The translations under genes and the position numbers were made by a program. This document shows, in pieces, positions 1 to 64,000 of a stretch of DNA of 64,000 nucleotides. The notes beneath the pieces were generated by a model. The model ran no database searches. It was not told the origin of the DNA and was given only the letters and a program-made list of their open reading frames with translations. The stretch comes from Candidatus Doudnabacteria bacterium. Lineage in GTDB: Bacteria > Patescibacteriota > Doudnabacteria > UBA920. Every line of letters starts with the position of its first letter. The stretch's first letter is position 1. The stretch lies in contig CAWINB010000001.1 of the NCBI GenBank assembly GCA_963837465.1, forward strand, positions 75,915 to 139,914, read 5' to 3'.

Positions 1-130
1 GCCCTTTTTTTATTGGCCGGATATTGCTAAAATATAATTAATCTCAGTTTAATCATCAATTATCCAATCTTTTATTAATTGGCTGAAAAAAATTTTAAAG
101 TACTCGCTAGTTGCCGCGGCCGCGGTTTTA

Positions 131-652
131 TTGCTGGATTTGGCCGTGGTGGTATTTTTTGGTTTTTACCGCCCGGTTATCCATCCTGCCGATGACATTG
201 TGGTTTTAGGCGCGGCGGCTAATACCCCCGCGGCTTATAACCGCAGCTTGCAGGGACTGAAATTATTTCAGGAAGGGTTAGCCCCGGCCATCGTGGTTTC
301 CGGAGGCAAAGATTACAGCCGCGGCCCCACCGAAGCCAATTATATGGAAAGGGTTATTGAGGCGAATTCATCCACCGCGGCGCCAATCATCGTGGAAGAC
401 AAATCTTATTCCACCTATGAAAATTTAAACAACACCCGCGCCATAATCGGCTACGGCAAAAGCATAATCATTGTCAGCGATACCTACCATTTAGCCCGCT
501 CCGTTTTAATGGCCGAACGTTTGGGCTTTAAGCCCGTTTACTGGAGTTCGCCATCGCCCGATTACTACGCGCCAAAAGAATTGGCCTACTACTATTTACG
601 CGAAGTTTTAGCGATGATAGATTACGTGCCAAAGTTTGTGACGGGAAAATAA
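131..652 (+). CDS. DUF218/YdcF-like (SanA/ElyC family) protein
   Basis: 173-aa ORF. The pattern VVLGAA...AIVVSGG...IIVSDTYHLAR resembles the DUF218 fold. Start is uncertain and may extend upstream of the window. Confidence 0.45.
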   Translation: MLDLAVVVFFGFYRPVIHPADDIVVLGAAANTPAAYNRSLQGLKLFQEGLAPAIVVSGGKDYSRGPTEANYMERVIEANSSTAAPIIVEDKSYSTYENLNNTRAIIGYGKSIIIVSDTYHLARSVLMAERLGFKPVYWSSPSPDYYAPKELAYYYLREVLAMIDYVPKFVTGK

Positions 653-703
653 AGCAAAAATCCAGACAAGGTTCCCCTTGTTTAAGCTCAAAAGACTTAA
701 ATT

Positions 704-732
704 TGACGGATTTCAAAGCTTCCGGTATAATA
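704..732 (+). promoter_or_regulatory. sigma70-type promoter upstream of rplJ-rplL
   Basis: TTGACG (704-709), 17-nt spacer, TATAAT (727-732). Seen directly in sequence. Confidence 0.5.
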
Positions 733-734
733 AA

Positions 735-925
735 GTTAATTTCCGCCAAAAGCGGATCCGCCCTGGCGGAAAATATCTAAAGACAGTTGGCGGCTGAGAA
801 GCCTTAATTATCATAAAACAATGATTGCCCACCGAGGAATAACGATCAAATTTTTTATTTGATATGTTTCGTACTCGGGAAAACCCGGGTTTTATTTTCG
901 CGATATTTACAGGCTAAATCGGTCG
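735..925 (+). promoter_or_regulatory. rplJ (L10) leader region with attenuator-like hairpin
   Basis: 190-nt untranslated leader before rplJ. Hairpin CGGGAAAACCCG followed by GGTTTTATTTT at 876-899. L10 leaders are known autoregulatory elements. Confidence 0.4.
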
Positions 926-970
926 ATGCTAGCCATTAACCCCTATTCACTAACCCTTATTCCCCAACTT

Positions 971-1486
971 ATGTCCAAACCCAAAATTCAAAAGACCAAA
1001 GACTTGGAAGAGCTGACGGCCAAACTGGCCCAGGCCAAAGGCGCGGTATTTTCCGATTACCGCGGCACAACCGTTAAGGATCTGGATAAATTCCGCAAAG
1101 AATTGCGCAAGGAAAACGTTTTTTCCAAAGTCTACAAAATTACTTTGCTGAAAAAAGCCATGGAGCAAAACGGTATGGATGCTTCGTCCGTTAACTACAA
1201 GACGCCGGTAATTATGGCAATGTCCAACGAAGACGAAGTTGCCGCCGCCAGGATTATCAGAAACCTGTCCAAAGAACTTAAGACCATAAATATTTTAGAG
1301 GGCATTGTAGATAAAAAAGTTATCGGCAAAGCCCAGGTGCTGGCTTTGGCGGAATTGCCGGGCAAACAGCAGTTGCTCAGCCAGCTTGTGGGAGCTATCA
1401 ACGCCCCTGTATCCGGTTTTGTCAACGTTCTGGCAGGCAATATCAGAGGCTTGATAAATGTGTTTAACGCCATAGCGGCGAAGTAG
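971..1486 (+). CDS. rplJ: 50S ribosomal protein L10
   Basis: MSKPKIQKTKDLEELTAKLAQAKGAVFSDYRG... is typical L10. ATG at 971 preferred over the track start at 926. Confidence 0.9.
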   Translation: MSKPKIQKTKDLEELTAKLAQAKGAVFSDYRGTTVKDLDKFRKELRKENVFSKVYKITLLKKAMEQNGMDASSVNYKTPVIMAMSNEDEVAAARIIRNLSKELKTINILEGIVDKKVIGKAQVLALAELPGKQQLLSQLVGAINAPVSGFVNVLAGNIRGLINVFNAIAAK

Positions 1487-1602
1487 AATTATGATCCATG
1501 AATCAGGATCACAGATCCATCCATATTTCATAACCCATGATTTCCAATTCAATTAACAATAATTAACCGAGATTTAAATCTCTGAAATTAAAGGAAAAAT
1601 TT

Positions 1603-2010
1603 ATGTCCGATGAAGTAAAAGTTGAAGTTCCCGAAAAGTTTAAAGCTTTGGTGGAACAAATTGAAAAGCTTTCCGTTTTGGAGCTTTCCGAATTGGTAAA
1701 AGTTTTAGAAGGTAAGTTTGGCGTTTCTGCCGCCGCTCCCATGATGATGGGGGCCATGCCTGCCGCGGGAGCCGCCGCGGGAGCCGCCGCCGAAGAAAAA
1801 ACCGAATTTACGGTTGAGCTGACCGAAGCAGGCGCCAATAAGATTAACGTTATTAAAATTGTAAGAGAAGTAACGGGCCTGGGCCTTAAAGAAGCCAAGG
1901 ATATTGTGGACGCCGCTCCCAAAGTAGTTAAGGAGAACGTTGCCAAAGCCGATGCCGAAGCCATGAAGAAAAAGATTGAAGAAGCGGGCGGTAAAGCAGT
2001 TCTGAAATAG
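1603..2010 (+). CDS. rplL: 50S ribosomal protein L7/L12
   Basis: Ala-rich hinge ([24 protein letters not shown]) and C-terminal domain [19 protein letters not shown]. Immediately downstream of rplJ. Confidence 0.95.
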
Positions 2011-2069
2011 CTTTGCTGAAATAAATTATTTCGAACTGTACCGGAATTTTTTACGCCCAAGGGTTTTCA

Positions 2070-3095
2070 ATGGTAAATTTCTGGCAACAATTCAACAAAC
2101 CCTTTTTCTGCCTCGCTCCCATGGAAGAGGTTACGGATTTCGCGTTTCGGGAAATGTTCGCGCGTTACAGCGGCAGGCAAGTTGCGAGTAGCGGGTCGCG
2201 GGTATCCGGCGGTAACAATTTTGTCATGTTTACCGAGTTTGTTAATGTAGATGGTTTGTTGCACCCGGAGGGTTTTAAAAAATTATCCATAGATTTAAAA
2301 TATTCGGAAATCCAAAGGCCCGTTGTGGCGCAAATTTGGGGAAGGGATCCGGAAAAATTTTACCGCGCCGCGCAACTCATCAGGGAGTTAAAATTTGACG
2401 GCATAGACATTAATATGGGCTGTCCGCAATCCAGGGAAATCCAGATCGGCGCCTGCGCGGCTTTAATCCGCGAGCCGAAATCAGCCCAGGAGATAATCAG
2501 CGCCACAAAAAAAGGCGCGGGTAATTTGCCCGTATCCGTTAAAACAAGAATCGGTTACGGTAAAACCGACGAAATGGGGGATTGGCTGAAAGCGCTTTTG
2601 GAAATGGATTTGGCCGCCATAACTTTACACTGCCGCACCAAGCAGGAAATGTCCAAAGTTCCGGCGCATTGGGACAAGATTACGGAAGCGGTTGTGATTA
2701 GGGATAAGGAGTTAGGCGTTGGGGCTAAGGGCGGCGGCACTTTGATTATCGGTAACGGCGATATTAAAAGCAGGGAAGATGGTTTGCAAAAAGCCCGGGA
2801 AACCGGAGCCGATGGTGTTATGGTTGGCCGTAGCGCTTTTGGCAATCCCTGGTTTTTCCAGGGCGGTATCATTCAGCCCAATCCCATAGAGCGCTTGCGG
2901 GTAATGCTGGAACACGCCGAACTGTTTGACCAAACTTTAGGCTCCGTAAAATCATTTTTTATTATGCGCAAGCACTTTAAGGCCTATTGCGGCGGCTTTG
3001 GCGGCGCGTCGGAACTGCGCGCCAAGCTTATGGAGGCGAAAAATTTGGAAGACGCCACGCAGGCCGTAAGTATTTTTTTGAAAAAATTTCCCTGA
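2070..3095 (+). CDS. dus: tRNA-dihydrouridine synthase
   Basis: CLAPMEEVTDFAFR is the Dus N-terminal motif, plus a TIM-barrel FMN-binding region. A possible 13-aa GC-rich insertion lies at nt ~2168-2215. Confidence 0.85.
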   Translation: MVNFWQQFNKPFFCLAPMEEVTDFAFREMFARYSGRQVASSGSRVSGGNNFVMFTEFVNVDGLLHPEGFKKLSIDLKYSEIQRPVVAQIWGRDPEKFYRAAQLIRELKFDGIDINMGCPQSREIQIGACAALIREPKSAQEIISATKKGAGNLPVSVKTRIGYGKTDEMGDWLKALLEMDLAAITLHCRTKQEMSKVPAHWDKITEAVVIRDKELGVGAKGGGTLIIGNGDIKSREDGLQKARETGADGVMVGRSAFGNPWFFQGGIIQPNPIERLRVMLEHAELFDQTLGSVKSFFIMRKHFKAYCGGFGGASELRAKLMEAKNLEDATQAVSIFLKKFP

Positions 3096-3108
3096 ACACC
3101 GCTTTCAG

Positions 3109-3143
3109 AGCTTAGTGTCAAGGGTCACCCTTGACACTAAGCT
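3109..3143. terminator. palindromic hairpin (16-bp stem, 3-nt loop) between convergent dus and CYTH genes; repeated element
   Basis: AGCTTAGTGTCAAGGG-TCA-CCCTTGACACTAAGCT. The 25-bp core AGTGTCAAGGGTCACCCTTGACACT recurs identically at 22359-22383. Confidence 0.6.
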
Positions 3144-3712
3144 ATCCTGTCAAAAGTGAAGTATCTTAAATGACCGGCCGGAATATTGTAATCTTTTTCC
3201 AGGACGTAACCCGCGCTTTCCGTTCTTCTTCGCGCCCAGTCAAGGTCAAGTTTTTCAGCCGTAAGTTTTAAGCTGGCTTCGTCCGGGCCCTCAATTTCCA
3301 AATAAGTCGGCGCTTTGGGCCAGGTGTCCAAATCCAGCGTTACTTCTCCCAGCTTAAACGAATGGCGCTTTTTTTCCTGGAAACGGTAGGCCACCAAGCC
3401 CAGTTCCTCCAGAAAACTTCTAGCTTTTTCCATATCGTCAACTTTAAATTCAATTTCCTTGACGCCGATTTTTTGACCGACTACGCGGTATTTATAGGTT
3501 AAAAAAATGCCGGCGCGGTTTTTCCTCAAACGCGCCAGCTGGAAAACGGTGTTCCTGTTTTCCAGCCACTCCAAATTTTTATCGTAAAAAATTATTTCCG
3601 CGAGAAAGTCCTCGCCCAAATCTTCCGCGCCCAGCTTTTTTAAATCCGAGCGGATTTTGTCTTGGTCAACTTCCAGGAACTTAACCTCGATTTCCCTATT
3701 TGAATCGTTCAT
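3137..3712 (-). CDS. CYTH-domain protein (triphosphate tunnel metalloenzyme / class IV adenylate cyclase-like)
   Basis: N-terminal EIEVKFLEVD is the ExExK signature of CYTH. 191 aa. Confidence 0.7.
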   Translation of the reverse strand: MNDSNREIEVKFLEVDQDKIRSDLKKLGAEDLGEDFLAEIIFYDKNLEWLENRNTVFQLARLRKNRAGIFLTYKYRVVGQKIGVKEIEFKVDDMEKARSFLEELGLVAYRFQEKKRHSFKLGEVTLDLDTWPKAPTYLEIEGPDEASLKLTAEKLDLDWARRRTESAGYVLEKDYNIPAGHLRYFTFDRIA

Positions 3713-3723
3713 ATTGATTGACG

Positions 3724-3742
3724 ATATCCGGATCCCGGATAT
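3724..3742. promoter_or_regulatory. 19-bp near-palindrome immediately upstream of the CYTH gene start (candidate operator)
   Basis: ATATCCG-GATCC-CGGATAT. Seen in sequence only. Confidence 0.25.
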
Positions 3743-3814
3743 TTTAACAGCCCTTCCGCCTTCACTTCGCCAAAATCACGCCTCACGCCCTAAAAATTCC
3801 GGGATGGGCAGACT

Positions 3815-3919
3815 TACTGACCTTTAACACATAGCTTAATAATCAGATGTGTCGCAAACTCTATAAAATCAAGCAGTTTTGATTAACATCTCTATTAACT
3901 TAAGTGTTAAAGGTCAGTA
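3815..3919. mobile_element. 105-bp MITE-like repeat, copy 1
   Basis: Terminal inverted repeats TACTGACCTTTAACAC / GTGTTAAAGGTCAGTA. Near-identical full copy at 34198-34302 and 3' half at 59455-59497. All are intergenic. Confidence 0.6.
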
Positions 3920-3954
3920 GATTCTGCGGTTTTACGTGGTGTCCGCAAGCTCTG

Positions 3955-6030
3955 TTAAGGTAAAGCCACTTTCAGCAGATTACCATCATTGAGCACAAAT
4001 ATGGTCTTGCCGGGCTCGTTAACCGCAAAATCCATAAGTTTGGTAAACTGTGATGACTTAAGCGTTTCCTGCAGGTTACCGGTTTTATCCATAACCAAAA
4101 TTTGGTTATTGGCCACATCCATCAAATAGATATTGTTGAAGCTTTTTTGGGTATAGATTTTATCGCCCGGCGCAAGGGGGGTTGAAAGGCCGGAGTCGGC
4201 AAAGGCGGCAGGCCCGCCGGCAAAGAATTTATTGACGCCGTTTTGGCCGAGGGCAAAAATACTGCCGTCAACAGCCAGGCTTTGGGCCTGCGCCAGGCTT
4301 GGACCCTGCGTCGAGACCACCGGTTTTGAAATAGTATTTTTTGTAACCAGGAAACTCAGAACCTCGGCCGCGCTTTTATCTATTAAATAGACGCGGTTGT
4401 TGAGGCCATAAAAACTTATGCCGCCGAAACTGCTTTTGGCAGGCACGTTTTGGGTAAAAGCCGGACCCAGGGTACCGGATAAAAAATTCCAAACGTACAA
4501 ACTCGTTCCATCGTAAACCACGGCCGAAGAGTCGTTTACATCCACACTGGCCACAATGCCCACAGGACAGCTAAGCGCGCCGTCGGCTATTTGACCGCTT
4601 TGCAGGTCGTAACTGATAATATCACCAACAGCCTGGGTGCCCAAAAATTGCGGCAAACTTATCAGGCTCAATCCTTTGCCCAAATTACCCAAATCGCTTA
4701 CCTTGACCTGCGTGACTTTTTGTATCTGCTGCAGCAGCGTTTGATATTGGGAAGAAATTTGGCTGTAAAGGATTTTGTCGGCGGACGGTACGTTTTTGGC
4801 CGGCGGTAAATCCGTTCCGGCCTGCTTTATAAGACCGGCGGCCTGGCTGTCGTCTTTATACAGGATTAAAGATTGGGCGTTGGCCAAAAGGCTTTTGGCG
4901 TTTTGCAACTGGCCGCTGATTTGGTCTTGTACCGCACGGCTTTTCTTTAAGTGCGCGGCTATTATAATATTGGCGGCCACGGCCAGCAGTAAAATAAGCG
5001 CCGAAGCCAGAAAGAATTTTTTTTGCCGGCTGAGGGAGCGGAAATTTTGCGGATTAACCGAAGTCTTAACGGCCTTGGCCGAAGTTTTGGCTTTCTGCCA
5101 GATTTTATTGCCGCCTGCCATTAGGCTCCGGGTATTTTGTGGTAAATTTTTCAGCCTTTGGCCCAAAGCCGCCCCGCCTCCATTAATGGATTTTGGCAAT
5201 CCGGCGGAGGGTTGGCTGGACGGCAAAAAAGCTTTGACATAATCCAGAGTCCGCGTTATAACGGTTTTGTTGGTTAAACCAGCCGGGACTGAGTAACCCG
5301 CCGTTGCCGTTTCCTGCTCCCGGGCTTGTCCTTCCGGAACCTGCAAATTCAGCAAAACCCCAAAAGACGCCTCGCCACCCGAGTTTTGTTTCAACAGTCC
5401 GATAATTGTTTTTACTCCGAGCAAAAAATCGCCGCTCATAATATCTTTAAGCCTGTCCAGCGATAAGTAATTCAGCAGTTGGGTGGTAGAGAGGATAATA
5501 AGGTCGTTTAGCCGGATTTTGCCGATGGCGTAGTTTTGGAAAGTTTTTAACGGATGAGTTTGGTCCGATGAGCAGGAGATATCGGTAAACTCGCCGTTGC
5601 GAAATAAGAAAGCCGCCACTTTTCCGGTGCTGGCCATGCTTAACTCAAGTCCCTGCCTGACGCCCAGCACGCAGTTAAGCTTATCTATCCACTGTGTTTG
5701 ACCCAGGGAGGCCAGCTTGCCCAGTTCCTCGTTTATTTGGCCAATGGCCGTTTCAAAAGTGTTTTCCGAAAGCGGGGCAGTTTTATAAGCCCTTCTAAAG
5801 GCCGAACCTATAGCCAGACAAATCCTTTGGCAATCTTCCGTTGCCGCCGGCGTTAGTATGGGCAGTTCGGCCACGGCGTACAGTTCCGCGGAGCCGGCGG
5901 TTTCCGCCATCAAATAAACATAACTACCAGGCGCCTTATTGTTTCCAAGTTGGATTTTTGCTATCTGTGACTCTAATTCTTCCATGAAAATACGATTGGA
6001 TAAAATGAATTCCCGGTTATTATACAACAA
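3955..6030 (-). CDS. large membrane-anchored hypothetical protein (weak PP2C/SpoIIE-like N-terminal region, central TM, C-terminal beta-propeller-like repeats)
   Basis: 691-aa ORF with one hydrophobic span (FFLASALILLLAVAANIIIAA) and repetitive C-terminal segments. Domain calls are weak. Confidence 0.55.
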   Translation of the reverse strand: MLYNNREFILSNRIFMEELESQIAKIQLGNNKAPGSYVYLMAETAGSAELYAVAELPILTPAATEDCQRICLAIGSAFRRAYKTAPLSENTFETAIGQINEELGKLASLGQTQWIDKLNCVLGVRQGLELSMASTGKVAAFLFRNGEFTDISCSSDQTHPLKTFQNYAIGKIRLNDLIILSTTQLLNYLSLDRLKDIMSGDFLLGVKTIIGLLKQNSGGEASFGVLLNLQVPEGQAREQETATAGYSVPAGLTNKTVITRTLDYVKAFLPSSQPSAGLPKSINGGGAALGQRLKNLPQNTRSLMAGGNKIWQKAKTSAKAVKTSVNPQNFRSLSRQKKFFLASALILLLAVAANIIIAAHLKKSRAVQDQISGQLQNAKSLLANAQSLILYKDDSQAAGLIKQAGTDLPPAKNVPSADKILYSQISSQYQTLLQQIQKVTQVKVSDLGNLGKGLSLISLPQFLGTQAVGDIISYDLQSGQIADGALSCPVGIVASVDVNDSSAVVYDGTSLYVWNFLSGTLGPAFTQNVPAKSSFGGISFYGLNNRVYLIDKSAAEVLSFLVTKNTISKPVVSTQGPSLAQAQSLAVDGSIFALGQNGVNKFFAGGPAAFADSGLSTPLAPGDKIYTQKSFNNIYLMDVANNQILVMDKTGNLQETLKSSQFTKLMDFAVNEPGKTIFVLNDGNLLKVALP

Positions 6031-6113
6031 TTATCCCCAAACTCCAAACTTTCTTACGGCAATAATACCTGGCCTCGCAAACAAATGCTTCCAATATATG
6101 CTATAATTTCCGT

Positions 6114-6683
6114 ATGTTACAGGAAATAATAGATTCCAAAATTGATTCCGAAGCTTTAAGCTTTTTTTTGTCAGCGCCTCAAAGAAGTTTTTCGGTTGTG
6201 GAAATTTCCAAACGACTGGGCGCTCCCAATTTAAAAGCGGCGCGCAGTTTAAACAAGCTGGCCGCTGCCGGCATTTTAAAAAATTTTGCCAAAAAAGGCA
6301 AAAAATATTACCTGCTGGATTCCCGTTATAAGCTGTTGCCGGAGATAACCAAACGCTGGTCCCCGGGAGGAGCCAAATACGAGGATGAGCTTTTTTTTGC
6401 CATCAAGCGCCTGGGCAAAATTGAGGCCGCGTTTTTAAGCGGTATCTTTTCCGGCGAGCCGGAATTGCCCGTGGACTTGCTGCTTGTCGGCAAAGTCAAC
6501 CTAAAAAAACTTTCGGATTTTTTAAAGTCCGCGGAAAAAATGATGGGCCAGGAAATAAATTACAGTATCATGAGCGTGGAAGAATTTTTGCTGCGCCGCG
6601 ATACTTTTGACAAATTCATTAAGGATATTTTTGACTATCCGCACTTGAGAGTCGTGGATAATCTGGCTAAGTCAAAACGATAG
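6114..6683 (+). CDS. hypothetical protein with N-terminal winged-helix-like region
   Basis: 189-aa ORF divergent from the large minus-strand gene. No strong motif. Confidence 0.4.
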   Translation: MLQEIIDSKIDSEALSFFLSAPQRSFSVVEISKRLGAPNLKAARSLNKLAAAGILKNFAKKGKKYYLLDSRYKLLPEITKRWSPGGAKYEDELFFAIKRLGKIEAAFLSGIFSGEPELPVDLLLVGKVNLKKLSDFLKSAEKMMGQEINYSIMSVEEFLLRRDTFDKFIKDIFDYPHLRVVDNLAKSKR

Positions 6684-6776
6684 AACGAATCTTTGATATT
6701 CCGCGAGGAGCCACGGCCGGCAGTAGCCTCGCGCCTCCTCTTTTCAACAAAAAATAAGATGTTATAATCAAGATAG

Positions 6777-7019
6777 ATGTCCTTATCCGATTTACAAAGC
6801 TTATACCTGCAGTTTTTGGCCAACTTTCCACCCAGCCTTCAGCCGCTTATTTCCATTGGCCTGGCGTTATTGATAATTTACTCTATTTTTAAAGTCATAA
6901 GAAAAGACTGGATTTTTCTTATCGCTTTGCTTATTTTGCTCCCGGCCAGCAAGCCTATTTTGGAAAGCGTTTGGCAGGGGATTGTGGTGTTCATAAAGTT
7001 TTTGCTCAACACAAAATAA
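6777..7019 (+). CDS. small hypothetical membrane protein
   Basis: 80 aa with two hydrophobic helices. Confidence 0.3.
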   Translation: MSLSDLQSLYLQFLANFPPSLQPLISIGLALLIIYSIFKVIRKDWIFLIALLILLPASKPILESVWQGIVVFIKFLLNTK

Positions 7020-7245
7020 AATCAGCAACTAATCCCATAACCCTCGTTTGAGGATTTTTTGTTATTTGATGGCTTTCTTGCTGTGAGGGGGTAGTTCCCA
7101 TATTATCTGTGGATAACTTAAAATACCGCCTAGTCTTTTTCTTGGCGGATGCCGCGGAGTTTTAAAGGGTTGTTTTTGCCTCATAGATAAAGTATTTTTT
7201 CGCTTTTTTTGTACCCAAAATTTTTGCCGAAAATACTAACCTAAC

Positions 7246-7274
7246 TTGACATCAGGTGAACGAAGGTTTACTAT
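7246..7274 (+). promoter_or_regulatory. lexA promoter with overlapping Cheo-box-like motif
   Basis: TTGACA (7246-7251), 17-nt spacer, TACTAT. Spacer contains GAACGAAGGTTT (7258-7269), resembling the Gram-positive LexA box CGAACnnnnGTTCG. Confidence 0.4.
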
Positions 7275-7306
7275 ACCTATATCAACAAATTAATCATCAA
7301 AATTTT

Positions 7307-7924
7307 ATGTCCAAAGAAATAACTTCCAGGCAGAAAGAGCTACTCCAATTTATAATAAAACAAGTTCGCGATTATAGCCTTCCCCCCAGCATTTCCGAGA
7401 TGGCAGAATTTTTAAAAGTTAAATCCAAAAACGGGGTGGCCAAACTTTTGGACGCGTTGGAAGTGGCTGGCTATATAAAAATTTCTGGCAAAGCGCGGGG
7501 AATTGAAGTTTTAAACTCTTTGGGCGAAAGTTTGCAAAAAGGTTTGGTCGCTGTGCCGCTTTTAGGCAACATCCAGGCCGGAGCCCCAACTCTGGCTGAA
7601 GAGCATATAGAGGAATGGATAAACCTGCCGCAGACTCTTATAAAAAACCGGCGCGATGTTTTTTTGCTGCGGGTCCGGGGCGACAGTATGATTAACGCGG
7701 GCATTTACGAAGGTGATTTGGTTATTGTGCGACCGACCAAAGACGCGAGGAATAATGATATTGTAGTCGCTTTGCTCCATGATGAAGCCACGGTAAAGCG
7801 GTTTATACAAATTAAAAACCGAGCTTATCTTAAAGCTGAAAATCCGGATTATAAAAATATTTACCCAAAAGAAGACTGGATGGTACAGGGGAAGGTTGTT
7901 GGGGTTATCAGGAATTTGGAATAA
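7307..7924 (+). CDS. lexA: LexA repressor (S24 peptidase)
   Basis: N-terminal wHTH. C-terminal motifs AG (cleavage site), GDSM (Ser nucleophile) and VKRF (Lys). ATG at 7307 preferred because the track start at 7256 overlaps the promoter. Confidence 0.85.
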   Translation: MSKEITSRQKELLQFIIKQVRDYSLPPSISEMAEFLKVKSKNGVAKLLDALEVAGYIKISGKARGIEVLNSLGESLQKGLVAVPLLGNIQAGAPTLAEEHIEEWINLPQTLIKNRRDVFLLRVRGDSMINAGIYEGDLVIVRPTKDARNNDIVVALLHDEATVKRFIQIKNRAYLKAENPDYKNIYPKEDWMVQGKVVGVIRNLE

Positions 7925-8375
7925 CACTCCTAATTTTTGCCTAAAGGCTATCCACTAAATACTATTTATTATGTCCGAACTTCAAAAAATCAAACAAAAT
8001 ATAGTTACCCAACTTTCCGGGTTATGCGCGCACTGCGCTTCGGGAACCGGACGCCCACATAGCTGCCCGGTCCAGGAAATTTCCGCCCGTGTCCGGTGTT
8101 TACGGGGCGTACCGCTCATAGTTAACTCTGAATTCAGGGGAGTTTTATTCGCGGGCGTAAGAGCGGGAGAAATTAAATAGCTTGCTGTTTAATTTCCGGG
8201 TCGAAGGAGTCTTAATACAGATTCAATACCGCGGAGCTCCGCTCCGAAAAGATAGCCGCTCCCGCGTTAATACCTCGTCAGCTCTGCCGCGGGGAACCTT
8301 TATTTCCCAGAGTGTAAAAAAGCGGCGATTCTTAAAAAATTAGGAGTTTTTTCAAAACAATGCTAAAATTATTTA

Positions 8376-9161
8376 ATGGAAAACGATACTAAAAATCCTA
8401 TTATTTCTAGCCCTCCTGTTGTTGATTTGTCCGGTCCGGGTCCTGAGTCAGATAAGCCCGTAAAAAGAGTTAAACCTTTGGTGGAAGGGATAAATGCCCC
8501 AAAATCCCTCAATGATATTGTTTTTACAAAACCAAAAGCAGCTCCCTCCACTCTTACACCTGGCGAGCAGGAGTTAATCGTAGAATCTCCGGATTTTAAG
8601 GAAAATCACACATTTTTTCCGGGAGCGCCGGAAGGTTTAGTAAAAAAATCCAACCGTTTGGCTAAATTTATGTGGTTTGCCATAGTGTTTTTAATTTTGG
8701 TTCTTGCCAGCTACGAAGTTTATGGCTGGTATTTGGGTAAAAATAAAGTGGTTTATTCAGGCACCCGTAATCCATACCAGGCAGTTTCTTCATTAGGTGC
8801 TCCCACAGGGTTTTCCACAACTTCCAGCAGCACTCTGGTTACGGCTACCACAACCATTTCGGGCACAAGCACAAGTTCGCTTGCCAGTTCCACTGTCCCT
8901 ATGGGCAACCCGCTTTCCACCAGCTCAACATCTTCAGCCCCAGGGGTGGTTACACCTCAAGCCCCAAAACTCACAGTCAATAAAACCCCGACCGGGTATC
9001 TGAATGTCCGCTCCCAGCCGTCAACTTCGGCTTCAATTATTACCAAAATCCACCCGGGAGATGTCTATCCTTACGCAAACACCCAAAACGGATGGTATGA
9101 CATAATCCTGCCGAGCGGTATCCAGGGTTGGGTAAGCGGTCAATATGTTACTGTCCAATAA
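8376..9161 (+). CDS. membrane protein with Ser/Thr-rich linker and C-terminal bacterial SH3 (SH3b) domain
   Basis: TM helix FMWFAIVFLILVLASY, an S/T-rich low-complexity region, and C-terminal GYLNVRSQPS...GWYDIILPSGIQGWVSGQYV typical of SH3b. Confidence 0.55.
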   Translation: MENDTKNPIISSPPVVDLSGPGPESDKPVKRVKPLVEGINAPKSLNDIVFTKPKAAPSTLTPGEQELIVESPDFKENHTFFPGAPEGLVKKSNRLAKFMWFAIVFLILVLASYEVYGWYLGKNKVVYSGTRNPYQAVSSLGAPTGFSTTSSSTLVTATTTISGTSTSSLASSTVPMGNPLSTSSTSSAPGVVTPQAPKLTVNKTPTGYLNVRSQPSTSASIITKIHPGDVYPYANTQNGWYDIILPSGIQGWVSGQYVTVQ

Positions 9162-9246
9162 GGCGATTTTAAGCGGGCCGCGTAGTTTATATTTTGTGCA
9201 ATAACATGAATCTAAATTACTTTGAGCGCCGTAGTATTATGTAAAT

Positions 9247-10192
9247 ATGGCCAGGCGCATTGTTTCAAAAGTAAAGGTGTTTTGGGCGGGGAAAAACAAC
9301 TACGATAAATTCATTATAGGCGCATCGCTTATTTTTTTAGGTGTCGCGGCTTTTTTTATTATCCTGCACCAGGTATTTTTTACCCCTGACCAGTTTTACG
9401 TTTTAGGTTTTGTGTTCGCGCTTATTACGGGACAGGCTACGGCTTTTTTATGGGACTGGACGCCGCTGGTGCTGCTGATTTTTTCTTATGAATATCTCAG
9501 GGGCCTGATACCGCTGGTGAACCATCATATCCATTTTGATCTAATGCCCAATTTTGACAAGCTTGTATTCGGCTTTATCCCCTCGGCGGTGCTGCAGACA
9601 AAAATTTTACACGCCGGGACATTTGCACTGGTATGATTACACAGCCGTAATTTTGTATTTAATGCACTTTGTGGTGCCCATGATAACCGGTTATATTTTT
9701 TGGGAAACCGACCGGGATTACTTCAGGGAATACGCCGCGGCCATTGTGGCTTTATCTTATCTTACTTTTTTAACTTACCTTATTTTTCCAGCCGCTCCGC
9801 CGTGGATGGGCTCGCAGCAGGGGATTATCCCTTCGGTACAGCATATAACAACAGTTATCTTGGGACATTTGTTTAACTATGTTTCCATTCCCACAGTTTA
9901 CCGCTATTTCGGCGATAACATTACCGCAGCCGTGCCGTCTTTGCATGCCGCGTATCCTTTGCTTAGCGCCTTGTATATAGGCAAAAAATGGCCCAAAGTC
10001 TGGCCGATTCTGGCTGCTTATGTTCTGGGGGTATGGTTGGCGGTAATGTACCTGGGCGAGCATTATTTTTTTGATGTCACCCTCGGCGCCATTTACGCCA
10101 TGTTTGTTTACGTCGCGGCCCAGCGCGTCAGGCAGTATCTGGAAAAAAGAAAAGCCGGAAAATTAAGCCGCCATCCCGCGGTTGCCGCTTAA
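9247..10192 (+). CDS. PAP2-family membrane phosphatase, apparently interrupted by a +1 frameshift near 9600-9636 (or two adjacent genes)
   Basis: Frame-1 ORF 9247-9636 and frame-2 ORF continuing to 10192. The downstream part has PAP2-like PSLHAAYP and EHYFFDV motifs. Shift region contains A5/T4 runs. A possible internal ATG at 9662 would allow two separate genes. Confidence 0.45.
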
Positions 10193-10322
10193 AACCCGAC
10201 AGTGGAAGTTTGCTTTAAAAAGGGACAGGATCCGGGTATCGAAAAACCGGGATCGCTTTCGGGCGCGAACCGTTACAAATCTGCTTTGCGGCAACTATTT
10301 TAAAATCAGCGGGTTCTGGAGT

Positions 10323-10347
10323 AAAACCGCGCCAGCGGTTTTTTTTC
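10323..10347 (+). terminator. intrinsic terminator after the PAP2 gene
   Basis: AAAACCGC-GCCA-GCGGTTTTTTTT. Confidence 0.55.
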
Positions 10348-10399
10348 TTGGCGGCACCTACGCTTGCCGTTTGGCCGTGGAGTAACGCGGGCTGTCAGC

Positions 10400-10428
10400 G
10401 CCCGTAGGTTTTACGGCCGGGCTTTTTT
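10400..10428 (+). terminator. second tandem intrinsic terminator
   Basis: GCCCG...CGGGC stem followed by TTTTTT. Confidence 0.4.
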
Positions 10429-10560
10429 CAGCCACGGCAACCGGTCAAGGCGCAAATAATGAGGCGGCGGAATATGCCCGGGAAAAACTCCGCTATTTCT
10501 GTCCCGGCGCCTTTCGTGATATGATACAGTCAGATTATTAAGATCCAACTTTAAAAAATA

Positions 10561-10974
10561 ATGTTATCAAAATTCCGACACCCGGATCTGGGTTTATTGC
10601 TGATCCGCTTGGGCTTGGCTTACGAATTTATTACCCATGCCTGGCAAAAATTAAGCCATTCGCAAATGACCATCAGGTTTTTTGGGCATTTGGGTTTGCC
10701 GTTTCCCCATTTTACAATGTATTTGGTTTGCGGAGTCGAACTGCTGGGCGGAACAGCCATGCTAATCGGTTTTTGGACCGAAATTCTAGGCCTGCTTTTA
10801 GCAGCGGACATGCTGGGAGTAATTCTCACGGTACGCGTGGGGCCAATGGCTCACACATTGCTTGCTGGCCATGATTTTGAATTTATGCTGCTGCTGATGT
10901 CCGTGGGCATTGCCCTTATAGGCAGCGGCAGATACGCCGTGGACAGGCCCAAACGACAGCAGATACTGGTGTAA
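10561..10974 (+). CDS. DoxX-family membrane protein
   Basis: 137 aa, four hydrophobic helices. LLLIRLGLAYEFITHAW is the DoxX N-terminal pattern. Confidence 0.7.
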   Translation: MLSKFRHPDLGLLLIRLGLAYEFITHAWQKLSHSQMTIRFFGHLGLPFPHFTMYLVCGVELLGGTAMLIGFWTEILGLLLAADMLGVILTVRVGPMAHTLLAGHDFEFMLLLMSVGIALIGSGRYAVDRPKRQQILV

Positions 10975-11053
10975 AATTCAGAACCTGTATTAAATAATTG
11001 CTTCCCTAAAATTGGAGCGGTTGCACTTATGCTAAAATCAATCTACATACACC

Positions 11054-11941
11054 ATGACTGAAACCAGAAAAGGAGAGATGGCAATTATTGCGGAAGCTTT
11101 GCTGTGGAGTGTTTTCCCCGTTCTCACTATCATTTCATTCGCCGCGCTTAATCCGATAACATCTTTGGCTTGGAGCACCTTGTTCGCCGCAGTATTTTTT
11201 GGGTTAATGGTGGCAATAAAAGGTAGAGTCCGCCAAATTTTTGACCCAAAAATTTGGCCGCTTACATTTGTGCCGATTTTTTTTGTCGGATGGATGTACT
11301 ACGGTTTGTATTTTTTGGGGCTGAAATTTACCACCGCAGGCAACGCCAGTATCATAGCTCTTATGGAGCTATTTTTTAGCTACCTGTTTTTTAATGTCTG
11401 GAAAAACCAGCAATTTTCCAAAGCTCATACTTTAGGAGCAGCTTTGATGCTTTTTGGCGCAGTTATTGTTTTATTTCCAAAGTATGGTTTTGCCTTTCAT
11501 GGCGGCGATTTTTTAGTTTTGCTGGCAACTGCTTTCGCTCCCGTGGGTAATTACTATCAGCAAAAACTCCGTAAAATAGTCAGCAGTGAAAGCATCCTAT
11601 TTTTACGTTCTTTATTTACTTTCCCGTTCGCTTTTTTACTGGCCGCTTTTTTAAAGGCGGATACGGGTCTGGTTTCTGTTGAGAAATATTTTTGGCTTTT
11701 GCTCTTAAATGGTTTTGTTGCTTTGGGTTTGAGTAAATTATGGTGGCTGGAGGGCATTCATCGCATTTCAGTGACCAAAGCCAATGCATTGTCCGTTGTT
11801 GCCCCGTTATTTACTTTACTATTCGCTTATATTTTTTTACGCCAAGCGCCGACAGTTTGGCAGTTTTTATCTTTTATCCCCATGGCAGCCGGTCTGATAC
11901 TTTTGACTTACCAAAAAAATCCAAGCATCGCGCAAAATTAA
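11054..11941 (+). CDS. EamA/DMT-superfamily transporter
   Basis: 295 aa with ~10 TM helices. Two repeated 5-TM halves are typical of DMT. Confidence 0.55.
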   Translation: MTETRKGEMAIIAEALLWSVFPVLTIISFAALNPITSLAWSTLFAAVFFGLMVAIKGRVRQIFDPKIWPLTFVPIFFVGWMYYGLYFLGLKFTTAGNASIIALMELFFSYLFFNVWKNQQFSKAHTLGAALMLFGAVIVLFPKYGFAFHGGDFLVLLATAFAPVGNYYQQKLRKIVSSESILFLRSLFTFPFAFLLAAFLKADTGLVSVEKYFWLLLLNGFVALGLSKLWWLEGIHRISVTKANALSVVAPLFTLLFAYIFLRQAPTVWQFLSFIPMAAGLILLTYQKNPSIAQN

Positions 11942-11975
11942 AAATCCGCAGGCGGTATCCGAGATTTAATTTATG

Positions 11976-12017
11976 TTCCGTTTGCGCTAGCGTACTAGTA
12001 CGCTAGCGCAAACGGAA
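11976..12017. terminator. 42-bp perfect palindrome after the DMT gene
   Basis: TTCCGTTTGCGCTAGCGTACTAGTACGCTAGCGCAAACGGAA followed by a T-rich tract. Confidence 0.5.
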
Positions 12018-12102
12018 ATGGTTTATTTTATAAAACACGCGGCCAAAGCGTGTTTTGCGCTTTGGTCCAGTTCTTTTTGTGCCATTATTTTTCAAATAGA
12101 TT

Positions 12103-12516
12103 TTGGCAAAAATTATGGAAAAAATCAAACATTTCTGCTATAATGCCTGTATGGAAAACTCCAATTACATGGAAAACCGCCCATGGGGCAAGTTTGAGAT
12201 ATTATCAAAGTTTGATGTCGAAGGCGGCAATGTTTGCGTAAAAATAATCACGGTACTGCCCAAAAAAAGACTGTCTTACCAGTCCCACAAAACGCGCGCC
12301 GAGCACTGGACTTTTGTCCAGGGCAGGGGAGAGGTTACTTTGGACGGCGATGTCCAAACCGTAGTCGCCGGCAGCGGCATAAATATTGCCGTGGCTGCCA
12401 AACACCGCGTTGCCAACATTTCCGAAAACCAGGAGCTGGTATTTATAGAAATTTCCACCGGACATTTTGACGAGAATGACATCGAGCGGTTTGAGGATGA
12501 TTTTGGCAGGAAGTAA
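12103..12516 (+). CDS. cupin-domain protein (mannose-6-phosphate isomerase type II C-terminal-like)
   Basis: WGKFEIL...SYQSHKTRAEHWTFVQGRGEV...GSGINIAVAAKHRV is the cupin-2 two-motif pattern. Alternative starts at 12151 or 12169. Confidence 0.65.
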   Translation: MAKIMEKIKHFCYNACMENSNYMENRPWGKFEILSKFDVEGGNVCVKIITVLPKKRLSYQSHKTRAEHWTFVQGRGEVTLDGDVQTVVAGSGINIAVAAKHRVANISENQELVFIEISTGHFDENDIERFEDDFGRK

Positions 12517-12547
12517 AAGTCGCATAGGATGCAAAGACTGTATAAAA

Positions 12548-12590
12548 CAAAAGCCGTCCCGGGTCTGCCAAAGGACGGCTTTTGTTTTTT
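12548..12590. terminator. bidirectional intrinsic terminator between convergent cupin and glutamine synthetase genes
   Basis: 12-bp perfect stem CAAAAGCCGTCC / GGACGGCTTTTG flanked by an A-run and a T-run. Confidence 0.7.
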
Positions 12591-12604
12591 TGATTACCGG
12601 ATAA

Positions 12605-13720
12605 TTATTTCATGGGGTTGGGTACCTCGGGCGCGGATTGGGAAGCTTTTTCTTCCGGGAATTCAAAGTTGCCCCAGCCGTATTTGTCGGGGTTAAAACC
12701 ATCGCCGCAGGTGGTTTCAATCAATGCGGTGCAGATTTGGTAAGGGTCCAAATTGGCGGCCGGGCGGCGGTCTTCCAGATAGCCTTTGCCGGCGTTGGCC
12801 GCGGCCATCGGAATCCTAATAGAAGCGCCGCGGTCGGACACGCCGTAGCGGAAATCTTTGTAACTGCAAGTTTCGTGCTTGCCGGTTAAGCGCTCTTCGT
12901 TTCCCGCGCCATAAACGCGCATATGCTGTTTGGCAAACTGGCTTAATTTTTCGCAGGTTTTTTTAATAACTTCCATACCGCCGGTTTCGCGCATAGGCAG
13001 AGTGGAAAAATTGGTGTGGCCGCCGGCGCCGTTCCAATCCCCGGTCATAGGTTTGGGGTCAAGCTTGGCATAGGCGCCAAAATCTTCGCCAAGACGGTAC
13101 AAAAGCCATCTCGCCAGCCATAAGTGGTCGGAGACTTCCAAAGGCGCCAATGTGCCTACCTGGAATTCCCACTGCGCGGGCATAACTTCGGCATTAATTC
13201 CGGTAATGCCCAAGCCAGCCTCTAAACAGGCTTTAAGATGGGCTTCCACCAAAGGACGCCCGTGGACTTCGTCAAAGCCTACGCCGCAGTAGTAGCGGCC
13301 CTGGGGATGCGGAAAGCCGTGGAGCGGCCAGCCAAACGGCCAGTCATTTTTACCGTAAAGCGTATACTCCTGCTCAATGCCGAACCATGGTTCCTGGTCA
13401 TTGTATTTTTCAGCTACATCCACCAAAATGTGGCGAGTGTTGGTTTTGTGAGGCGTACCGTCGGCGTTCAGCACTTCGCACATTACCAAAAGGTTGTCGC
13501 CTTTGTTGATCGGGTCCGGCACATAGTAAACCGGCTTTAGCTGGCAATCGCTAAAATGCCCTTCGGCTTGTTCGGTGCTGGAGCCGTCAAATCCCCACAT
13601 AGGAATATCGTCCAGCTTCCTAACGGGTCCGTTTATAATTTTGGTTTTGCTTCTTAACTTAGCCGTTGGCTTCCTGCCGTCCAGCCAAATGTACTCGGCC
13701 ATTACTTTACCGTTTGTCAT
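12605..13720 (-). CDS. glnII: glutamine synthetase, type II (eukaryote-like GSII)
   Basis: MAEYIWLDG N-terminus, FDGSS, and KPMTGDWNGAGGHTNFS signature. 371 aa. Confidence 0.85.
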   Translation of the reverse strand: MTNGKVMAEYIWLDGRKPTAKLRSKTKIINGPVRKLDDIPMWGFDGSSTEQAEGHFSDCQLKPVYYVPDPINKGDNLLVMCEVLNADGTPHKTNTRHILVDVAEKYNDQEPWFGIEQEYTLYGKNDWPFGWPLHGFPHPQGRYYCGVGFDEVHGRPLVEAHLKACLEAGLGITGINAEVMPAQWEFQVGTLAPLEVSDHLWLARWLLYRLGEDFGAYAKLDPKPMTGDWNGAGGHTNFSTLPMRETGGMEVIKKTCEKLSQFAKQHMRVYGAGNEERLTGKHETCSYKDFRYGVSDRGASIRIPMAAANAGKGYLEDRRPAANLDPYQICTALIETTCGDGFNPDKYGWGNFEFPEEKASQSAPEVPNPMK

Positions 13721-14063
13721 ATTATTTTTTCCCTTTCTTTTGAAGTCGTTAATGCTTTGTAAAAATTTTTGTATTTTCGCGTCATCTTATTTGTATCAAG
13801 AAAAAATAATAAGTTTATCATTGACGCTTAGCGCATTAATTTTTTGCCTTAAAAAATTAAAAAACACCTTTTACGCGCGCTGCTTTTTTATCCAAAAAAG
13901 CAATTAGGGTGTTTTTTTTAACTTTATATTTATTTGTATACGGTTATGTTACCAGATTTTAAAACGATGTCAAATAGGTCAAAATAAAGCTTATTTTAAG
14001 GGATTTTTGCATTTCCCAAAGTTTTCCACAGTATAAAATATCGGATGAATAAAAATGCCCCGC

Positions 14064-15014
14064 CTAAAAATCCGTTTGACTTTTAAAATCCTTAAGTCTT
14101 TGCTTAATATCTATGACTCTGATTTTTTGTAGTCGTCTGGTGCCAAGTCTTTCACAACAAAAACTGGCCAGTGCAGAGCCGTAAGCGCAGGCTTTTTTTA
14201 GGTTCTTCCACGAAGTATTATTTGTCTTTGCCAAATACCCCATAAACCCTCCCGCGAAGCTGTCGCCGGCGCCGGTGGGGTCGATGACTTTTTCCAGGGG
14301 GTAGCCGGGGAGATGAAAAATTTGGGATTTTTGGAACATCATCAGGCCGTATTCGCCGCGTTTGATGATGAGTGTAGGGGCTGGCTTTAGCCGCCCGTCA
14401 TCATTGGAAAGCGGGCGGGCAAGCCCGGCCCCTACAGTTCGCATAATCTTTTTGGCGGCTTTAATTAAATTATGTTCTCCCGATAGCTGTCGTGCTTCGG
14501 AATCGTTGATAATAAAAACATTTACCAGTTTTAAAACTTTGGCCAGCTGTTTGGGCGCGCTTGATATCCAAAAATTCATTGTATCCAGCCCCACAAATTT
14601 TGGTTTATTTATCTGGCTTAAAACTTCCAGCTGCAAAGAGGGGTGGATGTTGCCCGAAAAAATGTAGCCGGCTTTGGTGTGGCGGGGGAGTAGTCGGGGT
14701 TTAAAATTTTCAAAAACATTTAAGCGGGTAAATAAAGTTTCGCGGCTGTTTAAATCAAAACTGTACTCGCCGCCCCAGGCAAAGGTTTTGCCGCTTTCGG
14801 TTTGCAGGCCCGAAATATCCGCGGCGCCTCCAAGAATTTTTTTATCGGCCGCCGCAAAATCATTCCCCACTACCGCTACAAGCATCGGCTTTATAAAAAA
14901 CCTTGCGGCCAAAGAAAAATAAGTGGCGCTGCCGCCCAGCGCTCTCTTAACTTTGCCAAAAGGGGTTTTAATGCTGTCGTAGGCTACGGACCCGACGATT
15001 AAAAGGTTATTCAT
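14064..15014 (-). CDS. PfkB-family carbohydrate kinase (ribokinase-like)
   Basis: N-terminal GSVAYD and C-terminal DPTGAGDSFAGGF PfkB signature. Contains the in-frame palindromic insert at 14374-14435. Confidence 0.8.
   Translation of the reverse strand: MNNLLIVGSVAYDSIKTPFGKVKRALGGSATYFSLAARFFIKPMLVAVVGNDFAAADKKILGGAADISGLQTESGKTFAWGGEYSFDLNSRETLFTRLNVFENFKPRLLPRHTKAGYIFSGNIHPSLQLEVLSQINKPKFVGLDTMNFWISSAPKQLAKVLKLVNVFIINDSEARQLSGEHNLIKAAKKIMRTVGAGLARPLSNDDGRLKPAPTLIIKRGEYGLMMFQKSQIFHLPGYPLEKVIDPTGAGDSFAGGFMGYLAKTNNTSWKNLKKACAYGSALASFCCERLGTRRLQKIRVIDIKQRLKDFKSQTDF
14374..14435. repeat. GC-rich palindromic element (RPE-like) inserted in-frame in the PfkB kinase gene
   Basis: 24-bp arms GTAGGGGCTGGCTTTAGCCGCCCG / CGGGCGGGCAAGCCCGGCCCCTAC around a 14-bp centre. 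Same left arm and similar right arm at 38180-38263. Confidence 0.7.
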
Positions 15015-15239
15015 AAAATCAAGCTAAAATACAGACCCAAACCGCGTGGTGATTTGGGTCTGGGTCTGCGTCCTGGTAAGTCCCAGGACGCAAGTTCATA
15101 AAGCTCTTCCTCCAGATCGTAATCCAGAGGCCAAAACTTTTTTCGATTCATCCGCTACCTCCGAACTAATCATAGGAGTAAGAGTATGTGATGTCAATAT
15201 ATAAAATTAAAGGTTTTTTGATGTTATCATTAATTGAGC

Positions 15240-16757
15240 TTACCCCATGCTGTGCCTAAGAACAGCAGCCTGCTCAATCAGGTTCGTTAATCCGCGGCCG
15301 GTTTTTAAGTTTTGGTGGATTTTCGCGGAAATTAACTGGTGTTCCTGTTCGTTTAGGTATTTGGGCTTAAGCGGTTTGCCCAGGTATTTTTCTATTTCCT
15401 CCACGTCGCGCAAAATCTCTTTCCAAGCCGGGGATTTTTTGGCCAGGTTTATAAGCCCGGGTTTGTATAAAAATTTTCCCGCGAAATATAAATCGTGTTT
15501 CAGATTAATGTAGTATTTTTCCATAAGATGCAATTGTCCGGCTTCGCGCGCGGCCGCCAAACCCCGTCCGGTGCCTATAAGCTCCGGCGGCACGCCCAGC
15601 GAATAAAGCGCGGCGGTAAAGCTGATGGCGCGCGGCAGTTTAACTTTGCCCATGCCCCGGCTGTAGCCGAACAGGCCGATGTGCTGGACGCGTTCGCGGC
15701 GTTTGGGCAAATGTCTGGCCAGCTCATTTATCGTTGGGGCGATTTTTTCCACGCTGCCGCGGTAAGCGGCTTCAAATGGCTTTATGGTTTTAACCAAATC
15801 CGCCTCTTCGCCCGCGGTTATGTCCGCCGCCTGTCCTTTGGGCAACCCCGCCTCCAGAATTTTTATCGCTTTTATCACAACGGCTTTGGGGTAATCATAA
15901 CGAAAAGCGCTTTGAATAGTTACCGTCCTTATGCCTTTGTACTCCTGTAAAAATCTTTCGGGCCTTAAAGGATACAAACCGCCGCGAAAAGGCAAAGCCC
16001 CGCAGCCAATTACCGGGTAAAGTTTGATGTTATGCTTTTTGGCGAATTTTTTGTAGCGAGAAAGCGCGATTTTAATGGCCAGCACGGTCGGAACCAGACC
16101 GGAATTTAGCGCCGGATCCGAACGGGCCACGTAAGGTCTTAAATACGGCGTTGAGGATTTGAATTTTCGTCCGCGCAGCCGCAAGTATTTTTCCAAAATC
16201 CGGTCGGAGTTGATAATCGTGCCGACCTGTTCAAATAAAGGAACTATCAGCACTCCGTCCAGCAGCTGTTTTTCAAACCGGTTTAAAGGGTGTTTAAGCG
16301 ACGCGATTTCCGCGAAAGCTTCCTGGATATCTATCATTTCCTCCGCGCTTTCCGTCATCGGTAAAATCACCTCAAACAGCGGGGGGCTGTGCATGCCGAC
16401 CTGCTTGGCCAAACCGGCGGCGCTTAAAATCCCCATAAGCGCGCGTCCCATCCTGAATTCCGTTTCCACCTTGGGGTTCGGTAAACGGAAGGTCAAAAAT
16501 TTTTCTTTGCCTATTGGATGCTTTTTAAAAAAGTCGTATTTTTCGCTGAACAATCTTTCCAATACGGACTCGTCCACTAACTTGCCTTCCCAGTCCCACT
16601 TGTACTCCGAAATGCCCAAATCTTTAAAAGATAAAAACAATTCCCCGGCTTCGTCCATAGTGGAAATAAAAGCGTCTTTTTTCCAAAACGGCGGGCCGGC
16701 GTGATCCGGATGCTGCGTGGCCATGGTGGCCGGAATTTTTCTGTGTGCTTTTTTCAT
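15240..16757 (-). CDS. ppcA: archaeal-type phosphoenolpyruvate carboxylase
   Basis: N-terminal IPATMATQHPDH matches the archaeal-type PEPC MSTQHPDN motif. ~505 aa, typical for this family. Confidence 0.8.
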   Translation of the reverse strand: MKKAHRKIPATMATQHPDHAGPPFWKKDAFISTMDEAGELFLSFKDLGISEYKWDWEGKLVDESVLERLFSEKYDFFKKHPIGKEKFLTFRLPNPKVETEFRMGRALMGILSAAGLAKQVGMHSPPLFEVILPMTESAEEMIDIQEAFAEIASLKHPLNRFEKQLLDGVLIVPLFEQVGTIINSDRILEKYLRLRGRKFKSSTPYLRPYVARSDPALNSGLVPTVLAIKIALSRYKKFAKKHNIKLYPVIGCGALPFRGGLYPLRPERFLQEYKGIRTVTIQSAFRYDYPKAVVIKAIKILEAGLPKGQAADITAGEEADLVKTIKPFEAAYRGSVEKIAPTINELARHLPKRRERVQHIGLFGYSRGMGKVKLPRAISFTAALYSLGVPPELIGTGRGLAAAREAGQLHLMEKYYINLKHDLYFAGKFLYKPGLINLAKKSPAWKEILRDVEEIEKYLGKPLKPKYLNEQEHQLISAKIHQNLKTGRGLTNLIEQAAVLRHSMG

Positions 16758-16896
16758 CTGCGATTATTTTTTCATACTCTTCTGTTAATGTCAAAGATTT
16801 GTTATGATTATCGGGTAATGCATCCTGCGGCGCTCCTGATTTATTGGGCTGTATTTGGGTAGCTTGATGCGGCTCTAAAATCATTACTTAAATTTC

Positions 16897-16970
16897 GCGG
16901 GATTAGTACAATGGCAGTATGAGACCTTCCCAAGGTTTAGACACGGGTCCGATTCCCGTATCCCGCTCCA
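16897..16970 (+). tRNA. tRNA-Gly (anticodon CCC)
   Basis: Manual cloverleaf. Acceptor GCGGGAT/ATCCCGC, anticodon loop TTCCCAA, T-loop TCCGATT, discriminator T, encoded CCA. 74 nt. Confidence 0.8.
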
Positions 16971-17110
16971 GCCTTCGCCCCTAAAGGGGCTACGGCTGGC
17001 TTACGCCCGCAAATTTAAATTAACAACCAAATTAGATTCAATAATGGCGGAGGCTGCGACGCCGAAGTCCCGCAGAGCGGGACGAAGGCGGGCTAGTTTC
17101 CAGCAAAACG

Positions 17111-17356
17111 ATGTTCTACGTATATATCCTAAAAAGTATTAATTTCCCCAAAGAACATTATGTAGGCTATTCCAAAGATTTAAAATCCCGCCTCAAAGCC
17201 CATGACTGGGGCGACTCAACCCATACTAAAAAATTTAAACCCTGGAAACTTATTTGCTATCTAGGCTTTGAAAATGAAAAATCAGCCAAAGAATTCGAGT
17301 ATTATTTAAAAACTGGTTCTGGTAGAGCATTCTTGAAAAGACATTTATTGAAGTAA
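17111..17356 (+). CDS. GIY-YIG nuclease-domain protein (small UPF0213-like)
   Basis: FYVYILKS...HYVGYSKDLKSRLKAH matches GIY-YIG. 81 aa, AT-rich. Confidence 0.7.
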   Translation: MFYVYILKSINFPKEHYVGYSKDLKSRLKAHDWGDSTHTKKFKPWKLICYLGFENEKSAKEFEYYLKTGSGRAFLKRHLLK

Positions 17357-17643
17357 AAAAAATACTCCGTTTCTTGGAGTGATTTTTGATATAAAAATCC
17401 ATTAAATTGGCCTTGTGTTCAAGGTCATTAATCGCTAGAAAAAATAATTTTAAATCGTAGTCTGAAATTTCTGAAAAATTGCGGAGCATAAGGCTACATT
17501 ATACCAAGATAAGCCGGAATTAGGGAAGTGTTTCAAGTGGGCAGACAAAGGGGTACGGCCAAAAATAATTGGGGTTGCTTAATGGGTTTATTAAATGATA
17601 TAATCGCCTTATAATTACTGACGCCAAAAAAACTCATCGCAGT

Positions 17644-18678
17644 TTGTTATCAATTAAAGGAATTTTATATTTAATAATATCAATTATGTTTAAAAATTTA
17701 AAAAAACTCCGACCATTATTTTTAGGCGCGGCGGCAATCTTTGTATTGAGCTTTAATCCGGGACTCAGCTTAACAACTCAAGCCGCGACTTTAACCATAT
17801 CAAATGTACAGGTATCCACCACCTACACTACCGCGACAATAACATGGACAACCAATTTACCGGCAGATTCCGAAGTTGGCTACTTATGGTTTTTGTCCAA
17901 AACAAATATGGTACAGTCTGAATTAACAACCAGCCATTCCATAACTTTAACCTCGCTCTTGTCAGGGGCAAATTATAACTATACAATAAAATCTATCAGC
18001 CAGGACGGGCAAACCGCCTTTCAAGACTACAAGCCTTTTACCACAAAGGTTCAACCAGGATCTTCGTTAACCACAAGCGAGCCTGTATCGGAAACTGACC
18101 CAGCAGGCACAAATATCATCTCCAGCGGCACGGTATATCTGATAACCGCCAGCGGCCAAAAGCGGCCATATACCTCTGCGGGAGCTTTCTTGTCGTACGG
18201 CTTTAACGCTTGGACCAACGTAGTTCAGGCCGGTTCCGCCGACTTAGCATTGCCAACCGGCAACTTTATCCCGCCCAGGGACGGCAAAATTATCTGCTCA
18301 AACAAAGGCTCGGACACGGGCACTTGTTACCTTATTACGGATAGTAAAAAAGCCGCCTTTACCAGCGCGGCCGTATTTACCGGTTTGGGCTTTAGCTTTT
18401 CCGACTCTTTAAGCGGCGATGTGTCATTTTTGCCGCCCGCTCCAAATATCAATTCTGTTAGCCAAGCGCACCCCGCGGGAGTTTTAATAAACAAGGGCGG
18501 CACAATTTACCTTGTGGGCGATAATGGCCTGCTCGGTATACCTAATATGGGAACACTAACATCTTGGGGATACTCTTTAACCGATTCCGTTCCCGCCAAC
18601 GCCGCTGATTCAGCCATGGCGCAAGCCGGCGTTATGTCCGCGCGTACGGCCGGCGCTTTAAGCCCGTTTGGGAATTAA
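17644..18678 (+). CDS. secreted protein with fibronectin-III-like domain and three ~60-aa tandem repeats
   Basis: Signal peptide, then TATITWTTNLPADSEVGY (FN3/purple-acid-phosphatase-N-like), then three repeats starting G[TK][IV]YL. Likely start at ATG 17686. Confidence 0.5.
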   Translation: MLSIKGILYLIISIMFKNLKKLRPLFLGAAAIFVLSFNPGLSLTTQAATLTISNVQVSTTYTTATITWTTNLPADSEVGYLWFLSKTNMVQSELTTSHSITLTSLLSGANYNYTIKSISQDGQTAFQDYKPFTTKVQPGSSLTTSEPVSETDPAGTNIISSGTVYLITASGQKRPYTSAGAFLSYGFNAWTNVVQAGSADLALPTGNFIPPRDGKIICSNKGSDTGTCYLITDSKKAAFTSAAVFTGLGFSFSDSLSGDVSFLPPAPNINSVSQAHPAGVLINKGGTIYLVGDNGLLGIPNMGTLTSWGYSLTDSVPANAADSAMAQAGVMSARTAGALSPFGN

Positions 18679-18971
18679 AGTTTTACTAAGAACCTATCCA
18701 TTGCGTGGTTACAAAACTCATTGGAGCCGCTGATTTTATTGGATCAAGCTATAGTTTTGGAACCGCCACCATCTGCTTTGTGGCGCAAGCGTAGTTTCCG
18801 ATTATTTATCCCAATCCGCAGTTCCATAATCGGATTTGCGGATAACCGTGCCATCGATAATCAGCCAGCCGTCTGACAGCTTGCCGAAGACGCAAAAAAT
18901 TATCCAAGCGGCAAGGTTATCGCGTTAATGGAGGTAACAAGAAAGAAGTCAAAGCAGTCAAAAATCGTTTT

Positions 18972-19427
18972 ATGAAAATTACCATCTGCGGCAGCACCGC
19001 TTTTATTCTGGAGATGGAAGCGGTTGCCAAACAACTGGAGGCCCTGGGGCACGAGGCGCAATTTCCACCGGTTTGGTTTACGGACGGCGGCGGAAAAAAG
19101 TGGCACACGCTGGACTATTATAAATTTAAAAAAACCAAGCCCTTTAGTAATCCCGAATTTTTAAAGAACCACACCCAAAGAATCCGCGACCACTTTGGGC
19201 TTGTGGAATGGTCGGACGCTATTCTTGTTACCAATTACGAAAAAAACAGCGTTGCCGATTATATCGGCCCCAATACTCTGATGGAAATGGGTTTGGCATT
19301 CCATCTCGGCAAAAAAATCTATCTGCTGAACCCGGTTCCGGATGTGGCGTGGAAAGAAGAGATTTTAGGTCTGCGGCCTGTGGCGATTAATGCCGATTTA
19401 TCGGCGATCGCTGATAAGAAGTTGTAA
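18972..19427 (+). CDS. nucleoside 2-deoxyribosyltransferase-like protein
   Basis: MKITICGS... and SDAILVTNYEKNSVADYIGPNTLMEMGLAFHLGKKIYLL fit the NDT/DNPH1 pattern ADxVxAxLDG...GTAFEIGYA. Confidence 0.45.
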   Translation: MKITICGSTAFILEMEAVAKQLEALGHEAQFPPVWFTDGGGKKWHTLDYYKFKKTKPFSNPEFLKNHTQRIRDHFGLVEWSDAILVTNYEKNSVADYIGPNTLMEMGLAFHLGKKIYLLNPVPDVAWKEEILGLRPVAINADLSAIADKKL

Positions 19428-19475
19428 ATTAGGCTGATTTTAGTTATAATTAAGGCGTTACAAGCCTTATTTTTT

Positions 19476-20711
19476 ATGGAAAAAAATACAAAAAAACTTT
19501 CTTTGGAACCTTACAAAGGCACGCGGGATTTTTATCCCGGGGAGCAGTTCGAGCAGGATTATATTTTTGGCGTTTGGCGCAAAGTGGCGCGGGCTTACGG
19601 CTATTTGGAATACGGCGCTTCTATTTTGGAAGAAACGGATTTATACCGCCAAAAAAGCGGCGATGAAATAGTTAACGAGCAAACTTACAGCTTTACCGAC
19701 CGCGGCGGCCGCGATGTAACCATCCGTCCTGAAATGACGCCCACGGTGGCCCGTATGGTCGCCCAAAAACGCCGCGAACTCAGTTTCCCCCTGCGCTGGT
19801 TTTCCATCCCCAACCTTTTCCGCTACGAACGCCCCCAACGAGGCCGCCTGCGCGAACACTGGCAGTTAAACTGCGACATTTTTGGCGTGGACAACATACA
19901 AGCCGATGTGGAAATAATTTCCCTGGCCTATGACATTATGAAGGCGTTCGGGGCGAAGGATGAAAATTTTATCATCAAAATAAATAACCGCCGCGCTTTA
20001 ACCAAAGTTTTTAGCGAACTGGGACTGGATGAAGAAAAGCAAAAAACTTTTCGCAGATTGCTGGATAAAAAAGATAAAATAGATGATTTTGAACATCAGG
20101 CAAAACTGGTTTTAGGCAAACCTTTTAACGCCAATCCGGATCCCGACCCGGAAACATCCGCAGTCATCAATGGGCTCAAAAAGCTGGGAGTTTTGAACAT
20201 AGTTTACGAACCTTATTTGGTCCGCGGCTTTGATTACTATACCGGCACGGTGTTTGAAATGTATGATACCAACCCCAAAAATCCCCGCGCGTTATTTGGC
20301 GGCGGCAGGTATGATGATCTTGTGGGAATCTTTGGCGTTGAAAAAGTTTCGGGAATCGGTTTTGGCTGGGGCGATGTTACTACCAAAGATTTTTTGGAAA
20401 CTTATAACCTTTTACCCGAATACAAACCGCAGGTACAATTATATATTTGCCATCTTGAAGGTTTTATGGAAGAAGCCAATAAATTGGCGCGCTACCTTAG
20501 GGAGCGGGGGATTAACGTGGAAGTGGATTTAACCGACCGCCAGGTATCCAAGCAAGTTAAAACCGCCGACCGCGAAAAAATTCCGTTTGTGGTAGTTGTT
20601 GGCGAAGAGGAAGTTAAAAGCGGAAAGTATAAAGTTAAAGGTTTGTCACAGTCAAAAGAAGTCGCCTTAGAAAAAAAAGATCTGCCGTATTTTTTTAAAA
20701 ATAATGAATAA
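19476..20711 (+). CDS. hisS: histidyl-tRNA synthetase
   Basis: Class II aaRS motifs plus HisRS-specific TRDFYPGE and GGRYD. Confidence 0.9.
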   Translation: MEKNTKKLSLEPYKGTRDFYPGEQFEQDYIFGVWRKVARAYGYLEYGASILEETDLYRQKSGDEIVNEQTYSFTDRGGRDVTIRPEMTPTVARMVAQKRRELSFPLRWFSIPNLFRYERPQRGRLREHWQLNCDIFGVDNIQADVEIISLAYDIMKAFGAKDENFIIKINNRRALTKVFSELGLDEEKQKTFRRLLDKKDKIDDFEHQAKLVLGKPFNANPDPDPETSAVINGLKKLGVLNIVYEPYLVRGFDYYTGTVFEMYDTNPKNPRALFGGGRYDDLVGIFGVEKVSGIGFGWGDVTTKDFLETYNLLPEYKPQVQLYICHLEGFMEEANKLARYLRERGINVEVDLTDRQVSKQVKTADREKIPFVVVVGEEEVKSGKYKVKGLSQSKEVALEKKDLPYFFKNNE

Positions 20712-21006
20712 ACCTAAACTTGTCAGAGATAAAGTCCCTTCTATTCTTCTAAAACTTGGCAAAAGACCTGTTTTTCATATTGCTTCAAAAAAAGAATATT
20801 GGCTTAGATTGAAAGATAAGTTGTTGGAAGAAGCCCGGGAATTTCATAAGTCGGGTAATACGGAAGAATTGGCGGATGTTCTTGAGGTGCTTGACGCTAT
20901 TTTGATTTTTAAACTTTATTCAAGGAGTAAAATAAACGAAGTTAAATCAAAAAAGGCAAAGCAAAGAGGTAAGTTTGTAAAAGGTATTATTTTAGAAAAA
21001 GTTTAA
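20704..21006 (+). CDS. MazG/HisE-like all-alpha nucleotide pyrophosphohydrolase
   Basis: EELADVLEVLDAI motif. 8-nt overlap with the hisS stop. Confidence 0.5.
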   Translation: MNKPKLVRDKVPSILLKLGKRPVFHIASKKEYWLRLKDKLLEEAREFHKSGNTEELADVLEVLDAILIFKLYSRSKINEVKSKKAKQRGKFVKGIILEKV

Positions 21007-21009
21007 TTT

Positions 21010-21423
21010 ATGGAACTTCAGGTTGGCGTTAAAATTTTGCTTAAAAACTCAGAAGGTGAATACTTGCTGCTCAGGAGGAATCCAAAAAAATATCCCGAGG
21101 TTGGGGCAAAGTGGGATATTGTCGGAGGCCGGATAGTCGCCGGAACATCTTTGCTGGAAAATTTAAGGCGGTAAATTAAGGAAGAGACGGGCTTGGATTA
21201 CAAAGAGTCGCCAACGTTGGTCGCCGCTCAGGATATTTTGAAAGCCGAGGATAAACATGTAGCCAGACTTACTTATACAGGCAATCTTGATGGCAAAGCA
21301 AAAATAGGCGAAGAGCATGTGGAAGCAAAATGGATGACCGGAAAAGAACTAAAAAATTTACCGCCTGAACAGCTCGATTCTTATTTTAGGGAATTAATCG
21401 ATAGACAGATTATTATTCTGTAA
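21010..21423 (+). pseudogene. Nudix hydrolase interrupted by an in-frame TAA at the catalytic Glu codon of the Nudix box
   Basis: Single frame reads GGRIVAGTSLLENLRR-TAA(21172-21174)-IKEETGL. The stop occupies the E of REx2EE. The downstream part is the track ORF 21193-21423. Confidence 0.6.
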
Positions 21424-21430
21424 CTCTGAA

Positions 21431-22144
21431 ATGAAAAAACGCATTGTGGCCCACAGGGGCGCTTCCAATTTGGCCCGCGAAAATACCTTGGAGGCTTTTG
21501 CCAAAGCTATTGAAATTGGCGCGGATATGGTGGAGCTGGACGTGCGACAAACCCGTGACGGGGTTTTGGCTGTTTTCCACGACGCTAAAATTGAGAACAA
21601 AAAAATCAGTAAGCTTGCTTTTACGGAGATTAGCGCCATAGGTTACGGCAGGGGTTTTAAAATTCCGACTTTAGAGGAAGCACTGAGTTTGATAGCCGGC
21701 AAAATCCCGGTACAGATAGATATTAAACAGGCAGGCTACGAGAACCATACGGCAGAGGTGGCTAAAAAATACCTTCATCCTTCACAATTTATAATTATTT
21801 CCTTTCATGCCAAGGTTCTGAAAAAAATAAAGGCAGCCCATCCCGAAATTAAACTCGGTTTTTCTTTGGGTGGAAGCTTTAGGCATTGGTACGAGCTGGG
21901 ACAAGTTTTTTGGGGACGAAAAAAAATTCTTTCCACGGCGGACGAGTTTACGGTAAAATGGCAACTGGCCGCGTTAGGCCTACTTAAGCTTATCCCCGAA
22001 GGCTATCCGATTACGCTTTGGACTTTGGACAACAGCCACGTTATTAAAAAATTTTTAAACCACAGCCGGATTTCGGCCATTACATCCAATCGCCCCGGTC
22101 TTGCCATGGAATTAAGGGAGGCCTATGGCAGCCAGCCCCGGTAA
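21431..22144 (+). CDS. glycerophosphodiester phosphodiesterase
   Basis: VAHRGAS...ENTLEAF...VELDV is the GDPD signature. Confidence 0.85.
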   Translation: MKKRIVAHRGASNLARENTLEAFAKAIEIGADMVELDVRQTRDGVLAVFHDAKIENKKISKLAFTEISAIGYGRGFKIPTLEEALSLIAGKIPVQIDIKQAGYENHTAEVAKKYLHPSQFIIISFHAKVLKKIKAAHPEIKLGFSLGGSFRHWYELGQVFWGRKKILSTADEFTVKWQLAALGLLKLIPEGYPITLWTLDNSHVIKKFLNHSRISAITSNRPGLAMELREAYGSQPR

Positions 22145-22349
22145 ACTTTACTTCGCTTTATTTTTGGTGTTTTTTGTGGCTATTATTGTGCTGTTGATAA
22201 TTAGCCATACACAAAAAAATCCGCTGGCTAATATCCAGAATTTTGACGATTGCGTAAAAGCCGGCTATCCGGTTTTACAAAGCTACCCGGAGCAATGTAC
22301 TTTGCCCAACGGTAAATTTTTTGTCAGCCAGACTATGCCTGGCCATTAA
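22125..22349 (+). CDS. small hypothetical membrane protein
   Basis: 74 aa, one TM helix. Overlaps the GDPD stop. Confidence 0.3.
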   Translation: MAASPGKLYFALFLVFFVAIIVLLIISHTQKNPLANIQNFDDCVKAGYPVLQSYPEQCTLPNGKFFVSQTMPGH

Positions 22350-22358
22350 TCGGCAGTT

Positions 22359-22383
22359 AGTGTCAAGGGTCACCCTTGACACT
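22359..22383. terminator. second copy of the 25-bp palindromic terminator element
   Basis: AGTGTCAAGGGTCACCCTTGACACT, identical to 3114-3138. Confidence 0.55.
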
Positions 22384-22403
22384 GGGGTTTACGATTAAAA
22401 TAT

Positions 22404-22973
22404 ATGGATATAAATCGCCAGCGGGCTCATGAATTATTAACCCAATGGGTTGGATCGGAAAGCTTGCGCCGTCATATGTACGCCGTGGAAGCGGCTATGC
22501 GCGCTTACGCCGCAAAATACGGGGAAGATCCGGAGCTGTGGGGGATTGCCGGACTGCTCCACGATTTTGACTATGAAAAATATCCCCAAGCCGACGCGGA
22601 AGCCAAAACAGGTCATCCGTTTGAAGGGGTCAGACACATGCGGGCTTTGGGCTATCCCGACGAAATTATCCAGGCTATTTTGGGCCACGCTCTTTACAGC
22701 GGAGTGCCCAGGCAAAGTCAAATGGCAAAGACCTTGTTTGCCTGCGACGAGTTGTGCGGCTTTATTGTGGCCGTCGGCAAAATGCGGAGCGATAATTTGC
22801 AGACTCTGGAAGCGAAATCGGTTAAGAAAAAGCTTAAAGACAAAGGTTTCGCGGCCAAAGTCAGCAGGGAAGACATAGCTTTGGGTTTAAGCGAAATTGG
22901 CTTAAGCGATGACGAGCACATAGATTTTGTAATCGCGGCGTTAAAGCCGGTTGCAAAGGAATTGGGGTTTTGA
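22404..22973 (+). CDS. HD-domain phosphohydrolase
   Basis: H...HD motif: RRHMYAVEAAM ... GLLHDFDYEK. Confidence 0.75.
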   Translation: MDINRQRAHELLTQWVGSESLRRHMYAVEAAMRAYAAKYGEDPELWGIAGLLHDFDYEKYPQADAEAKTGHPFEGVRHMRALGYPDEIIQAILGHALYSGVPRQSQMAKTLFACDELCGFIVAVGKMRSDNLQTLEAKSVKKKLKDKGFAAKVSREDIALGLSEIGLSDDEHIDFVIAALKPVAKELGF

Positions 22974-23067
22974 TGGTCACAGCTTGTTCCATTTTCCTTT
23001 CGATAATCTTGTGGCGAAAAATTCCGGGATGACGGACATTTAATCCACATCTACACCAATCAACTAT

Positions 23068-23940
23068 ATGAAAAAATGGATCGGTTCGGCAATTTGTATT
23101 TTGGCGGCGCTGGCGATCTGGCGTTTATTAACTCTGCCTCAAAAACAGGCCAAGCAAATTCCAAATCAAGTAAAAAATTTTGCCGGCAACGCTTTGACCA
23201 GCTTAATCAGCGCCCAGCCCAAGGTTTCCCTCCCGCCGCCGCTTCGGCAAATGCTGGGGCAAGGCTCGCCTTTAACGGACGCCGGGGTCATCTCCCTGAC
23301 CAACCAAAACCGCCAGCAAAACGGCGACCTGCCGCCGCTGCGGGAAAACCAGACTTTGGATCAGGAAGCATCAGCCAAACTTGCCGATATGTTTAAGCAG
23401 CAGTATTTTGAACATATAAACCCCCAGGGCCGGGGACCGGCGGATTTGGCCAAAACTTACGGTTACGCCTACGTCAGCATCGGTGAAAATTTGGCTTTGG
23501 GGAATTTTAACGGCGACCGGGATTTGCTTACCGCCTGGATGAACAGCCCGGGCCACCGCGCCAATATTTTAAATTCGCGCTATAAACAAATCGGCGCGGC
23601 CGTGGGCAAGGGTTTGTATAAAGGCCAGAGCGTTTGGATGGCGGCGCAGGAGTTCGGCGAGCCTGCCTCCGCCTGCCCGAGTGTGGACACCGATTTAAAA
23701 TCGCAAATAGGCTCCCTGCGGCCCCAGGTTGACCAAATGCAGGCTCAATTAAGCGGAGACAAAAGCCAGATGGATTCGCAAAACCCCCAAAGCCAGAGCC
23801 AGTACGATGCCTACAACGCGGAAGTGGCCAACTATAACAGTTTAGTGGCAATTTATAACAATAAAGTTGACCAGTTAAAATTAATCACCGCCCAATATGA
23901 CGCCGAAGTAAGCGCTTATAACGCTTGTTTAAAATCTTAA
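23068..23940 (+). CDS. secreted CAP/SCP-domain protein with C-terminal coiled coil
   Basis: Signal peptide and CAP motifs GENLALGNF...WMNSPGHRANILNSRYKQIGAAV. Gln/Asn-rich coiled-coil tail. Confidence 0.65.
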   Translation: MKKWIGSAICILAALAIWRLLTLPQKQAKQIPNQVKNFAGNALTSLISAQPKVSLPPPLRQMLGQGSPLTDAGVISLTNQNRQQNGDLPPLRENQTLDQEASAKLADMFKQQYFEHINPQGRGPADLAKTYGYAYVSIGENLALGNFNGDRDLLTAWMNSPGHRANILNSRYKQIGAAVGKGLYKGQSVWMAAQEFGEPASACPSVDTDLKSQIGSLRPQVDQMQAQLSGDKSQMDSQNPQSQSQYDAYNAEVANYNSLVAIYNNKVDQLKLITAQYDAEVSAYNACLKS

Positions 23941-24030
23941 TCGCGCGCCGCGCGGTAAAAATTCTGGAATTTTTTTGCGCTATGGGCTATAATGACTGGG
24001 TATAATTTATAAATTAATTTTTACTCGTTT

Positions 24031-24309
24031 ATGGGATTCATGGACAAATTGAAAGATATCAACGAAATGCGCAAGCAAGCCAAAGTTATGGAAGCCACGC
24101 TGGCCACGGAAACAGTTACCGGCAAAAGCGGCGGCGGAAAAATCGTATTGACCATAGACGGCAACCAGAACATAAAAAGCGTGGAAGTGGACAGCTCTAT
24201 TGTCGGCGATAAAAGCGAAATCGCGCGGCACATCCGTTCGGCTTTGGAAGACTTGTTTAAACAGCACAAAAAAATGCTGCAATCAAAGTTTGGAAGCATG
24301 CTGCGGTAG
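24031..24309 (+). CDS. ybaB: YbaB/EbfC nucleoid-associated protein
   Basis: 92 aa, typical YbaB pattern. Start may be ATG 24040. Confidence 0.8.
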   Translation: MGFMDKLKDINEMRKQAKVMEATLATETVTGKSGGGKIVLTIDGNQNIKSVEVDSSIVGDKSEIARHIRSALEDLFKQHKKMLQSKFGSMLR

Positions 24310-24367
24310 CGTCATGTTTTCGCATAAATTGTAGATGGGGTCGAAATAAACAGCAATAAATTGTAAA

Positions 24368-25333
24368 ATGCCAAACAAAAATTTTTTAACAGCTTTTATC
24401 CTGATTTTTCTGCTTTCGCCGCTTTCGGCTTTCGCGCTGGAAATTCCCGGTTTGTCGATGCCCGCCAATGGCAATGACTTGGCCGACATGACGGGCTTAA
24501 GCGCCCAGGCTTATTTTGTCCAGGATGTTGATACCGGCCAGGTATTGATAAACAAAAATCAGAACCAGCCCTGGACCCCGGCGTCCCTGACCAAACTCGT
24601 AACCGCCCTGGTGGTTTTGGATACCAAGCCCAATCTGAACAAAGCCGTAACCATGACACAAGCCGACCAGGCAGCCGGTGCCTGCTCCGATGGCGGATCA
24701 TGCATTAAATCCAAACCCGGAATTAAATTTACCGTGGATGGTTTATTTCACGCCGCGCTTTTGCCCTCGGCCAACAACGCGGCCAACGCCCTGGCCAGGA
24801 GCACGGGACTTTCGCGAGCGGAGTTTGTGGCCAGGATGAACCAAAAAATGGCCGAGCTTGGCGCGAGCGGCAGCACCCATTTTAACGAGCCTACCGGGAT
24901 GGATCCGACCAACCAAATTACGGCCGGGGATTATGCCAAAGTAGTAACCGCGGCTTTTTCCAATATCTACCTTCGGCAAATCGCGGAATTAACCAGCTAT
25001 CCGTTGCGCTCCGTCAACAATTACCGCTATAATCAAACTATAAAAAATACCGACAAGCTTTTGGCCGATAGCGGCGGCGTAACGGTTCTGGGCGCCAAGA
25101 CCGGCTATTTGGGAAGCGAGTCGGGATACAATTTCGCGGCCCTGCTTAAAAACAGCGACGGCGATGAGCTGGCTGTGGTGGTGCTCGGCGAACAGCATCT
25201 GTACACGGCTTTTGATGAAACCGAATTACTGGCTTCTTTGGCCGGCGAAGCGCGGCAGCTGGCTATGCTGAATTCGGGCGGGATGGTTTTGGGGACGAGC
25301 ACGCGAAACTCACAACTCACACCTAATAATTAA
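24368..25333 (+). CDS. D-alanyl-D-alanine carboxypeptidase (peptidase S11, PBP5-like)
   Basis: Signal peptide. SxxK active site (PASLTK), SGN-like PSANN, and KTG. Confidence 0.75.
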   Translation: MPNKNFLTAFILIFLLSPLSAFALEIPGLSMPANGNDLADMTGLSAQAYFVQDVDTGQVLINKNQNQPWTPASLTKLVTALVVLDTKPNLNKAVTMTQADQAAGACSDGGSCIKSKPGIKFTVDGLFHAALLPSANNAANALARSTGLSRAEFVARMNQKMAELGASGSTHFNEPTGMDPTNQITAGDYAKVVTAAFSNIYLRQIAELTSYPLRSVNNYRYNQTIKNTDKLLADSGGVTVLGAKTGYLGSESGYNFAALLKNSDGDELAVVVLGEQHLYTAFDETELLASLAGEARQLAMLNSGGMVLGTSTRNSQLTPNN

Positions 25334-25344
25334 AAATTTAACCT

Positions 25345-26070
25345 ATGGCCAGTAACATGTCACACGGAGACGGTTCCGCGTCGGGCGCGAAAAAAATTGC
25401 TACCATTGTAATTATAGTTTTAGTGGTCTTGGGTTTTGGCTATTATTTATTTAAAATTTCCCCTTCCACCCAGGACAGCTCAACTACCGGCTATAATTCC
25501 AGCCTGAATTTAAGCGATTTTAAACCAATTTCCGGGCCGCCGGCTTTTGACCCGTCCACGGACCACTACCTTGGAAGTCCCACGGCCAAGAACGTGTTTA
25601 TTGAATATGGGGATTTGGAATGCCCGTACTGCGCGGCTTACAATAGCATGCTGGAACAGATTCCTTCCCAATTTCCGGATACCGTATTTGTGTTCCGCTA
25701 TTTCCCGCTGGTGGAAATCCATCCCAACAGCGTGGAGGGAGCGCTGGCCGCGGAAGCTGCCGGAGCCCAGGGCAAGTACTGGCAAATGCACGATATTTTA
25801 TTCCAAAAGCAGGCTGACTGGGAAAGTTTAAGCGACCCGCTGGACCAGTTTGCCCAGTACGCGCAGTCGGTGGGAGTGGCCAATATTACCCAGTTTAAAA
25901 GCGACATAACCGGTAAAAAATATCTGCCCGCCATCCAAAACGACAACAACCAGGCCTTAGGCCTAAACCTGCAGGGTACCCCGTCCTACTTTTTTAACGG
26001 CCACCCCCTGCAAATTGCCACTACCATTCAGGGGCTGGAGCAGGAAGCGCGGCAGTACTTAAACAAATAA
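25345..26070 (+). CDS. DsbA-like thioredoxin-fold oxidoreductase
   Basis: N-terminal TM anchor and CPYC active site. Confidence 0.75.
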   Translation: MASNMSHGDGSASGAKKIATIVIIVLVVLGFGYYLFKISPSTQDSSTTGYNSSLNLSDFKPISGPPAFDPSTDHYLGSPTAKNVFIEYGDLECPYCAAYNSMLEQIPSQFPDTVFVFRYFPLVEIHPNSVEGALAAEAAGAQGKYWQMHDILFQKQADWESLSDPLDQFAQYAQSVGVANITQFKSDITGKKYLPAIQNDNNQALGLNLQGTPSYFFNGHPLQIATTIQGLEQEARQYLNK

Positions 26071-26130
26071 CCACCATTAACCATTAACCATTAACAATTT
26101 ACGATTAACAATTTACGATTTACGATTGAC
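26071..26130. repeat. compound short tandem repeats (CCATTAA x3; CAATTTACGATT x2-3)
   Basis: Seen in sequence between the DsbA-like and IMPase genes. Overlaps the putative TTG start of the IMPase gene. Confidence 0.6.
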
Positions 26131-26887
26131 TTTTGTGAACCCCAAAACCTTCGCCCTTAAAATTGCCAAGCAGGCCGGGAAAAATATCCGTGATAATTTT
26201 GCTTTAGGCATGGCCAAACAGTACAAATCCGACTATTCGCCGGTAACGGTAACAGATTTAAAAAACAACAAACTCGTTATTGACCAAGTGGCGAAACATT
26301 TTCCCGGCCACAGCGTTTTGGGCGAGGAAGCCAGCAATATCATCAAAGGCAGTCGCCAGACCTGGGTTTGCGACCCGGTTGACGGCACGGTGCCGTTTTC
26401 ACATGGCATTCCGACCTGCGTATTTTCTCTGGCTTTAGTGGATGACGGCCGCCCGATTTTAGGCGTAATTTATGATCCTTTTATGGATAGGATGTTTTTC
26501 GCCGAAAAAGGCAAAGGCGCTTTTTTAAACGGCGGAAAAATCAAAGTCAATAAATCCAATATGGACAGGGCGGTAGTGGGCTGGAGCAATAAGGGGACCA
26601 CGGAAATGAGGAAACAGTTTCCAAATGTTCCGGTAGTTACCTTGTGGAGCATTTGCTACGAAGGAATACTGGTGGCAAGCGGCGAGCTTAACGCCTGTTT
26701 TTACGACCATATCAACGCCCACGACATCGCGGCCCTAAAAATTATCGTGGAAGAAGCCGGCGGTAAAGTCACCGACAAATTCGGCAGGGAACAACGCTAT
26801 GACGGTAGAATAAACGGCGCCTTGGTCAGCAATGGGGTGGCGCATAACGAGTTGTTAAAGTTTATAAAAAACACCGTGGTTAAGTAG
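26126..26887 (+). CDS. suhB: inositol monophosphatase-family protein
   Basis: GEE...WVCDPVDGT...VDDGRPILGVIYDP are IMPase metal-binding motifs. TTG start assumed. Confidence 0.75.
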   Translation: MTFVNPKTFALKIAKQAGKNIRDNFALGMAKQYKSDYSPVTVTDLKNNKLVIDQVAKHFPGHSVLGEEASNIIKGSRQTWVCDPVDGTVPFSHGIPTCVFSLALVDDGRPILGVIYDPFMDRMFFAEKGKGAFLNGGKIKVNKSNMDRAVVGWSNKGTTEMRKQFPNVPVVTLWSICYEGILVASGELNACFYDHINAHDIAALKIIVEEAGGKVTDKFGREQRYDGRINGALVSNGVAHNELLKFIKNTVVK

Positions 26888-27010
26888 CATACAATCCAAG
26901 ACGCGCAATAGGCACGTTGACAACGGCGCCTGTTGTTTTAAAAATACAGTTGAAAAGGGCGGCCAAAATTACAGCCGCCCTGCTTGTCCGCGCCGGAGCG
27001 AGTCTTTATT

Positions 27011-27433
27011 TTACTGAAGATGCGTATTTTTCTCCGCCATTCTTAATTTAAAAAGGCTGGAGAATTCTTTTTGGACCACTTGGGCGTATTCTCCATTTCT
27101 GGGCCAGGAAGTCCCGGTTGATGCCCATAAGATTCTCTGGTTTTTTTCGTCCTCTATGTATATCCAGCCGAGAAAGCCGTTAATATACACGGCGTCCACC
27201 AGCCCATCCGCGTCGCAGTCAGCGAATAAACCTCCCCTTTTGTCAGCTATGATAAGTGGCCGTATCGTTTTTAGGCACGGCGACTCAGGACGATCACCAG
27301 ACCCCAGCTCTAACTGGGTTTGCGAAGATAATTCTACCCATAACTCAGCATCCGTCGAGGTAAGAACTATCTCTGCTTGAAAAGATATTATAACAATAAA
27401 CCACAACATAATATGGGCAGGCCTAAGCGCCAT
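27011..27433 (-). CDS. hypothetical secreted/membrane-anchored protein
   Basis: 140 aa with N-terminal hydrophobic helix. DCDADGLVD resembles an FG-GAP-like Ca-binding loop. Confidence 0.35.
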   Translation of the reverse strand: MALRPAHIMLWFIVIISFQAEIVLTSTDAELWVELSSQTQLELGSGDRPESPCLKTIRPLIIADKRGGLFADCDADGLVDAVYINGFLGWIYIEDEKNQRILWASTGTSWPRNGEYAQVVQKEFSSLFKLRMAEKNTHLQ

Positions 27434-27494
27434 TTATCATATCCTCCTTGCCGAAACTTTACAGTAACGGAGGTTTTGTGTCAAAATATGTGGT

Positions 27495-28613
27495 ATGGCA
27501 AAAAGCAGGAAAAAAGTATTGATTGCTCTTTCCGGCGGAATCGATTCCGCGGTTTCGGCGTATTTGCTGCTTAAACAAGGCTATGAAGTGGAGGCCGCGT
27601 TTATGAAGAACTGGTCCAAGACGGCAGGTTTGCTTAAGAGCGATTGTCCCTGGCTGGTTGACCGGCAGGATGCTTTGCGCGTAGCGGCTTTTTTGCGCGT
27701 CCCTTTGCGTACGCTGGATTTTGAAAAGCAGTACCAAAAAAACGTTATGAGATATTTTTTTGACGAATACAAAAAAGGCCGGACGCCGAATCCGGATGTT
27801 ATGTGTAATAAGGAAATTAAGTTCAAACTTTTGTATAATTGGGCAATTAAGAACGGGTTTGATTATTTGGCGACCGGGCATTACGCCAGAATCGGAGGAT
27901 TGGAAAATCGGGGCCGTAGCGGGCCGATTTATAGGCGGCTTGGATATAATGGGCGCGCCACATTGGAGCGCGGCGCTGACGAATTCAAGGACCAAACCTA
28001 TTTTATTTACAACATAAAGCCCCGGCAGCTGCCGCATATTTTGTTTCCTGTCGGCGGCATGAAAAAATCCGCGGTGCGAGCTTTGGCGCGCAAACTTAAA
28101 CTGCCCAACGCGGAAAAAAAAGAAAGCATGGGTTTGTGCTTTGTGGGAAAAATCAGGCTAAAAGATTTTTTGGAGCAAAAGCTAAAGGAAAAGCCCGGGG
28201 ATATTCTTGACCTGAACCGCAAAACCATCGGCCGCCACCGGGGCCTGCATAACTACACCATCGGCCAGCGCCAGGGTATTAACATAGGCGGTTCGGCGCC
28301 ATATTATGTAACGAAAAAAGACCTGAAAACCAACAGGTTGTATGTGACCAATAACCCGGAGGATAAAAATTTGCTTACTAAAGAAATTCAAATCCACTCG
28401 GTAAATCAGCTGATCAGCTGGCCAGCTGATCAGCTGACCGGCCTGCGAGGACGCTATCGCCACCAGGGAGATTTAGTCCCGCTGACCATAAAAAAATTAG
28501 ACAAAATACATTATCAGGCAACCTTTAAAATCCCACAAAAAGCTATAGCCAGCGGACAGAGCCTGGTGCTTTATGAAGGCAAAACCTGTATAGGTGGCGG
28601 AGTAATAGCTTAA
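27495..28613 (+). CDS. mnmA: tRNA-specific 2-thiouridylase MnmA
   Basis: SGGIDSAV PP-loop and conserved catalytic Cys region. Carries a 32-bp palindromic in-frame insert at 28406-28437. Confidence 0.9.
   Translation: MAKSRKKVLIALSGGIDSAVSAYLLLKQGYEVEAAFMKNWSKTAGLLKSDCPWLVDRQDALRVAAFLRVPLRTLDFEKQYQKNVMRYFFDEYKKGRTPNPDVMCNKEIKFKLLYNWAIKNGFDYLATGHYARIGGLENRGRSGPIYRRLGYNGRATLERGADEFKDQTYFIYNIKPRQLPHILFPVGGMKKSAVRALARKLKLPNAEKKESMGLCFVGKIRLKDFLEQKLKEKPGDILDLNRKTIGRHRGLHNYTIGQRQGINIGGSAPYYVTKKDLKTNRLYVTNNPEDKNLLTKEIQIHSVNQLISWPADQLTGLRGRYRHQGDLVPLTIKKLDKIHYQATFKIPQKAIASGQSLVLYEGKTCIGGGVIA
28406..28437. repeat. 32-bp perfect palindrome inserted in-frame in mnmA
   Basis: TCAGCTGATCAGCTGG|CCAGCTGATCAGCTGA encodes QLISWPADQLT. 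The same peptide appears in the antisense ORF 28182-28463. Confidence 0.7.
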
Positions 28614-28852
28614 TTATCGCAGAAGGTAAATATCTACCGCCCCTTCCCTGGTTTCGACACTGTATTCGACGATCGGCAGCTTTTTTTTGGCCAAACTGCT
28701 GGCCGGAAAGCCGAATAACATCGCGTACAAAAAAACAACAACCGTTGGTTTAATCATTTAACCCTCGTCTAAAGTTGGAATAAAAAGATTGTATCACACT
28801 TCCCGTAATAAAAAAATCCCCCGAACATCGTCGAGGGATTTTTAAATATATT

Positions 28853-30907
28853 TTACGGTTTCAGGAACTTTACCAGCAGCAGCGCCACGATGTTGATTAT
28901 TTTAATCATAGGGTTAATGGCAGGGCCGGCGGTGTCTTTGTAGGGGTCGCCGACGGTGTCGCCGGTGACCGCGGCTTTGTGGGCGTCACTGCCTTTGCCG
29001 CCGTAGTTGCCTTCTTCAATGTACTTTTTGGCGTTATCCCAGGCCGCGCCGCCGGTGGTCATGGAAATACCAACGAATAATCCGGTAATAATAGTTCCAA
29101 CTAACAGGCCGCCCAAAGCCTCGGCTCCCAAAAGCAGGCCGACTAAAATAGGAACAACAACCGGAATCAAAGCCGGTACGACCATTTCTTTAATGGCGGC
29201 TTTGGTTACAATGTCCACGGCGCGGGAATAATCGGGTTTGGCGCTGCCGTCCATAATTCCTTTAATTTCCCTAAATTGCCTGCGCACTTCTTCCACAACA
29301 GCTTTGGCGGCGTTACCCACGGCTGACATGGCAATGGAAGCGAAAAGATATGGCAAGAGACCGCCAATTAACAGCCCCACCAAAACTTTGCTGTTGGAAA
29401 GGTCAAATACAGCAGGAATGCCGCGCGCCTGCAGCTCTTGGGTATAAGCGGCAAACAAAACCATGGCCGCAAGTCCTGCCGAGGCAATGGCGTAACCTTT
29501 GGTCACGGCTTTGGTGGTGTTGCCAACCGCGTCCAGAGGATCTGTCACGTCGCGCACGCTTTTATCCAAGCCGGCCATTTCCGCAATGCCGCCGGCATTG
29601 TCCGTAATCGGACCAAAGGCATCAATAGCGACCACAATTCCCGTTAAAGACAACATGCTCATTACGGCCAAAGCAATGCCGTACAATCCCGCCAGGTTAA
29701 AGGCCGTTAAAATTGCCAGCACGATCACCAAAACAGGCATGGCCGTGGCTTGCATGCCGACTGCCAAGCCTTTAATAATGTTGGTGCCATGGCCGGTGGT
29801 GCTTGCCGCGGCAATGTCCTTAACAGGGGAAAAAGATTTGGAAGTGTAGTATTCGGTAATTATGGTTATTAAACCGGTAACCACCAGACCGGTAATAGCG
29901 CACCAGAAAAGATTCATGACCGGGTATAAACCGTTGTTGGCCATGAGTTTGTAAGTGATGGGGTAAAAAGCAATAGCCGATAAAATTCCTGTCACCGCGA
30001 ACCCTTTATACATAGCGCCCATAATGTTGCCGGATTTACCCAGGCGCACAAACCAGGTGCCAATTATAGTGGTCACAATGGAAACCGCGCCAATCAGCAG
30101 GGGATAGGCTAAGGCGTTTAAGTAGATGTAGCTGTTGGTAACCACGTTGCCGAAAGCGTCTTCGGTGACAATGGTGGTTTTAAACACAAAGCTGCCGAGC
30201 AGGATAACGGCAATGGTGGAAACCACGTAGGTTTCAAACAAATCCGCGGCCATGCCGGCGCAGTCGCCGACGTTGTCGCCGACATTGTCGGCAATTACCC
30301 CTGGGTTTCTCGGATCATCTTCCGGAATATTATTTTCCACTTTGCCTATCATATCCGTTCCCACATCCGCGCCCTTGGTAAAAATGCCGCCGCCTAGGCG
30401 GGCGAAGACGGAAATTAAGGAGGCGCCAAAAGCCAAGCCTGCCAGGGCTGTTAAATCTTTAGTAAAAAAATAAAAGCTTGTGACGGCTAACAACCCCAGA
30501 CCTGCCACAAATAAACCTGTAACCGCGCCGCCTTCAAAAGCCAGGGACAGTGCCGGCTCCAAACCTTTTTTGGCGGCTTGGGCGGTGCGCGCGTTGGCCC
30601 TTACTGAAACATTCATACCCACAAAACCGGCTACGGCCGAAAGTACTGCTCCGATAATGAAGCCTAAAATCGTATGCCCGGAAAAATGCGCCAGCCACAT
30701 TAGCAAAACAATTACAACGGCCACTATGCCCACGGTTCGGTACTGCCTGGCTAAATAAGCCTTGGCTCCATCCTGGATGGCCGCGGCAATTTCCAGCATT
30801 TTTCCTTCGCCGGGAGATTGCTTTAAAATTTTAACAATTAAAAATACGCCGTATAAAAGCGCCAAAATCGCGGCCGCGACGGCCCACCACAAATAACTGT
30901 CTATCAT
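28853..30907 (-). CDS. hppA: membrane-bound proton-translocating pyrophosphatase (H+-PPase)
   Basis: 684 aa, ~16 TM helices. Signature motifs [29 protein letters not shown] and [18 protein letters not shown]. Confidence 0.9.
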
Positions 30908-30983
30908 ATATATTTTGACCTGAGATTAATACTATTGTATAATTCTTGTACAATTATAGAGATTTTTTTAAATATTGGCAAAT

Positions 30984-31157
30984 ATGAAATTTAACACCAC
31001 AAGATTTTACGCTTTGTTTACGGGCGGAATTTTATTTGCCTTTGGGTTTTTTGGCTTTGCTTTTAAGGGCATATTTAACGTATCCGACGCCTACTTATTT
31101 TTTAGTTTGGTTTTGGGTTTTTGGGGGGTTGTCGTCGGATCGGCCAATAAGTGAAAG
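30984..31157 (+). CDS. small hypothetical membrane protein (57 aa, not in the track)
   Basis: ATG ORF MKFNTTRFYALFTGGILFAFGFFGFAFKGIFNVSDAYLFFSLVLGFWGVVVGSANK with two TM helices. Coding potential is judged by eye only. Confidence 0.25.
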
Positions 31158-31205
31158 AGATAAGGAAATAAGGAAATACAGGACTCCAATCCGTGCGAGG
31201 ATTTT

Positions 31206-31233
31206 AAAGGGCGCCCCTTAAGGGGCGCCCTTT
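31206..31233. terminator. 28-bp perfect palindrome (bidirectional terminator)
   Basis: AAAGGGCGCCCCTT|AAGGGGCGCCCTTT. Confidence 0.5.
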
Positions 31234-31309
31234 AGTTCAAAAAATAGTTTGCAGGCGGAATTGCGGTAATTTCCGGTAGATTGACCCAAATAAATTTTTA
31301 AGGCAGGTT

Positions 31310-31870
31310 CTAGTTAAACTTCACCGAATGTACCAGGCCGTCAAAATCCGGCACCAGGCTCATTGACCAGCCGACATCAAAAGTATAGTAAAGACCATTT
31401 GCTTTGATGCCGTATAGGGCGTTGCTGACATTTGAAGCCGTTTGGCCATCTATGGTTTCGCTTGTGGCTGGCAGGTCATCCATGGCGTAAAATTGCGCGG
31501 GGCTTATATAAATTTTTATATTATAGTATCTTATGCCGGGATCAACCTGCAATACGGTAAAACCTTTGGACTGGACGGCGGGTAAAACTTTCCAGCCGGG
31601 TTTGTATTGGAAGCTGAAGCCGTATTCGCTGTTGGTATAAACCGGCCAGCCGGAAACGTTTACCGGCGGCTGGGGCTTGGCGGATGGAACAGCGGCCGGA
31701 GCGGCAGAGAAATTGCCGTAGGAAATTACGCGGTAGTTGCTGCCATAAACAGAAGCGGAATGGGGAGTGGAAAGCAACAGCAGCCACATGGTTAAACAAA
31801 GGTACGAGCTTATAATAATAAGGCTGAACAAAATAATGAAACTTTTTGATTGAGGGGAAATTTTTGGCAT
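31310..31870 (-). CDS. hypothetical secreted protein
   Basis: 186 aa with signal anchor. No recognised domain. Confidence 0.4.
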   Translation of the reverse strand: MPKISPQSKSFIILFSLIIISSYLCLTMWLLLLSTPHSASVYGSNYRVISYGNFSAAPAAVPSAKPQPPVNVSGWPVYTNSEYGFSFQYKPGWKVLPAVQSKGFTVLQVDPGIRYYNIKIYISPAQFYAMDDLPATSETIDGQTASNVSNALYGIKANGLYYTFDVGWSMSLVPDFDGLVHSVKFN

Positions 31871-32458
31871 TTTTGTTTCAAAACTATTTTACCGTTGAAT
31901 TTATTTTAGGATTTTTAAGGCAGGATGTCAACTTTAAACGAAACTACAGTTTATTCCTAACCCCCGAACAATTTGTCCAAACCGGCGTCGTTGCCGCAAT
32001 AATAAATATGGGGTGCCATATTAACGCAGTATCCCGGGTTTTTGCTGATGAACGAATACTTGGGTAAAAACCAATATAAAAAGGCGATAACCAGAATTAC
32101 CAAAATATAAAACCCGATTTTTAATGCCTTGAGCATTTGGTTTCCAAGAAGATGCTTAAACATCTTCTAAACAGCCTAAACATCAATGATTTATGATACC
32201 ACAAAGCAGGCAATTGTAAAATGCCAAATGCCAAAATATGGCTTATCTATAATATATTATCCACAGGCCCAAGTTGACAACAAATAATTATTTAATTAGT
32301 ATAAATCGCCAGACTTGAGCAAGGACAGGAAAATATGCAGCTTAAAGTGGACAGTTTGGCTCCAAATTTTGAAGTCAAAGTACTTGAAAAATCCCCCAAT
32401 AATTGGTAAAATATCAAAAGTCAATCGTTGACGTTAATTGTCAATTGTTGCTCATCAT

Positions 32459-32532
32459 TGCCCGGTAGCCAAGCGGTAAGGCAGAGGACTCTGAATCCTC
32501 CATCGAAGGTCCGAATCCTTCCCGGGCAGCCA
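32459..32532 (+). tRNA. tRNA-Gln (anticodon CTG)
   Basis: Manual cloverleaf. U1-A72 acceptor TGCCCGG/CCGGGCA, anticodon loop CTCTGAA, T-loop TCCGAAT, discriminator G, encoded CCA. 74 nt. Confidence 0.8.
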
Positions 32533-32558
32533 TCAACACTTTTTATCGAGTGACCGAG

Positions 32559-32870
32559 ATGCCTACAAAATCGATAAAATTCAAGCAAGACAAATTCCGC
32601 CGCTCGCGCGGAGGTTATTCAAGATTACTTGAAATAAAGTGCGAAAAATGCGGCCAACTACTTTGCTATTATCAAAAAGATGGCCCCGGTCCATTAAAAC
32701 GGATGTACATAGACAGGATTATTAAATCGTACGCAAAGGCTCGCAAAAATCTAGTCTGTAGAAACTGCGGGCATATACTTGGCGTTCGTTATACCTACGA
32801 AAAAGAAAAAAGACCGGCTTTTAGAATGTTTGAGGGGTCTGTGATAAAAAAGGTTACAAAGAAGAAATGA
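32559..32870 (+). CDS. zinc-ribbon protein (CxxC...CxxC)
   Basis: CEKCGQ...CRNCGH. AT-rich. 4-nt overlap with the next gene. Track start 32550 is GTG. Confidence 0.45.
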   Translation: MPTKSIKFKQDKFRRSRGGYSRLLEIKCEKCGQLLCYYQKDGPGPLKRMYIDRIIKSYAKARKNLVCRNCGHILGVRYTYEKEKRPAFRMFEGSVIKKVTKKK

Positions 32871-33388
32871 AGAAGATTTACATTACCGGCGTATCCGGCA
32901 CGGGCAAATCCGCGATTGCAAAAGAATTAAAAAAGAGGGGCGTTTTTGCATTCGACATAGAAGAAGTTGAGGGGATGTGCTACTGGGTGGATAAAAAAAC
33001 TCAAGAACAGGATATTAATTATAGTCCTACAATGGATTGGTTAGAAGCGCACGATTGGATTTGTGATACAAAAAAATTAAAGGAGTTATTAGCAAGTGAG
33101 AAGGATATAATAATAGCTACAGGAATCACTGGCAATCAAGATGAGTATTTAAATTTGTTCGATAAAATTTTTTTACTACAAAGCGAAGAAGAAACATTTA
33201 CAAACAGAATGGCCTCGCGGCATTTACAACCTGGAGAAAATAGTTATGGGCAATATCCTGCCGAAAGAGAATTTGCAATAAGGAATTATAAAAATTTTGA
33301 AAATAAAATGATTGCACTTGGCGCAATCCTTGTAAATGCTGAGCTTTCTCTCAGTGAAGTTGCTGATCAAATTCTTTCAAAAATCTAA
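32867..33388 (+). CDS. P-loop NTPase (nucleotide/nucleoside kinase-like)
   Basis: Walker A GVSGTGKS near the N-terminus. 173 aa. AT-rich. Confidence 0.6.
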   Translation: MKKIYITGVSGTGKSAIAKELKKRGVFAFDIEEVEGMCYWVDKKTQEQDINYSPTMDWLEAHDWICDTKKLKELLASEKDIIIATGITGNQDEYLNLFDKIFLLQSEEETFTNRMASRHLQPGENSYGQYPAEREFAIRNYKNFENKMIALGAILVNAELSLSEVADQILSKI

Positions 33389-33407
33389 ATAAACTAGCCT
33401 GACCGAG

Positions 33408-33944
33408 GTGTCTATGATACAAGAAAAAAAATTAGCCCAGTATCTAGTGGTTATAATGCCAATATTAATTTCAATAATTGCTCTTGGGTTGTCTGGTTAT
33501 GCAGTTTATATTTCCTATAAACAACTTCAGTTTAGTTCGCGTCCATACGTTTTTGTTGAAAATTTTGGCTACTTGAATAAAGATAATCTGTTAGTACAGG
33601 ACATACAAAGTGTCCTTATCAAACCCTTAAATAGCCCCAGTAAAATTTTACAGGGCCAATTTGTATATTCCCTTTTCCAAAATGGTAAATTAATAAAAAC
33701 CCTTGATTCTCAAGGCTATCCAAGTTATATCCTTTACCCTACTGATGGAGATCAGCACACGCAAACTACGGGAATCGACCTTATCAGCCTGTTAAAAAAT
33801 CTTGGCAACGGGCAAGAGATTAGAAGATCAGTCAGCGTAAGCTATAAAGGCTTATCTGATAATAAACAGTATTTTTTTCAGGGTTCGTGGAAATTAGATC
33901 CAATAAGTAAAACTTGGCAAGTTATTGATACAAACGCTGACTAG
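33408..33944 (+). CDS. hypothetical membrane-anchored protein
   Basis: 178 aa with N-terminal TM helix. AT-rich. Confidence 0.4.
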   Translation: MSMIQEKKLAQYLVVIMPILISIIALGLSGYAVYISYKQLQFSSRPYVFVENFGYLNKDNLLVQDIQSVLIKPLNSPSKILQGQFVYSLFQNGKLIKTLDSQGYPSYILYPTDGDQHTQTTGIDLISLLKNLGNGQEIRRSVSVSYKGLSDNKQYFFQGSWKLDPISKTWQVIDTNAD

Positions 33945-34112
33945 ATTTAAAAATTTAGCCCCCGACCGAGGTGCATCAACGGGCCTCTGGCAAAACGTTC
34001 CGAAACCCCTTACAATACCCCTAAGAGTCAGGTGGGTATCCGTGCCACACAGCCACTAATTCTGGTTCCTGGAGACCTATCGACCCTCAATCAAAGGTCT
34101 AGAATCTATAAT

Positions 34113-34153
34113 AAAAAAGAGCGTGGATTTTTGCATCCATGCTCTTTTTTTTG
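34113..34153. terminator. strong bidirectional intrinsic terminator
   Basis: A6-AGAGCGTGGAT-TTTTGC-ATCCATGCTCT-T8. 11-bp stem with one G-T pair. Confidence 0.7.
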
Positions 34154-34197
34154 TCTAAACTACTTTAAGTAATGTTTTACTTGGTTCGGTTACATTC

Positions 34198-34302
34198 TAC
34201 TGACCTTTAACACATAGCTTAATAATCAGATGTGTCGCAAACTCTGTAAAATCAAGCATTTTTGATTAACATCTCTATTAACTTAAGTGTTAAAGGTCAG
34301 TA
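34198..34302. mobile_element. 105-bp MITE-like repeat, copy 2
   Basis: Near-identical to copy 1 (2-3 substitutions). 17-bp terminal inverted repeats CTACTGACCTTTAACAC. Confidence 0.6.
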
Positions 34303-34477
34303 GGATGGGGAAATGCGTACTACGAGCGCAAATTCTAATCTGAAGTGCAATCGCCGGCCCAGCCAATTAAAACTGTTACCAAGACTTTAGCGGGTAGCTC
34401 ATAAATGGGTTACTTATTAAGGGGTGGTTCAATTCGGCCATGTTTCTTATTTTTACTATCTTTGGTATAATAAACTC

Positions 34478-35503
34478 ATGCAAATGGCAATTCTTTATGG
34501 AATAATAGTCTTTCTTTTGGCTGGCTTTGGCGTGTTTTTTTATTTTTTGATGGGTTTAAAAAATAAAGCCGAAAAACCCGTCGATGACGGCAATATGAAG
34601 ATAATGCTGGAATGGATGAAGGAGATGAAGCAGAGTACGGAGGCGACCCGGGAAGGCATGCAAAAGTCCATAGATTCGACCAATAAAGCCATTAACGAGA
34701 GGCTGGATAACGCGGCAAAAGTTATCGGGGCTTTGTCCAAAGAGCTTGGCGGGGTATCGCAAATCGGGCCGGACATTCGGCGATTATCAGAAACCCTGGC
34801 TTCTCCCAAAATGCGCGGCAACTTTGGCGAAGAGATGCTGGAAAATATGCTGGGACAGATTTTGCCTAAAAATAATTTTAAAATCCAGTACCGTTTTAAA
34901 AACGGCGAAACAGTTGATGCCTGCATATTTATTGGCGAAACGATTTTGTCCATAGACAGCAAGTTCTCCTTAGAAAACTTCCGTCTATATAAAGAGGCCA
35001 AAGACGACGAAACGGCGGAAACTTTAAAGAAAGCGTTTTTAAAGGACGTAAAAAAACGGGTGGACGAAATTTGCAAAAAATACATCCTGCCGCAGGAGGG
35101 CACTTTTGATTTCGCGCTAATGTATGTGCCGAGCGAAGGAATTTACCAGGAAGTTATTGAAGCTTCTGATATCATCGAATACTGCCGAAGCAAAGCTGTT
35201 ATTCCCGTTTCCCCGAACACGATGTACATTTACCTGCGCAACATTATGCTGAGTTTGCGCGGCCAGGAAATAAACAAAAAGGCCCAAGAGATTCTTAAAA
35301 TGATCAGCGGCATAAAAACCGAAAGCGAAAAATTCGGCAAAAACCTGGAAGTTTTAGGCACCCACATAAAAAACGCGGGCAACACAATGGGAACCGTTGT
35401 GAATGACTTTACTCGCCTCCGCGGCAACATCCAAAACGCGGCGAATTTGGAATTGGAAGCGGAAGAAATTAAAGTTATAAAAGAACCCCAAAAGTTAATA
35501 TAA
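34478..35503 (+). CDS. rmuC: DNA recombination protein RmuC
   Basis: N-terminal TM and coiled coil. RGNFGEEMLENMLGQ matches the RmuC motif. ATG 34478 preferred over the track start 34424. Confidence 0.8.
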   Translation: MQMAILYGIIVFLLAGFGVFFYFLMGLKNKAEKPVDDGNMKIMLEWMKEMKQSTEATREGMQKSIDSTNKAINERLDNAAKVIGALSKELGGVSQIGPDIRRLSETLASPKMRGNFGEEMLENMLGQILPKNNFKIQYRFKNGETVDACIFIGETILSIDSKFSLENFRLYKEAKDDETAETLKKAFLKDVKKRVDEICKKYILPQEGTFDFALMYVPSEGIYQEVIEASDIIEYCRSKAVIPVSPNTMYIYLRNIMLSLRGQEINKKAQEILKMISGIKTESEKFGKNLEVLGTHIKNAGNTMGTVVNDFTRLRGNIQNAANLELEAEEIKVIKEPQKLI

Positions 35504-35507
35504 TTGT

Positions 35508-36164
35508 ATGCCCAAAAATCCAGAAATAATATTAGGAGGTGGCGGAGAAAAGCAAGTTTACGAAGATAAAATTGATCCTTTAAAAGTCACCGCTGAATTT
35601 CCAGATGCAGTACAAGATTTAAATACTGGAAATTCGGATTATAAACCAAATCAGATTAAAGGAGCTTACTATTTGGGTAAAATTGCCAAGTTGCTATTTC
35701 CTGATGCTGTCGCCGAGCATTATGCCGCCGGTATGAAACCGTTGCCATTTTTAAGGATATCAAAATTGGAATTAGATTCTGACCATGTCGAATATCAAGA
35801 GTCTTTGAGAACACCGACGGAGCTTGCTGAACGTTTAGAAAATCGATTACCGGGCATTCAGGCATTAACAAAAACAATGAATAAGGCCGGATTAAGAATT
35901 GATGACATGCCGCATAATTTTTCTTACTCACCGGAAGGGCATTTGCAATATGTGGACGCCAAATTACCATGGAGGGTTGAAGTTATGGACCCATTTACCA
36001 AAAAGCAGAGTGTTGAGCTACATTTTTCTCCAACTAAATTAAAACGAGCAATTGAAAATCTACCTCAGCCCCAACAGAAAATTGCGATGCGATATTATGA
36101 ACGGTTAATAAAATTACATAGTGAAGAGAAAAAAATAATCAAACAAGAAAATAGAAAAATATGA
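35508..36164 (+). CDS. hypothetical protein, possibly a minimal kinase-like fold
   Basis: Gly-rich LGGGGEKQVYE, catalytic-loop-like IDDMPHN and YVDAK about 19 aa later. 4-nt gap after rmuC and 4-nt overlap with the NYN gene. Interpretation is inference. Confidence 0.45.
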   Translation: MPKNPEIILGGGGEKQVYEDKIDPLKVTAEFPDAVQDLNTGNSDYKPNQIKGAYYLGKIAKLLFPDAVAEHYAAGMKPLPFLRISKLELDSDHVEYQESLRTPTELAERLENRLPGIQALTKTMNKAGLRIDDMPHNFSYSPEGHLQYVDAKLPWRVEVMDPFTKKQSVELHFSPTKLKRAIENLPQPQQKIAMRYYERLIKLHSEEKKIIKQENRKI

Positions 36165-36682
36165 GTATTAGAAACCCAGACCAGCGCGTCGGTGTGTTTG
36201 TGGATGTACAGAATTTGTACTATTCCGCCAGAAATATTTATCAGGCCAGAGTGAAATTTAATGAGGTTTTGGAAGCGGCTGTGGCCGGACGTAAGCTAAT
36301 TCGCGCCATTGCTTATTGCGTTAAAGCGGATATGCCGGAAGAACATACTTTTTTTGAGGCTTTGGAAAAAGCCGGCTTTGAGGTAAAAATGAAGGAACTG
36401 CAAACTTTTGCCGGCGGCCATCAAAAAGGGGATTGGGATGTCGGGATTGCCATGGATATTATTAAGCTTATGAACAAGCTGGACGTAATAGTCTTGGCCA
36501 GCGGCGACGGCGACTATCTTCCTTTGCTGGAGTACCTGCAAATGTCCGGTCAATTCACCGAAACCCTGGCCTTTGGCAAATCCTGCTCGGGAAAAATTAA
36601 GGAAGTCACGGATTATTTTATAGATCTCGACGAAAATCCCCGCAAATTCCTGATGCCTATCAAGAACGGGAAAAACAGATAG
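36161..36682 (+). CDS. NYN-domain (LabA-like, PIN-fold) ribonuclease
   Basis: VFVDVQNLYY ... GDWDVGIAMD ... VLASGDGDYLPL are NYN-domain motifs. Confidence 0.75.
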   Translation: MSIRNPDQRVGVFVDVQNLYYSARNIYQARVKFNEVLEAAVAGRKLIRAIAYCVKADMPEEHTFFEALEKAGFEVKMKELQTFAGGHQKGDWDVGIAMDIIKLMNKLDVIVLASGDGDYLPLLEYLQMSGQFTETLAFGKSCSGKIKEVTDYFIDLDENPRKFLMPIKNGKNR

Positions 36683-36697
36683 GAAGGAATTGCACGG

Positions 36698-37135
36698 ATG
36701 AACACGGATAGGAAACAGATTAACACGGAGTTGCTGCACGAAGATTTGACGTACCAAATCCGGTCGGCAATTTTTGAGATAGCTAATAAGTATGGGAAGG
36801 GTTTTAAAGAGAGTATTTACCAGGCGGCGTTAGCCGAAGAGTTCGCCAAACGCAGTATTCCTTTTGAGTCACAAAAACGCATCACAGTTTATTCTTTAGA
36901 TACTGGCAAACCCCTGGGTTATTATATCCCGGATTTTATAGCTTACGAAAAAATTATTATAGAGATAAAAGCCACAGATTTTACGACAGACCAAAATATT
37001 GAGCAAGAGCTGTCTTATCTGCGAATAAGTACTTACGAGATTGGGATTTTAGTTAATTTTAATGCCCGCAAACTGGACATCCAAAGACTCATATTTACCA
37101 ACGACCGCAAGCTATTTTTGAAAAAAATACTCTGA
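36698..37135 (+). CDS. GxxExxY-family protein (PD-(D/E)xK nuclease-like)
   Basis: GFKESIY is the GxxExxY motif. 145 aa. Bounded by 18-bp terminal inverted repeats. Confidence 0.7.
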   Translation: MNTDRKQINTELLHEDLTYQIRSAIFEIANKYGKGFKESIYQAALAEEFAKRSIPFESQKRITVYSLDTGKPLGYYIPDFIAYEKIIIEIKATDFTTDQNIEQELSYLRISTYEIGILVNFNARKLDIQRLIFTNDRKLFLKKIL

Positions 37136-37154
37136 TCCGTGTTAATCTGTTTCT
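36712..37154. mobile_element. GxxExxY nuclease gene cassette bounded by perfect 18-bp terminal inverted repeats
   Basis: GAAACAGATTAACACGGA at 36712-36729 and its reverse complement TCCGTGTTAATCTGTTTC at 37137-37154. Shorter AACACGGAT / ATCTGT units flank both sides. Confidence 0.55.
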
Positions 37155-37193
37155 TATCTGTGTTTATCTGTTACAAATACATTATATTGTCCT

Positions 37194-37637
37194 ATGAAAA
37201 TTGTTCTAGATACCAATGTCCTAATAAACGGGTTTAAAGATGAGTATTCTTACGAAAAAAAGATTATAGGTGCCGTGATTTCGGGCGAAATAGAAGCTTA
37301 TGCCAACAGGCAGACTTTGCGGGAAAATAAATTAATCGCAGGACAGTTAATTGACAACGACGACTACAGGCACGACCTGGATAGTTTGTTCGCCCAAATA
37401 AACTGGGTGGTTAACCGGCGGCAAATCCGGGTGGTCAGCGATCCCGAAGACAATAAAATCCTGGAAAGCGCCGTGGAAGCGAAAGCGGATTTTTTAGTCA
37501 CCAGCGACAACGATTTACTGCAACTTGATAACTATCAACAAGTCCAAATAGTCAATCCAAGCCAATTTTGGCTAAAGCATAAAGACGACGGTATGGATTT
37601 GTGGAAACAGTGGGCCAGCTTTATCAGTAAAAAATAG
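37194..37637 (+). CDS. PIN-domain protein (putative toxin/RNase)
   Basis: IVLDTNVLI ... ADFLVTSDNDLL acidic PIN motifs. 147 aa. Confidence 0.7.
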   Translation: MKIVLDTNVLINGFKDEYSYEKKIIGAVISGEIEAYANRQTLRENKLIAGQLIDNDDYRHDLDSLFAQINWVVNRRQIRVVSDPEDNKILESAVEAKADFLVTSDNDLLQLDNYQQVQIVNPSQFWLKHKDDGMDLWKQWASFISKK

Positions 37638-37642
37638 CACGG

Positions 37643-40600
37643 ATGGAAAAACTGCTGGACAATCTCAATAAAGAACAGCTTTCCGCGGTTACCCATAGGG
37701 ACGGGCCGCTTTTGATAGTGGCGGGAGCCGGGACGGGAAAGACCACGGTTATTACCCGGCGGATAGCTTATTTAATAGAACAGGGATTGGCCAAGCCCGA
37801 TGAAATTTTGGCGCTAACGTTTACGGACAAAGCCGCCGGGGAAATGCAGGACAGGCTGGCGCAGTTGTTGCCTCTGGGCTATTACGATATGTGGATTTCC
37901 ACGTTCCACAGCTTTTGCCAGCGAATTTTGGAACAGCACGGGCTGGATATCGGCCTGCCCGGGGACTTTAAACTGCTCAATAAGGCGGGCGCCTGGATAT
38001 TAATTTACAATAATTTGCAGAAATTTAATTTAAATTACTACAAACCGCTGGGCAACCCCAATAAATTTATTTCCGCTTTGCTTAAGCATTTTAGCCGGTG
38101 CAAAGACGAGCTGATAACTCCGGAGGCCTATTTGGAGTACGCGCGGGAACTGAAGCTGTCTACAGATGTAGCCGAAGGTGTAGGGGCTGGCTTTAGCCGC
38201 CCGCCTCCTGATGACGGGCCGCGCGGATCTTCTTTACGGGGCGGGCAGGCAAGCCCAGCCCCCGCGGATCCCAATATGGATCCAGCCGAAACACTTCGAA
38301 TAGAAGAAATTGCCAACGCTTTCCATATTTACGAAAAACTCCTGCTGGACGGCAACTTTTTGGACTTTGCCAACCTGATTAATTACACAATAAAACTTTT
38401 TGAAAAACGCCCGCAAATTTTAAAACACTACCGGGAAAAGTTTAAATATATTATGGTGGATGAGTTTCAGGATACCAATTTGGCGCAGTACGAGCTGATT
38501 AAAATGGTTGCCGGCGGCGGATTACGCAGCGTTCCCGCTTACGGGGCGTCCCCGGATGCCGATAAATCCGCGCGCCACACCCCATCTGCCAACCTCGTAG
38601 TCGTGGGCGACGACGACCAATCCATTTACAAATTCCGCGGCGCGTCCGTTTCCAATATTTTAAAATTCCAGGAGGACTACAGCCCACTCAAACAAACCAG
38701 TTTGGTGGAAAATTACAGAAGCGGCCAGGAAATTTTGGATTTGGCTTATGACTTTATCCAGTCCAACAATCCCGAGAGGCTGGAAGTTAAGTTAAAAATC
38801 AATAAAAGACTTAAAAGCCAAACGAAGGAAAAATCTGTTATTGAGGTTTTGGAAGGCAAGGATTTGGTTGAGGAACTTAATTTTGTCGCCAAAAAAATTA
38901 CGGAACTGAAATTGCAAAGCCAAAAAAGCACCTGGAACGATTTTGCCGTTTTAATAAGAAGCAATTCCGCGGCCCGCGAACTGTTGCCGGTCCTGGAAAA
39001 GCACGGCATCCCGCACACGTTTGTGGCCAATACAGGACTCTACAACAAGCCTTTTATTTCATTGCTGATTGCTTATTTGGAATGTCTGGACAATTTTCAC
39101 GACTCTTTTGCCTTGTATCGCGTGCTTTCGTTTGGCGAATTTAATATGCCGCCGGAGGACTTGGCGCAGGTTCTGGCCAATTCCGAAAGAAAAACCTTGT
39201 CTTTATACGAAATGCTCGGCAAAGCCGAAACTTTGCCGCAAATAGGGGGGAAGTCGCAAAAAATAATTCAAAATATTATTTTGCTTTTAAACCGGCACGC
39301 CGCGGTGGCCAGAGAAAAAGCGGCTAATGAAGTCTTTATCCAGATTATCCGTGATTTAAAACTCGACCAATGGCTGGAGGAGGATAATTCGCAAAACGCG
39401 GAAAACCGCGAGCTTTTGGAGCAGTTTTATAAAAAAATTGAAACTTTTGTGGCGGAGAATGTCGATAAAAGCCTGCATAATTTTTCGCATCTGCTCAATT
39501 TGGAAATAGAAGCCGGTGACGAAGGGCAGATTAAATTTGACCCGAACTTAGGCCCCCAAAGCCTTAAAATCCTTACCGTGCATTCGGCCAAGGGCTTGGA
39601 ATTTGAATATGTTTTTATACCCAACATGGTTGACCAGCGCTTTCCCACGCGGGCGCGCGGCGAACAAATAGAAATTCCGGCGCCGCTTATAAAAGATATC
39701 CTGCCGGAAGGGGATTTCCATCTCCAGGAGGAGAGGCGGCTGTTTTACGTGGCCGTAACCCGGGCAAAATCCCATTTATACTTGTCCTGGAGCAAGGATT
39801 ACGGCGGCGCCAAAACCAAAAAGCCTTCGCTGTTTTTGCAGGAGACCAAACTGGTGCCCGGGGAACATACTTCCCGGGCCACGGGAAAAGTATTTTTTCG
39901 GGGCAGCTCGAAAAATCAGGTGGTTTACAAATTTTTACCCGCGACTTTTTCTTTTTCCGCTCTCAAAGCTTTTGAAAACTGCCCGTTCCAATACAAATAC
40001 CAGTACTACCTAAAATTGCCCTGCCCCGGCAGCGCTTATTTCAGCTTTGGCCAGACAATGCATAAAACCTTTGAGTTGTATTTGAAAGATTACGCGGCCA
40101 GAAAAAGCCAGAGCCAGCGGGATTTATTCGCCAAGACATCCGCCCAAGCCGAGCCGGGCGATTTTAAATTTTTGGAAAAACTTTACCAGGACAGCTGGGT
40201 GGATGAGTGGTATAAAGATAAAAAGCAAAAAGAAGATTACCGCGAAAGAGGCCGCCGGCTTTTAAAGATTTTTTACGAAATTTCGCGAAAAAACCCGCCG
40301 AGCCCCAAATACCTGGAAAAGTCTTTTTACCTGCCTCTGGGGAAATATAAATTTACCGGCAAAATAGACAGAGCGGATTTTGTAAACGGCGCCCTGGAAA
40401 TCATTGATTACAAAACCAGCGAAAAAATACCGAAGCAAAATGACAAGGACGGACTGGACCAGTTGTATGTTTATCAGTGGGCGGCCCAGGAATTTTTGGG
40501 GGAAAAAGTTTCTGCCCTAAAGTACTGGTATTTGAACGAGGATAAGTTTCTGCCGGAAAAAATCGCGTCGGACCCGGAAATCCGGGAATTAAAGCAAAGG

Positions 40601-40735
40601 CTTTTAAAAAGCATTGAAAATATCGCGGAAACCATCAAATACGACCGTTTCGCCCAAGCGCACGAAAATACCAGGGAACACCAATGCCAATTTGAACATT
40701 GGGAAATCCATGGTTTGAATTTAAAAATAAACTAA
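37643..40735 (+). CDS. UvrD/PcrA-family SF1 helicase with C-terminal RecB-like PD-(D/E)xK nuclease domain (AddA-like)
   Basis: Walker A GAGTGKTT, DEFQDT, VVGDDDQSIY and the helicase C-domain. C-terminal CPFQYKYQYY and IIDYKTS nuclease motifs. In-frame GC-rich palindromic insert at 38180-38263. Confidence 0.85.
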   Translation: MEKLLDNLNKEQLSAVTHRDGPLLIVAGAGTGKTTVITRRIAYLIEQGLAKPDEILALTFTDKAAGEMQDRLAQLLPLGYYDMWISTFHSFCQRILEQHGLDIGLPGDFKLLNKAGAWILIYNNLQKFNLNYYKPLGNPNKFISALLKHFSRCKDELITPEAYLEYARELKLSTDVAEGVGAGFSRPPPDDGPRGSSLRGGQASPAPADPNMDPAETLRIEEIANAFHIYEKLLLDGNFLDFANLINYTIKLFEKRPQILKHYREKFKYIMVDEFQDTNLAQYELIKMVAGGGLRSVPAYGASPDADKSARHTPSANLVVVGDDDQSIYKFRGASVSNILKFQEDYSPLKQTSLVENYRSGQEILDLAYDFIQSNNPERLEVKLKINKRLKSQTKEKSVIEVLEGKDLVEELNFVAKKITELKLQSQKSTWNDFAVLIRSNSAARELLPVLEKHGIPHTFVANTGLYNKPFISLLIAYLECLDNFHDSFALYRVLSFGEFNMPPEDLAQVLANSERKTLSLYEMLGKAETLPQIGGKSQKIIQNIILLLNRHAAVAREKAANEVFIQIIRDLKLDQWLEEDNSQNAENRELLEQFYKKIETFVAENVDKSLHNFSHLLNLEIEAGDEGQIKFDPNLGPQSLKILTVHSAKGLEFEYVFIPNMVDQRFPTRARGEQIEIPAPLIKDILPEGDFHLQEERRLFYVAVTRAKSHLYLSWSKDYGGAKTKKPSLFLQETKLVPGEHTSRATGKVFFRGSSKNQVVYKFLPATFSFSALKAFENCPFQYKYQYYLKLPCPGSAYFSFGQTMHKTFELYLKDYAARKSQSQRDLFAKTSAQAEPGDFKFLEKLYQDSWVDEWYKDKKQKEDYRERGRRLLKIFYEISRKNPPSPKYLEKSFYLPLGKYKFTGKIDRADFVNGALEIIDYKTSEKIPKQNDKDGLDQLYVYQWAAQEFLGEKVSALKYWYLNEDKFLPEKIASDPEIRELKQRLLKSIENIAETIKYDRFAQAHENTREHQCQFEHWEIHGLNLKIN
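38180..38263. repeat. GC-rich palindromic element (RPE-like) inserted in-frame in the helicase gene
   Basis: Left arm GTAGGGGCTGGCTTTAGCCGCCCG is identical to 14374-14397. Right arm is GGCGGGCAGGCAAGCCCAGCCCCC. Encodes VGAGFSRP...ASPAPA between helicase motifs. Confidence 0.7.
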
Positions 40736-40763
40736 ATTTGTGTTATAATATATTGTAATAAAG

Positions 40764-41138
40764 ATGTCTTCAAACCCAAAAGGCCAGGTATCTTTAATAG
40801 TTTTTAGCACAGTATTGGCGGGGTTTTCGCTTGCCTCTATAATTACTTTTACCAGTCCCGTGGGAGCTTCAACCGTTACCCTAGGTTTTTTTTACGCCAG
40901 TTTGTTTTTGCTGGCCCTGGGAATTTTTACCCTTTTGGGATTGGCCTTAAGGCAGCTGTTGATGCCGGGGCGTTACGTAATTAACCTCGGTAACAGTTTC
41001 AGACAGGCATTTCTTTTGGCAGTTTTAATGTCCGTATCCTTTTTTTTGCTATCCCAGCGTCTGCTGTTTTGGTGGGTTGAGTTTAGCCTGATATTATTCT
41101 TCGCTGCCGTGGAAGGATTTTTAAATTTAAAAATATGA
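40764..41138 (+). CDS. small hypothetical membrane protein
   Basis: 124 aa, four hydrophobic helices. 4-nt overlap with pheS. Confidence 0.4.
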   Translation: MSSNPKGQVSLIVFSTVLAGFSLASIITFTSPVGASTVTLGFFYASLFLLALGIFTLLGLALRQLLMPGRYVINLGNSFRQAFLLAVLMSVSFFLLSQRLLFWWVEFSLILFFAAVEGFLNLKI

Positions 41139-42151
41139 CCGGGATTCAGGATATAAAAATACAGTTTGAAGCCGATACAAAAGGCGATTTTGATGTTGAG
41201 CAGGTAAAAAATAAATTTTTAAGCCGGAAACGCGGCCTTATTACCCAAGCCTTTGAGCAGCTTGCCGATCTGGATCTGGAAAGCAAAAAAAAGATCGGCC
41301 GGGAATTAAACGAGCTCAAAATTGAGGTTGAAGCCAAAATAGCTTCTCCTGGCGGCAAACGAAGGCCCCAGGCCGGATCTCTTGATGTTACCCTGCCGCC
41401 GCTGAATAATTTCCGCGGGCGCCTGCATCCGATAACCCAGACGGAAAAACAGCTGGAAGATATATTTAAATCAATCGGGTTCGGCGTTCGGCCGCTGCCT
41501 GAAATAGAAACCGATTGGTATAATTTTGAGGCCTTAAACATGCCCAAATTCCATCCGGCCAGGGATACGCAGGATACTTTTTACGTCAACAAGGCTTCTT
41601 TGGCAAATCCGCCCAAGGAAGAAGTGGTCTTAAGGACGCATATATCAACCGTACAGAGCAGGACCCTGGAAACTTGTCAGCCACCCTTTGCCCAGATATC
41701 TTACGGAAGAGTCTACAGGAACGAGGCTACCGACGCTTCCCACGAGCATACATATAATGAAATCGAGGGTATTGTGGTCGGTAAGGACGTAAGGTTTTCC
41801 AGTATGGTGTGGACGCTTGATTTTGTTCTAAAGAAATTTTTCGGCGGGGAGATTAAAACCCGGCTGGTACCGTCTTATTTCCCGTTTACCGAGCCCAGCG
41901 CTGAAATGGCCATCTCCTGCCTCAACTGCATGGGCAAGGGCTGCCCTGTTTGTAAAAAAACCGGCTGGGTGGAACTTTTGGGCTGTGGGATGACCCATCA
42001 AAATGTTTATGCCAATCTTGGTTATAAAAAGGGCGAGCTGCAGGGCTTCGCGTTTGGCATGGGCACCAGCAGGCTGGCGCTGATGAAATACAAAATACCC
42101 GACATCCGCTTATTTAATGAAAACAACCTGCAATTTTTAAACCAGTTTTAG
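41135..42151 (+). CDS. pheS: phenylalanyl-tRNA synthetase alpha subunit
   Basis: Class II core motifs: FHPARDTQDTFY, GRVYRNE, GFAFGMG. Confidence 0.9.
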   Translation: MTGIQDIKIQFEADTKGDFDVEQVKNKFLSRKRGLITQAFEQLADLDLESKKKIGRELNELKIEVEAKIASPGGKRRPQAGSLDVTLPPLNNFRGRLHPITQTEKQLEDIFKSIGFGVRPLPEIETDWYNFEALNMPKFHPARDTQDTFYVNKASLANPPKEEVVLRTHISTVQSRTLETCQPPFAQISYGRVYRNEATDASHEHTYNEIEGIVVGKDVRFSSMVWTLDFVLKKFFGGEIKTRLVPSYFPFTEPSAEMAISCLNCMGKGCPVCKKTGWVELLGCGMTHQNVYANLGYKKGELQGFAFGMGTSRLALMKYKIPDIRLFNENNLQFLNQF

Positions 42152-42172
42152 CCAAGCCAGGAAAATTCCATT

Positions 42173-43669
42173 ATGGATGAACAAACCCAACCAGAATCTC
42201 CCACCCAACAGCCGAGCTCTCCCCGGCAGGATTACGTTTTTTTTAACGTCATGCCCAAAGTTAAGTCGGCGGAGCTTGTCCAGCCTTTAATTAAAGTGGA
42301 ACAAGCTGTTGACTCTTCCCCGGGCGCTCCCGAAAGCAAATTTAAGGAGAGCTTAAAAAAATACAAATGGTACTTTATTATAGGGGCAGTTGTTCTTGTC
42401 GGCGGAGCCCTTACTTACTTTGCGATACTTAAATTCGGGGTTCAGTCTTATAAAACCAGCGGCCTCCTGCCGCCAGTTCCCGCGCGCTCCCTGGTTAAGT
42501 CGGCCAGCGGCACGGCCCAGAGCGCGGCGGCGCTCGGCGCTGATTTTACCACGCCCCAAGCCTGGCGCGACAAATATTTTCCCGGCTGCGCCGATCCCAG
42601 CATTTGCGGCGACAACGCCGATCCGGACCATGATGGCTTAACCAACCTTGAAGAATACAAGCTGGGTACGGATCCCAACAATCCCGACTCAGATCAGGAT
42701 GGCATAGCGGACGGCGATGAGGTCCATGTGTTTGGCAGCAACCCCTTAAACTCGCGTACCTCGGGCAATCCAAAATATTCGGACAGCGACTATATTAAAG
42801 GCAGTTACAATATCATAAGCGGCAAAAAAATGAACGCCGCCGACATTGCGGCCATAACCGCCAAAATGAAAACTTTTGGCCTGCACCAGCCGACGCTGAC
42901 AACTTTAGGCGACATTTTAAACACCGTTTATAACTTCAGTCCGCCTTCGGGCTCAGGATTGCCCGCGCCGCCCCCAATTCAGGGAGCGACATCCACAGCC
43001 AGCTCAACGGCTACGTCGACCGCTTTAAGCGGCGGCAGTGTAGATGAGTCGGTTGAAGCCAAGCAGTCCCGCGACGCGCGAAGGTCCGATACCATACAAA
43101 ATATAGAAATAGCCCTGGTCCAATATCAAAGCGCCAATAACAGCTATCCGGCTACAAACGATTTTAATACCATGGTCGGCGAGGTTAAACCTTATCTGAA
43201 AATAGCCACCGATTCCACGGATCCCATTAACCAGCCTCCGTACGTTTATTCCTATGTTTCCAATGCCAGTTCCTCGGACTTCGCGCTGTCTTTTTACAGC
43301 GAAGTCGCGGCTCAGATTATAACCAAGAACGCGGCCGATGCCCAAAAAGACGCGGCCGCCGCGCAGGCGGCAGTCTATGACAACCAAAGGGAGATGGATC
43401 TGCAAAGTCTGCGCCAGGCTTTATTGCTTTATTCCGACAATAATGTAGCCGGCGGACAGACCTATGTTTTCCCTTCGGCTGCCAACTATCAAACCGCCCT
43501 GGTTCCCAATTATATAGAGTCCATTCCCAAAGACCCGAAGACCGGCTCCGATTATGCCTACAATGTCTCCTCCACTTTTAATACGTTTACCTTAAAATCT
43601 GTGCTTGATGACCCTCCGCCAGGCGCTGCCGGCTATACGTGCGACCAGGACGGGTGCCAAAATTATTAA
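42173..43669 (+). CDS. membrane-anchored protein with Asp-rich Ca-binding-like repeats and pilin-like C-terminal repeats
   Basis: TM helix. DPDHDGLTNLEEYKLGTDPNNPDSDQDGIADGDE is thrombospondin-type-3-like. Two C-terminal repeats resemble pseudopilin domains. Confidence 0.45.
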   Translation: MDEQTQPESPTQQPSSPRQDYVFFNVMPKVKSAELVQPLIKVEQAVDSSPGAPESKFKESLKKYKWYFIIGAVVLVGGALTYFAILKFGVQSYKTSGLLPPVPARSLVKSASGTAQSAAALGADFTTPQAWRDKYFPGCADPSICGDNADPDHDGLTNLEEYKLGTDPNNPDSDQDGIADGDEVHVFGSNPLNSRTSGNPKYSDSDYIKGSYNIISGKKMNAADIAAITAKMKTFGLHQPTLTTLGDILNTVYNFSPPSGSGLPAPPPIQGATSTASSTATSTALSGGSVDESVEAKQSRDARRSDTIQNIEIALVQYQSANNSYPATNDFNTMVGEVKPYLKIATDSTDPINQPPYVYSYVSNASSSDFALSFYSEVAAQIITKNAADAQKDAAAAQAAVYDNQREMDLQSLRQALLLYSDNNVAGGQTYVFPSAANYQTALVPNYIESIPKDPKTGSDYAYNVSSTFNTFTLKSVLDDPPPGAAGYTCDQDGCQNY

Positions 43670-43708
43670 AAGGTTAGAAGTGACCAGCCGATTAGTCCCA
43701 TTCTTTCC

Positions 43709-46141
43709 ATGAAATTTTCCCTGAACCTTTTAAAACAGTTTGTAAAAATTGATATGGAGCCGGAAAAACTCGGACAGCTTTTAACCGAGAAGGCTTTTGA
43801 AGTGGAAGAAGTAACCGCGGTTGGCGGCGGGGATTTTGGAAATATTACGGCTGCGAAAGTTTTGGAAGTTGCCAAGCACCCCAACGCCGACAGGCTCAGG
43901 GTTATTAAACTTGATGTCGGCGGGGGGAAGATTGTTTATCCGGTCGTCTGCGGAGCTTTTAATTTTGGCCCTGGAGACATAGTGGCTCTGGCGCTGCCCG
44001 GCGCCAAAATCGCCCAAAATATCCACTCCAAAAGCCGCGAAAGTTTTATTCTGCGAAAAGCCACTATAAGGGGCGTGGAAAGCCAGGGAATGATTTGCGC
44101 CGCTTTTGAACTTGGTTTGGAAAATCAGCCGGGGGAGGGAATTATGCTGCTGAAAAAATCCGTAGCGGCCGGCGCGGCCCTTGCCGAAGCCCTTGATACC
44201 GGCAGCCGGGACCGCGTGCTGAACATCTCTCTGCCGGCCAACAGGAGCGATTTATATTCCCATTTGGGAGTGGGGAGGGAAGTGGCGGCGGTGACCGGGG
44301 CAAAGTTAAAAGTTGAAAATAAAAAGTTGAAGCTTCCCAAAACGTCCGAAAATTTTAAAATTATTGTCAGGAGCAAACAACTCTGCCCAAGGTATTATGG
44401 CGTAAGGATGTCGGTAAAAATTGGGCCGAGCCCCGGGTTTATCCAGGACGTTCTTTCGGCTGTGGGCATGAGGCCGATTAACAATGTCGTGGATGTAACC
44501 AATTACGTAATGATGGAATTGGGCAACCCCACCCACGCCTTTGACGCTAAATTCGTTAAGGGGGATATTGTGGTCAAGACCGCCGCTGAGAGTGAAAAAT
44601 TTTTGGCTTTAAACCATAAAGAATATAAGCTAAGCTCTGATGATTTGGTCATTGCCGACAGCGAGAAAACTTTGGGCCTGGCCGGAATTATCGGCGGCAA
44701 GGAAAGCGAAATCAGCGAAACTACGGCTGAAATAATTTTGGAAGTGGCCAATTTCCAGGCACAGGGGATTAGAAAAACTTCCAAGAGGCTTGACATAAAC
44801 ACGGAAGGCGGCAGAATGTGGGAAAAAGGAATTCATCCCAGACTTGCCGAGCTTGCGCTTGCCCGCTGTCTTGAGCTGCTGCAAAAATATGCCGGCGCTG
44901 ATGTTTTGGAATTCGCCAAGTTTGAATCGCCGGTAAAACCCGCGGCCGCGATAAAATTCAGCGCCTCCGACATCAACAACCTCCTTGGGACGGGATTTAG
45001 CGCCAAAGAAATTCAAAAATATTTGCTGCGTTACGGAATTATCTCCAAAATTGTAAATTCTAAATCCGGAGTTTTAAACAGCGCTCCTCCCTGGTGGCGG
45101 ACCGATGTCGGCACGGTTCCCGATTTGGCCGAAGAAGTCCTGAAGCTTTACGGGTACAACAAGGTCAGGCCGGCGGCTTTGGCAATAACAGGATCATCAA
45201 TCAAGCCGGCAAATCCGGAAGACGGAGTTTACGAAACAAAAAACTTTTTCGCGCTGCTTGGTTACGCCGAGGTCCAGAATTATAATTTTGTTTCCCAAAA
45301 GGATATTGCCGCTTTTGGCGCCGGCATTAAAGATCATGTGGAAATCCGGAACCCGCTTTCCGAAGACCAGCGCTATTTAAAAAAATACCCGCTGATTTCG
45401 ATCTTAAAAAATATTGAGCTTAACCAAAAGCATTTTAGCGGCTTTAAAATTTTTGAAGCGGGAAAACAATATTTTGATTTTGGGAAAGAACCCCGAGTTT
45501 TACTGGCTGCCAGCTTTAGTAAGCTGGAGGCCGCTGAAAAACTTTTAATGAAAATCAAGGGCGACGTTTTGGAATATCTTAAGTCTTTGGGCATTAACGA
45601 TGTCCAATTCAAAACGGACGAAAACCCCGCCCGGCTGAGTTTAATAACAGGGGGTGTTTATGCCGGTGGAATTGGTTACGCCAGCGAAGAGCTGAAAAAA
45701 AACTTTGGGGTAGAGGGTCAGGTTGTTTTTGCGGAACTGGAGCTGGAACAAATTCTGCCTTTAAAAAAGGCCGTGGTTTATGAACCAATCAGTAAGTTGC
45801 CAAGTGTTGAGAGGGATATTTCCATGGTAGTCGACGAAAAAGTTAAATGGTCAGACATCGGAGTTGCGGTCAGCCCATTTATGGGCTCATTAAAAGCGAA
45901 AACTGATGATAAGTCCGGCGGTTATAACCTTGAGTTATCCCTTTTTGAGGCCCCATTTTTGGCCCACGACAAAGAGACGTTAAAATTCCATCAGGAACTG
46001 GCTAAACAGGGCAAAAAGAATTTAGGCATAAGGCTTTTATTTAAGCCAATAAACCGCACCATGACAGACCAGGAAATTGCTGGAATTTTAGACCAAATTG
46101 TGCTAAAATTACAGCAGGAAATAAAGGCAGAAATTCGCTAA
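43709..46141 (+). CDS. pheT: phenylalanyl-tRNA synthetase beta subunit
   Basis: N-terminal tRNA-binding domain (KHPNADRLRV), B3/4 and B5 domains. 810 aa. Confidence 0.9.
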   Translation: MKFSLNLLKQFVKIDMEPEKLGQLLTEKAFEVEEVTAVGGGDFGNITAAKVLEVAKHPNADRLRVIKLDVGGGKIVYPVVCGAFNFGPGDIVALALPGAKIAQNIHSKSRESFILRKATIRGVESQGMICAAFELGLENQPGEGIMLLKKSVAAGAALAEALDTGSRDRVLNISLPANRSDLYSHLGVGREVAAVTGAKLKVENKKLKLPKTSENFKIIVRSKQLCPRYYGVRMSVKIGPSPGFIQDVLSAVGMRPINNVVDVTNYVMMELGNPTHAFDAKFVKGDIVVKTAAESEKFLALNHKEYKLSSDDLVIADSEKTLGLAGIIGGKESEISETTAEIILEVANFQAQGIRKTSKRLDINTEGGRMWEKGIHPRLAELALARCLELLQKYAGADVLEFAKFESPVKPAAAIKFSASDINNLLGTGFSAKEIQKYLLRYGIISKIVNSKSGVLNSAPPWWRTDVGTVPDLAEEVLKLYGYNKVRPAALAITGSSIKPANPEDGVYETKNFFALLGYAEVQNYNFVSQKDIAAFGAGIKDHVEIRNPLSEDQRYLKKYPLISILKNIELNQKHFSGFKIFEAGKQYFDFGKEPRVLLAASFSKLEAAEKLLMKIKGDVLEYLKSLGINDVQFKTDENPARLSLITGGVYAGGIGYASEELKKNFGVEGQVVFAELELEQILPLKKAVVYEPISKLPSVERDISMVVDEKVKWSDIGVAVSPFMGSLKAKTDDKSGGYNLELSLFEAPFLAHDKETLKFHQELAKQGKKNLGIRLLFKPINRTMTDQEIAGILDQIVLKLQQEIKAEIR

Positions 46142-46171
46142 ATTATAAGTAAAATCGACCTTAAAATAACC

Positions 46172-48244
46172 ATGGCAAAGAAAGAAGAGATAAAAAAAGC
46201 ATCCGGCGAGTATACCTCGGAGAATATTACTGTTCTTGAGGGTCTTGAGCCGGTGCGCAAGCGCCCGGGGATGTATATCGGGTCTACTTCGGTAACAGGG
46301 CTGCACCACCTTGTTTGGGAAATTGTGGACAACGCGGTTGACGAGGCCATGGCCGGCCACGCGGACAAAGTTTGGGTGCTAATGCAAAAAGACGGCGGCG
46401 TCAGCGTTTTGGACAACGGCCGCGGCATTCCTGTGGACGTGCACAAGACCACCAAGAAATCGGGTCTGGAAACAGTTTTAACCGTGCTTCACGCCGGCGG
46501 AAAATTCGGAGGCGAAGCCAGCGGCTACAAAGTTTCAGGCGGACTGCACGGCGTGGGCGCGTCCGTGGTTAACGCGCTGTCCACCAAGCTGATTGCCCAG
46601 GTTTACAAAGACGGCAAAATTTACGAGCAAAGCTTTAAAATCGGCAAACCGCAGAGCCAGATAAAAATTATCGGCAAACTCGGCAAAGACGAGCCCATCC
46701 AGCACGGCACCAGAATTACTTTTTACCCGGACGCCAGTATTTTTGAAACCATCAAATTCAATTTTAAAACTGTCCTGGAGCATTTGCGCAGCCAGGCGTA
46801 TTTAACCAAGGGCCTGCATTTTGTTATTACGGATGAAGCGGAAAATTTAACTTACCAGTATTATTTTGAGGGCGGGATTTTAAGCTATCTTAAACAGTTT
46901 AACCGCAACAAAAAAACCAAATCCCAGGCCGTTTATATTGCCAGGCAGGTGGAAGATGTGGCGATTGAAGTTGCCATCCAGTACACGGACGACTATGAAG
47001 AGCGCATTCTTTCTTACGCCAACAATGTTTACACTCCGGAGGGCGGTATGCACGTTACGGGTTTCAGGACGGCGCTGACCCGGGTAATCAACGGCTACGC
47101 CACAAAAAATAATTACGTCAAAGAAAGCGAAAAGCTGACCGGGGAAGACATGCGAGAGGGACTCAGCGCCATTATTTCGGTTAAGCTGCCGAATCCGCAG
47201 TTTGAAGGGCAGACCAAGGCCAAGTTGGGAAATCCCGAAGTCAGGACCGCCACGGAATCGGTGGTCGGAGAGGCTTTGGAAATTTATTTGGAGGAGCATC
47301 CTCAGGAAGCGGGGAAAATTATAGAAAAAGTTATTCTGGCCGCCAAAGCCAGAATCGCGGCCCGCGCGGCCAGGGACAGTGTTATCCGCAAAGGCGTTTT
47401 GGAGGGTCTGGCATTACCCGGCAAGCTGGCCGATTGCTCGGAGTCCGACCCAACCAAATGCGAAATGTACATTGTAGAGGGCGAAAGCGCCGGCGGTACG
47501 GCCAAGCAGGGCCGCGACAGGCGTTTTCAGGCTATTCTCTCCATGCGCGGCAAAATTTTAAACGTTGAACGGGCGCGGCTGGACAGGATGCTCGGCAACC
47601 AGGAAATAAAAAATATTATTATTGCTTTGGGCGCGGGCATTGGCGATATGTTTGATGTCGCGAAGCTTAGATATCATCGCATAGTTATTATGACAGATGC
47701 CGATGTAGACGGTTCACACATTCGTACGCTTTTACTGACCCTTTTTTACCGCTACTTTCCGGACATCATAAAAAATGGCTACGTTTACATTGCCCAGCCG
47801 CCGCTGTTTAAAGTCCAGGTCGGCCGCGATTCCAAATACGCTTTTTCCGACGAAGAGCGCGACAAAGTTTTAAAGGAGTTGGTGGCGGGAGCTAAAGAAA
47901 AAAAATCAGCTTCTAAATCATCCAAAGGCGGAAAATCCGCTGTAGCGCAGGCCCCCGGCCTGCCCGCCGAGGAAGAAGAGCAATCCACCGTGGAAGAAAC
48001 TACCGGCGGCAGTATGGATGGTTTTAAATACGGCATCCAGCGCTACAAAGGTCTTGGTGAAATGAACGCGGAACAGCTTTGGGAAACCACAATGGACCCA
48101 GCTAACAGGGTAATGCTCCAGGTTACCATTAAAGACGCGGAAAAAGTATCGGAAATTTTTGAAGTGTTAATGGGCGACGAAGTCGCCCCCAGAAAACGCT
48201 TTATAACCACACACGCCAAGGCGGTAAAAAATTTGGATATATAG
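46172..48244 (+). CDS. gyrB: DNA gyrase subunit B
   Basis: GHKL ATPase and TOPRIM motifs: LEGLEPVRKRPGMYIGST, YIVEGESAGG, PLKGKILNVE-like. Confidence 0.95.
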   Translation: MAKKEEIKKASGEYTSENITVLEGLEPVRKRPGMYIGSTSVTGLHHLVWEIVDNAVDEAMAGHADKVWVLMQKDGGVSVLDNGRGIPVDVHKTTKKSGLETVLTVLHAGGKFGGEASGYKVSGGLHGVGASVVNALSTKLIAQVYKDGKIYEQSFKIGKPQSQIKIIGKLGKDEPIQHGTRITFYPDASIFETIKFNFKTVLEHLRSQAYLTKGLHFVITDEAENLTYQYYFEGGILSYLKQFNRNKKTKSQAVYIARQVEDVAIEVAIQYTDDYEERILSYANNVYTPEGGMHVTGFRTALTRVINGYATKNNYVKESEKLTGEDMREGLSAIISVKLPNPQFEGQTKAKLGNPEVRTATESVVGEALEIYLEEHPQEAGKIIEKVILAAKARIAARAARDSVIRKGVLEGLALPGKLADCSESDPTKCEMYIVEGESAGGTAKQGRDRRFQAILSMRGKILNVERARLDRMLGNQEIKNIIIALGAGIGDMFDVAKLRYHRIVIMTDADVDGSHIRTLLLTLFYRYFPDIIKNGYVYIAQPPLFKVQVGRDSKYAFSDEERDKVLKELVAGAKEKKSASKSSKGGKSAVAQAPGLPAEEEEQSTVEETTGGSMDGFKYGIQRYKGLGEMNAEQLWETTMDPANRVMLQVTIKDAEKVSEIFEVLMGDEVAPRKRFITTHAKAVKNLDI

Positions 48245-48251
48245 CCAAAAG

Positions 48252-48665
48252 ATGATCACTAAAAAATCCAAAATTTTAATTATTTTAATAGGATTAGTGT
48301 TCTTATTATTTGGCTCATATAACATATTTTCAACTATAATAAAAATTCGTGGTTTTACCCAAGCGTCTGGCCAAGTTACAAATATAATCCACATCCAGCA
48401 AATAGGACAAAGGGTTAATAATTATTACTACCCTGAAATCACATTTAAAACTACAAGCGGGCAAGTAACCAATTTTATTTATTATAAATCATTTGATCCC
48501 ACAGGTTATCAAATTGGAGAAATTGTTCCGGTAATATATAACCCTCAGAACCCGACAAATGCTTTAATAAACAGCCTCTTTGATTTATTCTTTTGGCCCT
48601 CTATCAGTTTCATAATTGGAATAGCCAGCATTATACTTATACTAAAAGTGAAGGCAAAAAGTTAA
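48252..48665 (+). CDS. hypothetical membrane protein
   Basis: 137 aa, AT-rich, two TM helices. Confidence 0.4.
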   Translation: MITKKSKILIILIGLVFLLFGSYNIFSTIIKIRGFTQASGQVTNIIHIQQIGQRVNNYYYPEITFKTTSGQVTNFIYYKSFDPTGYQIGEIVPVIYNPQNPTNALINSLFDLFFWPSISFIIGIASIILILKVKAKS

Positions 48666-48841
48666 TATTTAAATTTACCTACGATGGTCTGGTTTACCTT
48701 AAAACTTTAACATTGACATAAAAATAATTTTCACGTATCATATACGAAGTCTATTTATATTATAAAATAATCCACCATGCCTTGGCGTCATTCTGAACAT
48801 GAATGCATCTGAGGGTGGAGAATTTCTTATCTAAGGTCCTT

Positions 48842-49303
48842 ATGTCCAAAAAATATTTGCTCACGCAGGAAGGTTTGGTTAAGTTAAACGACGAGTTAAA
48901 GGAACTGATTAACAAAAAACGTCCGGACGTGATTGAACGCATCCGCGAGGCGGCCAGCCATGGCGATTTAAGCGAGAACGCGGATTACGCCCAGGCCCGG
49001 GAAGAGCAAAGTTTTATAGAAGGGCGTATTCAGGAAATTGAGGATATTGTCAAGAACGCGGAAATTATTACCACCCAAACCCACGGCAGCACGGTGACCA
49101 TCGGTTCAACCGTTACCGTAAAAAATTCCGGCACGGACCGCAAATATACCATCGTCGGCAGCAACGAGGCCAACCCCAAGGAAGGCAAAATCAGCAACGA
49201 GTCCATGGTTGGCAAATCTTTGCTGGGGCGCAAAGTCGGCGAAAAGTTCAATGTTACCACTCCGGGCGGCGAAATGGCCTACGAAATAATAAATATAGAA
49301 TAA
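48842..49303 (+). CDS. greA: transcription elongation factor GreA
   Basis: LTQEGLVKLNDEL...GDLSENADY is the GreA N-terminal coiled coil and signature. Start at ATG 48842. Confidence 0.85.
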   Translation: MSKKYLLTQEGLVKLNDELKELINKKRPDVIERIREAASHGDLSENADYAQAREEQSFIEGRIQEIEDIVKNAEIITTQTHGSTVTIGSTVTVKNSGTDRKYTIVGSNEANPKEGKISNESMVGKSLLGRKVGEKFNVTTPGGEMAYEIINIE

Positions 49304-49381
49304 TTTTACGGTTTTCGTTTTTATGATGCATTTGTCAGCCGCCCTTTGTAAAAAAGGGCGGTTTTTGTTATACTTTAGGGT

Positions 49382-50869
49382 ATGAGCGAACGACTTGAAG
49401 ACATTTTGGATAATCGTAAAAAGAAGCTGGAAGCCATAAAACAGTCGGGGACAGACCCTTACCCTTCGTCAACCATCCGCACCCATACAAACAGGCAGGC
49501 GTTGGATGATTTTGATAATTTGCAAAACCTAACTGTTACCTTGGTCGGACGCGTTAGAAGTTTCCGCGATATGGGAAAAATTATTTTTATCCATATTGAA
49601 GATGGAACGGCCAAAATCCAGGTTTTGCTTAAACAGGACGAAATCGGTAAAGACGCGTTTGACTTTTTCCTCAAAAATTTTGACAGCGGAGATTTTATAG
49701 AAGTTTCCGGTACGCTGTTTAAAACTAAGACCGAAGAAAAAACCTTGCAAGCCGCATCCTACAAGCTCTTGGCTAAATCTTTGCTCCCGCTTCCAACCGA
49801 GCATTTTGGCATTCAGGATGAAGAAACCAAACTGCGTAAGCGTTATTTGGATATTTTAACCAATCCGGAAACTAAAGACATCTTTATAAAAAAGAACAAG
49901 TTTTGGTCTTCAATGCGCAAATTCCTGGTAGATCGTGGATTTTTAGAGCTTGAGATGCCGGTTTTGGAAGCTGTACCCGGAGGAGCTGAGGCCGATCCTT
50001 TCATTACGCATCATAACGCCTTAGGCCGGGATTTTTATTTGCGTATATCTCTTGAATTACCGCTTAAAAAAATGCTGGTGGCCGGTTTTGAAAAAGTTTT
50101 TGAAATCGGAAGGATTTTTCGCAACGAAGGCATCTCAACCGAACATTTGCAGGACTACACGCAAATGGAATTTTACTGGGCTTACGGCGACTTTGAAAAG
50201 CTGATGGATTTTTGCCAGGAAATGTATCAATATGTTATAAAGGAAACTTTCGGCACGCTGGAAATCCCGTCATACCAGGGCAACGTTATAAACTGGGACG
50301 GAAGGTGGCCGCGACTGGATTATTTCCAATTGTTTTTAAAGCATACAGGCCTAGATTTAAACAGCGCGACAGAAGACAATCTCAAGGAATATGCTGATAA
50401 AAAAGGAATAAAGTACGAACCGTTCGCAGGCAAAGGAAGGCTGATTGACCTTATCTTTAAAAAAACTATACGCACGCTCCCGCAAGTAGCATCACAGCCG
50501 GTGTTTTTGGTCAACCAGCCGGTGGAGCTGGAACCTTTGGCCAAGCGTGACCCCAAAAATCCTAAAGCTGTGCAAAGGATGCAAATTTTGGCCTGCGGCT
50601 CTGAATTGGGAAAGGGTTTTGGAGAACTTAACGATCCGATTGAGCAAAAATCCCGCTTTAACGAGCAGATGAAGCTTAGGCAAGCGGGTGACAGCGAAGC
50701 GCAAATGATAGACGAAGACTACGTGGAAGCCATGGAATACGGTATGCCCCCGGCCGCGGGTTTTGGCCTGTCCGAAAGGCTGTTTGCCGTTTTAATGGAT
50801 AAATCAATAAGAGAAACTGTTGTTTTTCCGCTTATGAAACCCTCCGACAGTAATCAAAAAAGTAAATAG
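49382..50869 (+). CDS. lysS: lysyl-tRNA synthetase (class II)
   Basis: OB-fold N-domain and class II motifs (FRNEGISTEH, MEFYWAY, GLSERLF). Confidence 0.9.
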   Translation: MSERLEDILDNRKKKLEAIKQSGTDPYPSSTIRTHTNRQALDDFDNLQNLTVTLVGRVRSFRDMGKIIFIHIEDGTAKIQVLLKQDEIGKDAFDFFLKNFDSGDFIEVSGTLFKTKTEEKTLQAASYKLLAKSLLPLPTEHFGIQDEETKLRKRYLDILTNPETKDIFIKKNKFWSSMRKFLVDRGFLELEMPVLEAVPGGAEADPFITHHNALGRDFYLRISLELPLKKMLVAGFEKVFEIGRIFRNEGISTEHLQDYTQMEFYWAYGDFEKLMDFCQEMYQYVIKETFGTLEIPSYQGNVINWDGRWPRLDYFQLFLKHTGLDLNSATEDNLKEYADKKGIKYEPFAGKGRLIDLIFKKTIRTLPQVASQPVFLVNQPVELEPLAKRDPKNPKAVQRMQILACGSELGKGFGELNDPIEQKSRFNEQMKLRQAGDSEAQMIDEDYVEAMEYGMPPAAGFGLSERLFAVLMDKSIRETVVFPLMKPSDSNQKSK

Positions 50870-50870
50870 T

Positions 50871-51293
50871 ATGCCTCAAAATCAACTTACCATTGTTGTC
50901 GCGTTAATCAGAAATGAAAAAAACGAAGTCCTTTTAGCTCAAAGAAATGAACCCGCGACGCCGCAAGTTCATAATATGTGGGAGTTCCCCGGAGGTAAAA
51001 TAGAGTTTGGTGAAGATCCAGAAACTGCGGTAATAAGGGAGGCCAGAGAAGAAACGGGGTTGGAAATAAAAATAAAAAGGCTTTTGCCGAAAATTTACAC
51101 TCATGTTTGGGATAATACCGAAAATGTTTATCAAGTTATCATTTTAGCATATGAATGCAAGGTTGTCGGTTTAACAATTACAAGTAACGACCCTAAAATT
51201 AAAGCATTAAAGTATTTTAAACTACCAGAAATTAATTACGATGATTGTTTGCCAAGGATGAAAGAAATAATTGATTTATTAAAAGCTAACTAA
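50871..51293 (+). CDS. Nudix hydrolase
   Basis: Intact Nudix box GGKIEFGEDPETAVIREAREETGL. Confidence 0.75.
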   Translation: MPQNQLTIVVALIRNEKNEVLLAQRNEPATPQVHNMWEFPGGKIEFGEDPETAVIREAREETGLEIKIKRLLPKIYTHVWDNTENVYQVIILAYECKVVGLTITSNDPKIKALKYFKLPEINYDDCLPRMKEIIDLLKAN

Positions 51294-51362
51294 ATGTAGC
51301 GTGCCGATTTATCGGCGTTATTAGAATAGCCCATAAATGGGCGCGCTACGAGCTCGCATCAT

Positions 51363-52709
51363 ATGCTCGACATAAAATTTATCCGTGAAAACGCGGACAA
51401 AGTAAAAAAAGCCATAACAGACAAAAGGATAGTCCTGGATCTTGATGAACTTCTCAACCTGGACGCCAAACGGCGCGACCTTTTAACGGAACTGGAGGGC
51501 CTGCAGGCGGTTAAGAATCAGGCTTCCCGGGAAATCCCGTCATTACCCGCAGAAGAAAAAAAGGTTAAGCTTTTGGAAATGAAGGAAGTGGACGAAAAAA
51601 GCACGGCTTTAAAAAAGCAGGTTACAGAAGTGGAGACGGAGTATGTAAGGCTGATGTATTTGGTGCCAAACATACCGAGCCCCGAAACCCCCATTGGAGA
51701 AGACGAATCCAAAAATATCGCGTGGCGCTACTGGAGCCAGGCGACAGGAATTATTGATCCTTTTAAGGACGGTCAAAAAGTGAAAGATGTGCCGGCAAAA
51801 TTCGATTTTCAAATAAAAGACCATATTGCCCTGGGTAAAGATTTGGATTTGATAGACACCGAAGCCGGGGTAAAAACTTCGGGCTTTAGGGGCTATTACC
51901 TAAAAAACGAAGCGGTACTTATGCAGTATGGGCTTATTTGGCTGGCCTTGAAAAAAATGCAGGAAAAAGGCTTTGGGTTAATGATCCCGCCGATTTTGGA
52001 CCGCGAATTCGCCTTTTACGGGAGCGGGCATTTCCCATTTGGCAAAGGCGACCAATATCAGGTACTGACTGAAGACGAAAAGCAAAAAGGGGATTCGGAG
52101 CCTCTTTATCTGGCCGGGACTTCGGAACCTTCGCTCCTGGCTTATTACTCCGACAAAACTTTGGAAGAAAAAGATTTACCCGTAAAAGTTTGCGGCGTCA
52201 GCCCGTGCTTTAGGGGAGAAATCGGCTCTTACGGAAAAGACGCGCGCGGAATTTACAGGGTGCACGAATTTATGAAAGTGGAACAAGTTGTTTTGTGCCG
52301 GGCGGATATAATAGAAAGCGAAAAATGGCTTGAAGATATGCGGGAAATAGCCGAGAGCCTGCTGCAGGATTTGAAACTGCCGTACAGAGTCTTAAATATT
52401 TGCACCGGGGATATGGGCGCGGGCAAATATAAAATGTACGATATTGAAACCTGGATGCCTTCACGCAACAGCTTTGGAGAAACCCACAGTGATTCCAACT
52501 TAACCGACTGGCAGGCGCGCCGCTTAAACATTAAATACAAAGCGGCGGACGGTAGAATTAAGCATGTCTACACGCTTAATAACACCGTGGTCGCCTCACC
52601 CCGAATTTTAATCGCCATTTTGGAAAATTACCAGCAAAAAGACGGCAGCATAACAGTGCCGGAAGCTTTACGGCCTTACGTGGGTAAGGATTTAATTAAA
52701 AAGAATTAA
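51363..52709 (+). CDS. serS: seryl-tRNA synthetase
   Basis: N-terminal coiled-coil arm and class II core (FRGE, GAGKYK...). Confidence 0.9.
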   Translation: MLDIKFIRENADKVKKAITDKRIVLDLDELLNLDAKRRDLLTELEGLQAVKNQASREIPSLPAEEKKVKLLEMKEVDEKSTALKKQVTEVETEYVRLMYLVPNIPSPETPIGEDESKNIAWRYWSQATGIIDPFKDGQKVKDVPAKFDFQIKDHIALGKDLDLIDTEAGVKTSGFRGYYLKNEAVLMQYGLIWLALKKMQEKGFGLMIPPILDREFAFYGSGHFPFGKGDQYQVLTEDEKQKGDSEPLYLAGTSEPSLLAYYSDKTLEEKDLPVKVCGVSPCFRGEIGSYGKDARGIYRVHEFMKVEQVVLCRADIIESEKWLEDMREIAESLLQDLKLPYRVLNICTGDMGAGKYKMYDIETWMPSRNSFGETHSDSNLTDWQARRLNIKYKAADGRIKHVYTLNNTVVASPRILIAILENYQQKDGSITVPEALRPYVGKDLIKKN

Positions 52710-52857
52710 CACGGATATACTGATTGGCCGCGGATCTACGGATATCTACTGATACTAAACTGCTACGGCGGATGTGAATAATTACCGCGTCTGATTATTG
52801 GAGTCCGTAGGCATCAGCAGATCCGTACCCCATCCGTAAACCCGTGTTTTATTATGT
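52705..52857 (+). promoter_or_regulatory. conserved structured intergenic module (copy A) upstream of the ftsQ-like gene
   Basis: Starts with ATTAACACGGAT overlapping the serS stop. CGGATCTACGGATATCTACTGATAC ... AGATCCGTACCCCATCCGTAAACCCGTGTTTTATTATGTATG. Paralogous to 59431-59554. Confidence 0.5.
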
Positions 52858-53841
52858 ATGTTCGGAAACAAAAAGAAAACCGACTCAAAAGTTCGCTTCC
52901 AAAACCGCGGTTTCCGGCGGCAACTGCGAAAGGCCAGAAACTATAAGCGACCTTTAAGGAAACTGCCGGAAACCCGCTGGCAGTTATTTTTGTCAAAAAT
53001 CGGCTTGGGCTCCTGGCTGTCCAGGATCCTGACTTCGGCGGTTTTTTTTGCCCTAGTTTACGTGGTTTTTATTCCCAATGTATTTTTCGTAAAGCAAATT
53101 AGCATTAACGGGGCGAGCCAGGATGTTTACGGGGATATTTACAACATTACCAACTCCTACCTGAGCCGGGAAACTCCCTGGCCGCAAAGAAATCTGCTTT
53201 TACTTTCCGAAAGCGGACTGAAAAGTTACCTCCTCGGCAATGACCAGAAAATTTTAAATGTAACCCGGATCAGCAAAAAATTTCCTTCCGCTTTGGTTAT
53301 AGATGTTACGGCCCGGGTCAATGAGTTTGTTGTTCAAACGGCCAGCTCAACCAATTACGCGCTGTCATCCGACGGCTTGGTTACGGGCGAAATCCAAACC
53401 GACGCCTCCGGCACCTTGCCAACCGGGCTGATTTTAATTAAACTTACGGATGACAACAATGTCAGCGTCGGCTCAAACCCGCTCCCGAAAAGCAGCCTGG
53501 ATTATATTTCCGGAATACAGGGCAGTCTGCCGGGGGTTGCCGGCTCAACGGTCAACTACTACGAGATGTCGGATTTGTCCAGCCCGGATTTGGATGCTTA
53601 TTTAAAAAACGGCCTCCTGCTTAAATTGAGCCTGAGTTCCGATTTAAACCAGACACTGGGCAGATTAAAGTTATTATTGTCGCAGTTTAGCCCGGCCGAA
53701 CTGAGAAGCCTTCACTACGTAGATATGCGCTTTGCCGACCGGGCTTATGTTTGCTACCAAGGCGCTCCCTGCGCGCAAAATATCACGGTTCCCCAAAGCT
53801 CGGCCACTTCAACAGCCAGCTCTACAATTACCGGCGATTAA
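52858..53841 (+). CDS. FtsQ/DivIB-like cell-division protein (POTRA domain)
   Basis: Basic N-terminus, single TM, and FVKQISINGASQ at the POTRA start. Assignment is moderate. Confidence 0.45.
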   Translation: MFGNKKKTDSKVRFQNRGFRRQLRKARNYKRPLRKLPETRWQLFLSKIGLGSWLSRILTSAVFFALVYVVFIPNVFFVKQISINGASQDVYGDIYNITNSYLSRETPWPQRNLLLLSESGLKSYLLGNDQKILNVTRISKKFPSALVIDVTARVNEFVVQTASSTNYALSSDGLVTGEIQTDASGTLPTGLILIKLTDDNNVSVGSNPLPKSSLDYISGIQGSLPGVAGSTVNYYEMSDLSSPDLDAYLKNGLLLKLSLSSDLNQTLGRLKLLLSQFSPAELRSLHYVDMRFADRAYVCYQGAPCAQNITVPQSSATSTASSTITGD

Positions 53842-53855
53842 AAAATTATAAAAGC

Positions 53856-54537
53856 ATGAGTAAACTTTTTGTTGTTTCCCTCGGAGGTTCTTTGATTAAT
53901 CCGGGGCAAGTTGACGCGGTTTTTTTAAAAAAATTCCGGACTTTGGTGTTGGAGCAGGTAAAAAAAGGCAATCGGTTTATTTTAATAACGGGCGGCGGAA
54001 AGCCAGCCAGGGATTATCTGGCCGCCTTAAAATCCGTAGCCAAGTCATCCAGCAATGAGCTGGATTGGATGGGAATTTTCGTCGACCAGGCTTAACGCCC
54101 AGCTGGTGCGGCTAATGTTCGGCAAACTTGCCCATGGCGGAATTGTAGAGGATCCCAATATCAAATTAAGTTTTAAAGAAAAAATTCTGGTCGCCGGCGG
54201 CTGGATGCCGGGCCGGAGTACGGATGACGACGCGGTAAGGCTGGCCAAAATTTACGGCGCGGGTACCGTAATAAATTTAAGTAATATCGATTATGTTTAC
54301 ACAAAAGATCCGCGAAAATTCAAAGACGCCAAACTAATAAAAGACATTTCCTGGAAAGATTTCAGGAAAATCGTGGGCAACAAATGGGATCCGGGCAAAA
54401 ACCTGCCCTTTGACCCGACTGCCGCCAAGCTGGCCGAGCAGCTTAAGCTAAAAGTTATAATCGCCAACGGAAAAAATTTGGGAAATCTGAAAAATATTTT
54501 GGAAGGCAAAAATTTTAAGGGGACAACAGTACGCTAA
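53856..54537 (+). pseudogene. pyrH: UMP kinase (archaeal-type amino-acid-kinase family) with +1 frameshift near 54070-54092
   Basis: Frame A MSKLFVVSLGGSL...ELDWMGIFVDQA stops. Frame B continues STRLNAQLVRLMFG...VAGGW... through the C-terminal kinase domain. Combined ~228 aa. Confidence 0.6.
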
Positions 54538-54575
54538 AACACGGAAGACACGGACAAGAAACGGAGGAGGACGTG

Positions 54576-56186
54576 TTAGTTGACCCTGTACTCATCCACA
54601 TAAATAATAGTACCCAAATAAGGACGGACTTCGGCGTACTGCTGTTCATCCACCTCGGTCCAGTTAAGCGGCATTTGGGGTTTATTGGAGCCAAAGGCGT
54701 AGGTCCAAACAAGCCATTCGGTATCGCCCGGATGAGCATATTGGGCAAATGTGGGGGCTAAATCCGAGTTGGATAAAAGCGCCGAACCCTCGACCGAAGA
54801 TATCTGGCTGACGTTTGACCTGCCGCCGGTAAAAAGCAGCGGGGGATTGGGAGTCGGGTAGTAAACGAGCTCGTAGTATTTGTAATTAAAAAATTCAAAG
54901 CTGGTGCCAACAAACACGTGCTGGCCTGAAGCTACGTTTTCACCCAAAAATTTAGCGGCCGCGTTCATTCCCGGCCTGGTGGAAATATCCAAACCTGACC
55001 AGTAGTTGTAAAAACAGATTAAGTTAAGAACGCAATAAATCCCAAACAGGCTGTAAGCCAAAAACGCGGCCTTTATTTCACTCAGCCACGCGGCCAACGC
55101 TATGGAATAAAAAACGGCCGCGAACAAAAAGTAACGGTCTTCGTAAACCGAACGGCCGTGGCAGACTAAAGAGCCGCCGCCGTGGACGCAACTGATGCTC
55201 TTTAGGTAAAACAGAACGGAGCCTATAAACGGCATCGCGACGCAAAGCAGCACCAGCCATTTTTCAAACTTATCCGTCCCGCGGATAAATCTCCATAAAA
55301 AGTAAATTGTAAACAATGTTACGGCCAGCAGCCACAGCTGAGTGGAAAATTTTGCGGTGTCGTCGGCAAAACCAAGCAAGATTGACCACAGCGTGGAGGG
55401 AATGCTCCACCAGGTCATATCCGGAATCCAGTAACTTTGGCCTACGGATTTAAGCTGGCCTAAAAACTGGCGGAACCAGGGAAGGAAGCAAACCAGCGAC
55501 AGGAAACAGGCGACAAGAAACGGAAGGTAATTTCTGTAGTTTTTACGATAGTGGGCGATGCAAAAAAATAACCCATACAGCATCAGTGCCGCTGCCGTAA
55601 ACAAAAGGTAGTAGTGGGTAAGGATAATTATGGCCGTGCAAACAATAAAACCAACGTAATTCCAAATAAACTTTTTTTTAAGCTTGATATCCCGCGGCAG
55701 GTTCGGCATGTTCATTTTCTGATCGCCGGCGTATTTTTTTTGTTCACGCAAGGCTTTGACTAAAAAATAAGCGGCCAAAACCGCGAAAAAAGCGCCAAAG
55801 GTATACATACGGGCTTCGGTTACGTACTGGAGCTGGAAAGGATTTATGGCCACAAACACCGCGGCCCAAATGGCCATCTTTTCATCGTCAAAAGTTTCTT
55901 TAACAAACAGGTAAACCGCCGGTATGGTTAATACCGCGAACAAAACAGAAAATCCCCGCAGCGACCACATGCCGTCGCCAAAAATATAATACCAAAACCG
56001 CAAAGCGATATAATACATTGGCGGATGGACATCCAAAGCCAGCCGCCGGAACATTTCCCCCCAGCTATACCTAATCATCAAAGCCGAAAAAGCCTCATCA
56101 TGCCAAAGCGAAATATCCGTATTATGATAAACTCTCAAAGCTAAACCGACTAAAATAATTAAAAAAAGTGGCCAGTATTTTTTCAT
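54576..56186 (-). CDS. GT39/ArnT-PMT-like membrane glycosyltransferase
   Basis: 536 aa, >10 TM helices. N-terminal loop RVYHNTDISLWHDEAFS (DE motif). Confidence 0.65.
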   Translation of the reverse strand: MKKYWPLFLIILVGLALRVYHNTDISLWHDEAFSALMIRYSWGEMFRRLALDVHPPMYYIALRFWYYIFGDGMWSLRGFSVLFAVLTIPAVYLFVKETFDDEKMAIWAAVFVAINPFQLQYVTEARMYTFGAFFAVLAAYFLVKALREQKKYAGDQKMNMPNLPRDIKLKKKFIWNYVGFIVCTAIIILTHYYLLFTAAALMLYGLFFCIAHYRKNYRNYLPFLVACFLSLVCFLPWFRQFLGQLKSVGQSYWIPDMTWWSIPSTLWSILLGFADDTAKFSTQLWLLAVTLFTIYFLWRFIRGTDKFEKWLVLLCVAMPFIGSVLFYLKSISCVHGGGSLVCHGRSVYEDRYFLFAAVFYSIALAAWLSEIKAAFLAYSLFGIYCVLNLICFYNYWSGLDISTRPGMNAAAKFLGENVASGQHVFVGTSFEFFNYKYYELVYYPTPNPPLLFTGGRSNVSQISSVEGSALLSNSDLAPTFAQYAHPGDTEWLVWTYAFGSNKPQMPLNWTEVDEQQYAEVRPYLGTIIYVDEYRVN

Positions 56187-56202
56187 TTCAAAATTAGTTA
56201 AA

Positions 56203-56445
56203 TTAATTTGTAAATTTAAATGTTGAATTTACTTTTATAATAGTTGGATCATTGCCACAGGTGGGGTCCAAAAAAGTATATGCGTAACCTTCATGGATTA
56301 TTACAAAAAAATTTTCGGTACAGCCACCTTCAGTAATTGGATCACTTACATACAGAACAGGGTTGCCAAATTGCCTGCCCAGAATTTTGGCAGGCAACAA
56401 TGAAGGATCTCTAGCGGCGTACTGATTATTAAACCAATCATCCAA
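56203..56445 (-). CDS. small hypothetical protein
   Basis: 80-aa ORF. No motif. Low coding confidence. Confidence 0.2.
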   Translation of the reverse strand: MDDWFNNQYAARDPSLLPAKILGRQFGNPVLYVSDPITEGGCTENFFVIIHEGYAYTFLDPTCGNDPTIIKVNSTFKFTN

Positions 56446-56638
56446 ATTAGAATAACTAGTCGGTGCGATTGAAATGTAATAATCAGCCCCTCCCTCTGAT
56501 AGAGGAGAATTGTTATTTAAAGATTAAAGTTGGCCGCTTGACAAATTTTTTAAAACTGCTAGTATACATATACAAATGGCCATGTGGCCTCCGAGACCCC
56601 TGCATTTCCGCAGGGGTCGATTTGTTATTATTGTTATT

Positions 56639-57025
56639 TTAGAGCATTTCTTTAACCTTGTGCCTTATGCTATTAAATATTTCGCTATCCATTGAGTATA
56701 TTTTTCTCCGCAGACGCTTAGTGCTTATTAGACGCAACTGGGAAATAATAGCGGAAAATTGTGTGTCGTTGTGGGTAAACTTTAAAAAATACTTATTATC
56801 TTCTTTTATTTTTGAAGTGAGCGGTATAACAAGTACCATATCGCGACTAAATTTTTTTAATACCAAAACCGGCCGTTCAAAAAATTCATGTTTTCCGTCC
56901 TGTTCAAAACCGATATTTATCCCTAACGAGCACCACCAAACTTCCCTGGTATGCACAAAGTTGTCAAAAATATCCTTATTAATTTGCTTTTTCTTTTGGT
57001 TCCATTGATCAAAATTTTTATCCAT
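56639..57025 (-). CDS. PemK/MazF-family toxin-like protein (no adjacent antitoxin)
   Basis: REVWWCSLGINIGFEQDGKHEFFERPVLVL resembles the MazF/PemK N-terminal strand-loop. AT-rich. Sits between two GT39 genes. Confidence 0.5.
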   Translation of the reverse strand: MDKNFDQWNQKKKQINKDIFDNFVHTREVWWCSLGINIGFEQDGKHEFFERPVLVLKKFSRDMVLVIPLTSKIKEDNKYFLKFTHNDTQFSAIISQLRLISTKRLRRKIYSMDSEIFNSIRHKVKEML

Positions 57026-57045
57026 ATTTCTAGAGCTGGTTTTTA

Positions 57046-58848
57046 CTATCTCGCTTCATACACCCCCATCACAATTTGATTAAACTGGTCGCGGATTTCC
57101 AGGCGGAGTTGGGCTTCGGGGTGGTTGGCCGTGAATTTGCGGGCGTCAAACAGGGTGGATTCCGCGAAAATTACCTGCTGGCCGGGTTTTAACGGCGGGA
57201 GTTTCCAGGAACTGGCAGGGTCTACTACCTGATAGGGAACGTTGCAGGGACTGTTAAAGTTGCCTTTGGGGTCGGATGTTAAATAATCCGGCGTTTGTTC
57301 GGAGTAGGAATCCAAAACCAAAAAAGTGGAATTTTTTGTGGAACCTTTGCCTGCGGTTAAAGATTGCTGACAGCGCTGGACCAAATATTGGCTGGTCGGA
57401 GTTAAATCGGAACGGAAGGAATAAAAATATTCCGGGCTGGAGGCCGCGTAGACAAAATATAAAATGTAGGTTTGCGAAATAAGCGCCAGGCAAAAACAAA
57501 CCGCCACAAATTTTAGGCAACCGGTTATGAATTTATAACGCGCGGGGTGACGATCGTATATTGACTGATAAGGCGATCCATCCTGTCGCGCCAATCTCGT
57601 TGACCATATCTTTTTATGTATCTTTGCGATCCACTCCCCAACGACGTATAAAGACACGGCGGCGATTATAAAAGTAGGAGCGATTGCTCCGGCGCTGCGT
57701 AATCCATGGGGAATACCTTCGGCTGTAGCCATTTCAGGCAACAGCATGCCCCAAAACCATCCGGTCAGCAAAAAGTACTTCCAATAGCCGGGCTTTTTTA
57801 AAGGCCGGAAAAAATACCAAATTCCCAATACTGCGATTACGGCAAGCCCGAAGCCAAAAAACGGACTGATTAAAGGCGATAAAAACGGATAGCCGGAAAT
57901 ATTCTGGCGCCAGTTTAAGTCGCCGTGGATAAAAAACCCGCCGACAGCCGCCTTCAGCACGGTCCAAAAAACAGCCAGCACCACGGAAAGCGGAGGACGG
58001 TAAGTAAGCTGCTGGCCGTTGACCAGGTACAAACTCTGGTTAAAAATACTGACCTGGCCGCTCCTGCCGATGAAAAAATCAAAGTTGTGGTAAAAATAGT
58101 CGGTAATCCAGGCTACCGAGGCGCAAAAAGAAACAAAAAATATCGCGAAAGCGGCCCGATATTTTACCACTGTGGTCTTAAGCTCCTTCTTTTTGACAGC
58201 GGCAAGCAAAGGCCACGCCACAACCATAAACAAAATCGGAGCCATTATCCGATAGGCAATGTAAGTGTAAAATCCCAGGCCAAAACTTAAACCCAGCAAA
58301 ATTGAAAACCAGTTCCTGGCTTTGGAGCTTTGCGCCTGGTAAACGCGCAGCAAAAAATATAAAGTCAGCGCGCCAAACAGGGGAGTGAGGTTGGCTCTTA
58401 AAGCGGTGCGGGAAAGCACCACATGCCAGGTGGAAACAGCCATCAGGAACGAAGCTAATAGCCCTATGTGAATTGCCCGATTTTTTTTACGCTCATAATC
58501 GTCAGGATTCCCGGATTCATCGGCATCCATCAAAAATAATCCGTAAGCCACAAAATAAACCATTGCCACGGCCAGCACGCCAATTAAAGCCGAGGTAATA
58601 TGTAATTGCCACTGGCCCTTGCCAAAAATAGCCGTGCTGGCCCACTCCATATAAAAGAACAGAGCTTCGCGCCCGTTGCCCCGCTGGTAAAACGGCTGGA
58701 GCTGTCCTTGTTGCATAAGGTTAATATCAAGGCCGTTGGCAGCTTCGTCGGGGAATAAACCTCCGGGCATTTGCCGGATCTGGTAAAACCTGAAAAATAT
58801 AGCCAGTAAAATAATCGCCAGGAACAAAGACTTTTGTTTTGATGTCAT
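57046..58848 (-). CDS. GT39/ArnT-PMT-like membrane glycosyltransferase
   Basis: 600 aa, many TM helices. RFYQIRQMPGGLFPDEAANG N-terminal loop motif. Confidence 0.65.
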   Translation of the reverse strand: MTSKQKSLFLAIILLAIFFRFYQIRQMPGGLFPDEAANGLDINLMQQGQLQPFYQRGNGREALFFYMEWASTAIFGKGQWQLHITSALIGVLAVAMVYFVAYGLFLMDADESGNPDDYERKKNRAIHIGLLASFLMAVSTWHVVLSRTALRANLTPLFGALTLYFLLRVYQAQSSKARNWFSILLGLSFGLGFYTYIAYRIMAPILFMVVAWPLLAAVKKKELKTTVVKYRAAFAIFFVSFCASVAWITDYFYHNFDFFIGRSGQVSIFNQSLYLVNGQQLTYRPPLSVVLAVFWTVLKAAVGGFFIHGDLNWRQNISGYPFLSPLISPFFGFGLAVIAVLGIWYFFRPLKKPGYWKYFLLTGWFWGMLLPEMATAEGIPHGLRSAGAIAPTFIIAAVSLYVVGEWIAKIHKKIWSTRLARQDGSPYQSIYDRHPARYKFITGCLKFVAVCFCLALISQTYILYFVYAASSPEYFYSFRSDLTPTSQYLVQRCQQSLTAGKGSTKNSTFLVLDSYSEQTPDYLTSDPKGNFNSPCNVPYQVVDPASSWKLPPLKPGQQVIFAESTLFDARKFTANHPEAQLRLEIRDQFNQIVMGVYEAR

Positions 58849-59036
58849 AGAGATTTTAAATTAACAGCGGGAACTAATTAATAATGCGGTTAGCCGATTT
58901 ATCGGCCGTCAGTATCAAATACTGTTAACAGCCGATGATGTCTGTCCCGTACCGGATGCGGGACCTGCTGACTACAGACATTGCCGGAAGTCCTATAGCA
59001 AAAGCCGTATGTTTTTGCTATACTCTAGCAAGATAA

Positions 59037-59435
59037 GTGGTTTGTGTAAACTTTTTATTCCCTTATTTAAAGCAAAAAATGAACCGGGAAGATTTATTAA
59101 AATTTAAATTTGATGTGGATAATGTTTGGTTTCTTTGGGGTTTATGCCTTATTTTAAATATTATAACATTTTTATTCCTGTTTTTCAAAATCCATCCGGG
59201 AAGTAAAATTTTGGCCCTGCATTATAACGTCCTGCTCGGGGTGGACTGGTACGGGGCCGGCAGGAATTTATACTTTATTCCGGGGGTGGGATTTTTAATT
59301 TCAGCCGTAAATTTTACCCTTTACCGATCGCTTGGCAACAATGAAGCCTTCCTTTCTTCTTTAACCGCTTTTGTGAGCTTGTGCGCGCAGCTTATATTAC
59401 TGGTCGCGGCGCTGTTTTTGGCTAAAGTCAATTAA
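59037..59435 (+). CDS. hypothetical membrane protein
   Basis: 132 aa, three to four TM helices. Confidence 0.4.
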   Translation: MVCVNFLFPYLKQKMNREDLLKFKFDVDNVWFLWGLCLILNIITFLFLFFKIHPGSKILALHYNVLLGVDWYGAGRNLYFIPGVGFLISAVNFTLYRSLGNNEAFLSSLTAFVSLCAQLILLVAALFLAKVN

Positions 59436-59554
59436 CACGGATCTACGAATACTATTTTGATTAACATCTCTATTAACTTAAGTGTTAAAGGTCAGTAAGA
59501 TCAGTAGGTATCTGTAGATCCGTTTTCAATCCGTATACCCGCGTTAAATTTATT
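59431..59554 (+). promoter_or_regulatory. conserved structured intergenic module (copy B) containing a partial MITE copy (59455-59497)
   Basis: AATTAACACGGATCTACGAATAC ... [MITE 3' half] ... GTATCTGTAGATCCGTTTTCAATCCGTATACCCGCGTTAAATTTATTATGTAT. Flanking inverted repeat CGGATCTAC / GTAGATCCG. Confidence 0.5.
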
Positions 59555-61213
59555 ATGTATAGAAAAAGAACCGCCAGCGAAAGATTTTGGGAAATTTTAC
59601 CCGGGCTCCAGTTTTGGGCGGTTTTTTTTGGCGCCATAACGCTTTCTTACTACCAACCCATTTGGGCCGCTCTGTTTATTATTTGCTTCGATTTGTACTG
59701 GGTACTGAAGGCCGTAAATGTAGCCACGCACCTGGTATCCGCCTATAATAAATTTCGCCTTTACGTAACCATGGATTGGATGGATTTTACCAAACGGCTG
59801 GGCGACCTAAACAGCTTTGCCGAGTTTTTAAGCCAAAAACAAAAAGAAAGTCAAAGCTCGGCCGCCAAAAACTTTTTTAAAAAGGAAGCCCAAAAAATTC
59901 AAAGTATCTTAGCCGGAGGCAAAGCAGGCACCAGTTACCTTAATTTTTACCAGCTGGTTTTAATCCCTTTTACCGATGAAAGTTTTATGGTGCTTGATTC
60001 CACCCTGCAGGCCTTGTCAGGCAGCGATTACCCCAAAGACAAAATAATGCTGGTCTTGGGCAGTGAGCAGCGCGCCGGGGCCGCGGCCAAAGATGTGGCG
60101 CAAAAAATCCGTGAAAAATACCAAAGCGTATTTTTTAAATTTTTTATCACTGTCCATCCGGACGGCTTGCCGGGGGAAATAAAAGGCAAAAGCGCCAACG
60201 CCAGTTTCGCGGTTAAGGAAATTTTGCCGGAACTGCGAAAGCTTGGAATCGGCACGGACCAGGTACTGGTTTCCAACTTTGATTCGGATACCATCATCCA
60301 TCCCCAGTATTTTGCCAGGGTCATGTATGAATTTTTGACCGTTAAAAATCCTTACCGCGCCAGTTACCAGCCGATTGCCATTTACAATAACAACATTTGG
60401 GACACGCCTGCCATTGTGCGCGTAGTCAGCGTTTCCAATTCTTTTTTCCAGTTTACGGAAAGCAGCCGTCCCAACCGCCTGCGTACTTTTTCTTCCCACA
60501 CCATGACCCTGCGCGCGCTCTTGGACGCGGGTTTTTGGAAAAAAGACATTGTCAACGAAGACGGGTACATTTACTGGCAATGTTACCTGCGCTACAATGG
60601 CGATTACCGCGTGGTTCCCTTGTTTATCCCCATCAGCCTGGATACCTGTCTGGCCCACAATACCTGGCAGACCCTGATAAACCAGTACAAGCAAAAACGG
60701 CGCTGGGCTTACAACGTGGAATATTACCCCCAGCTAATACCCAGACTGATTAAATCCCGGGCGCCCTTTTGGGACAAAGCTTACAAACTCTACCAGTACG
60801 TGGAAGGCAATTTCAACTGGGCTACGGCCAGCATTTTAATTTCTTCCCTGGGCTGGCTGCCGCTGTTTTTGGGCGGCGGTAATTTTGGGCAGAGCGTGAT
60901 TGGTTATAATTTGCCGTTTGTGACCAAAATTTTAATGACCATCGCCACCTGCTTTTTAATCTTCAGTGTTTATATTAATTTGATTCTCCTTCCGCCGCGC
61001 CCGAAAAAATACAGCGCCTGGCGCAGCGCGGCCATGTATTTGCAGTGGTTTTTGGTGCCGTTAACTTCGGTTATTTTTGGCAGCCTGCCGGCCGTAGAAG
61101 CCCAAACGCGCCTGATGTTCGGGCAATACTTGGAATTCTGGGTGACGCCGAAAGCCCGAAAAGGCGAAAATACCGGCCTGACAATGAAGGAAATGCAAAA
61201 AGTTCATCCTTAA
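59555..61213 (+). CDS. processive family-2 glycosyltransferase (membrane; cellulose/chitin-synthase-like)
   Basis: DSD (DxD) at ~aa 231 and QKRRW (QxxRW) motif. N- and C-terminal TM helices. Confidence 0.55.
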   Translation: MYRKRTASERFWEILPGLQFWAVFFGAITLSYYQPIWAALFIICFDLYWVLKAVNVATHLVSAYNKFRLYVTMDWMDFTKRLGDLNSFAEFLSQKQKESQSSAAKNFFKKEAQKIQSILAGGKAGTSYLNFYQLVLIPFTDESFMVLDSTLQALSGSDYPKDKIMLVLGSEQRAGAAAKDVAQKIREKYQSVFFKFFITVHPDGLPGEIKGKSANASFAVKEILPELRKLGIGTDQVLVSNFDSDTIIHPQYFARVMYEFLTVKNPYRASYQPIAIYNNNIWDTPAIVRVVSVSNSFFQFTESSRPNRLRTFSSHTMTLRALLDAGFWKKDIVNEDGYIYWQCYLRYNGDYRVVPLFIPISLDTCLAHNTWQTLINQYKQKRRWAYNVEYYPQLIPRLIKSRAPFWDKAYKLYQYVEGNFNWATASILISSLGWLPLFLGGGNFGQSVIGYNLPFVTKILMTIATCFLIFSVYINLILLPPRPKKYSAWRSAAMYLQWFLVPLTSVIFGSLPAVEAQTRLMFGQYLEFWVTPKARKGENTGLTMKEMQKVHP

Positions 61214-61217
61214 TTTC

Positions 61218-63516
61218 GTGAAAAAAAACTTTTTTCTTAAAGCGAAAATTTACTTTAAAGCCCACCCCACCAAGGCAGTTTCGGCTGTTCTGTGTTTTTT
61301 AATTTTGGTTTTTATCTCTCCCGCGTTTTTTCAAGGACGATTTTTGGCGCCGGTTGACACTTTGCATTTTGTGGCTCCATATTTGGATATTACCACCCAA
61401 ATGCTGCCGTGGTGGAAACTGTCCGGCGAAATTATCCGTTCCGGGCATTTTCCCTTTTGGAATATTTACTCCGGTTTGGGTCTGCCGCTGTTTGCCAATA
61501 TGCAATCCGCGATGCTGTTTCCATTAACCTGGCTGTTTTATATTGTTAACGCGAGACTGGCGCTTTTGGCTTACGCTTCTTCAAAACTTTTTTTGACGGG
61601 GCTTTTTACCTACTTCTACCTGCGGGAACTGAAATTAAGTTTTTATCCCCGTTTGCTCGGAGCGATTTTATTTGCTTTTGCCGGGGTCAATGTCATTTGG
61701 TTTTTATGGCCGTTGACCAGCGTGATTTTAATTTTGCCCCTGGCGTTTTTTTTAATTGAGAGATATTTTAACAGCCGCGACTTAAAAACGGCCCTGTGGC
61801 TGGCTCCGGTTACGGCCCTGGGATTATTGGCGGGGCACCCGCAAACTTTTTTTTACGTTTTTTGCCTGATTTACGCTTACACCATTTTTAAAATCCTCGC
61901 CTCCGACCGACCATTTAAAAAAAATTTTACGGATTTTACAACCTTGTCGCTGGTTTATTTTTTAGGCGCCCTGCTTTCCGCGGTAGCCGTAATACCTTTT
62001 TTGCAGTACCTGAAACTGAGCGCCAACCTGGGTTACCGCTCGGGGTTTTCTGAAAATCCGTTTTATTTGCCGCCGCTTTTATTCTTAGCCAATTTAATTC
62101 CTGACTTTTACGGCAATACCGGGGTTAAAAATTTCAGCTACCTTTTGGCGCCAAACTACGGAGAACTGGCTTTGGGGTATATTGGCATCAGTAGCCTGCT
62201 GTTAAGCCTGTTCGCGTTCGGCAAAAAATCGGCAAAGCAGGTTTGGTTTTTTTTGGCCGCGGCGATTTTCTGCTTGGCGCTGATTTACCACGCGCCTGTC
62301 ATCTATCACCTTATAAACAAGCTGCCCGGTTTTAGCTTAAACTACAACAATCGACTATTGTATTTATGGGCTTTCTTTGGATCTGTTTTGGCAGCTTTTG
62401 GTTTGGAGAGATTCCTACGCGGAGAGATCGGTAAAAAACAAATTCGATGGACGTTCTCCTCCTTTGCGGTTTTTGCGGCAATCTTAATTATCGCCAATAA
62501 AGCTGTTACCAAACACTGGGAGTTTGGCCATAACTTAACCTGGCGCACAGTAAGTTTGTGGCAAGATGCCCCTGATACTGGCTTTTGTTGTTAATTTGAT
62601 TGCCGCTTATCTTATTTTTAAAAATTTACCAAAAAAGTCCGCGGTGATTTTGCTTTTGGCCCTGGTTTGCCTGGAAACGGCTGTCCACGGCATGGTATTT
62701 TTAAAGACTTCAAGGCCGCAAAATTTTTACCCTCCCACTCCCGTTTTTATGTATCTTCAAAAGCAGTTCCCGAACGGCTACTTCCGGACATTTACTTACG
62801 GCGACAATCTGCTGCCCAACATCGGCACGTGGTACCATATTAACGAGCTTAACGACCACGACACCATATATCTGCAGAGCGATAAAATATTAAAGCAGGC
62901 GGTGGCCAATTATAATTATTCCCCGGAATATACTTTCGATAACCCAAACTTAAACGCCCTGCGTTTTTTGAGCGTAAAGTACCTGCTTTACCCGGCCGGG
63001 GGACAGGGGAGTGACTTTTTATCCGGCCACCCCGGGGACTTATCATTGGCTTACAGGGATCCGGGTTACGATGTTTATGCTTTAAGCAACCCTTTGCCAC
63101 GCGCCTACTTGGTAAGCGCCGCCAATTTCCAGGATCTGCAAAACACTCTTTCTCTAATGATAAAAAATCCGAGCGTGGCGGCCGTTACCCCTGTCGGCGA
63201 TTTCCGGATCGCCGAAAATGGGACGGAAAATTTCAGCTATTCATCGGACGGCGGAGATTACCTGGTTACGGCCGATAATTATTACCCCGACTGGTTCGCG
63301 CGAATTGACGGCCAAAAAATTCCCCTTCAGGATGCCATGGGTCTTCGTGTCGCCAAGGTACCGGCCGGTAGCCATTCGGTCGTAATTTTTTACCAATCCA
63401 AAAGTTTTGAGTACGGACTGTTTGTTTCTCTTTTGGCGTTTTTATTGTGGCTCGGGCTATTTTTTGGGATTAAAACTTTTAACGGCCGCTCCAAACAAAA
63501 TCAAAATACAGATTAA
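61218..63516 (+). pseudogene. YfhO-family membrane protein split by a +1 frameshift near 62554-62594
   Basis: N-terminal 458-aa polytopic part and C-terminal 316-aa part (..DGQKIPL....VPAGSHSVVIFYQ) lie in different frames. The downstream frame opens only at 62554. Combined ~770 aa, matching YfhO. Confidence 0.55.
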
Positions 63517-64000
63517 ATGCATTACTCCTATTTTTTTATTCTGGCCGTGCTGCTGGCGCTGATTCTTACCCCTGTTATTAAAAAACTGGCGGCGCGTTTT
63601 AAAATTTTGGATATCCCGGACCAAAAGCGCAAGCTGCACACCGCGGCAATGCCCTTGCTCGGAGGAGTGTCTTTGTATTTAAGTTTTTTACTGGCTTTAC
63701 TGGCTTACCTGAACTCCGGGGAAGTAAATTTTAATGTCGTTCCTTTAAAATTTTTTTCGGGAATTATATCCGGCGGCCTGATTTTAATCATCGGCGGCAT
63801 CCTGGACGATAAATTCAGCCTGCCGCCCAAAATCTTATGGCTGTTCCCGGCCCTTGCCTCGGCAATCGTGGTTGCCTCAGGTATTGGCGTGGGTATTACC
63901 CATCTCAGCAACCCCTTTGGCCATTCAATTTACATTGGCTATACCTTAAAGCTGTCAGCTGTCAGCTTTAAGCTGTCAGCTGTCCTGGCTTGGCTCTGGA
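63517..64000 (+). CDS. polyprenyl-phosphate N-acetylhexosamine-1-phosphate transferase (WecA/TagO-like, GT4 family), 5' partial
   Basis: ILDIPDQKRKLHTAAMPLLGGVSLY matches DxPxxRKxH....P..GG of the WecA/MraY superfamily (WecA-type). Runs off the window end. Contains the AGCTGTC tandem repeat at 63945-63990. Confidence 0.65.
   Translation, partial: MHYSYFFILAVLLALILTPVIKKLAARFKILDIPDQKRKLHTAAMPLLGGVSLYLSFLLALLAYLNSGEVNFNVVPLKFFSGIISGGLILIIGGILDDKFSLPPKILWLFPALASAIVVASGIGVGITHLSNPFGHSIYIGYTLKLSAVSFKLSAVLAWLW

Follow-up and report, generated by a model that had tools for sequence, protein, structure and literature searches.

Nezha of cyanobacteria is a MITE related to the insertion sequence (IS) IS630, and members of the IS630 family insert at CTAG with duplication of the central TA. 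High copy number is usual for MITEs. The known system that, by design, appears closest to the locus discussed here is RUP together with IS630-Spn1. RUP is a 107-bp MITE in S. pneumoniae, and it has been tied to IS630-Spn1 by the similarity of the terminal inverted repeats (TIRs) and by its TA targets; 108 copies are present in one genome and the TIR is listed as 9 bp (PMC2229807). The Correia/NEMIS elements of Neisseria are likewise small, bounded by TIRs with TA at the termini, and give long-hairpin transcripts (PMC2229807, Table 1).

Here we discuss a 105-bp repeat in 64,000 nucleotides (64 kb) of DNA from Candidatus Doudnabacteria, a member of the Patescibacteria/CPR, an assignment that homologues of RmuC also give; this whole stretch is referred to as "the window". 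The repeat is very probably a MITE that arose by internal deletion from an IS630-family (IS630/Tc1/mariner superfamily) IS and that is non-autonomous. Its likeness to RUP would be one of architecture and mechanism, not of membership. Both RUP (107 bp) and the window element (105 bp) lie between genes and are non-coding, every frame being interrupted by stops. Both have TIRs that resemble those of an IS630-family IS, RUP inserting at TA and the window element having TA at its termini, and both occur as highly similar copies, which suggests recent activity (PMC2229807). The long stem-loop known from RUP transcripts also has a counterpart here, in the form of a hairpin in the predicted fold (PMC2229807). 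The two differ in host (Firmicutes vs Patescibacteria/CPR), in the contiguous TIR (9 bp vs 16 nt) and in copy number, 108 per genome for RUP vs two full copies and one fragment in 64 kb here. Relative to Correia/NEMIS and Nezha, the likeness is again architectural: those elements belong to unrelated hosts, and the window element yielded neither an IHF site nor a promoter-like motif.

Two copies are full length and both lie on the forward strand. Copy A spans positions 3815..3919 and copy B positions 34198..34302; each is 105 bp long including the terminal TA dinucleotides, and 101 bp long should TA prove to be the duplicated target. The identity between them, originally estimated at ~97%, is slightly higher, 103/105 (98.1%), and the alignment places the only mismatches at element positions 49 and 62. 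Since only two differences have accumulated in 105 positions, these data indicate that copies A and B arose by recent amplification. The third, copy C (59455..59497, forward strand), had been described as a truncated 3′ half, and its 43 nt are indeed 100% identical to element positions 63-105. Copy C is a 5′-truncated, dead remnant and presumably immobile because the left TIR is absent. Its right TIR, at 59482-59497, is the sole one kept. A sensitive blastn search of the 64-kb window gave no further copies, hence the total stays at two full copies and one fragment.

The TIRs were located by pattern matching. In copy A the left TIR, TA|CTGACCTTTAACAC, is at 3815..3830 (forward strand) and the right TIR is at 3904..3919 (reverse strand), while the corresponding positions in copy B are 34198..34213 (forward) and 34287..34302 (reverse). 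The 16-nt TIR sequence TACTGACCTTTAACAC occurs exactly five times in the window, twice at the ends of A, twice at the ends of B and once at the right end of C; shuffling predicts 0.01 exact matches. If up to two mismatches are allowed there are six matches, a number reached by 0/100 shuffles. The sixth site (TAATGACCTTGAACAC, 17415-17430) matches at 14/16 positions, lies inside a 79-aa ORF and is not accompanied by further similarity to the element; we regard it as a chance match. The original prediction gave the TIR as 16-17 bp. Sixteen nucleotides are perfect, while the 17th, a preceding C, is present in copy B alone. Further inward, an imperfect inverted repeat extends to 27 nt at 89% in copies A and B. 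Moreover, in the alignment the similarity among A, B and C ends exactly at the TIR tips, and the flanks directly outside are unrelated.

As expected from the original prediction, the element holds no ORF; each of the six frames contains two to four stops. It is also poor in GC (30.5%) relative to the window (45.3%). Prokaryotic MITEs are non-coding, about 50-500 bp long, bounded by TIRs and dispersed as copies with unrelated flanks, and the 105-bp element shares all of these features. Two internal pairs, CACAT..ATGTG and AATCAA..TTGATT, had been proposed to form hairpins. Both pairs are present, but the minimum-energy fold is instead one long hairpin built from both halves of the element, with a predicted energy of −38.0 kcal/mol (z −8.7) on the forward strand and −37.6 kcal/mol (z −7.0) on the reverse strand.

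The assignment to the IS630 family is based on partner ISs in metagenomes. Scanning JGI metagenome contigs with the 26-nt arm pattern identified three loci only (L002, L003 and L004). L003 carries a complete 1113-bp IS, extending from TACTGAGCTTTAACAC to GTGTTAAAGGTCAGTA, and L002 a complete 1105-bp IS; in both, the terminal ~27 nt are common to the MITE. Each of these ISs encodes a 170-aa helix-turn-helix (HTH) ORF (HTH_33, 7e-16; HTH_23) overlapping a DDE_3 ORF (1.7e-20). When the L003 protein is joined across the frameshift it scores 174.9 bits on the NCBIfam model NF033545, "IS630 family transposase" (cut-off 100). Hence the metagenome scan provides the autonomous transposase with matching terminal repeats that the original prediction had suggested looking for, and NF033545 places it in the IS630 type. 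L002 and L003 come from metagenome samples unrelated to that of the window and may belong to a different host organism. No transposase is encoded in the 64-kb window according to tblastn (best E 0.67).

The comparison of the MITE arms with the IS ends shows that 25-28 of the first 32 nt match, and that there is no similarity past about 29 nt. The window element differs from an IS630-family IS in being without a transposase and in that only ~55 of its 105 bp are recognizably IS-derived. The left arm is nearest to the DDE-side IS end and the right arm nearest to the HTH-side end, with a margin of 1-3 nucleotides. In copy A, the 11 nt after the left TIR (to 3841) are most like the DDE-side end of L003, while the 11 nt adjoining the right TIR (from 3893) are most like the HTH-side ends of L002 and L003. 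The third locus in the scan, L004, is a 106-bp MITE, the left end of which is identical to the window MITE at 30/32 positions. Because the ends are shared and the core is unrelated, the L004 MITE is a miniature element derived independently from the same lineage of ISs. An additional pair of loci, L012 and L013, was reached via the transposase relative P0242. These hold the same 1105-bp IS, without any difference, at two different sites, which shows that the lineage is mobile; the TIRs of this IS differ from those of the MITE by one mismatch.

A protein search also returned more distant relatives of the transposase, for which the source annotation is IS630 family transposase. Among the named relatives the closest, P0241, has 65% identity and is present in two Patescibacteria MAGs (GCA_018896365.1 and GCA_018901015.1). 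It was considered as the partner transposase and rejected, as it is a 205-aa truncated HTH_33+DDE_3 gene without recognizable TIRs. The P0241 gene (positions 2001-2618 at L009-L011) is situated beside PIN toxin genes and looks like a decayed IS.

The two parent ISs share a feature that is not known to be common to all members of the IS630 family. In both, a conserved A8 run (cttAAAAAAAAtggg) marks the overlap of the HTH and DDE ORFs (ORF1 and ORF2), the latter being in the +1 frame; the overlap is at 520-545 in L003 and at 560-590 (minus strand) in L002. The run suggests that a full transposase may be produced by programmed transcriptional or translational slippage.

All 14 of the 14 termini available, i.e., those of the three window copies, the L004 MITE and four IS copies, read TA|CTGA...TCAG|TA. 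At 13/14 termini, TA is bordered on the outside by C or T, which makes the flanks CTAG-like, and copy B lies in a perfect C-TA-G context (C|TA...TA|G). This pattern fits the duplication of TA by IS630 elements, where formally the TA could be part of the TIR; family knowledge favors reading it as a probable duplication. Because no empty site was found, we infer the TA duplication, and hence transposition into these sites, instead of observing it. At copy A, no empty site was obtained, as the nearest homologue of CYTH, with only 58% identity, is too distant for an intergenic comparison. The search around copy B was equally negative, as RmuC relatives (86-89% identity) have other upstream genes and their upstream DNA can be aligned only in the promoter-proximal part. 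Exact-protein look-ups for the neighbors of A, B and C returned only contigs of sample ERR10755945, or nothing. Before insertion, the copy A site would read GAATC-TA-AGTCTGCC, with a single TA.

The setting of copy C bears on the same question. The remnant is bracketed by a host hairpin, ACGGATCTAC...GTAGATCCGT followed by TTTT (59438..59522, forward strand). In silico removal of copy C leaving one TA gives a clean 15-bp stem-loop and then UUUU (−18.2 kcal/mol, z −5.8). The restored host hairpin is indirect support for TA as the duplicated target. The hairpin itself is part of a separate ACGGAT-rich palindromic repeat, not of the MITE. The 9 nt AGATCAGTA after copy C were considered as a duplicated MITE tip, a possibility that was rejected because comparison with 52727-52752 assigns them to this host palindrome.

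The ACGGAT-rich palindromes constitute a second family in the window, in which the left-hand blocks are ACGGAT and the right-hand ones ATCCGT. This family fills the intergenic region 52700-52855 and forms the hairpin around remnant C (59432-59535); its sequence TTAACACGGAT occurs seven times at up to one mismatch vs 1.3 expected. One segment, CTACTGAT, resembles the MITE tip CTACTGAC, which may be due to chance or to target preference. Similar ACGGAT-type motifs make up 36-nt inverted repeats (89% complementary) that bracket a GxxExxY-family ORF (36698..37135; TIGR04256, E 1.2e-30) within 36694-37171, and this arrangement looks like a separate cassette-like or mobile unit. Two other repeats were noted. 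The near-perfect palindrome AGTGTCAAGGGTCACCCTTGACACT is present twice (3114-3140 and 22357-22383) within repeats of 27-44 nt. One of its copies lies between the convergent Dus and CYTH genes, adjoining MITE copy A. The palindrome could serve both genes as a bidirectional terminator or represent a small REP-like repeat. In addition, an exact 26-nt direct repeat, GTGTAGGGGCTGGCTTTAGCCGCCCG, is found at 14372-14397 and 38178-38203.

All three copies of the MITE are intergenic, as noted in the original prediction. Copy A is 35 nt past the stop of a 676/691-aa gene (3955..6030, minus strand) and 102 nt upstream of the start of the CYTH gene (3712, minus strand), such that both neighbors are co-oriented on the minus strand; the CYTH protein is recorded from a contig of 699,532 bp. 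Copy B is about 46 nt after a terminator-like structure (hairpin plus T-run) downstream of the ORF at 33408..33944, and about 180 nt upstream of rmuC. Copy C has a small membrane ORF on one side and a glycosyltransferase gene on the other. Relative to the neighboring genes, the orientation of copy A is opposite to that of B and C. Scans around each of the three copies gave no promoter or terminator above the shuffle background, and the element hairpin is not followed by a U-tract.

An intergenic position near gene ends or starts, together with a very stable long hairpin on either strand (z −8.7 and −7.0), would also be expected of a dispersed structured small RNA or a cis-regulatory hairpin, such as a stabilizer, an RNase III target or a terminator. 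The function would then be what is selected, with mobility being incidental. In keeping with this idea, other bacterial MITEs, Correia and ERIC, have been reported with long stem-loop transcripts (PMC2229807). We nevertheless consider it improbable. The original prediction had left room for a small RNA, and the Rfam search returned no family at the gathering score. In E-value mode it yielded only generic eukaryotic miRNA-precursor hairpins, at 16-28 bits vs cut-offs of 83-149, with a plant miRNA precursor as the best match (27.6 bits vs a cut-off of 90). The inversion of copy A relative to its flanking genes, when compared with B and C, does not favor a cis-acting role either, nor does the lack of a U-tract and of promoter or terminator signals at the copies, and the copies are too alike for a covariation test. 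Moreover, the inverted ends in common with the ISs fully account for the hairpin, and therefore it lends nothing specific to an RNA function.

The same IS ends raise the question of whether the copies are independent remnants of full-length ISs that decayed in place, or result from segmental duplication, in which case the 105-bp unit would never have transposed as such. Copy C is clearly a decayed fragment, and the ends of the element are those of an IS. However, A and B are of equal length, 98% identical and built around one shared non-IS core, which argues that they were copied as a unit; to arrive at this state by decay, the same internal deletion would have to occur twice independently, which is implausible. 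A segmental duplication conflicts with the finding that similarity stops at the TIR tips with no shared flank. Taken together, this origin is highly improbable. As the element is short, palindromic and intergenic, it also resembles a REP/BIME-type palindrome mobilized by a RAYT (IS200/IS605-like Y1) transposase, or a repeat of another non-IS630 class. REPs are 20-40 nt long and are not known to have long TIRs or to be bounded by TA, so neither the size nor the TIRs of the window element fit, and an IS630-type DDE transposase is encoded by the element whose ends it matches; we find this assignment scarcely credible. The reading as an IS630-derived MITE is supported by ends in common with IS630-family ISs, by the sharp TIR boundaries and by the lack of coding capacity.

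How the MITE moves can be modeled on other IS630 elements. It keeps only ~27 nt at each end of the parent IS, with the 16-nt TIR as the core of the kept ends and the presumed transposase-binding site, and with a ~50-nt non-coding core in between. Without mobility of its own, the MITE would depend on an IS630-type DDE transposase provided in trans by a full-length relative such as those at L002 and L003. In this model, the N-terminal HTH domains of the transposase would bind both TIRs, and the enzyme would excise the element and paste it into a TA, preferably in a CTAG-like context. The TA would thereby become duplicated on both sides. Copy C would have been inserted into the loop of the host hairpin and would have lost its left half later. 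Mobilization in trans is the mechanism with the best support; both it and the cut-and-paste pathway are suggested by what is known of the family.

In sample ERR10755945, the same genes are found on short-read contigs, which terminate within each of the three copies. At three contig ends the break comes after 30 nt of the repeat, which is what a k-mer repeat break would predict. Hence, the repeat breaks short-read assemblies of this organism at every copy. One contig, L015 (its positions 3531-3570 correspond to about 3916-3955 in the window), stops only 4 nt into copy A. This early stop could be due to low coverage or to a population variant such as an empty allele.

Among 185,579 reference species genomes, none has a match to the paired-TIR pattern and none to the degenerate 26-nt arm pattern, and the latter has no match in 2.9 million viral contigs. 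A literature search found no paper that combines MITE, IS630 and Patescibacteria. The repeat is a new MITE family in a new host, a CPR bacterium with a tiny genome, while in kind it is ordinary selfish DNA. Together with its partner ISs, it represents an IS630-type IS/MITE lineage of the Patescibacteria that had not been catalogued before. Annotators should mask the repeat as a MITE and should avoid calling it an sRNA or a regulatory motif. The TIR/transposase pair is offered for biochemical testing; it opens no new mechanism. The reduced genomes of episymbionts are thought to carry few transposons. Against this background, it is conceivable, if doubtful, that an active IS630/MITE pair is amplifying in the ~0.7-Mb genome of this Candidatus Doudnabacteria (CPR) bacterium, where either the genome has no transposase of its own, such that one would arrive from elsewhere, or the hairpins have acquired a role as RNA-level regulators between the closely spaced genes. 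What the near-identical copies in the window point to is that a transposon has recently been active in a CPR genome of very small size.

Follow-up and report, generated by a model that had tools for sequence, protein, structure and literature searches.

The repeats closest to the element described here are the GTAG REPs of the E. coli REP/BIME-RayT and Pseudomonas REPIN-RAYT systems (PMC3116915, PMC3733652), in which a 5' GTAG stands beside a short, GC-rich, bulged and imperfect hairpin. The units are joined into head-to-head doublets with a variable spacer, heterodimers among them, and form dispersed multi-copy families; family-specific REPs flank the RAYT gene, whose TAG stop is at times supplied by GTAG. 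PMC3733652 documents GTAG REPs, homo- and heterodimers in head-to-head orientation, REPtrons and doublets inside genes that encode 20-30 a.a., and gives a stem of 5-13 bp and a loop of 2-20 nt as the range of REP stem-loops (Table 1). Intragenic GTAG-REP dimers are reported there (Fig. 7) from Opitutus terrae, Xanthomonas, Thauera, and others; they lie wholly within ORFs, to which they add 20-30 residues, and their hosts, including UvrD/Rep helicase, RecBCD, UvrA/B and tRNA synthetases, are enriched in replication, repair and translation. In those genomes they are outnumbered by a large extragenic population. The family described below shares the tagged and bulged hairpin, the head-to-head doublets with a variable spacer, the heterodimers, the units that flank RAYT and the dimers within genes of replication, repair and translation; in it, however, the intragenic copies are the majority.

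Palindromic repeats also lie in frame within housekeeping genes of the reduced Rickettsia genome, where they are tolerated in surface regions of the protein. These Rickettsia palindromic elements (RPEs) were reportedly described by Ogata and colleagues in 2000, and RPE-1 is about 100-150 bp long. RPEs belong to other sequence families, tagged with CGTC, have no known associated transposase and are not known outside Rickettsia. The Neisseria Correia elements are a further example of bacterial MITEs that insert into coding regions. MITEs are bounded by the terminal inverted repeats of DDE-type IS and by target-site duplications, whereas the elements here have GTAG hairpin ends of the HUH/Y1 (IS200/IS605-related) kind, and no target-site duplication is evident at them. 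The MITEs of Coxiella burnetii (PMC5896051) are nonetheless similar in being small, non-autonomous palindromic repeats able to add in-frame peptide segments. PMC3733652 states that the RPE sequences of R. conorii terminate in CGTC and that repeats with this tag apparently have no dedicated transposase.

The window, that is, the whole 64-kb stretch of DNA analyzed, comes from a metagenome-assembled genome (MAG) of Doudnabacteria, and a 62-bp GC-rich palindrome, GTAGGGGCTGGCTTTAGCCGCCCG-TCATCATTGGAAAG-CGGGCGGGCAAGCCCGGCCCCTAC, occupies its positions 14374-14435. The host gene and the parts of the element are as follows, R1 being the covariance model of the 24-nt unit:

14064-15014, minus strand: host gene, PfkB-family sugar/nucleoside kinase, 316 a.a. 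(Pfam PF00294; ortholog alignment A1; AlphaFold2)
14374-14435, no strand assigned: very probably a complete REPIN, a head-to-head REP heterodimer with GTAG outward, 62 bp, in frame in pfkB as residues ~194-214, VGAGLARPLSNDDGRLKPAPT (sequence, arm statistics, fold, identical in assembly L001)
14374-14397, plus strand: REP unit A, GTAG + GGGC-T-GGCT-TT-AGCC-GCCC-G, the tag being followed by a bulged 8-bp hairpin (R1, 40.3 bits, E = 1.2e-6; covariation)
14398-14411, no strand assigned: 14-nt spacer between units A and B, TCATCATTGGAAAG, a part whose sequence and length vary freely within the family
14412-14435, minus strand: REP unit B, GTAGGGGC-C-GGGC-TT-GCCC-GCCCG (R1, 40.9 bits, E = 8.6e-7)

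As the original prediction had it, the palindrome lies fully within the minus-strand ORF 14064-15014 (316 a.a.; Pfam PfkB) without disturbing the frame, and consists of two 24-nt arms separated by a 14-nt centre; the arms are imperfect inverted copies, equal at 19/24 positions after reverse-complementing. GTAG starts each arm, each on its own strand, and the doublet is a heterodimer because the inner box of unit B differs from that of unit A. The minus-strand reading comprises 21 residues, with a net gain of ~17 a.a. over orthologs that have no insert, in place of the ~18 extra residues first proposed. The plus-strand reading is VGAGFSRPSSLESGRASPAPT, which bears out the proposal that similar peptides are encoded on either strand; TVGAGLARPLSNDDGR is an example of an insert-encoded peptide. 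No match to the left arm is expected by chance (0.00 over 100 dinucleotide-preserving shuffles). Folded as single-stranded DNA, the element reaches -24.3 kcal/mol (z = -5.2), a value equaled by 0/200 shuffles. An Rfam scan of the whole window at gathering thresholds returned two tRNAs only, and no known RNA family over the element. An intein, an intron and a programmed frameshift were each ruled out by the size of the element, the missing signatures and the continuity of the host frame through it.

Alignment with orthologs (A1), a check proposed with the original prediction, shows that the palindrome is a real insertion relative to PfkB orthologs, as the segment is missing from most of them. 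The closest relative (80% amino acid identity, flanks ~88% identical in nucleotides) carries an unrelated hairpin in the same loop, which lies between helix 183-191 and strand 214-218. In the AlphaFold2 model of PfkB, whose mean pLDDT is 92, the insert is predicted to be a surface coil of low confidence (pLDDT 60-74, and <50 at residues 199-202) in an otherwise confident fold. Run ERR10755945, assembled independently by Logan (L001), yields an identical gene with an identical element, which excludes the assembly chimera that had been raised as a concern. The pfkB copy is best explained as a fixed insertion of ~21 a.a. in a loop predicted to be disordered, and is presumably translated.

The palindrome belongs to a dispersed repeat family, and further copies were found in related genomes. 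Among 30 distinct 24-nt units GTAG is invariant (30/30). It is followed by a hairpin with an 8-bp stem, a 1-nt bulge and a TT loop. With the structure ....((((.((((..)))))))). paired cells make up 94.6%, compared with 81% in shuffles and ~40% with a slid partner, and double changes account for 39 cells against 14.3 in shuffles, a number reached by 0/500 of them. The inner boxes covary as GGCC/GGCC, GGCT/AGCC, GCGC/GCGC, GGGC/GCCC, AAGC/GCTT, GACT/AGTC and GCCT/AGGC. ViennaRNA favors a single long hairpin, yet this was rejected as the relevant structure, given that the inner boxes are self-complementary and unlike between the arms. In every doublet with arms compared, the inner boxes differ from one arm to the other, and pairing between arms reaches just 4-9 of 10 box positions, as against ~95% of cells within an arm. 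The inner boxes thus pair within arms and poorly between them, which makes the hairpin of the single unit the conserved feature.

GTDB species genomes were scanned with the arms; of the 35 loci obtained, most belong to Doudnabacteria/Patescibacteria MAGs, and each related MAG has 4-7 exact-arm copies. Most of the related loci are head-to-head doublets of 52-62 bp, and 32 such doublets occur across the fetched loci; their spacers are 3-14 nt, at times >40 nt, and unrelated in sequence. Element lengths (56, 58, 59, 60, and 62 bp) are not confined to multiples of three, and upkeep of the frame would therefore need extra indels in the spacer or the flanks. Viral contigs scanned with the arm pattern gave no match. 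No match came either from a less strict pattern, GTAGNGGC...GCCNCTAC with 8-30 nt between the halves; this gap is too short for the present doublets, and the result is uninformative as to whether the window has other GTAG families.

Taken as 26 nt, the left arm is repeated exactly at 38178-38203 of the window, in the plus-strand ORF of a 1030-a.a. helicase, where the following features are found:

37643-40735, plus strand: UvrD/PcrA-type helicase fused to a C-terminal PD-(D/E)XK nuclease (AddA-like), 1030 a.a. (Pfam UvrD-helicase, UvrD_C, PDDEXK_1; PDB PcrA, E = 4e-58)
38180-38265, no strand assigned: second copy, decayed, 86 bp, in frame in the helicase, VGAGFSRPPPDDGPRGSSLRGGQASPAPA (PcrA comparison; L012 ortholog with a family member at the same site)
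38180-38203, plus strand: intact REP unit, identical to unit A (R1, 40.3 bits; exact match)
38242-38262, minus strand: degenerate REP unit, GTAG mutated and stem with an indel (R1, 24 bits, E = 0.0035, model positions 4-24 only)

The claim that a second copy with an identical left arm lies here in frame was correct, save that the copy ends at 38265 and not at 38263. In its right arm, CTAC (the plus-strand complement of GTAG) has become CCGC, and the unit scores 24 bits against ~40 for intact units; as single-stranded DNA the copy shows no significant fold (z = -1.0). PcrA (1pjr/2pjr) has 6 residues where the window helicase has ~55, and the insert is absent there. The L012 ortholog has a family member at the same site, and an element with the arm types in swapped order occurs at this site. 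The helicase copy is best explained as an older, decaying insertion. The window thus has two doublets, both intragenic and one of them decayed, and no other copies are visible for this genome.

In related genomes, family units are linked to genes for RAYT-like proteins. In one locus (L026), a 165-a.a. ORF begins 12 nt past a single family unit (GTAGGGGCCGGCTTTAGCCGCCCG), and its product matches Pfam Y1_Tnp at 28.5 bits (cutoff 23) and the NCBIfam model NF047646 REP_Tyr_transpos (E = 6e-16); its homologs are named "REP element-mobilizing transposase RayT" by JGI. A second linked protein scores 19.9 bits with Y1_Tnp, under the cutoff of 23, and the NF047646 matches of the two (E = 2e-16 and 6e-16, ~60 bits) lie under the curated cutoff of 80. 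Identity to E. coli RayT is 23% over 90 a.a., and at the HUH motif and the catalytic Tyr, HMH and YIYINP of that protein are matched by HFH and EYIQNNP. In all loci fetched by protein alone (L038, its near-duplicate assembly L039, L040, L041, and L042) family units stand on both flanks of RAYT, and in two of them GTAG provides the TAG stop of the RAYT gene. Across L038, L040, L041, and L042, 16 of 18 R1 hits fall within ~330 nt of the RAYT gene (26 kb searched). The gene order is secA-RAYT-gatCAB in L040, L041, and L042, and RAYT instead follows glyA in L038. L026 combines two RAYT paralogs, ~40% identical, in a single MAG, and each paralog has a REP type of its own, as in the classical systems. 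In five distinct related loci, family units thus directly flank genes for RAYT-like HUH-Y1 transposases, the arrangement of a REPtron. Searches of the 64-kb window by phmmer and tblastn found neither RAYT nor its usual neighbors (secA, gatCAB), and none of the best 120 RAYT homologs came from the source genome, which may lack the cognate transposase; its copies may be relics.

Among the window and the Patescibacteria scan loci, 16 of 26 doublets (~62%) lie deep inside ORFs of 224-1054 a.a., and one more is found in GatB of L041. The host genes encode ValRS, IleRS, LysRS, TopA, RecR, UvrC, UvrD-type helicases, LepA, RF2, transketolase, and PfkB. The copies scored as non-genic occupy short spacers where genes end, and split genes were not seen there. 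Location is thus not the predominantly extragenic one that is characteristic of REPs and REPINs; as intragenic REPs are a known minority in other phyla, this departure is one of degree and does not speak against membership. All 17 intragenic doublets use phase 0 and encode VGAG(L/F)xRP... Phase 1 is free of stops in 13 of 34 strand options and is never used (p ~0.001-0.004). Three exit frames are possible and give three C-terminal peptides: ...PAPT, ...GQPLQ, and ...SPY.

The pfkB element is very probably a REPIN, that is, a head-to-head GTAG-REP doublet, of a REP family of Doudnabacteria-like Patescibacteria whose cognate gene is RAYT, the REP-associated tyrosine transposase of the HUH/Y1 kind. 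This assignment rests on anatomy, covariation, family membership, insertion status, phase bias and the RAYT linkage in related genomes. RAYT-catalyzed mobilization would follow by analogy with E. coli RayT and the Pseudomonas REPINs: RAYT would bind the REP hairpin in single-stranded DNA, cut at the GTAG foot, and then copy or move the doublet to new sites. In CPR genomes, which are small and densely packed with genes, intergenic space is scarce, and many insertions would therefore hit genes. Only those that keep the frame, bring no stop codon and enter a tolerant surface loop would survive. In phase 2, GTAG yields a TAG stop on either strand, and phase 1 yields Cys/Trp-rich peptides, often with a stop; survivors would for this reason read phase 0, as Gly/Ala/Pro/Arg-rich VGAG(L/F)xRP..., and, the element being a palindrome, this applies in both orientations. 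No transposition or excision was observed, nor any presence/absence polymorphism between near-identical strains, and the sole, indirect signs of mobility are the different inserts at the pfkB loop and the swapped arm order at the helicase site.

The original prediction took the palindrome for an RPE-like element, an orphan selfish palindrome that spreads in frame into genes without a dedicated transposase. The behavior it pointed to is there, in that insertion is in frame, either strand is tolerated, the hosts are housekeeping genes of a reduced genome and the 64-kb window encodes no transposase. This is a likeness of behavior, however, and not evidence of RPE membership; the family differs in its GTAG tag (as opposed to the CGTC noted above for R. 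conorii RPEs and for repeats apparently lacking a dedicated transposase), in its covarying per-arm hairpins, and in its RAYT-flanking relatives. RAYT-like genes are flanked by the family in every distinct locus examined, and the doublet, at 52-62 bp, is well below the size of RPE-1, which leaves the orphan reading with little probability. Less still attaches to a protein-level module, in which selection would act on the VGAGxxRP...PAPT peptide as a loop or linker motif, the DNA palindrome being incidental. Exclusive use of phase 0, beyond what stop codons impose, does show that the encoded peptide matters for tolerance, but the same DNA is also found in intergenic spacers and beside RAYT genes, both orientations are used, the three exit frames change the C-terminal peptide, and disorder is predicted for the insert. 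An artefact of assembly or binning, for instance a chimera joined at a repeat, is a general hazard of metagenome-assembled genomes, in which repeats can mis-join contigs; its probability here is close to nil, given the identical independent assembly, the frame that runs through the element with conserved PfkB sequence on either side, and family members at the same sites in orthologous genes of other MAGs.

An exapted structural hairpin, whose arms are kept for a host role (e.g., mRNA stability, ribosome pausing in co-translational folding, a protein-binding site, or replication/repair signaling) and not for transposition, is unlikely but has observations in its favor. Among the RecR orthologs from three MAGs, 47/48 arm positions are invariant, compared with 128/219 positions of the flanking coding DNA (binomial 2e-10); the spacers are unrelated, and the arms have no synonymous differences while spacer codons vary freely, a pattern that also speaks against selection on the peptide. 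The TopA orthologs differ in one arm, where the inner box has undergone a compensatory change. The same sites are occupied across MAGs in RecR, TopA, and the helicase, and REPs have been proposed as RNA elements in the literature. Against a host role, most PfkB orthologs do well without the element or with unrelated hairpins in the same loop, the window helicase copy is decaying, and the identity of the arms is equally explicable by RAYT-dependent turnover or gene conversion among copies.

A REPIN with RAYT as its cognate gene remains the preferred reading, and a broader proposal may tentatively be added to it: that in ultra-small CPR genomes, which have next to no intergenic space, a REPIN-RAYT system persists mainly in the coding sequence of essential genes, the nucleotides of the arms staying constant across species (by selection or RAYT-driven renewal in place) while spacer and host diverge, and that arm type or orientation can change at a fixed site. 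Compared with the classical systems, the doublet has very small dimensions (52-62 bp, with a spacer of 3-14 nt), few copies are visible, most doublets are intragenic where classical REPs are mostly extragenic, and the linked RAYT-like proteins are divergent. CPR/Patescibacteria are not among the phyla listed in PMC3733652, which apparently does not report a phase-0 rule or cross-species invariance of arms in coding DNA, both seen here; sharing of sites between orthologs is described there for recB of Xanthomonas. No paper linking REP/REPIN-RAYT systems with CPR/Patescibacteria was found in the literature searched. Intragenic GTAG-REP doublets have, on the other hand, already been described in other phyla, and the present family extends a known kind.

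REP/REPIN-RAYT systems would thus reach the Candidate Phyla Radiation, and the family would illustrate the fate of such elements where non-coding DNA is very scarce: the copies that survive are mostly carried in frame, as passengers, by essential proteins. It would also account for a common oddity of CPR annotation, short Gly/Ala/Pro/Arg-rich loops of low confidence that are unlike between close orthologs. For masking or tracking such loops, model R1 or the pattern GTAGGGGC-N-box-TT-box'-GCCCG can serve as a DNA signature. The cross-species invariance of arms in coding DNA could serve as a practicable test of what maintains REPINs, their transposase or the host. If the tentative proposal is true, coding DNA would be the habitat of a vertically inherited population of mobile elements, and the phase-0 peptide would be its price of admission.

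The palindrome in the pfkB gene and its counterpart in a helicase gene occupy the following positions in the window:

14374-14435, inside a minus-strand ORF: pfkB copy of the element (GTAGGGGCTGGCTTTAGCCGCCCG-TCATCATTGGAAAG-CGGGCGGGCAAGCCCGGCCCCTAC)
14064-15014, minus strand: ORF of the PfkB-family kinase (316 aa), host of the pfkB copy
38180-38203, plus strand: exact repeat of the left arm, within the helicase ORF
37643-40735, plus strand: helicase ORF (1030 aa; UvrD/PcrA helicase domain and C-terminal PD-(D/E)XK nuclease)

The in-frame palindrome of the original prediction is real and well supported: it encodes VGAGLARPLSNDDGRLKPAPT in the host frame (VGAGFSRPSSLESGRASPAPT on the plus strand) and folds as single-stranded DNA at -24.3 kcal/mol (z = -5.2 against shuffles). 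The exact second left arm that was claimed for the helicase is likewise present, with 0.00 matches in shuffled sequence. Only the pfkB copy folds significantly; for the longer helicase copy the fold is not significant (z = -1.0). A search of the window with R1, a covariance model of the REP unit, with filters off, returned exactly four units, all of them belonging to the two doublets; in the helicase copy the right one is degenerate (24 bits). No Rfam family matches the element. A chimeric assembly join at the element was rejected, as the same gene and element are found, identical, in a separate Logan assembly of run ERR10755945.

The degenerate arm GTAGGGGCYGGSYTTRSCCGCCCG was scanned against GTDB, each species represented by one genome, and turned up at 35 loci. 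Nearly all of these belong to Doudnabacteria/Patescibacteria MAGs, in each of which 4-7 copies match the arm exactly. Acidobacteria and Ignavibacteria yielded a few solo arms, which may reflect chance or a different family, and no viral contig carried the arm. Most family copies are doublets of 52-62 bp, in which GTAGGGGC-N-[box]-TT-[box']-GCCCG is followed by a spacer and an inverted second unit. The inner boxes are usually unlike between the two arms of one doublet, and each is self-complementary (GGCC/GGCC, GGCT/AGCC, GCGC/GCGC, GGGC/GCCC, AAGC/GCTT, GACT/AGTC, GCCT/AGGC). When tested on 30 distinct units, the structure ....((((.((((..)))))))). is paired in 94.6% of cells, compared with 81% in shuffles and ~40% with slid partners, and contains 39 double-change cells where shuffles give 14.3 (39 is matched by 0/500 shuffles). 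Each arm thus forms a separate bulged 8-bp hairpin next to an invariant, unpaired 5' GTAG, which fits the definition of a GTAG-type REP (PMC3733652). The element is therefore a head-to-head REP heterodimer, i.e., a REPIN (PMC3733652; PMC3337134).

The scan-derived set (the window plus the Patescibacteria scan loci) comprises 26 doublets, 16 of which lie deep within ORFs of 224-1054 aa. PfkB is a Pfam-confirmed host; the others, recognized by sequence, are ValRS, IleRS, LysRS, topoisomerase I, RecR, UvrC, two UvrD-type helicases, LepA, RF2, and transketolase. An additional intragenic doublet is located in GatB in L041, a locus fetched by its RAYT (REP-associated tyrosine transposase). The remaining copies occupy short spacers at gene ends, where split genes were looked for with no sign of any. 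All intragenic copies (17/17) start in phase 0, reading VGA[GAS][LF]xRP. Phase 2 includes a TAG stop from GTAG. Phase 1 lacks a stop in 13 of 34 strand options yet is used in none (p ~0.001; ~0.004 with orthologous sites collapsed), which argues that the encoded peptide matters for tolerance. Since all three exit frames are seen (...PAPT, ...GQPLQ, ...SPY) and the lengths of the elements are not divisible by three, the frame would be kept by indels in the spacer or adjoining loop.

The PfkB homologs all belong to Patescibacteria (CPR), and several are named Doudnabacteria. Alignment of 38 orthologs (A1) identifies the segment as an insertion, as anticipated: most orthologs are without it (e.g., KIMGLMG-KNPTLIIKRGE). 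P0007 alone carries a longer homolog of the window insert; in others this loop, and a second one, hold short inserts of unrelated sequence. The closest relative (P0097, encoded in L043; 80% protein identity, ~88% flanking DNA identity) is alignable right up to each element edge and has a different small hairpin in between (CCCTCCCC-TTATAA-AGGGAGGGG, peptide TTSPRPSPYKGRG), which gave no match to R1. AlphaFold2 predicts a confident fold for the window PfkB (mean pLDDT 92), with the insert as a coil from helix 183-191 to strand 214-218 (pLDDT 60-74, <50 at 199-202). In the helicase, residues 167-220 (~55 residues) compare with 6 residues in PcrA (1pjr/2pjr).

Both PfkB loops are insert hot spots, with at least 3-4 unrelated short inserts across the A1 orthologs, including TTSPRPSPxKG..., SPSPSPSHQGRG..., SLRGGQRPTKQSQKKIASLPSVARND, and PSPSLSAEASAKADGRG... 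types; a TTSPRPSP-type insert is found in L043 (3580-3640) where the window gene has its REPIN. Between its DEFQDTN and VGDDDQSIY motifs the helicase carries another in-frame insert, GGGLRSVPAYGASPDADKSARHTPSA (window 38512-38590; residues ~291-316, vs. 4 residues in PcrA), whose DNA fold is not significant. Similar peptides (RSVPIYGRPKDADKSARY, RSVPIYRLSKNAEKLAHY) in the second variable loop of PfkB orthologs P0032 and P0063 suggest another dispersed element family.

In three ortholog sets, RecR, TopA, and the helicase, the same site is occupied by a member of the family. In RecR from three MAGs, the arms are invariant at 47/48 positions vs. 128/219 in flanking coding DNA (binomial 2e-10), and the 10-nt spacer is unrelated between orthologs. 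In TopA from two MAGs, one arm is identical and the other has a compensatory inner-box change, while the left arm type of the window helicase is the right arm in its L012 ortholog. These sequence patterns indicate that the arms are under DNA-level constraint, or are renewed, independent of the host protein; selection, gene conversion, or RAYT-mediated replacement may each account for them.

Other repeats are present in the window. A 106-nt AT-rich palindromic repeat has two full, intergenic copies (3815-3920 and 34198-34303; 98% identical; DNA fold z = -5.8) and a half copy (59455-59501), and looks MITE-like and unrelated to the REP family. The near-perfect 27-29-nt palindrome TTAGTGTCAAGGGTCACCCTTGACACTAA occurs at 22357-22383 and at 3112-3140, the latter between convergent ORFs 2070-3095 (+) and 3137-3712 (-), and may be a bidirectional terminator or protein-binding site. 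Inverted repeats of 36 nt (36694-36729/37136-37171, 89% complementary) flank ORF 36698-37135 (145 aa; PD-(D/E)XK, PDDEXK_3), which lies between an NYN-domain and a PIN-domain gene, a short way upstream of the helicase, and could be a small mobile cassette. In the GyrB ORF (46172-48244), the variable low-complexity segment ahead of QRYKGLGEM contains a GTAG with a short hairpin after it (GTAGCGCAGGCC-CCC-GGCCTGC; 47927-47994), which may represent a decayed single REP of a different type or have arisen by chance.

A phmmer search of all ORFs of the window and loci with E. coli RayT matched only two ORFs, 186 aa each, both in L026, a locus of a Doudnabacteria MAG that has seven copies matching the arm exactly. 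Their best family is NCBIfam NF047646 (REP-associated tyrosine transposase; E = 2e-16 and 6e-16), though both reach ~60 bits where the curated cutoff is 80. The Pfam Y1_Tnp threshold is passed by one of them, and the HUH motif and catalytic tyrosine can be aligned to those of E. coli RayT. One gene starts 12 nt past a single unit of the element's family. The second paralog (~5230-5860, locus minus strand) has a REP type of its own, GTAGCGGCACGCCTTGGCGTGCCG, on either side: one unit lies upstream, and downstream is a head-to-head doublet that provides the gene's stop codon through its GTAG. The gene itself also holds one in-frame unit (PHDGMPGHAATG).

A homolog search with the RAYT-like protein gave 344 proteins, many JGI-named "REP element-mobilizing transposase RayT". 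In all loci fetched by protein alone (L038 and its near-duplicate assembly L039, L040, L041, and L042), GTAGGGGC-family units or doublets lie on either side of the RAYT gene, and in two of these loci GTAG supplies its TAG stop. This is a REPtron arrangement, and 16 of 18 R1 matches in L038, L040, L041, and L042 (26 kb searched) lie within ~330 nt of the RAYT gene. A downstream doublet in L041 matches the window element almost exactly, even in its spacer. The recurrent order secA-RAYT-gatCAB (gatC-gatA-gatB) in L040, L041, and L042, all Doudnabacteria assemblies, agrees with published accounts of RAYTs as vertically inherited, housekeeping-like genes (PMC5581495). The L026 position is probably also secA/gatCAB; in L038 the gene follows glyA instead. 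The window encodes no RAYT, and its usual neighbors, secA and gatCAB, were not found there either. Since no RAYT from the source contig (699,532 bp) is among the best 120 of the 344 homologs, the gene may be gone from the source genome, and the decay of the helicase copy would be consistent with a relic.

Judging from the REPtron linkage and, by analogy, from E. coli RayT work as outlined in PMC3733652, the REPIN would have been mobilized by a RAYT and then become fixed in a surface loop, where it would be translated in-frame as a passenger. PMC3733652 describes REPtrons, GTAG REPs and their head-to-head dimers (homo- and heterodimers), as well as intragenic doublets, which add 20-30 aa, reside in UvrD/Rep, RecBCD, UvrA/B, and tRNA synthetase genes, and reach their highest number in Opitutus terrae; for GTAG repeats it names Proteobacteria, Cyanobacteria, Chloroflexi, and the PVC superphylum. 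The original comparison with Rickettsia palindromic elements (RPEs) holds for behavior and fails for family: the element is a GTAG REP doublet, RAYT-linked in relatives, whereas R. conorii RPE sequences terminate in CGTC, and CGTC repeats apparently have no dedicated transposase (PMC3733652). A literature search found no paper joining RAYT/REPIN with CPR/Patescibacteria. This is a new REP/REPIN family, found in a new phylum, and its mostly intragenic location is unusual.

Follow-up and report, generated by a model that had tools for sequence, protein, structure and literature searches.

A 32-bp palindrome in a Doudnabacteria mnmA gene as an allele of an orthologous, frame-preserving non-triplet repeat tract

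The short tandemly repeated repetitive (STRR) sequences of heterocystous cyanobacteria, reportedly described by Mazel et al. in 1990, are arrays of heptanucleotides. STRRs are mainly intergenic and are composed of a few fixed unit sequences. Rickettsia palindromic elements (RPEs) are true insertions of 100–150 bp that occur in many dispersed copies. In the work on Borgs, the repeat units located in ORFs are said to be multiples of 3 nt and to vary in copy number. The use of STRRs is mentioned in PMC5088731. REP and REPIN sequences are recognised by an extragenic location, a conserved GTAG or CGTC end tag and a high copy number (PMC3733652), and in E. coli quasipalindrome template switching is well established as a source of mutations (PMC7202029; PMC7954356). 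No description of heptamer or tandem repeats in Patescibacteria was found in the literature searched. Against this background, the mnmA gene of a Candidatus Doudnabacteria bacterium was analysed in a window of 64,000 nt (the whole stretch of DNA studied). The gene contains a perfect palindrome of 32 bp, TCAGCTGATCAGCTGGCCAGCTGATCAGCTGA (28406–28437, unstranded), and it is well supported that this sequence belongs to a site-specific, orthologous tract of non-triplet repeats that preserves the reading frame within a permissive loop.

The palindrome and the mnmA loop that contains it

The palindrome was verified at the sequence level, and the surrounding 52-nt stretch, folded as single-stranded DNA, reached −17.7 kcal/mol (z = −5.5). 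The longest palindromes in 50 Markov shuffles of the window measured 14–26 bp; in the window itself three palindromes of at least 30 bp were found, the one in mnmA being intragenic and the other two intergenic. The restriction-site-like sub-palindromes CAGCTG, TGATCA and TGGCCA occur within it four times, twice and once, respectively. The 14-mer CAGCTGATCAGCTG has two exact occurrences, against 0.06 expected, with one copy carrying two mismatches in between, and TRF assigned the palindrome stretch a tandem-repeat period of 8 and 4.1 copies. From TRF and the register alignment with five related loci (L081, L083 and L169–L171), the stretch is resolved into the octamer tandem array AGCTGATC AGCTGGCC AGCTGATC AGCTGACC (28408–28439, + strand), directly followed by a degenerate fifth octamer, GGCCTGCG (28440–28447, + strand). 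The four units consist of AGCT followed by GATC, GGCC, GATC and GACC. Since AGCT, GATC and GGCC are each self-complementary, AGCT alternating with GATC, GGCC and GATC and closed by a further AGCT is automatically its own reverse complement, that is, a nested perfect palindrome.

The palindrome covers the last base of Asn304, codons Q305–L314 (QLISWPADQL) and the first base of T315, with its symmetry centre at the boundary between the W309 and P310 codons. The antisense ORF at 28182–28463 (− strand) carries the same peptide because the palindrome is centred on a codon boundary, which is arithmetic and not evidence of a gene; this ORF overlaps the well-supported mnmA and is spurious. The initial annotation had pointed out the perfect palindrome with its sub-palindromes, the peptide it encodes and the recurrence of that peptide on the antisense strand, and each of these points was confirmed.

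The host gene, mnmA (27495–28613, + strand), encodes an intact tRNA 2-thiouridine(34) synthase of 372 aa, as identified by Pfam, by its match to E. coli MnmA (PDB 2DER, E = 4e-81) and by its orthologues. All three MnmA domains are present in the ORF (tRNA_Me_trans HUP, PRC-barrel and C-terminal barrel). The best 120 orthologues listed are 61–75% identical and come from Patescibacteria and Doudnabacteria or Doudnabacteria-like genomes, and scans of genomes and metagenomes with MnmA each gave at least about 12 close relatives among the matches listed. The exact protein of the window was not found in the protein collection, where the best match was 75% identical.

In the alignment of the 120 best orthologues, the most variable segment of MnmA lies between the conserved HSVN and GR(Y/F)RHQ. 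It contains variable site b, codons 305–318 (QLISWPADQLTGLR; 28407–28448, + strand), a loop that links two strands of the C-terminal beta-barrel, as judged from an AlphaFold2 model and 116 orthologues. The model, built on 68 sequences, places strands at residues 303–305 and 317–321, with a connecting loop at 306–316 (pLDDT 68–78). The loop is 14 aa long in the window; in the orthologues it ranges from 13 aa (WISEPKKFPAKLT) to about 48 aa, with a mode of 16, and in the shortest orthologues (PKKFPAKL) it is free of any repeat. Across the palindrome stretch, E. coli MnmA aligns with a single gap of one residue and B. subtilis MnmA with none. The stretch is not a net insertion relative to its orthologues, and the 11-aa insertion proposed in the initial annotation was not borne out by these lengths (14 aa against 13–16) and gaps.

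A second variable segment, site a (aa 134–152; 27894–27950, + strand), is not present in E. coli MnmA and is modelled with a pLDDT below 50; in orthologues it carries heptamer arrays, which in some orthologues form inverted pairs. At a further site in mnmA, hairpin elements of 110–114 nt are inserted in two loci (L172 and L084). Hairpin elements also lie inside ORFs elsewhere in the window, at 14373–14436 and 38183–38262.

Orthologous arrays, self-complementarity and tempo

The DNA at mnmA was compared for about 35 orthologues. Octamer arrays of the form (A/G)GCTNNNN that share the codons and the register of the window array were found in six assemblies, with MnmA genes 70–74% identical. The array of L081/L082, an NCBI MAG and a Logan assembly, reads AGCTGATC AGCCGGCC AGCTGATC AGCCGGCC AGCTTGCT, and that of L169 reads AGCTTATA AGCTTATC AGCTTATC AGCATATC AGCTTGCT, with similar arrays in L170, L171 and L083. 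The shared codons and register identify the window sequence as an allele of an orthologous repeat tract. In eight further orthologues, whose loops are 16 aa long, four heptamers stand at a shared offset; examples at site b are TTTCAAT four times (L005), ATCCAAT three times with ATCCGAT (L086), and GCAGAAT, TGAGAAT, GCAGAAT and GCAGAAT (L165). The units of this heptamer class differ from genome to genome and share their 3' ends (AAT/AAC/AGC). Among the 116 orthologue loops, a 7-aa peptide period was found in 36 and an 8-aa period in 9, the pattern predicted if a 7- or 8-nt unit is translated in each of its three frames.

The units of an array are more alike within one genome than between orthologous positions, which is a signature of concerted evolution; for instance, AGCT is read in both 16-nt copies of the window and AGCC in both of those in L081. 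Conservation of the segment in MnmA orthologues had been named in the initial annotation as an observation that would speak against an insertion; the array and its register are conserved, whereas its sequence is not.

The pattern (AGCT N4)x3 was found only at this mnmA site when the 64-kb window and 173 other loci were searched, and is therefore not a dispersed sequence family; the search for further motif copies in related loci, proposed earlier, gave only the orthologous mnmA site. Similarly, GCTGATCAGC was found only in L081/L082 among the 173 loci, and the palindrome 30-mer was absent from viral_contigs in an exact search. These results bear on the proposal that a small mobile palindromic element of the Rickettsia palindromic element, MITE or REP type was inserted in frame, which was the reading of the initial annotation. 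The lineage does possess intra-ORF hairpin elements, namely the two in the window and those of 110–114 nt in mnmA of L172 and L084, and a 21-aa indel is present at site b in cluster 2. Nevertheless, with no net insertion, one copy in 64 kb, none off the orthologous site in 173 loci, no 30-mer in viral_contigs and homologous arrays at the same place in orthologues, this proposal is largely refuted and retains only a very small probability. An RPE- or MITE-like element was rejected on the single locus in 64 kb and on the lack of an empty site (loop of 14 aa against 13–16 aa), and a REP or REPIN on the intragenic, single-copy palindrome without a GTAG or CGTC end tag.

No support was found for a role in restriction-modification, as CAGCTG, TGATCA and TGGCCA showed observed/expected ratios of 0.81, 1.33 and 0.99 in the window, so that none is avoided; GATC was moderately low (0.58). 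The synthetic look of the motif had suggested adapter or linker contamination, and an assembly, adapter or linker artefact could be argued from its composition of restriction-site-like palindromes and from a closest protein in the public collection that is only 75% identical. Against this, the reading frame is intact, the 30-mer was not found in viral_contigs and homologous arrays are present in NCBI, JGI, ENA and Logan assemblies of related genomes, with orthologous arrays at the same codons in the independent assemblies L081/L082, L083 and L169–L171. An artefact is extremely improbable, and the conclusion that the palindrome is neither an insertion, a mobile element nor an artefact is well supported.

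The self-complementary character of the octamer arrays extends beyond the window. The 12-bp palindrome AGCTTATAAGCT occurs in L083 and L169–L171, and of the 16 distinct N4 tetramers in the octamer arrays 5 are self-complementary, where chance would give 1 in 16 (P = 0.002). When folded and compared with shuffles, all six octamer-class segments gave z values of −3.0 to −5.2, whereas most heptamer-class segments at site b were without a hairpin (z about 0; MFE = 0 for L005). In the pairing register of the window, 84.5% of the cells were paired across the six orthologues, against 13–39% in slid controls, and four pairs had changed on both sides; yet 31 of 500 shuffles reached the observed pairing, and much of it follows from the recurrence of AGCT every 8 nt. 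An Rfam search of the window matched only two tRNAs and nothing at the palindrome, and no T-run follows the stem.

The folding, the two-sided changes and the enriched tetramers would be in keeping with a selected hairpin in the mnmA mRNA or DNA before the C-terminal domain, which would serve to pause translation or as a site for an RNase, for protein binding or for recombination. This is doubtful, since most heptamer-class orthologues have no hairpin, the shortest orthologues have no repeat, the pairing is largely automatic and neither an Rfam match nor a T-run accompanies the stem. The self-complementary bias is compatible with fold-back (quasipalindrome) template switching and with weak hairpin selection alike.

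Among close relatives the tract changes slowly. Site-b arrays were identical or differed by single substitutions within clusters at least 96% identical, and were the same or single-substitution variants in 9 of the 10 clusters at least 94% identical; in the tenth, site b differed only by a 21-aa in-frame indel and not in unit number. The P0006 contigs recurred across samples (2 and 6). This stability in near-identical clusters and across samples makes rapid phase variation unlikely. A non-triplet repeat inside an ORF is the classic architecture of a phase-variable contingency locus, in which the gain or loss of one 8-nt unit would switch MnmA and the tRNA s2U34 modification off or on, and several metagenomic homologues of a second array-bearing gene, WecA-like, end at or near their array. 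However, the tract has just four, imperfect units, the arrays are stable, none of the loci examined showed a frameshifted mnmA, and the truncated WecA-like proteins come from very short contigs (650–1182 nt for the two whose contig is recorded) and may reflect contig ends. Phase variation is accordingly very improbable at this site.

A different behaviour was seen in some pairs of orthologues that are 95–96% identical outside the loops and carry unrelated arrays, namely P0047 (WINQLISQSANKPISLQ) versus P0098 (WINKEKQLTINNTRLT), and P0088 versus P0113. The same loop type also recurs in MnmA proteins only about 79% identical, and the two observations together mean that recombination must be invoked. 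At the DNA level, L084 versus L173 and L172 versus L167 have flanks about 90% identical, with sites a and b replaced and the length almost unchanged. The tract in which L172 and L167 diverge takes in the GRYR codons, where they differ at 8 of 12 bases, and beyond it the two agree over about 40 bases; the L172 version of this tract matches that of L006. These sequences give a thin hint that whole alleles may have been exchanged between lineages by homologous recombination. A neighbour-joining tree of MnmA with the loops masked was star-like and did not separate loop types inherited as clades from loop types exchanged.

Arrays of 7- and 8-nt units beyond mnmA

The mnmA tract is one of many. In 350 kb of Doudnabacteria-like DNA, TRF detected 52 period-7 arrays of at least three copies (149 per Mb) and 7 period-8 arrays (20 per Mb). 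The corresponding densities in cultured Firmicutes and Gammaproteobacteria (1.14 Mb) were 6 and 3.5 per Mb, respectively, a 24-fold enrichment of period-7 arrays in the Doudnabacteria-like loci over cultured bacteria; other metagenomic loci had 58 period-7 arrays per Mb. In second-order Markov simulations of the slightly larger 376-kb locus set, each replicate contained about one period-7 array. Of 85 arrays, 60 lay within open frames of at least 120 codons. The array length had a mode of 31 nt in coding and non-coding DNA alike, a value that may partly reflect the detection threshold of TRF. The units are very diverse, with a modest enrichment of similar-unit pairs (108 observed versus 81.5 ± 8), and single linkage at no more than one mismatch chained nearly everything, so that no family structure was resolved. 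Some arrays are perfect, with 100% matches in L005, L086 and L003.

Within the window, a heptamer array in the WecA/MraY-like gene (63945–63990, + strand; TRF period 7, 5.0 copies) consists of AGCTGTC twice, AGCTTTA once and AGCTGTC twice more, and encodes KLSAVSFKLSAV. Three WecA-like orthologues (P0125, P0126 and P0131) have segments of equal length with a 7-aa period at the same place, which means that the WecA-like repeat is not a net insertion either. The initial annotation had taken this repeat and the mnmA palindrome together for a second family of frame-preserving insertions; the WecA-like repeat, made of heptamers, does lie in frame and belongs to one class with the mnmA tract, but neither a dispersed family nor a net insertion was found. 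Additionally, an intergenic heptamer array of about 8 units (ACCATTA / ATTTACG; 26073–26127, unstranded) lies between the DsbA-like and inositol-monophosphatase genes, and pheT contains AAAGTTA in 3.9 copies (44302–44328, + strand) between its tRNA-binding and B3_4 domains. An AACRATT unit family recurs at unrelated loci, namely the intergenic array of the window, two loci of L004 and mnmA site b of L172.

This abundance could point to an active lineage-specific process that writes arrays of about 31 nt from 7- or 8-nt units, the mnmA loop merely tolerating the product; stuttering gap-filling by a repair polymerase and an RNA-templated polymerase would be candidates. Such a process would account for the 52 period-7 arrays against about one per simulated replicate and the 24-fold excess over cultured bacteria, for the perfect arrays, for wholesale replacement in near-identical genes with almost no change in length, and for the AACRATT family at unrelated loci of different genomes. 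On the other side, no candidate enzyme or template was identified, the site-b register and the common unit ends (AAT/AAC/AGC at the 3' end, AGCT at the 5' end) better fit descent from one ancestral array, the 31-nt mode is perhaps partly a TRF threshold, and the units are diverse with similar pairs only modestly in excess. The explanation is unlikely. In a stronger form, a dedicated and previously undescribed process of Doudnabacteria-like Patescibacteria, resting on a repair or replication polymerase that stutters or on an RNA-templated one, would overwrite about 31 nt with 4–5 unit copies in genic and intergenic DNA; the mnmA palindrome would be among its products, and the apparent allele swaps would be fresh events; this, too, we regard as unlikely, and slightly more so. 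The 7-nt preference, the 31-nt mode and the recurring AACRATT families are nevertheless not fully explained by simple slippage, and they hint at a specific generating process.

Proposed explanation and comparison with known systems

The palindrome is probably this lineage's state of an old, neutral non-triplet repeat tract in a permissive MnmA loop, homogenised by slippage or template switching. The tract lies in a permissive beta-hairpin loop where the MnmA C-terminal barrel begins, and the loop DNA of this Doudnabacteria-like clade is made of about four units, fixed in position and register, of either 8 nt ((A/G)GCTNNNN) or 7 nt (NNNN-AAT/AAC/AGC). Local templated copying may homogenise the units without a change in length, through transient slipped misalignment in the case of direct units and through fold-back (quasipalindrome) template switching in the case of self-complementary ones; the latter would explain symmetric changes such as TATA to TATC to GATC. 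Selection would retain only in-frame tracts of 13–17 codons, and whole alleles may occasionally be swapped between lineages by homologous recombination. The tract would have no function of its own, and the hairpin would be a by-product. Adding or removing a single 7- or 8-nt unit shifts the reading frame; stepwise slippage therefore sits poorly with a gene that looks essential, and homogenisation at constant length is an assumption, not an observation.

For the mnmA palindrome, contamination need no longer be suspected nor a mobile insertion invoked, and it is seen that a perfect palindrome of synthetic appearance can arise merely by tandem repetition of self-complementary tetramer units. A group of uncultivated bacteria with small genomes keeps non-triplet repeats of 7 or 8 nt in housekeeping genes, with a fixed copy number and within-genome homogenisation. 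Arrays of this kind, with all frames translated, represent an unusual route to the creation and turnover of protein loop sequence. In metagenome-assembled genomes they may also cause contigs to break and insertions to be annotated wrongly, and they offer a way into the replication and repair of organisms that are not yet cultivable.

Five described systems (STRRs, contingency loci, quasipalindrome template switching, RPEs and Borg repeats) were compared with the mnmA tract, and none fits all of its defining features. The arrays resemble STRRs in the lineage-specific abundance of scattered tandem arrays of 7-nt units; they differ in that 60 of 85 lie in open frames, the units are very diverse and the copy number is about four, and the mnmA tract's own unit is 8 nt long and self-complementary. 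Contingency loci, such as those of Haemophilus influenzae (PMC2651432, PMC8262952), likewise place a non-triplet tandem repeat in coding sequence; unlike them, the mnmA tract shows few and imperfect units, with no copy-number polymorphism seen among close relatives, and the host is a housekeeping tRNA-modification gene in which the loop translates all three frames of the unit. Quasipalindrome template switching (PMC7202029; short-range, PMC7954356) perfects inverted repeats in a length-neutral manner and yields symmetric double changes such as TATA to GATC; it is a mutational mechanism and not an element, and its action here is indirectly suggested by the enrichment of self-complementary tetramers. 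RPEs and in-frame MITEs (PMC1779305, PMC10969869) share with the palindrome the translation of palindromic DNA at a permissive site of a housekeeping protein, whereas the mnmA palindrome is 32 bp long, confined to a single site, orthologous and without net insertion. Similarly, the tandem repeats of Borgs (PMC9879509) are fast-evolving repeats inside ORFs that generate new peptide segments; unlike those repeats, the arrays described here are composed of 7- or 8-nt units and maintained at a fixed copy number.

Abundance and pairing of the tandem arrays

Tandem arrays of period 7 were found at about 149 per Mb in Doudnabacteria-like loci, compared with 6 per Mb in cultured bacteria. The Doudnabacteria-like set comprised the window and the loci L001–L012, L081–L093 and L165–L173, in which the period-7 arrays had about 3–6 copies of the unit and a modal length of 31 nt. 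Arrays of period 7 or 8 numbered 85 in the same set, and 60 of them were located within open reading frames. The heptamer arrays were often paired with their own reverse-complement array at a spacing of 15–60 nt, forming long hairpins in which each arm is itself a tandem repeat. Such pairs (L171 2661–2765, L166 9364–9477, L168 10399–10471 and L089 6382–6471) were present both intergenically and at mnmA site a. The unit family AACAATT/AACGATT/TTTACGA recurred as arrays at unrelated loci of different genomes, namely at 26073–26127 in the window, at 8261–8292 and 19101–19132 in L004 and at mnmA site b of L172 (1632–1662), with no evident common flanks among these arrays.

One locus of the set, L081 (GCA_031291095.1, JARLJR010000064.1), comes from a MAG whose MnmA is labelled "Legionella sp." by the source. 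The record is probably mislabelled or mis-binned, since its gene order (HisRS, NUDIX, CAP, YbaB, S11 peptidase, DsbA, IMPase, MnmA, PPase) and its sequence agree with Doudnabacteria-like loci.

Insertions in mnmA and ends of WecA-like homologues

A third variable site of mnmA, inside the middle PRC-barrel domain, carried in-frame insertions of 110–114 nt (about 1310–1425 in L172 and about 1276–1389 in L084), each present in one of two closely related genes and absent from its partner. The L172 insertion ends in 10-bp terminal inverted repeats, TCATTGCGAG...CTCGCAATGA, and that of L084 is a chain of GC-rich hairpins. Within site b, a 21-aa in-frame indel, (S/Q)(V/A)(T/I)PARHLLEHQATxGGSYKL, distinguished protein P0059 from P0143, P0145 and P0147, the proteins compared being 96–99% identical; this indel is a hairpin-type element nested within the repeat tract, as in L084.

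Many metagenomic homologues of the WecA-like gene (63517–64000) terminate at or just past the heptamer array (P0121–P0124, P0129 and P0130), and the two early-ending homologues with a contig on record lie on contigs of 650–1182 nt. It may be that the arrays cause assembly breaks or vary between strains that were assembled together.

Inverted repeats and word composition of the window

Other long perfect inverted repeats of the window were intergenic palindromes of 42 bp (11976–12017) and 30 bp (TAAAGGGCGCCCCTT|AAGGGGCGCCCTTTA, 31205–31234), as well as a 17+1+17 repeat between convergent genes (3109–3143) that looks like a terminator. Across the whole window, GATC, TCGA and CTAG were rarer than expected (observed/expected 0.52–0.58), GGGCCC occurred once against five expected, and CTCGAG and GACGTC had zero occurrences.

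A GC-rich hairpin element, GTGTAGGGGCTGGCTTTAGCCGCCCG...CGGGCGGGCAAGCCC(G/A)GCCCC, was present in two copies, each within a long ORF: at 14373–14436 in a PfkB-family kinase (14064–15014, minus strand) and at 38183–38262 in a UvrD/PD-(D/E)XK helicase-nuclease (37643–40735, plus strand). This pair is probably the "first family" of in-frame insertions of the initial annotation. The element resembles GTAG-tagged REPs (PMC3733652) at one of its ends.

Follow-up and report, generated by a model that had tools for sequence, protein, structure and literature searches.

The window analysed here, a 64-kb stretch of DNA from a Doudnabacteria genome, contains a packed string of genes that combines several predicted nucleases with a helicase. 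This raises the question of whether the string acts as a defence island or as an operon for nucleic-acid processing that has received insertions. Our analysis favors the latter, and the locus is likely a conserved four-gene maintenance operon with two strain-specific inserts, one of them a cassette resembling an intervening sequence (IVS).

Gene layout and composition

Open reading frames and profile matches bore out the initial annotation of six co-oriented, packed + strand genes, both in their coordinates and in their domains (Table 1), with intergenic distances calculated from the coordinates, 5' to 3', of 4 nt, a 4-nt overlap, 15 nt, 58 nt, and 5 nt. The GC3 of rmuC (0.52), NYN (0.52), PIN (0.51), and the helicase (0.55) can be set beside that of nearby housekeeping genes (0.51-0.58, pheS, pheT, and gyrB among them), and it deviates in two small genes only, the 218-aa gene (0.29) and GxxExxY (0.44). 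The earlier description of the small genes as AT-rich thus holds for these two and fails for NYN and PIN, whose GC3 matches that of rmuC and the helicase.

Table 1. Features of the locus and related elements, in window coordinates
Feature	Position	Strand	Description
MITE copy, 98%	3815-3920		three-copy alignment
tRNA-Gln (CTG)	32459-32532	+	ARAGORN; Rfam tRNA, 62.7 bits
Three accessory ORFs	32550-33944	+	Zn-ribbon (106 aa), AAA_18 P-loop (173 aa), membrane protein (178 aa); Pfam
Bidirectional intrinsic-terminator hairpin	34113-34150		16-bp stem; sequence and RNA fold
MITE copy	34193-34307		32-nt terminal inverted repeats TACTGACCTTTAACAC / GTGTTAAAGGTCAGTA
rmuC	34478-35503	+	PF02646, E = 8.5e-54; core gene
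218-aa kinase-like ORF	35508-36164	+	accessory insert, junction 1
NYN (LabA/DUF88-type) nuclease	36161-36682	+	PF01936, E = 1e-31; core gene
IVS-like palindromic cassette, 478 nt	36694-37171	+	accessory insert, junction 2
Cassette left arm	36694-36729	+	36-nt inverted repeat
GxxExxY ORF	36698-37135	+	PF13366 and TIGR04256, 106 bits vs cut-off 35
Cassette right arm	37136-37171	+	36-nt inverted repeat
PIN_3 nuclease	37194-37637	+	PF13470 and TIGR00305; core gene
Helicase-nuclease	37643-40735	+	UvrD-helicase, UvrD_C, PDDEXK_1 (Pfam); core gene
Gene-less palindromic element	52700-52856		same end motifs as cassette
Gene-less palindromic element	59428-59550		same end motifs as cassette
MITE half copy	59455-59501		three-copy alignment

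The MITE, terminator, and tRNA-Gln previously placed upstream were all located, using repeat search, RNA folding, and ARAGORN/Rfam, and the terminator hairpin has A/T runs on either side with the T-run 3'. A low-GC accessory stretch precedes rmuC, with the tRNA-Gln at its left edge, and its three ORFs differ in GC3 (0.41, 0.31, and 0.31) from the core genes (0.51-0.58) and have zero homologues across the loci of nine related genomes. At the same position, the closest relative (L176) carries a serine recombinase, a small terminase, and an HTH gene. The three ORFs are probably the leftover of an integrated element.

A conserved core with filled junctions

The synteny comparison took in nine species genomes, the closest relative, and roughly 50 contigs from metagenomes. 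In 9/9 related Doudnabacteria-like species genomes, rmuC, NYN, PIN, and the helicase follow one another in this order, as they do in L081 and in the closest relative (NYN 98% identical), and the order holds in metagenome loci with NYN identity from 96% down to about 62%. Of the 42 metagenome loci with enough flank, 34 have rmuC upstream of NYN, an adjacency that persists to about 60% NYN identity. In the fully compact operons (L134, L116, and L121), neighboring genes abut or overlap; their spacing of -32 to +40 nt and their overlapping starts and stops imply co-transcription and translational coupling. Further afield, distant Patescibacteria have rmuC 5-6 kb away from the helicase with housekeeping genes in between, and distant NYN orthologues adjoin PNPase, TsaD, LeuRS, and similar genes; this dispersal points to gradual synteny decay and not to a mobile module. 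A scan for consensus promoters and terminators performed no better than on shuffled sequence.

Over the nine species genomes, the identity of NYN (82-96%) can be compared with that of GyrB (76-91%), the helicase (57-72%), and PIN (56-81%, at a constant position), which makes NYN, as judged by sequence identity, the most conserved member of the string, on par with GyrB. NYN has >7,900 relatives at E <= 1e-10, conserves D15, D91, D93, D116, and D118 at a level of at least 95%, and has as its nearest solved structure 2qip, annotated “unknown function.” At least 95% conservation was likewise observed for residues D6, E44, D86, and D105 (47 orthologues) of PIN, a protein with no solved relative, and for D147 and D160-S-K162 of RmuC (51 orthologues), which combines a PD-(D/E)xK nuclease domain with a coiled coil and a membrane anchor at its N terminus. 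The helicase-nuclease, with orthologues at 40-72% identity across Patescibacteria, carries two low-complexity inserts that vary by lineage.

From these sequence comparisons, we consider it probable that rmuC, NYN, PIN, and the helicase belong to the vertically inherited core genome of the Doudnabacteria-like Patescibacteria lineage and do not form a defence island. The initial annotation had proposed that accessory genes were inserted into a housekeeping rmuC-helicase region. This stands in general, and the comparison with relatives separates four constant core genes from the variable 218-aa and GxxExxY genes; the assignment of NYN and PIN to the accessory set is contradicted by their synteny, by their native composition, and by the 56-96% identity that they keep from relative to relative. 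Since NYN and PIN are part of the syntenic core, four of the six genes show the conservation that the initial annotation had itself named as evidence against a defence role.

With a junction scored as filled when >200 nt lies between the genes, filling was found at rmuC/NYN in 25/62 loci, at NYN/PIN in 26/47, and at PIN/helicase in 18/27, as against 4/28 and 1/21 at the control junctions helicase/tm124 and tm124/hyp498, that is, 40-67% within the operon vs 5-14% at its neighbors. NYN abuts PIN directly, leaving that junction empty, in 16/47 related loci. In the window, junctions 1 and 2 are filled and junction 3 is empty; in the closest relative, junction 1 holds an MNT/HepT pair and junction 2 is empty. 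Clustering placed the 106 cargo ORFs in 74 groups, 59 of which have a single member, and the cargo differs even between genomes with NYN 96-98% identical. Many cargo proteins end in a winged-helix-like segment (one with a Pfam HTH_24 match), MNT/HepT cargo of toxin-antitoxin type recurs in junction 1, and genomes at greater distance have ordinary housekeeping genes at these junctions, for example those for a flavokinase, a cytidylyltransferase, and an EamA transporter. The housekeeping operon serves as an insertion hot-spot whose junction contents turn over fast, and its high filling relative to neighboring junctions is unexplained by mere tolerance; some functional tie between cargo and core nucleases may exist.

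The two inserts

The 218-aa ORF of junction 1 has no match in Pfam, NCBIfam, or PADLOC and is missing from most relatives, the closest one included. Its family (199 clusters at E <= 1e-3) has the invariant residues G12, K58, and N137 and the motif GxGxEKxVY ... D132-x4-N137 ... D150; 12 of 59 relatives match PF10707 YrbL, and three relatives are encoded between purL and purQ. An AlphaFold2 model built with these 59 relatives in the alignment reached a pLDDT of 92, kinase folds lead both fold searches, and the best Foldseek matches were NleH1, NleH2, and OspG. We are therefore confident, on the strength of the model, of a predicted minimal protein-kinase fold representing an undescribed family, and the original “kinase-like” call is upheld.

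The most interesting part of the locus is the GxxExxY cassette of junction 2, absent in most relatives and in the closest one. Its arms are 89% complementary and made of GAT[G/T]AACACGGA sub-repeats, and the predicted fold of its transcript has a closing stem of roughly 36 bp (z = -4.9). Inverted repeats bracket 13/17 non-redundant GxxExxY genes, among them genes in three slots of the rmuC-helicase operon, genes that other CPR lineages carry in a T4SS-like operon, and one on a Treponema plasmid, where the bracket has the same CACGGAT core; at the thresholds used, the bracketing repeat is absent in the remaining 4/17. By a strict score, a bracket is present in 7/12 GxxExxY vs 3/231 control genes (Fisher p = 1e-8). 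In a related genome (L166), the NYN/PIN junction is occupied by a classical 23S_rRNA_IVP cassette (PF05635) whose inverted repeat measures 31 nt. As read from its sequence, the GxxExxY cassette is a strain-specific insert with the predicted anatomy of an rRNA intervening sequence.

Competing readings and known systems

For the maintenance operon, we propose that the core genes are co-transcribed as one unit and probably serve routine nucleic-acid maintenance, in which recombination and DNA-end processing would fall to RmuC and the AddA-like helicase-nuclease, and the processing and turnover of RNA or single strands to NYN and PIN, both of the PIN superfamily. The alternative that these genes share only an inherited position, without functional or transcriptional coupling, draws on the unrelated genes that split rmuC from the helicase in distant Patescibacteria and on the distant NYN standing alone among translation and RNA genes. 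We regard it as unlikely given the close gaps and overlaps of the compact operons, the reach of the rmuC-NYN adjacency, and the predicted action of all four core proteins on nucleic acids. A toxin role for PIN, as part of a VapBC-like module with the variable upstream gene as antitoxin within a housekeeping string, is suggested by the NCBIfam name of TIGR00305 (“putative toxin-antitoxin system toxin component, PIN family”) and by a small ORF that abuts or overlaps the PIN start in L004, L005, L008, L013, and L019. However, the upstream neighbor in the window is the GxxExxY cassette across the 58-nt gap, no antitoxin gene for the window PIN is present, loci where NYN abuts PIN leave no room for one, and the upstream ORFs are mutually unrelated while PIN stays constant, all of which renders this role very improbable.

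The question of defence deserves separate weighing, as RecBCD and AddAB serve both maintenance and defence, and a fixed, conserved chromosomal position alone does not exclude a defence role. PADLOC matched the window genes with generic domains only (UvrD as GajB, RT-associated RmuC, and an NYN model) and with no system, in agreement with the initial annotation, which had recognized no named one; among 84 cargo ORFs, it matched almost nothing. That all six genes form one new anti-phage or anti-plasmid system, with the kinase-like protein as sensor or regulator over four nucleases and a helicase-nuclease, would fit their tight co-oriented packing, the five nuclease folds with a helicase, and the occurrence of RmuC and UvrD-like domains in known defence systems (PADLOC RT-associated RmuC and GajB). 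Yet most relatives, including the closest one, lack the kinase-like and GxxExxY genes, purine operons also contain members of the kinase family, unrelated operons carry GxxExxY as a self-contained palindromic cassette, and the other four genes form a slowly evolving core of native composition; synteny has largely refuted this reading, which we hold to be extremely improbable. A chromosomally fixed genome-guardian (innate defence) module of core nucleases and helicase, served by exchangeable specificity, regulator, or immunity modules at the junctions, would account for the excess filling, the cargo swaps between genomes with NYN 96-98% identical, the winged-helix-like ends, and the recurring MNT/HepT pair. 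It is nonetheless distinctly unlikely, as the empty compact operons indicate that the core works without cargo, the cargo is mostly unrelated singletons without PADLOC matches, distant genomes place housekeeping genes at the junctions, and NYN equals GyrB in conservation, a level not typical of genes in an arms race. Of the two possibilities raised initially, the candidate defence island is thus disfavored by core synteny, native composition, cargo nearly devoid of defence-family matches, and a kinase family that is not nuclease-specific, and the nucleic-acid-processing operon with insertions is supported by the core string and its filled junctions.

Comparison with known systems places the maintenance operon and its inserts in context. 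E. coli RmuC (YigN) reportedly keeps inversions at short inverted repeats in check; the window RmuC resembles it in matching PF02646 over its full length and in keeping the D...D-S-K nuclease motif, but it scores 38 bits against the cut-off of 810 for the enterobacterial equivalog and, unlike its E. coli counterpart, would be translationally coupled to NYN in an association kept across the lineage. The helicase-nuclease shares with AddAB, RecBCD, and AdnAB an SF1 UvrD-like helicase joined in one chain to a C-terminal RecB-family PD-(D/E)xK nuclease. Its NCBIfam matches to addA (172 vs 708) and recB (164 vs 696) are weak, with scores far under the equivalog cut-offs, the best match being PcrA (458 bits vs a cut-off of 911), and no AddB, RecC, RecD, or second helicase-nuclease occurs in the window. 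It also strongly matches the GajB models of Gabija (E = 2e-103), but these are generic UvrD models, and PADLOC matched GajA, the OLD-family ATPase-nuclease, in no neighboring gene. The best profile and fold matches of the 218-aa protein (NleH, OspG, HopBF1, and Pfam YrbL, PF10707) share its length of ~210 aa, glycine-rich loop, D-x4-N catalytic loop, and Asp 13 residues on. Unlike them, it lacks the conserved beta3 lysine, its invariant K58 lying in a helix; it is not a secreted effector, it has relatives in purine operons, and the window protein itself has no Pfam match, YrbL included.

For the cassette, REP/RAYT offers one parallel, a small nuclease-type gene flanked by inverted short repeats in which RAYT is an HUH/Y1 transposase. 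The GxxExxY gene likewise has inverted short repeats and gene-less elements elsewhere in the genome, but its fold is PD-(D/E)xK and only two gene-less copies lie in the 64 kb. A parallel in anatomy is the 23S rRNA IVS of Coxiella and Leptospira (PF05635 S23p/IVP), at ~0.45 kb with a terminal stem of ~30 bp and a looped ORF; the Coxiella IVS measures 428-444 nt, with a 28-bp terminal stem, an ORF in the loop, and excision by RNase III (PMC4990558), and the window cassette 478 nt, with a 36-bp stem. Following this analogy, the cassette may be a selfish, putatively mobile element; its paired arms would give the operon transcript a long duplex where RNase III could cut, and we propose that the cassette would thereby be tolerated between co-transcribed genes at low cost. 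Unlike the 23S rRNA IVS, it lies between protein-coding operon genes instead of within an rRNA helix, each arm is an array of short sub-repeats, and its ORF encodes a GxxExxY PD-(D/E)xK nuclease in place of the four-helix bundle of the IVS protein.

Composition and conservation of the core operon

The best-supported interpretation of the region is a core nucleic-acid-maintenance operon, consisting of rmuC, NYN, PIN_3 and a UvrD-type helicase-nuclease, that doubles as an insertion hot-spot and that in the window holds two unrelated inserts, namely a gene for a 218-aa protein between rmuC and NYN and a GxxExxY cassette between NYN and PIN. Open reading frame and family searches recovered the six plus-strand genes and the domains that the initial annotation had predicted, and the upstream tRNA-Gln, terminator hairpin and MITE were likewise borne out (see the table). 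The spacers along the row are 4, -4, 15, 58 and 5 nt, and the GxxExxY translation shows the motifs G-F-K-E-S-I-Y and PDF...EIK.

Features of the operon region in the window, and related loci (L numbers: genome loci, metagenome contigs or plasmids) carrying relatives of its inserts
Feature	Location	Strand	Remark
tRNA-Gln	32459-32532		
Terminator hairpin	34113-34150		16-bp
MITE	34193-34307		32-nt terminal inverted repeats
rmuC	34478-35503	+	PF02646, 183 bits vs cut-off 26
218-aa ORF	35508-36164	+	without family match
NYN	36161-36682	+	PF01936, 110.8 bits vs cut-off 24.2
GxxExxY	36698-37135	+	PF13366 / TIGR04256, 106.3 bits vs cut-off 35
PIN_3	37194-37637	+	PF13470; TIGR00305 50.9 vs cut-off 29.15
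1030-aa helicase-nuclease	37643-40735	+	UvrD-helicase, UvrD_C and PDDEXK_1 in one chain
Cassette at PrgI-/TraC-like junction	L172 2065-3680		5' of VirB4-like ATPase
Cassette at PrgI-/TraC-like junction	L173 2074-3664		5' of VirB4-like ATPase
Cassette at PrgI-/TraC-like junction	L174 1-1591		5' of VirB4-like ATPase
218-aa relative between purL and purQ	L083 583-1248		
218-aa relative between purL and purQ	L084 2380-3039		
218-aa relative between purL and purQ	L087 215-874		

The division into core and inserts rests on synteny and base composition. A helicase query against one genome per species returned Patescibacteria, the nearest named being Candidatus Doudnabacteria, and in 9/9 close species genomes (helicase 57-72% identical to that of the window) the order rmuC, NYN, PIN, helicase-nuclease, 124-aa membrane protein and ~500-aa protein was found. 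The four-gene order was also present in a 1.2-Mb contig (L081) and in the closest relative, L176, whose NYN is 98% identical. In a metagenome survey, in which the scan was anchored on NYN and loci were mapped with HMMs and then counted, this order was kept from 96% down to ~62% NYN identity, with rmuC immediately 5' of NYN in 34/42 loci with enough flank, and with PIN (20/29) and the helicase (19/29) downstream of NYN in loci with enough downstream sequence. In loci of the Magasanikbacteria and Falkowbacteria type, NYN and PIN are absent and 5-6 kb separate rmuC from the helicase, a stretch that includes radC and genes for an O-antigen-ligase-like protein and an M16 peptidase; distant NYN orthologues adjoin PNPase, TsaD, LeuRS and similar genes. 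Such decay of the association with distance is the signature of vertical descent accompanied by gradual loss of gene order rather than of a mobile defence module. The earlier proposal of accessory genes inserted into a housekeeping neighbourhood thus holds for the 218-aa gene and GxxExxY, but not for NYN and PIN, which are core by synteny. The AT-richness ascribed to the small genes divides in the same way, since GC3 is 0.29 in the 218-aa gene and 0.44 in GxxExxY, whereas NYN (0.52) and PIN (0.51) are like rmuC (0.52) and the helicase (0.55), with pheS, pheT and gyrB at 0.51-0.58.

Across the nine species genomes, identity to the window was 82-96% for NYN, 76-91% for GyrB, 56-81% for PIN and 57-72% for the helicase-nuclease, while RmuC reached 69-84% in seven genomes and 33-35% in two (L001 290-1354 and L003 7554-8624), where another RmuC type, resembling the RmuC of distant Patescibacteria, occupies the same place. 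The expected catalytic acids are among the residues conserved at 95% or more: D15, D91, D93, D116 and D118 of NYN (88 sequences), the acidic D6, E44, D86 and D105 of PIN (47 orthologues), and D147 and D160-S-K162 of RmuC. At E <= 1e-10 the NYN family numbers over 7,900 relatives, the sole solved one being 2qip, of unknown function; a sequence search for a solved relative of the PIN protein gave none. From family knowledge, RmuC would act as a structure-specific nuclease anchored in the membrane, processing of DNA ends would fall to the AddA-like helicase-nuclease, and NYN and PIN would be Mg-dependent RNases or single-strand nucleases. Conserved to the same degree as gyrase in a minimal-genome lineage, the four-gene string offers a handle on the roles of NYN/LabA, PIN_3 and RmuC.

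Two side observations concern the helicase and its downstream neighbours. The helicase carries GC-rich low-complexity in-frame inserts at 38165-38285 (residues ~176-214) and 38515-38590 (~292-316), both at loops of variable length among relatives; the latter sits just ahead of motif III, where the distant CPR homologues L017, L018, L020 and L022 have a ~1-kb insertion that is possibly an intein or inserted domain. Further downstream, the window encodes canonical PheS (338 aa, 41135-42151) and PheT (810 aa, 43709-46141), in place of which the nine related genomes, L081 (16624-18215) and L176 (13254-14519) have two genes, one for a free-standing tRNA_bind protein (65-72% identity with residues 43-152 of PheT) and one for a ~377-aa tRNA-synt_2d plus FDX-ACB protein, a single-chain architecture known from mitochondrial PheRS.

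Junction filling and the kinase-fold insert

The three core junctions are bimodal, in that the genes either abut or overlap (-32 to about +40 nt) or are separated by 250-5,200 nt of extra genes. Fill exceeding 200 nt was found in 25/62 rmuC/NYN, 26/47 NYN/PIN and 18/27 PIN/helicase junctions, and in 4/28 and 1/21 of two downstream control junctions; NYN directly abuts PIN in 16/47 related loci, and three operons (L134, L116 and L121) are fully compact. In L176 the first junction holds an MNT/HepT pair and the second is empty, and this difference from the window despite 98% NYN identity indicates fast turnover. The cargo is diverse: 106 non-overlapping ORFs fell into 74 BLASTP clusters (59 singletons), and the 84 unique ORFs include 10 PDDEXK_3 (GxxExxY) and 4 pilin-like genes, with one each of an MNT/HepT pair, 23S_rRNA_IVP, GIY-YIG and PaaX/Cas2-like. 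The majority of these 84 lacked a Pfam match and PADLOC matches among them were almost nil; in more distant genomes, housekeeping genes fill the NYN/PIN junction. An integron-like cassette array was rejected, as the window has no integrase, an attC-like repeat does not accompany each cassette and the cargo is mostly repeat-free.

The flank 5' of rmuC holds tRNA-Gln, three low-GC3 ORFs and the MITE in the window, and in L176 (1216-4089) a serine recombinase, a small terminase and an HTH gene directly 5' of rmuC, which suggests that this region is an integration site. The MITE is a non-coding element of ~107-115 nt, present in the 64 kb as two full copies that are 98% identical (the second at 3815-3920), with half of a further copy at 59455-59501. 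Rfam searches of the window, at gathering thresholds and relaxed E-values, returned two tRNAs only and no rRNA, and weak matches of plant-miRNA hairpins to the MITE were taken as chance. A GC-rich non-coding stretch of ~150 nt (33960-34110) between a 178-aa ORF and the terminator hairpin had no Rfam match and, aside from the terminator, modest predicted structure. A consensus promoter and terminator scan gave counts equal to those of shuffled sequence, missed the obvious hairpin and was left unused.

For the 218-aa protein, an exact-sequence look-up was empty, a word-index homology search returned the protein itself alone and Pfam gave no family match. An exhaustive HMMER search recovered 199 clusters (E <= 1e-3), mainly of 200-230 aa. 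In the family alignment G12, K58 and N137 are invariant and K15 and D132 near-invariant. The motifs run GxGxEKxVY, D-x4-N and, 13 residues further, an Asp, spaced as are the catalytic loop and the DFG Asp of kinases. Weak matches in a PDB-sequence profile search were all to minimal kinases (NleH1/2, OspG and HopBF1), and YrbL (PF10707) matched weakly in 12/59 relatives (best E = 9.3e-5). The alignment-based AlphaFold2 model (pLDDT 92), used in place of a single-sequence model (pLDDT 47), ranked NleH1, NleH2 and OspG highest in Foldseek. Taken together, the alignment, the profile matches and the model indicate a minimal kinase fold in which the glycine-rich loop, the D-x4-N catalytic loop and the metal-binding Asp are all present, in agreement with the initial kinase-like call.

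Copies of this family, one of them a 45% relative and others in L002, L005 and L117, recur in the same rmuC/NYN slot, and no inverted-repeat bracket was found round the kinase-like gene. Three other relatives, 36-37% identical, are found in the purL/purQ interval, with purF, purN and purD after it. This context indicates that an association with nucleases is not obligatory for the family, which may contribute to purine synthesis or may stand in for an absent component, PurC or PurS for instance. A SAICAR-synthase-like role is possible, given weaker fold matches to PurC/PAICS, which rank below the kinase matches; no genuine PurC was found in ~1.9 Mb of related loci. With ~200 sequence clusters and two recurrent contexts, this unannotated minimal kinase-fold family is, together with the IVS-like (intervening-sequence-like) GxxExxY cassette, a part of the region worth pursuing.

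Structure and distribution of the GxxExxY cassette

Arms of 36 nt, at 36694-36729 and 37136-37171 (89% complementarity), form an inverted repeat round the GxxExxY ORF and consist of GAT[G/T]AACACGGA units, and the predicted fold of the 478-nt transcript segment closes the arm stem (z = -4.9). The same architecture, often with different repeat sequences, recurs round GxxExxY genes elsewhere. Bracketed copies were observed across all three operon junctions in other genomes (L001/L130, L009, L005, L019, L094, L095 with two cassettes, L097 and L111) and on one Moranbacteria contig. In Parcubacteria and Staskawiczbacteria they separate a PrgI-like from a TraC-like gene, a slot that represents another co-directional operon junction. 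Overall, brackets were present in 13/17 non-redundant GxxExxY cases, and under a strict ungapped score in 7/12 GxxExxY genes vs 3/231 control genes (p = 1e-8); no bracketing repeat was found round the GxxExxY genes of L104/L105, L169 and L170. The best bracket among other cargo, with 31-nt arms, surrounds a PF05635 23S_rRNA_IVP gene in the NYN/PIN junction of L166.

Beyond these loci, a search of a plasmid collection for GxxExxY gave only 4 matches, all distant. A Treponema saccharophilum plasmid carries one of the 13 bracketed cases, with arms that have a CACGGAT / ATCCGTG core in common with the window cassette, and a Gemmatirosa plasmid (L171) has a distant GxxExxY without a bracket and, directly downstream, a tight 32-nt palindrome (1405-1477) of CGCGGAT repeats of the matching core type. 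In the window itself, gene-less palindromes at 52700-52856 (z = -3.4) and 59428-59550 have the TTAACACGGAT...ATCCGT ends of the GxxExxY cassette. Each starts at the stop codon of its upstream neighbour, serS for the first and a 132-aa ORF for the second, and the half MITE is inserted centrally in the second palindrome. The NYN/PIN junction of L002 retains a remnant resembling a solo arm. The nearest GxxExxY relatives, 55-86% identical, occur in other CPR classes with far more divergent core genes, consistent with the "multiple transfers" noted for PDDEXK_3, the function of which is listed as unknown (PMC3424549). The gene-less palindromes, the L002 remnant and these cross-class relatives fit a mobile element.

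Alternative readings and comparison with known systems

The initial annotation had seen a candidate defence island, which would have meant a new multi-nuclease immune system. The core genes are instead syntenic and conserved with a vertical pattern, and a PADLOC scan of 9 proteins of the region yielded domain-level matches only (GajB-labelled UvrD, RT-associated RmuC and NYN models) with no system-specific partner, in keeping with the annotators' own remark that they recognised no named system. As the data indicate a core maintenance operon, the immune-system claim is to be dropped. A low-probability reading, in which the conserved genes are effectors accompanied by exchangeable modules, is kept alive by the three junctions being filled far oftener than their neighbours.

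The helicase matches the GajB model PDLC00114 (E = 2.4e-103) through generic UvrD similarity, but GajA (OLD-family ATPase plus Toprim nuclease) was unmatched among the 9 proteins, and Gabija was rejected. DRT systems were set aside in the same manner, because the RTasRmuC and RTasHel models match at domain level whereas no ORF of 32.5-41.2 kb has a reverse transcriptase domain. Like AddAB/RecBCD, the window combines an SF1 helicase with a RecB-type nuclease in a single chain; the scores nevertheless fall well below the cut-offs (addA 172.5 vs 707.65, recB 164.5 vs 696), and no AddB, RecC or RecD partner or paralogue was found within the 64-kb window. As in VapBC, the PIN domain keeps four acidic residues, but no antitoxin gene lies immediately 5' of it; ORFs in that position in relatives, where present, are unrelated to one another, and a classical toxin-antitoxin module was rejected with the antitoxin absent from the window and from compact operons.

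The closest parallel for the cassette is the rRNA-type IVS. RNase III excises the 23S IVS of Coxiella, an element of 428-444 nt with a 28-bp terminal stem and a loop ORF (PMC4990558), and rRNA insertions in CPR also carry IVP ORFs (PMC11270868). The window cassette similarly has a long terminal stem round a small ORF and a size within ~0.4-0.5 kb, but its site is a junction of two protein-coding genes, NYN and PIN, rather than an rRNA helix. Most likely, it would behave as an IVS-like selfish element whose arm stem is a putative RNase III substrate. A broader and distinctly tentative proposal is that cassettes of ~0.45-0.5 kb with palindromic boundaries make up a widespread, as yet undescribed class, with GxxExxY (PF13366) as their cargo and possibly as the enzyme for their mobility or recognition. 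These cassettes would have arms of short sub-repeat arrays, often with a C[A/G]CG[G/A]AT core, insert at co-transcribed gene junctions in several phyla, leave gene-less palindromic derivatives, and form the mRNA-operon counterpart of the ribosomal-RNA IVS. If so, the Doudnabacteria rmuC-NYN-PIN-helicase operon would be a preferred landing pad. Regular enclosure by inverted-repeat arrays in the fashion of rRNA IVSs is a family-level feature of GxxExxY, and these brackets suggest a mobile-element or RNase III-processing model that would give a reason for the multi-copy, horizontal spread of the family.
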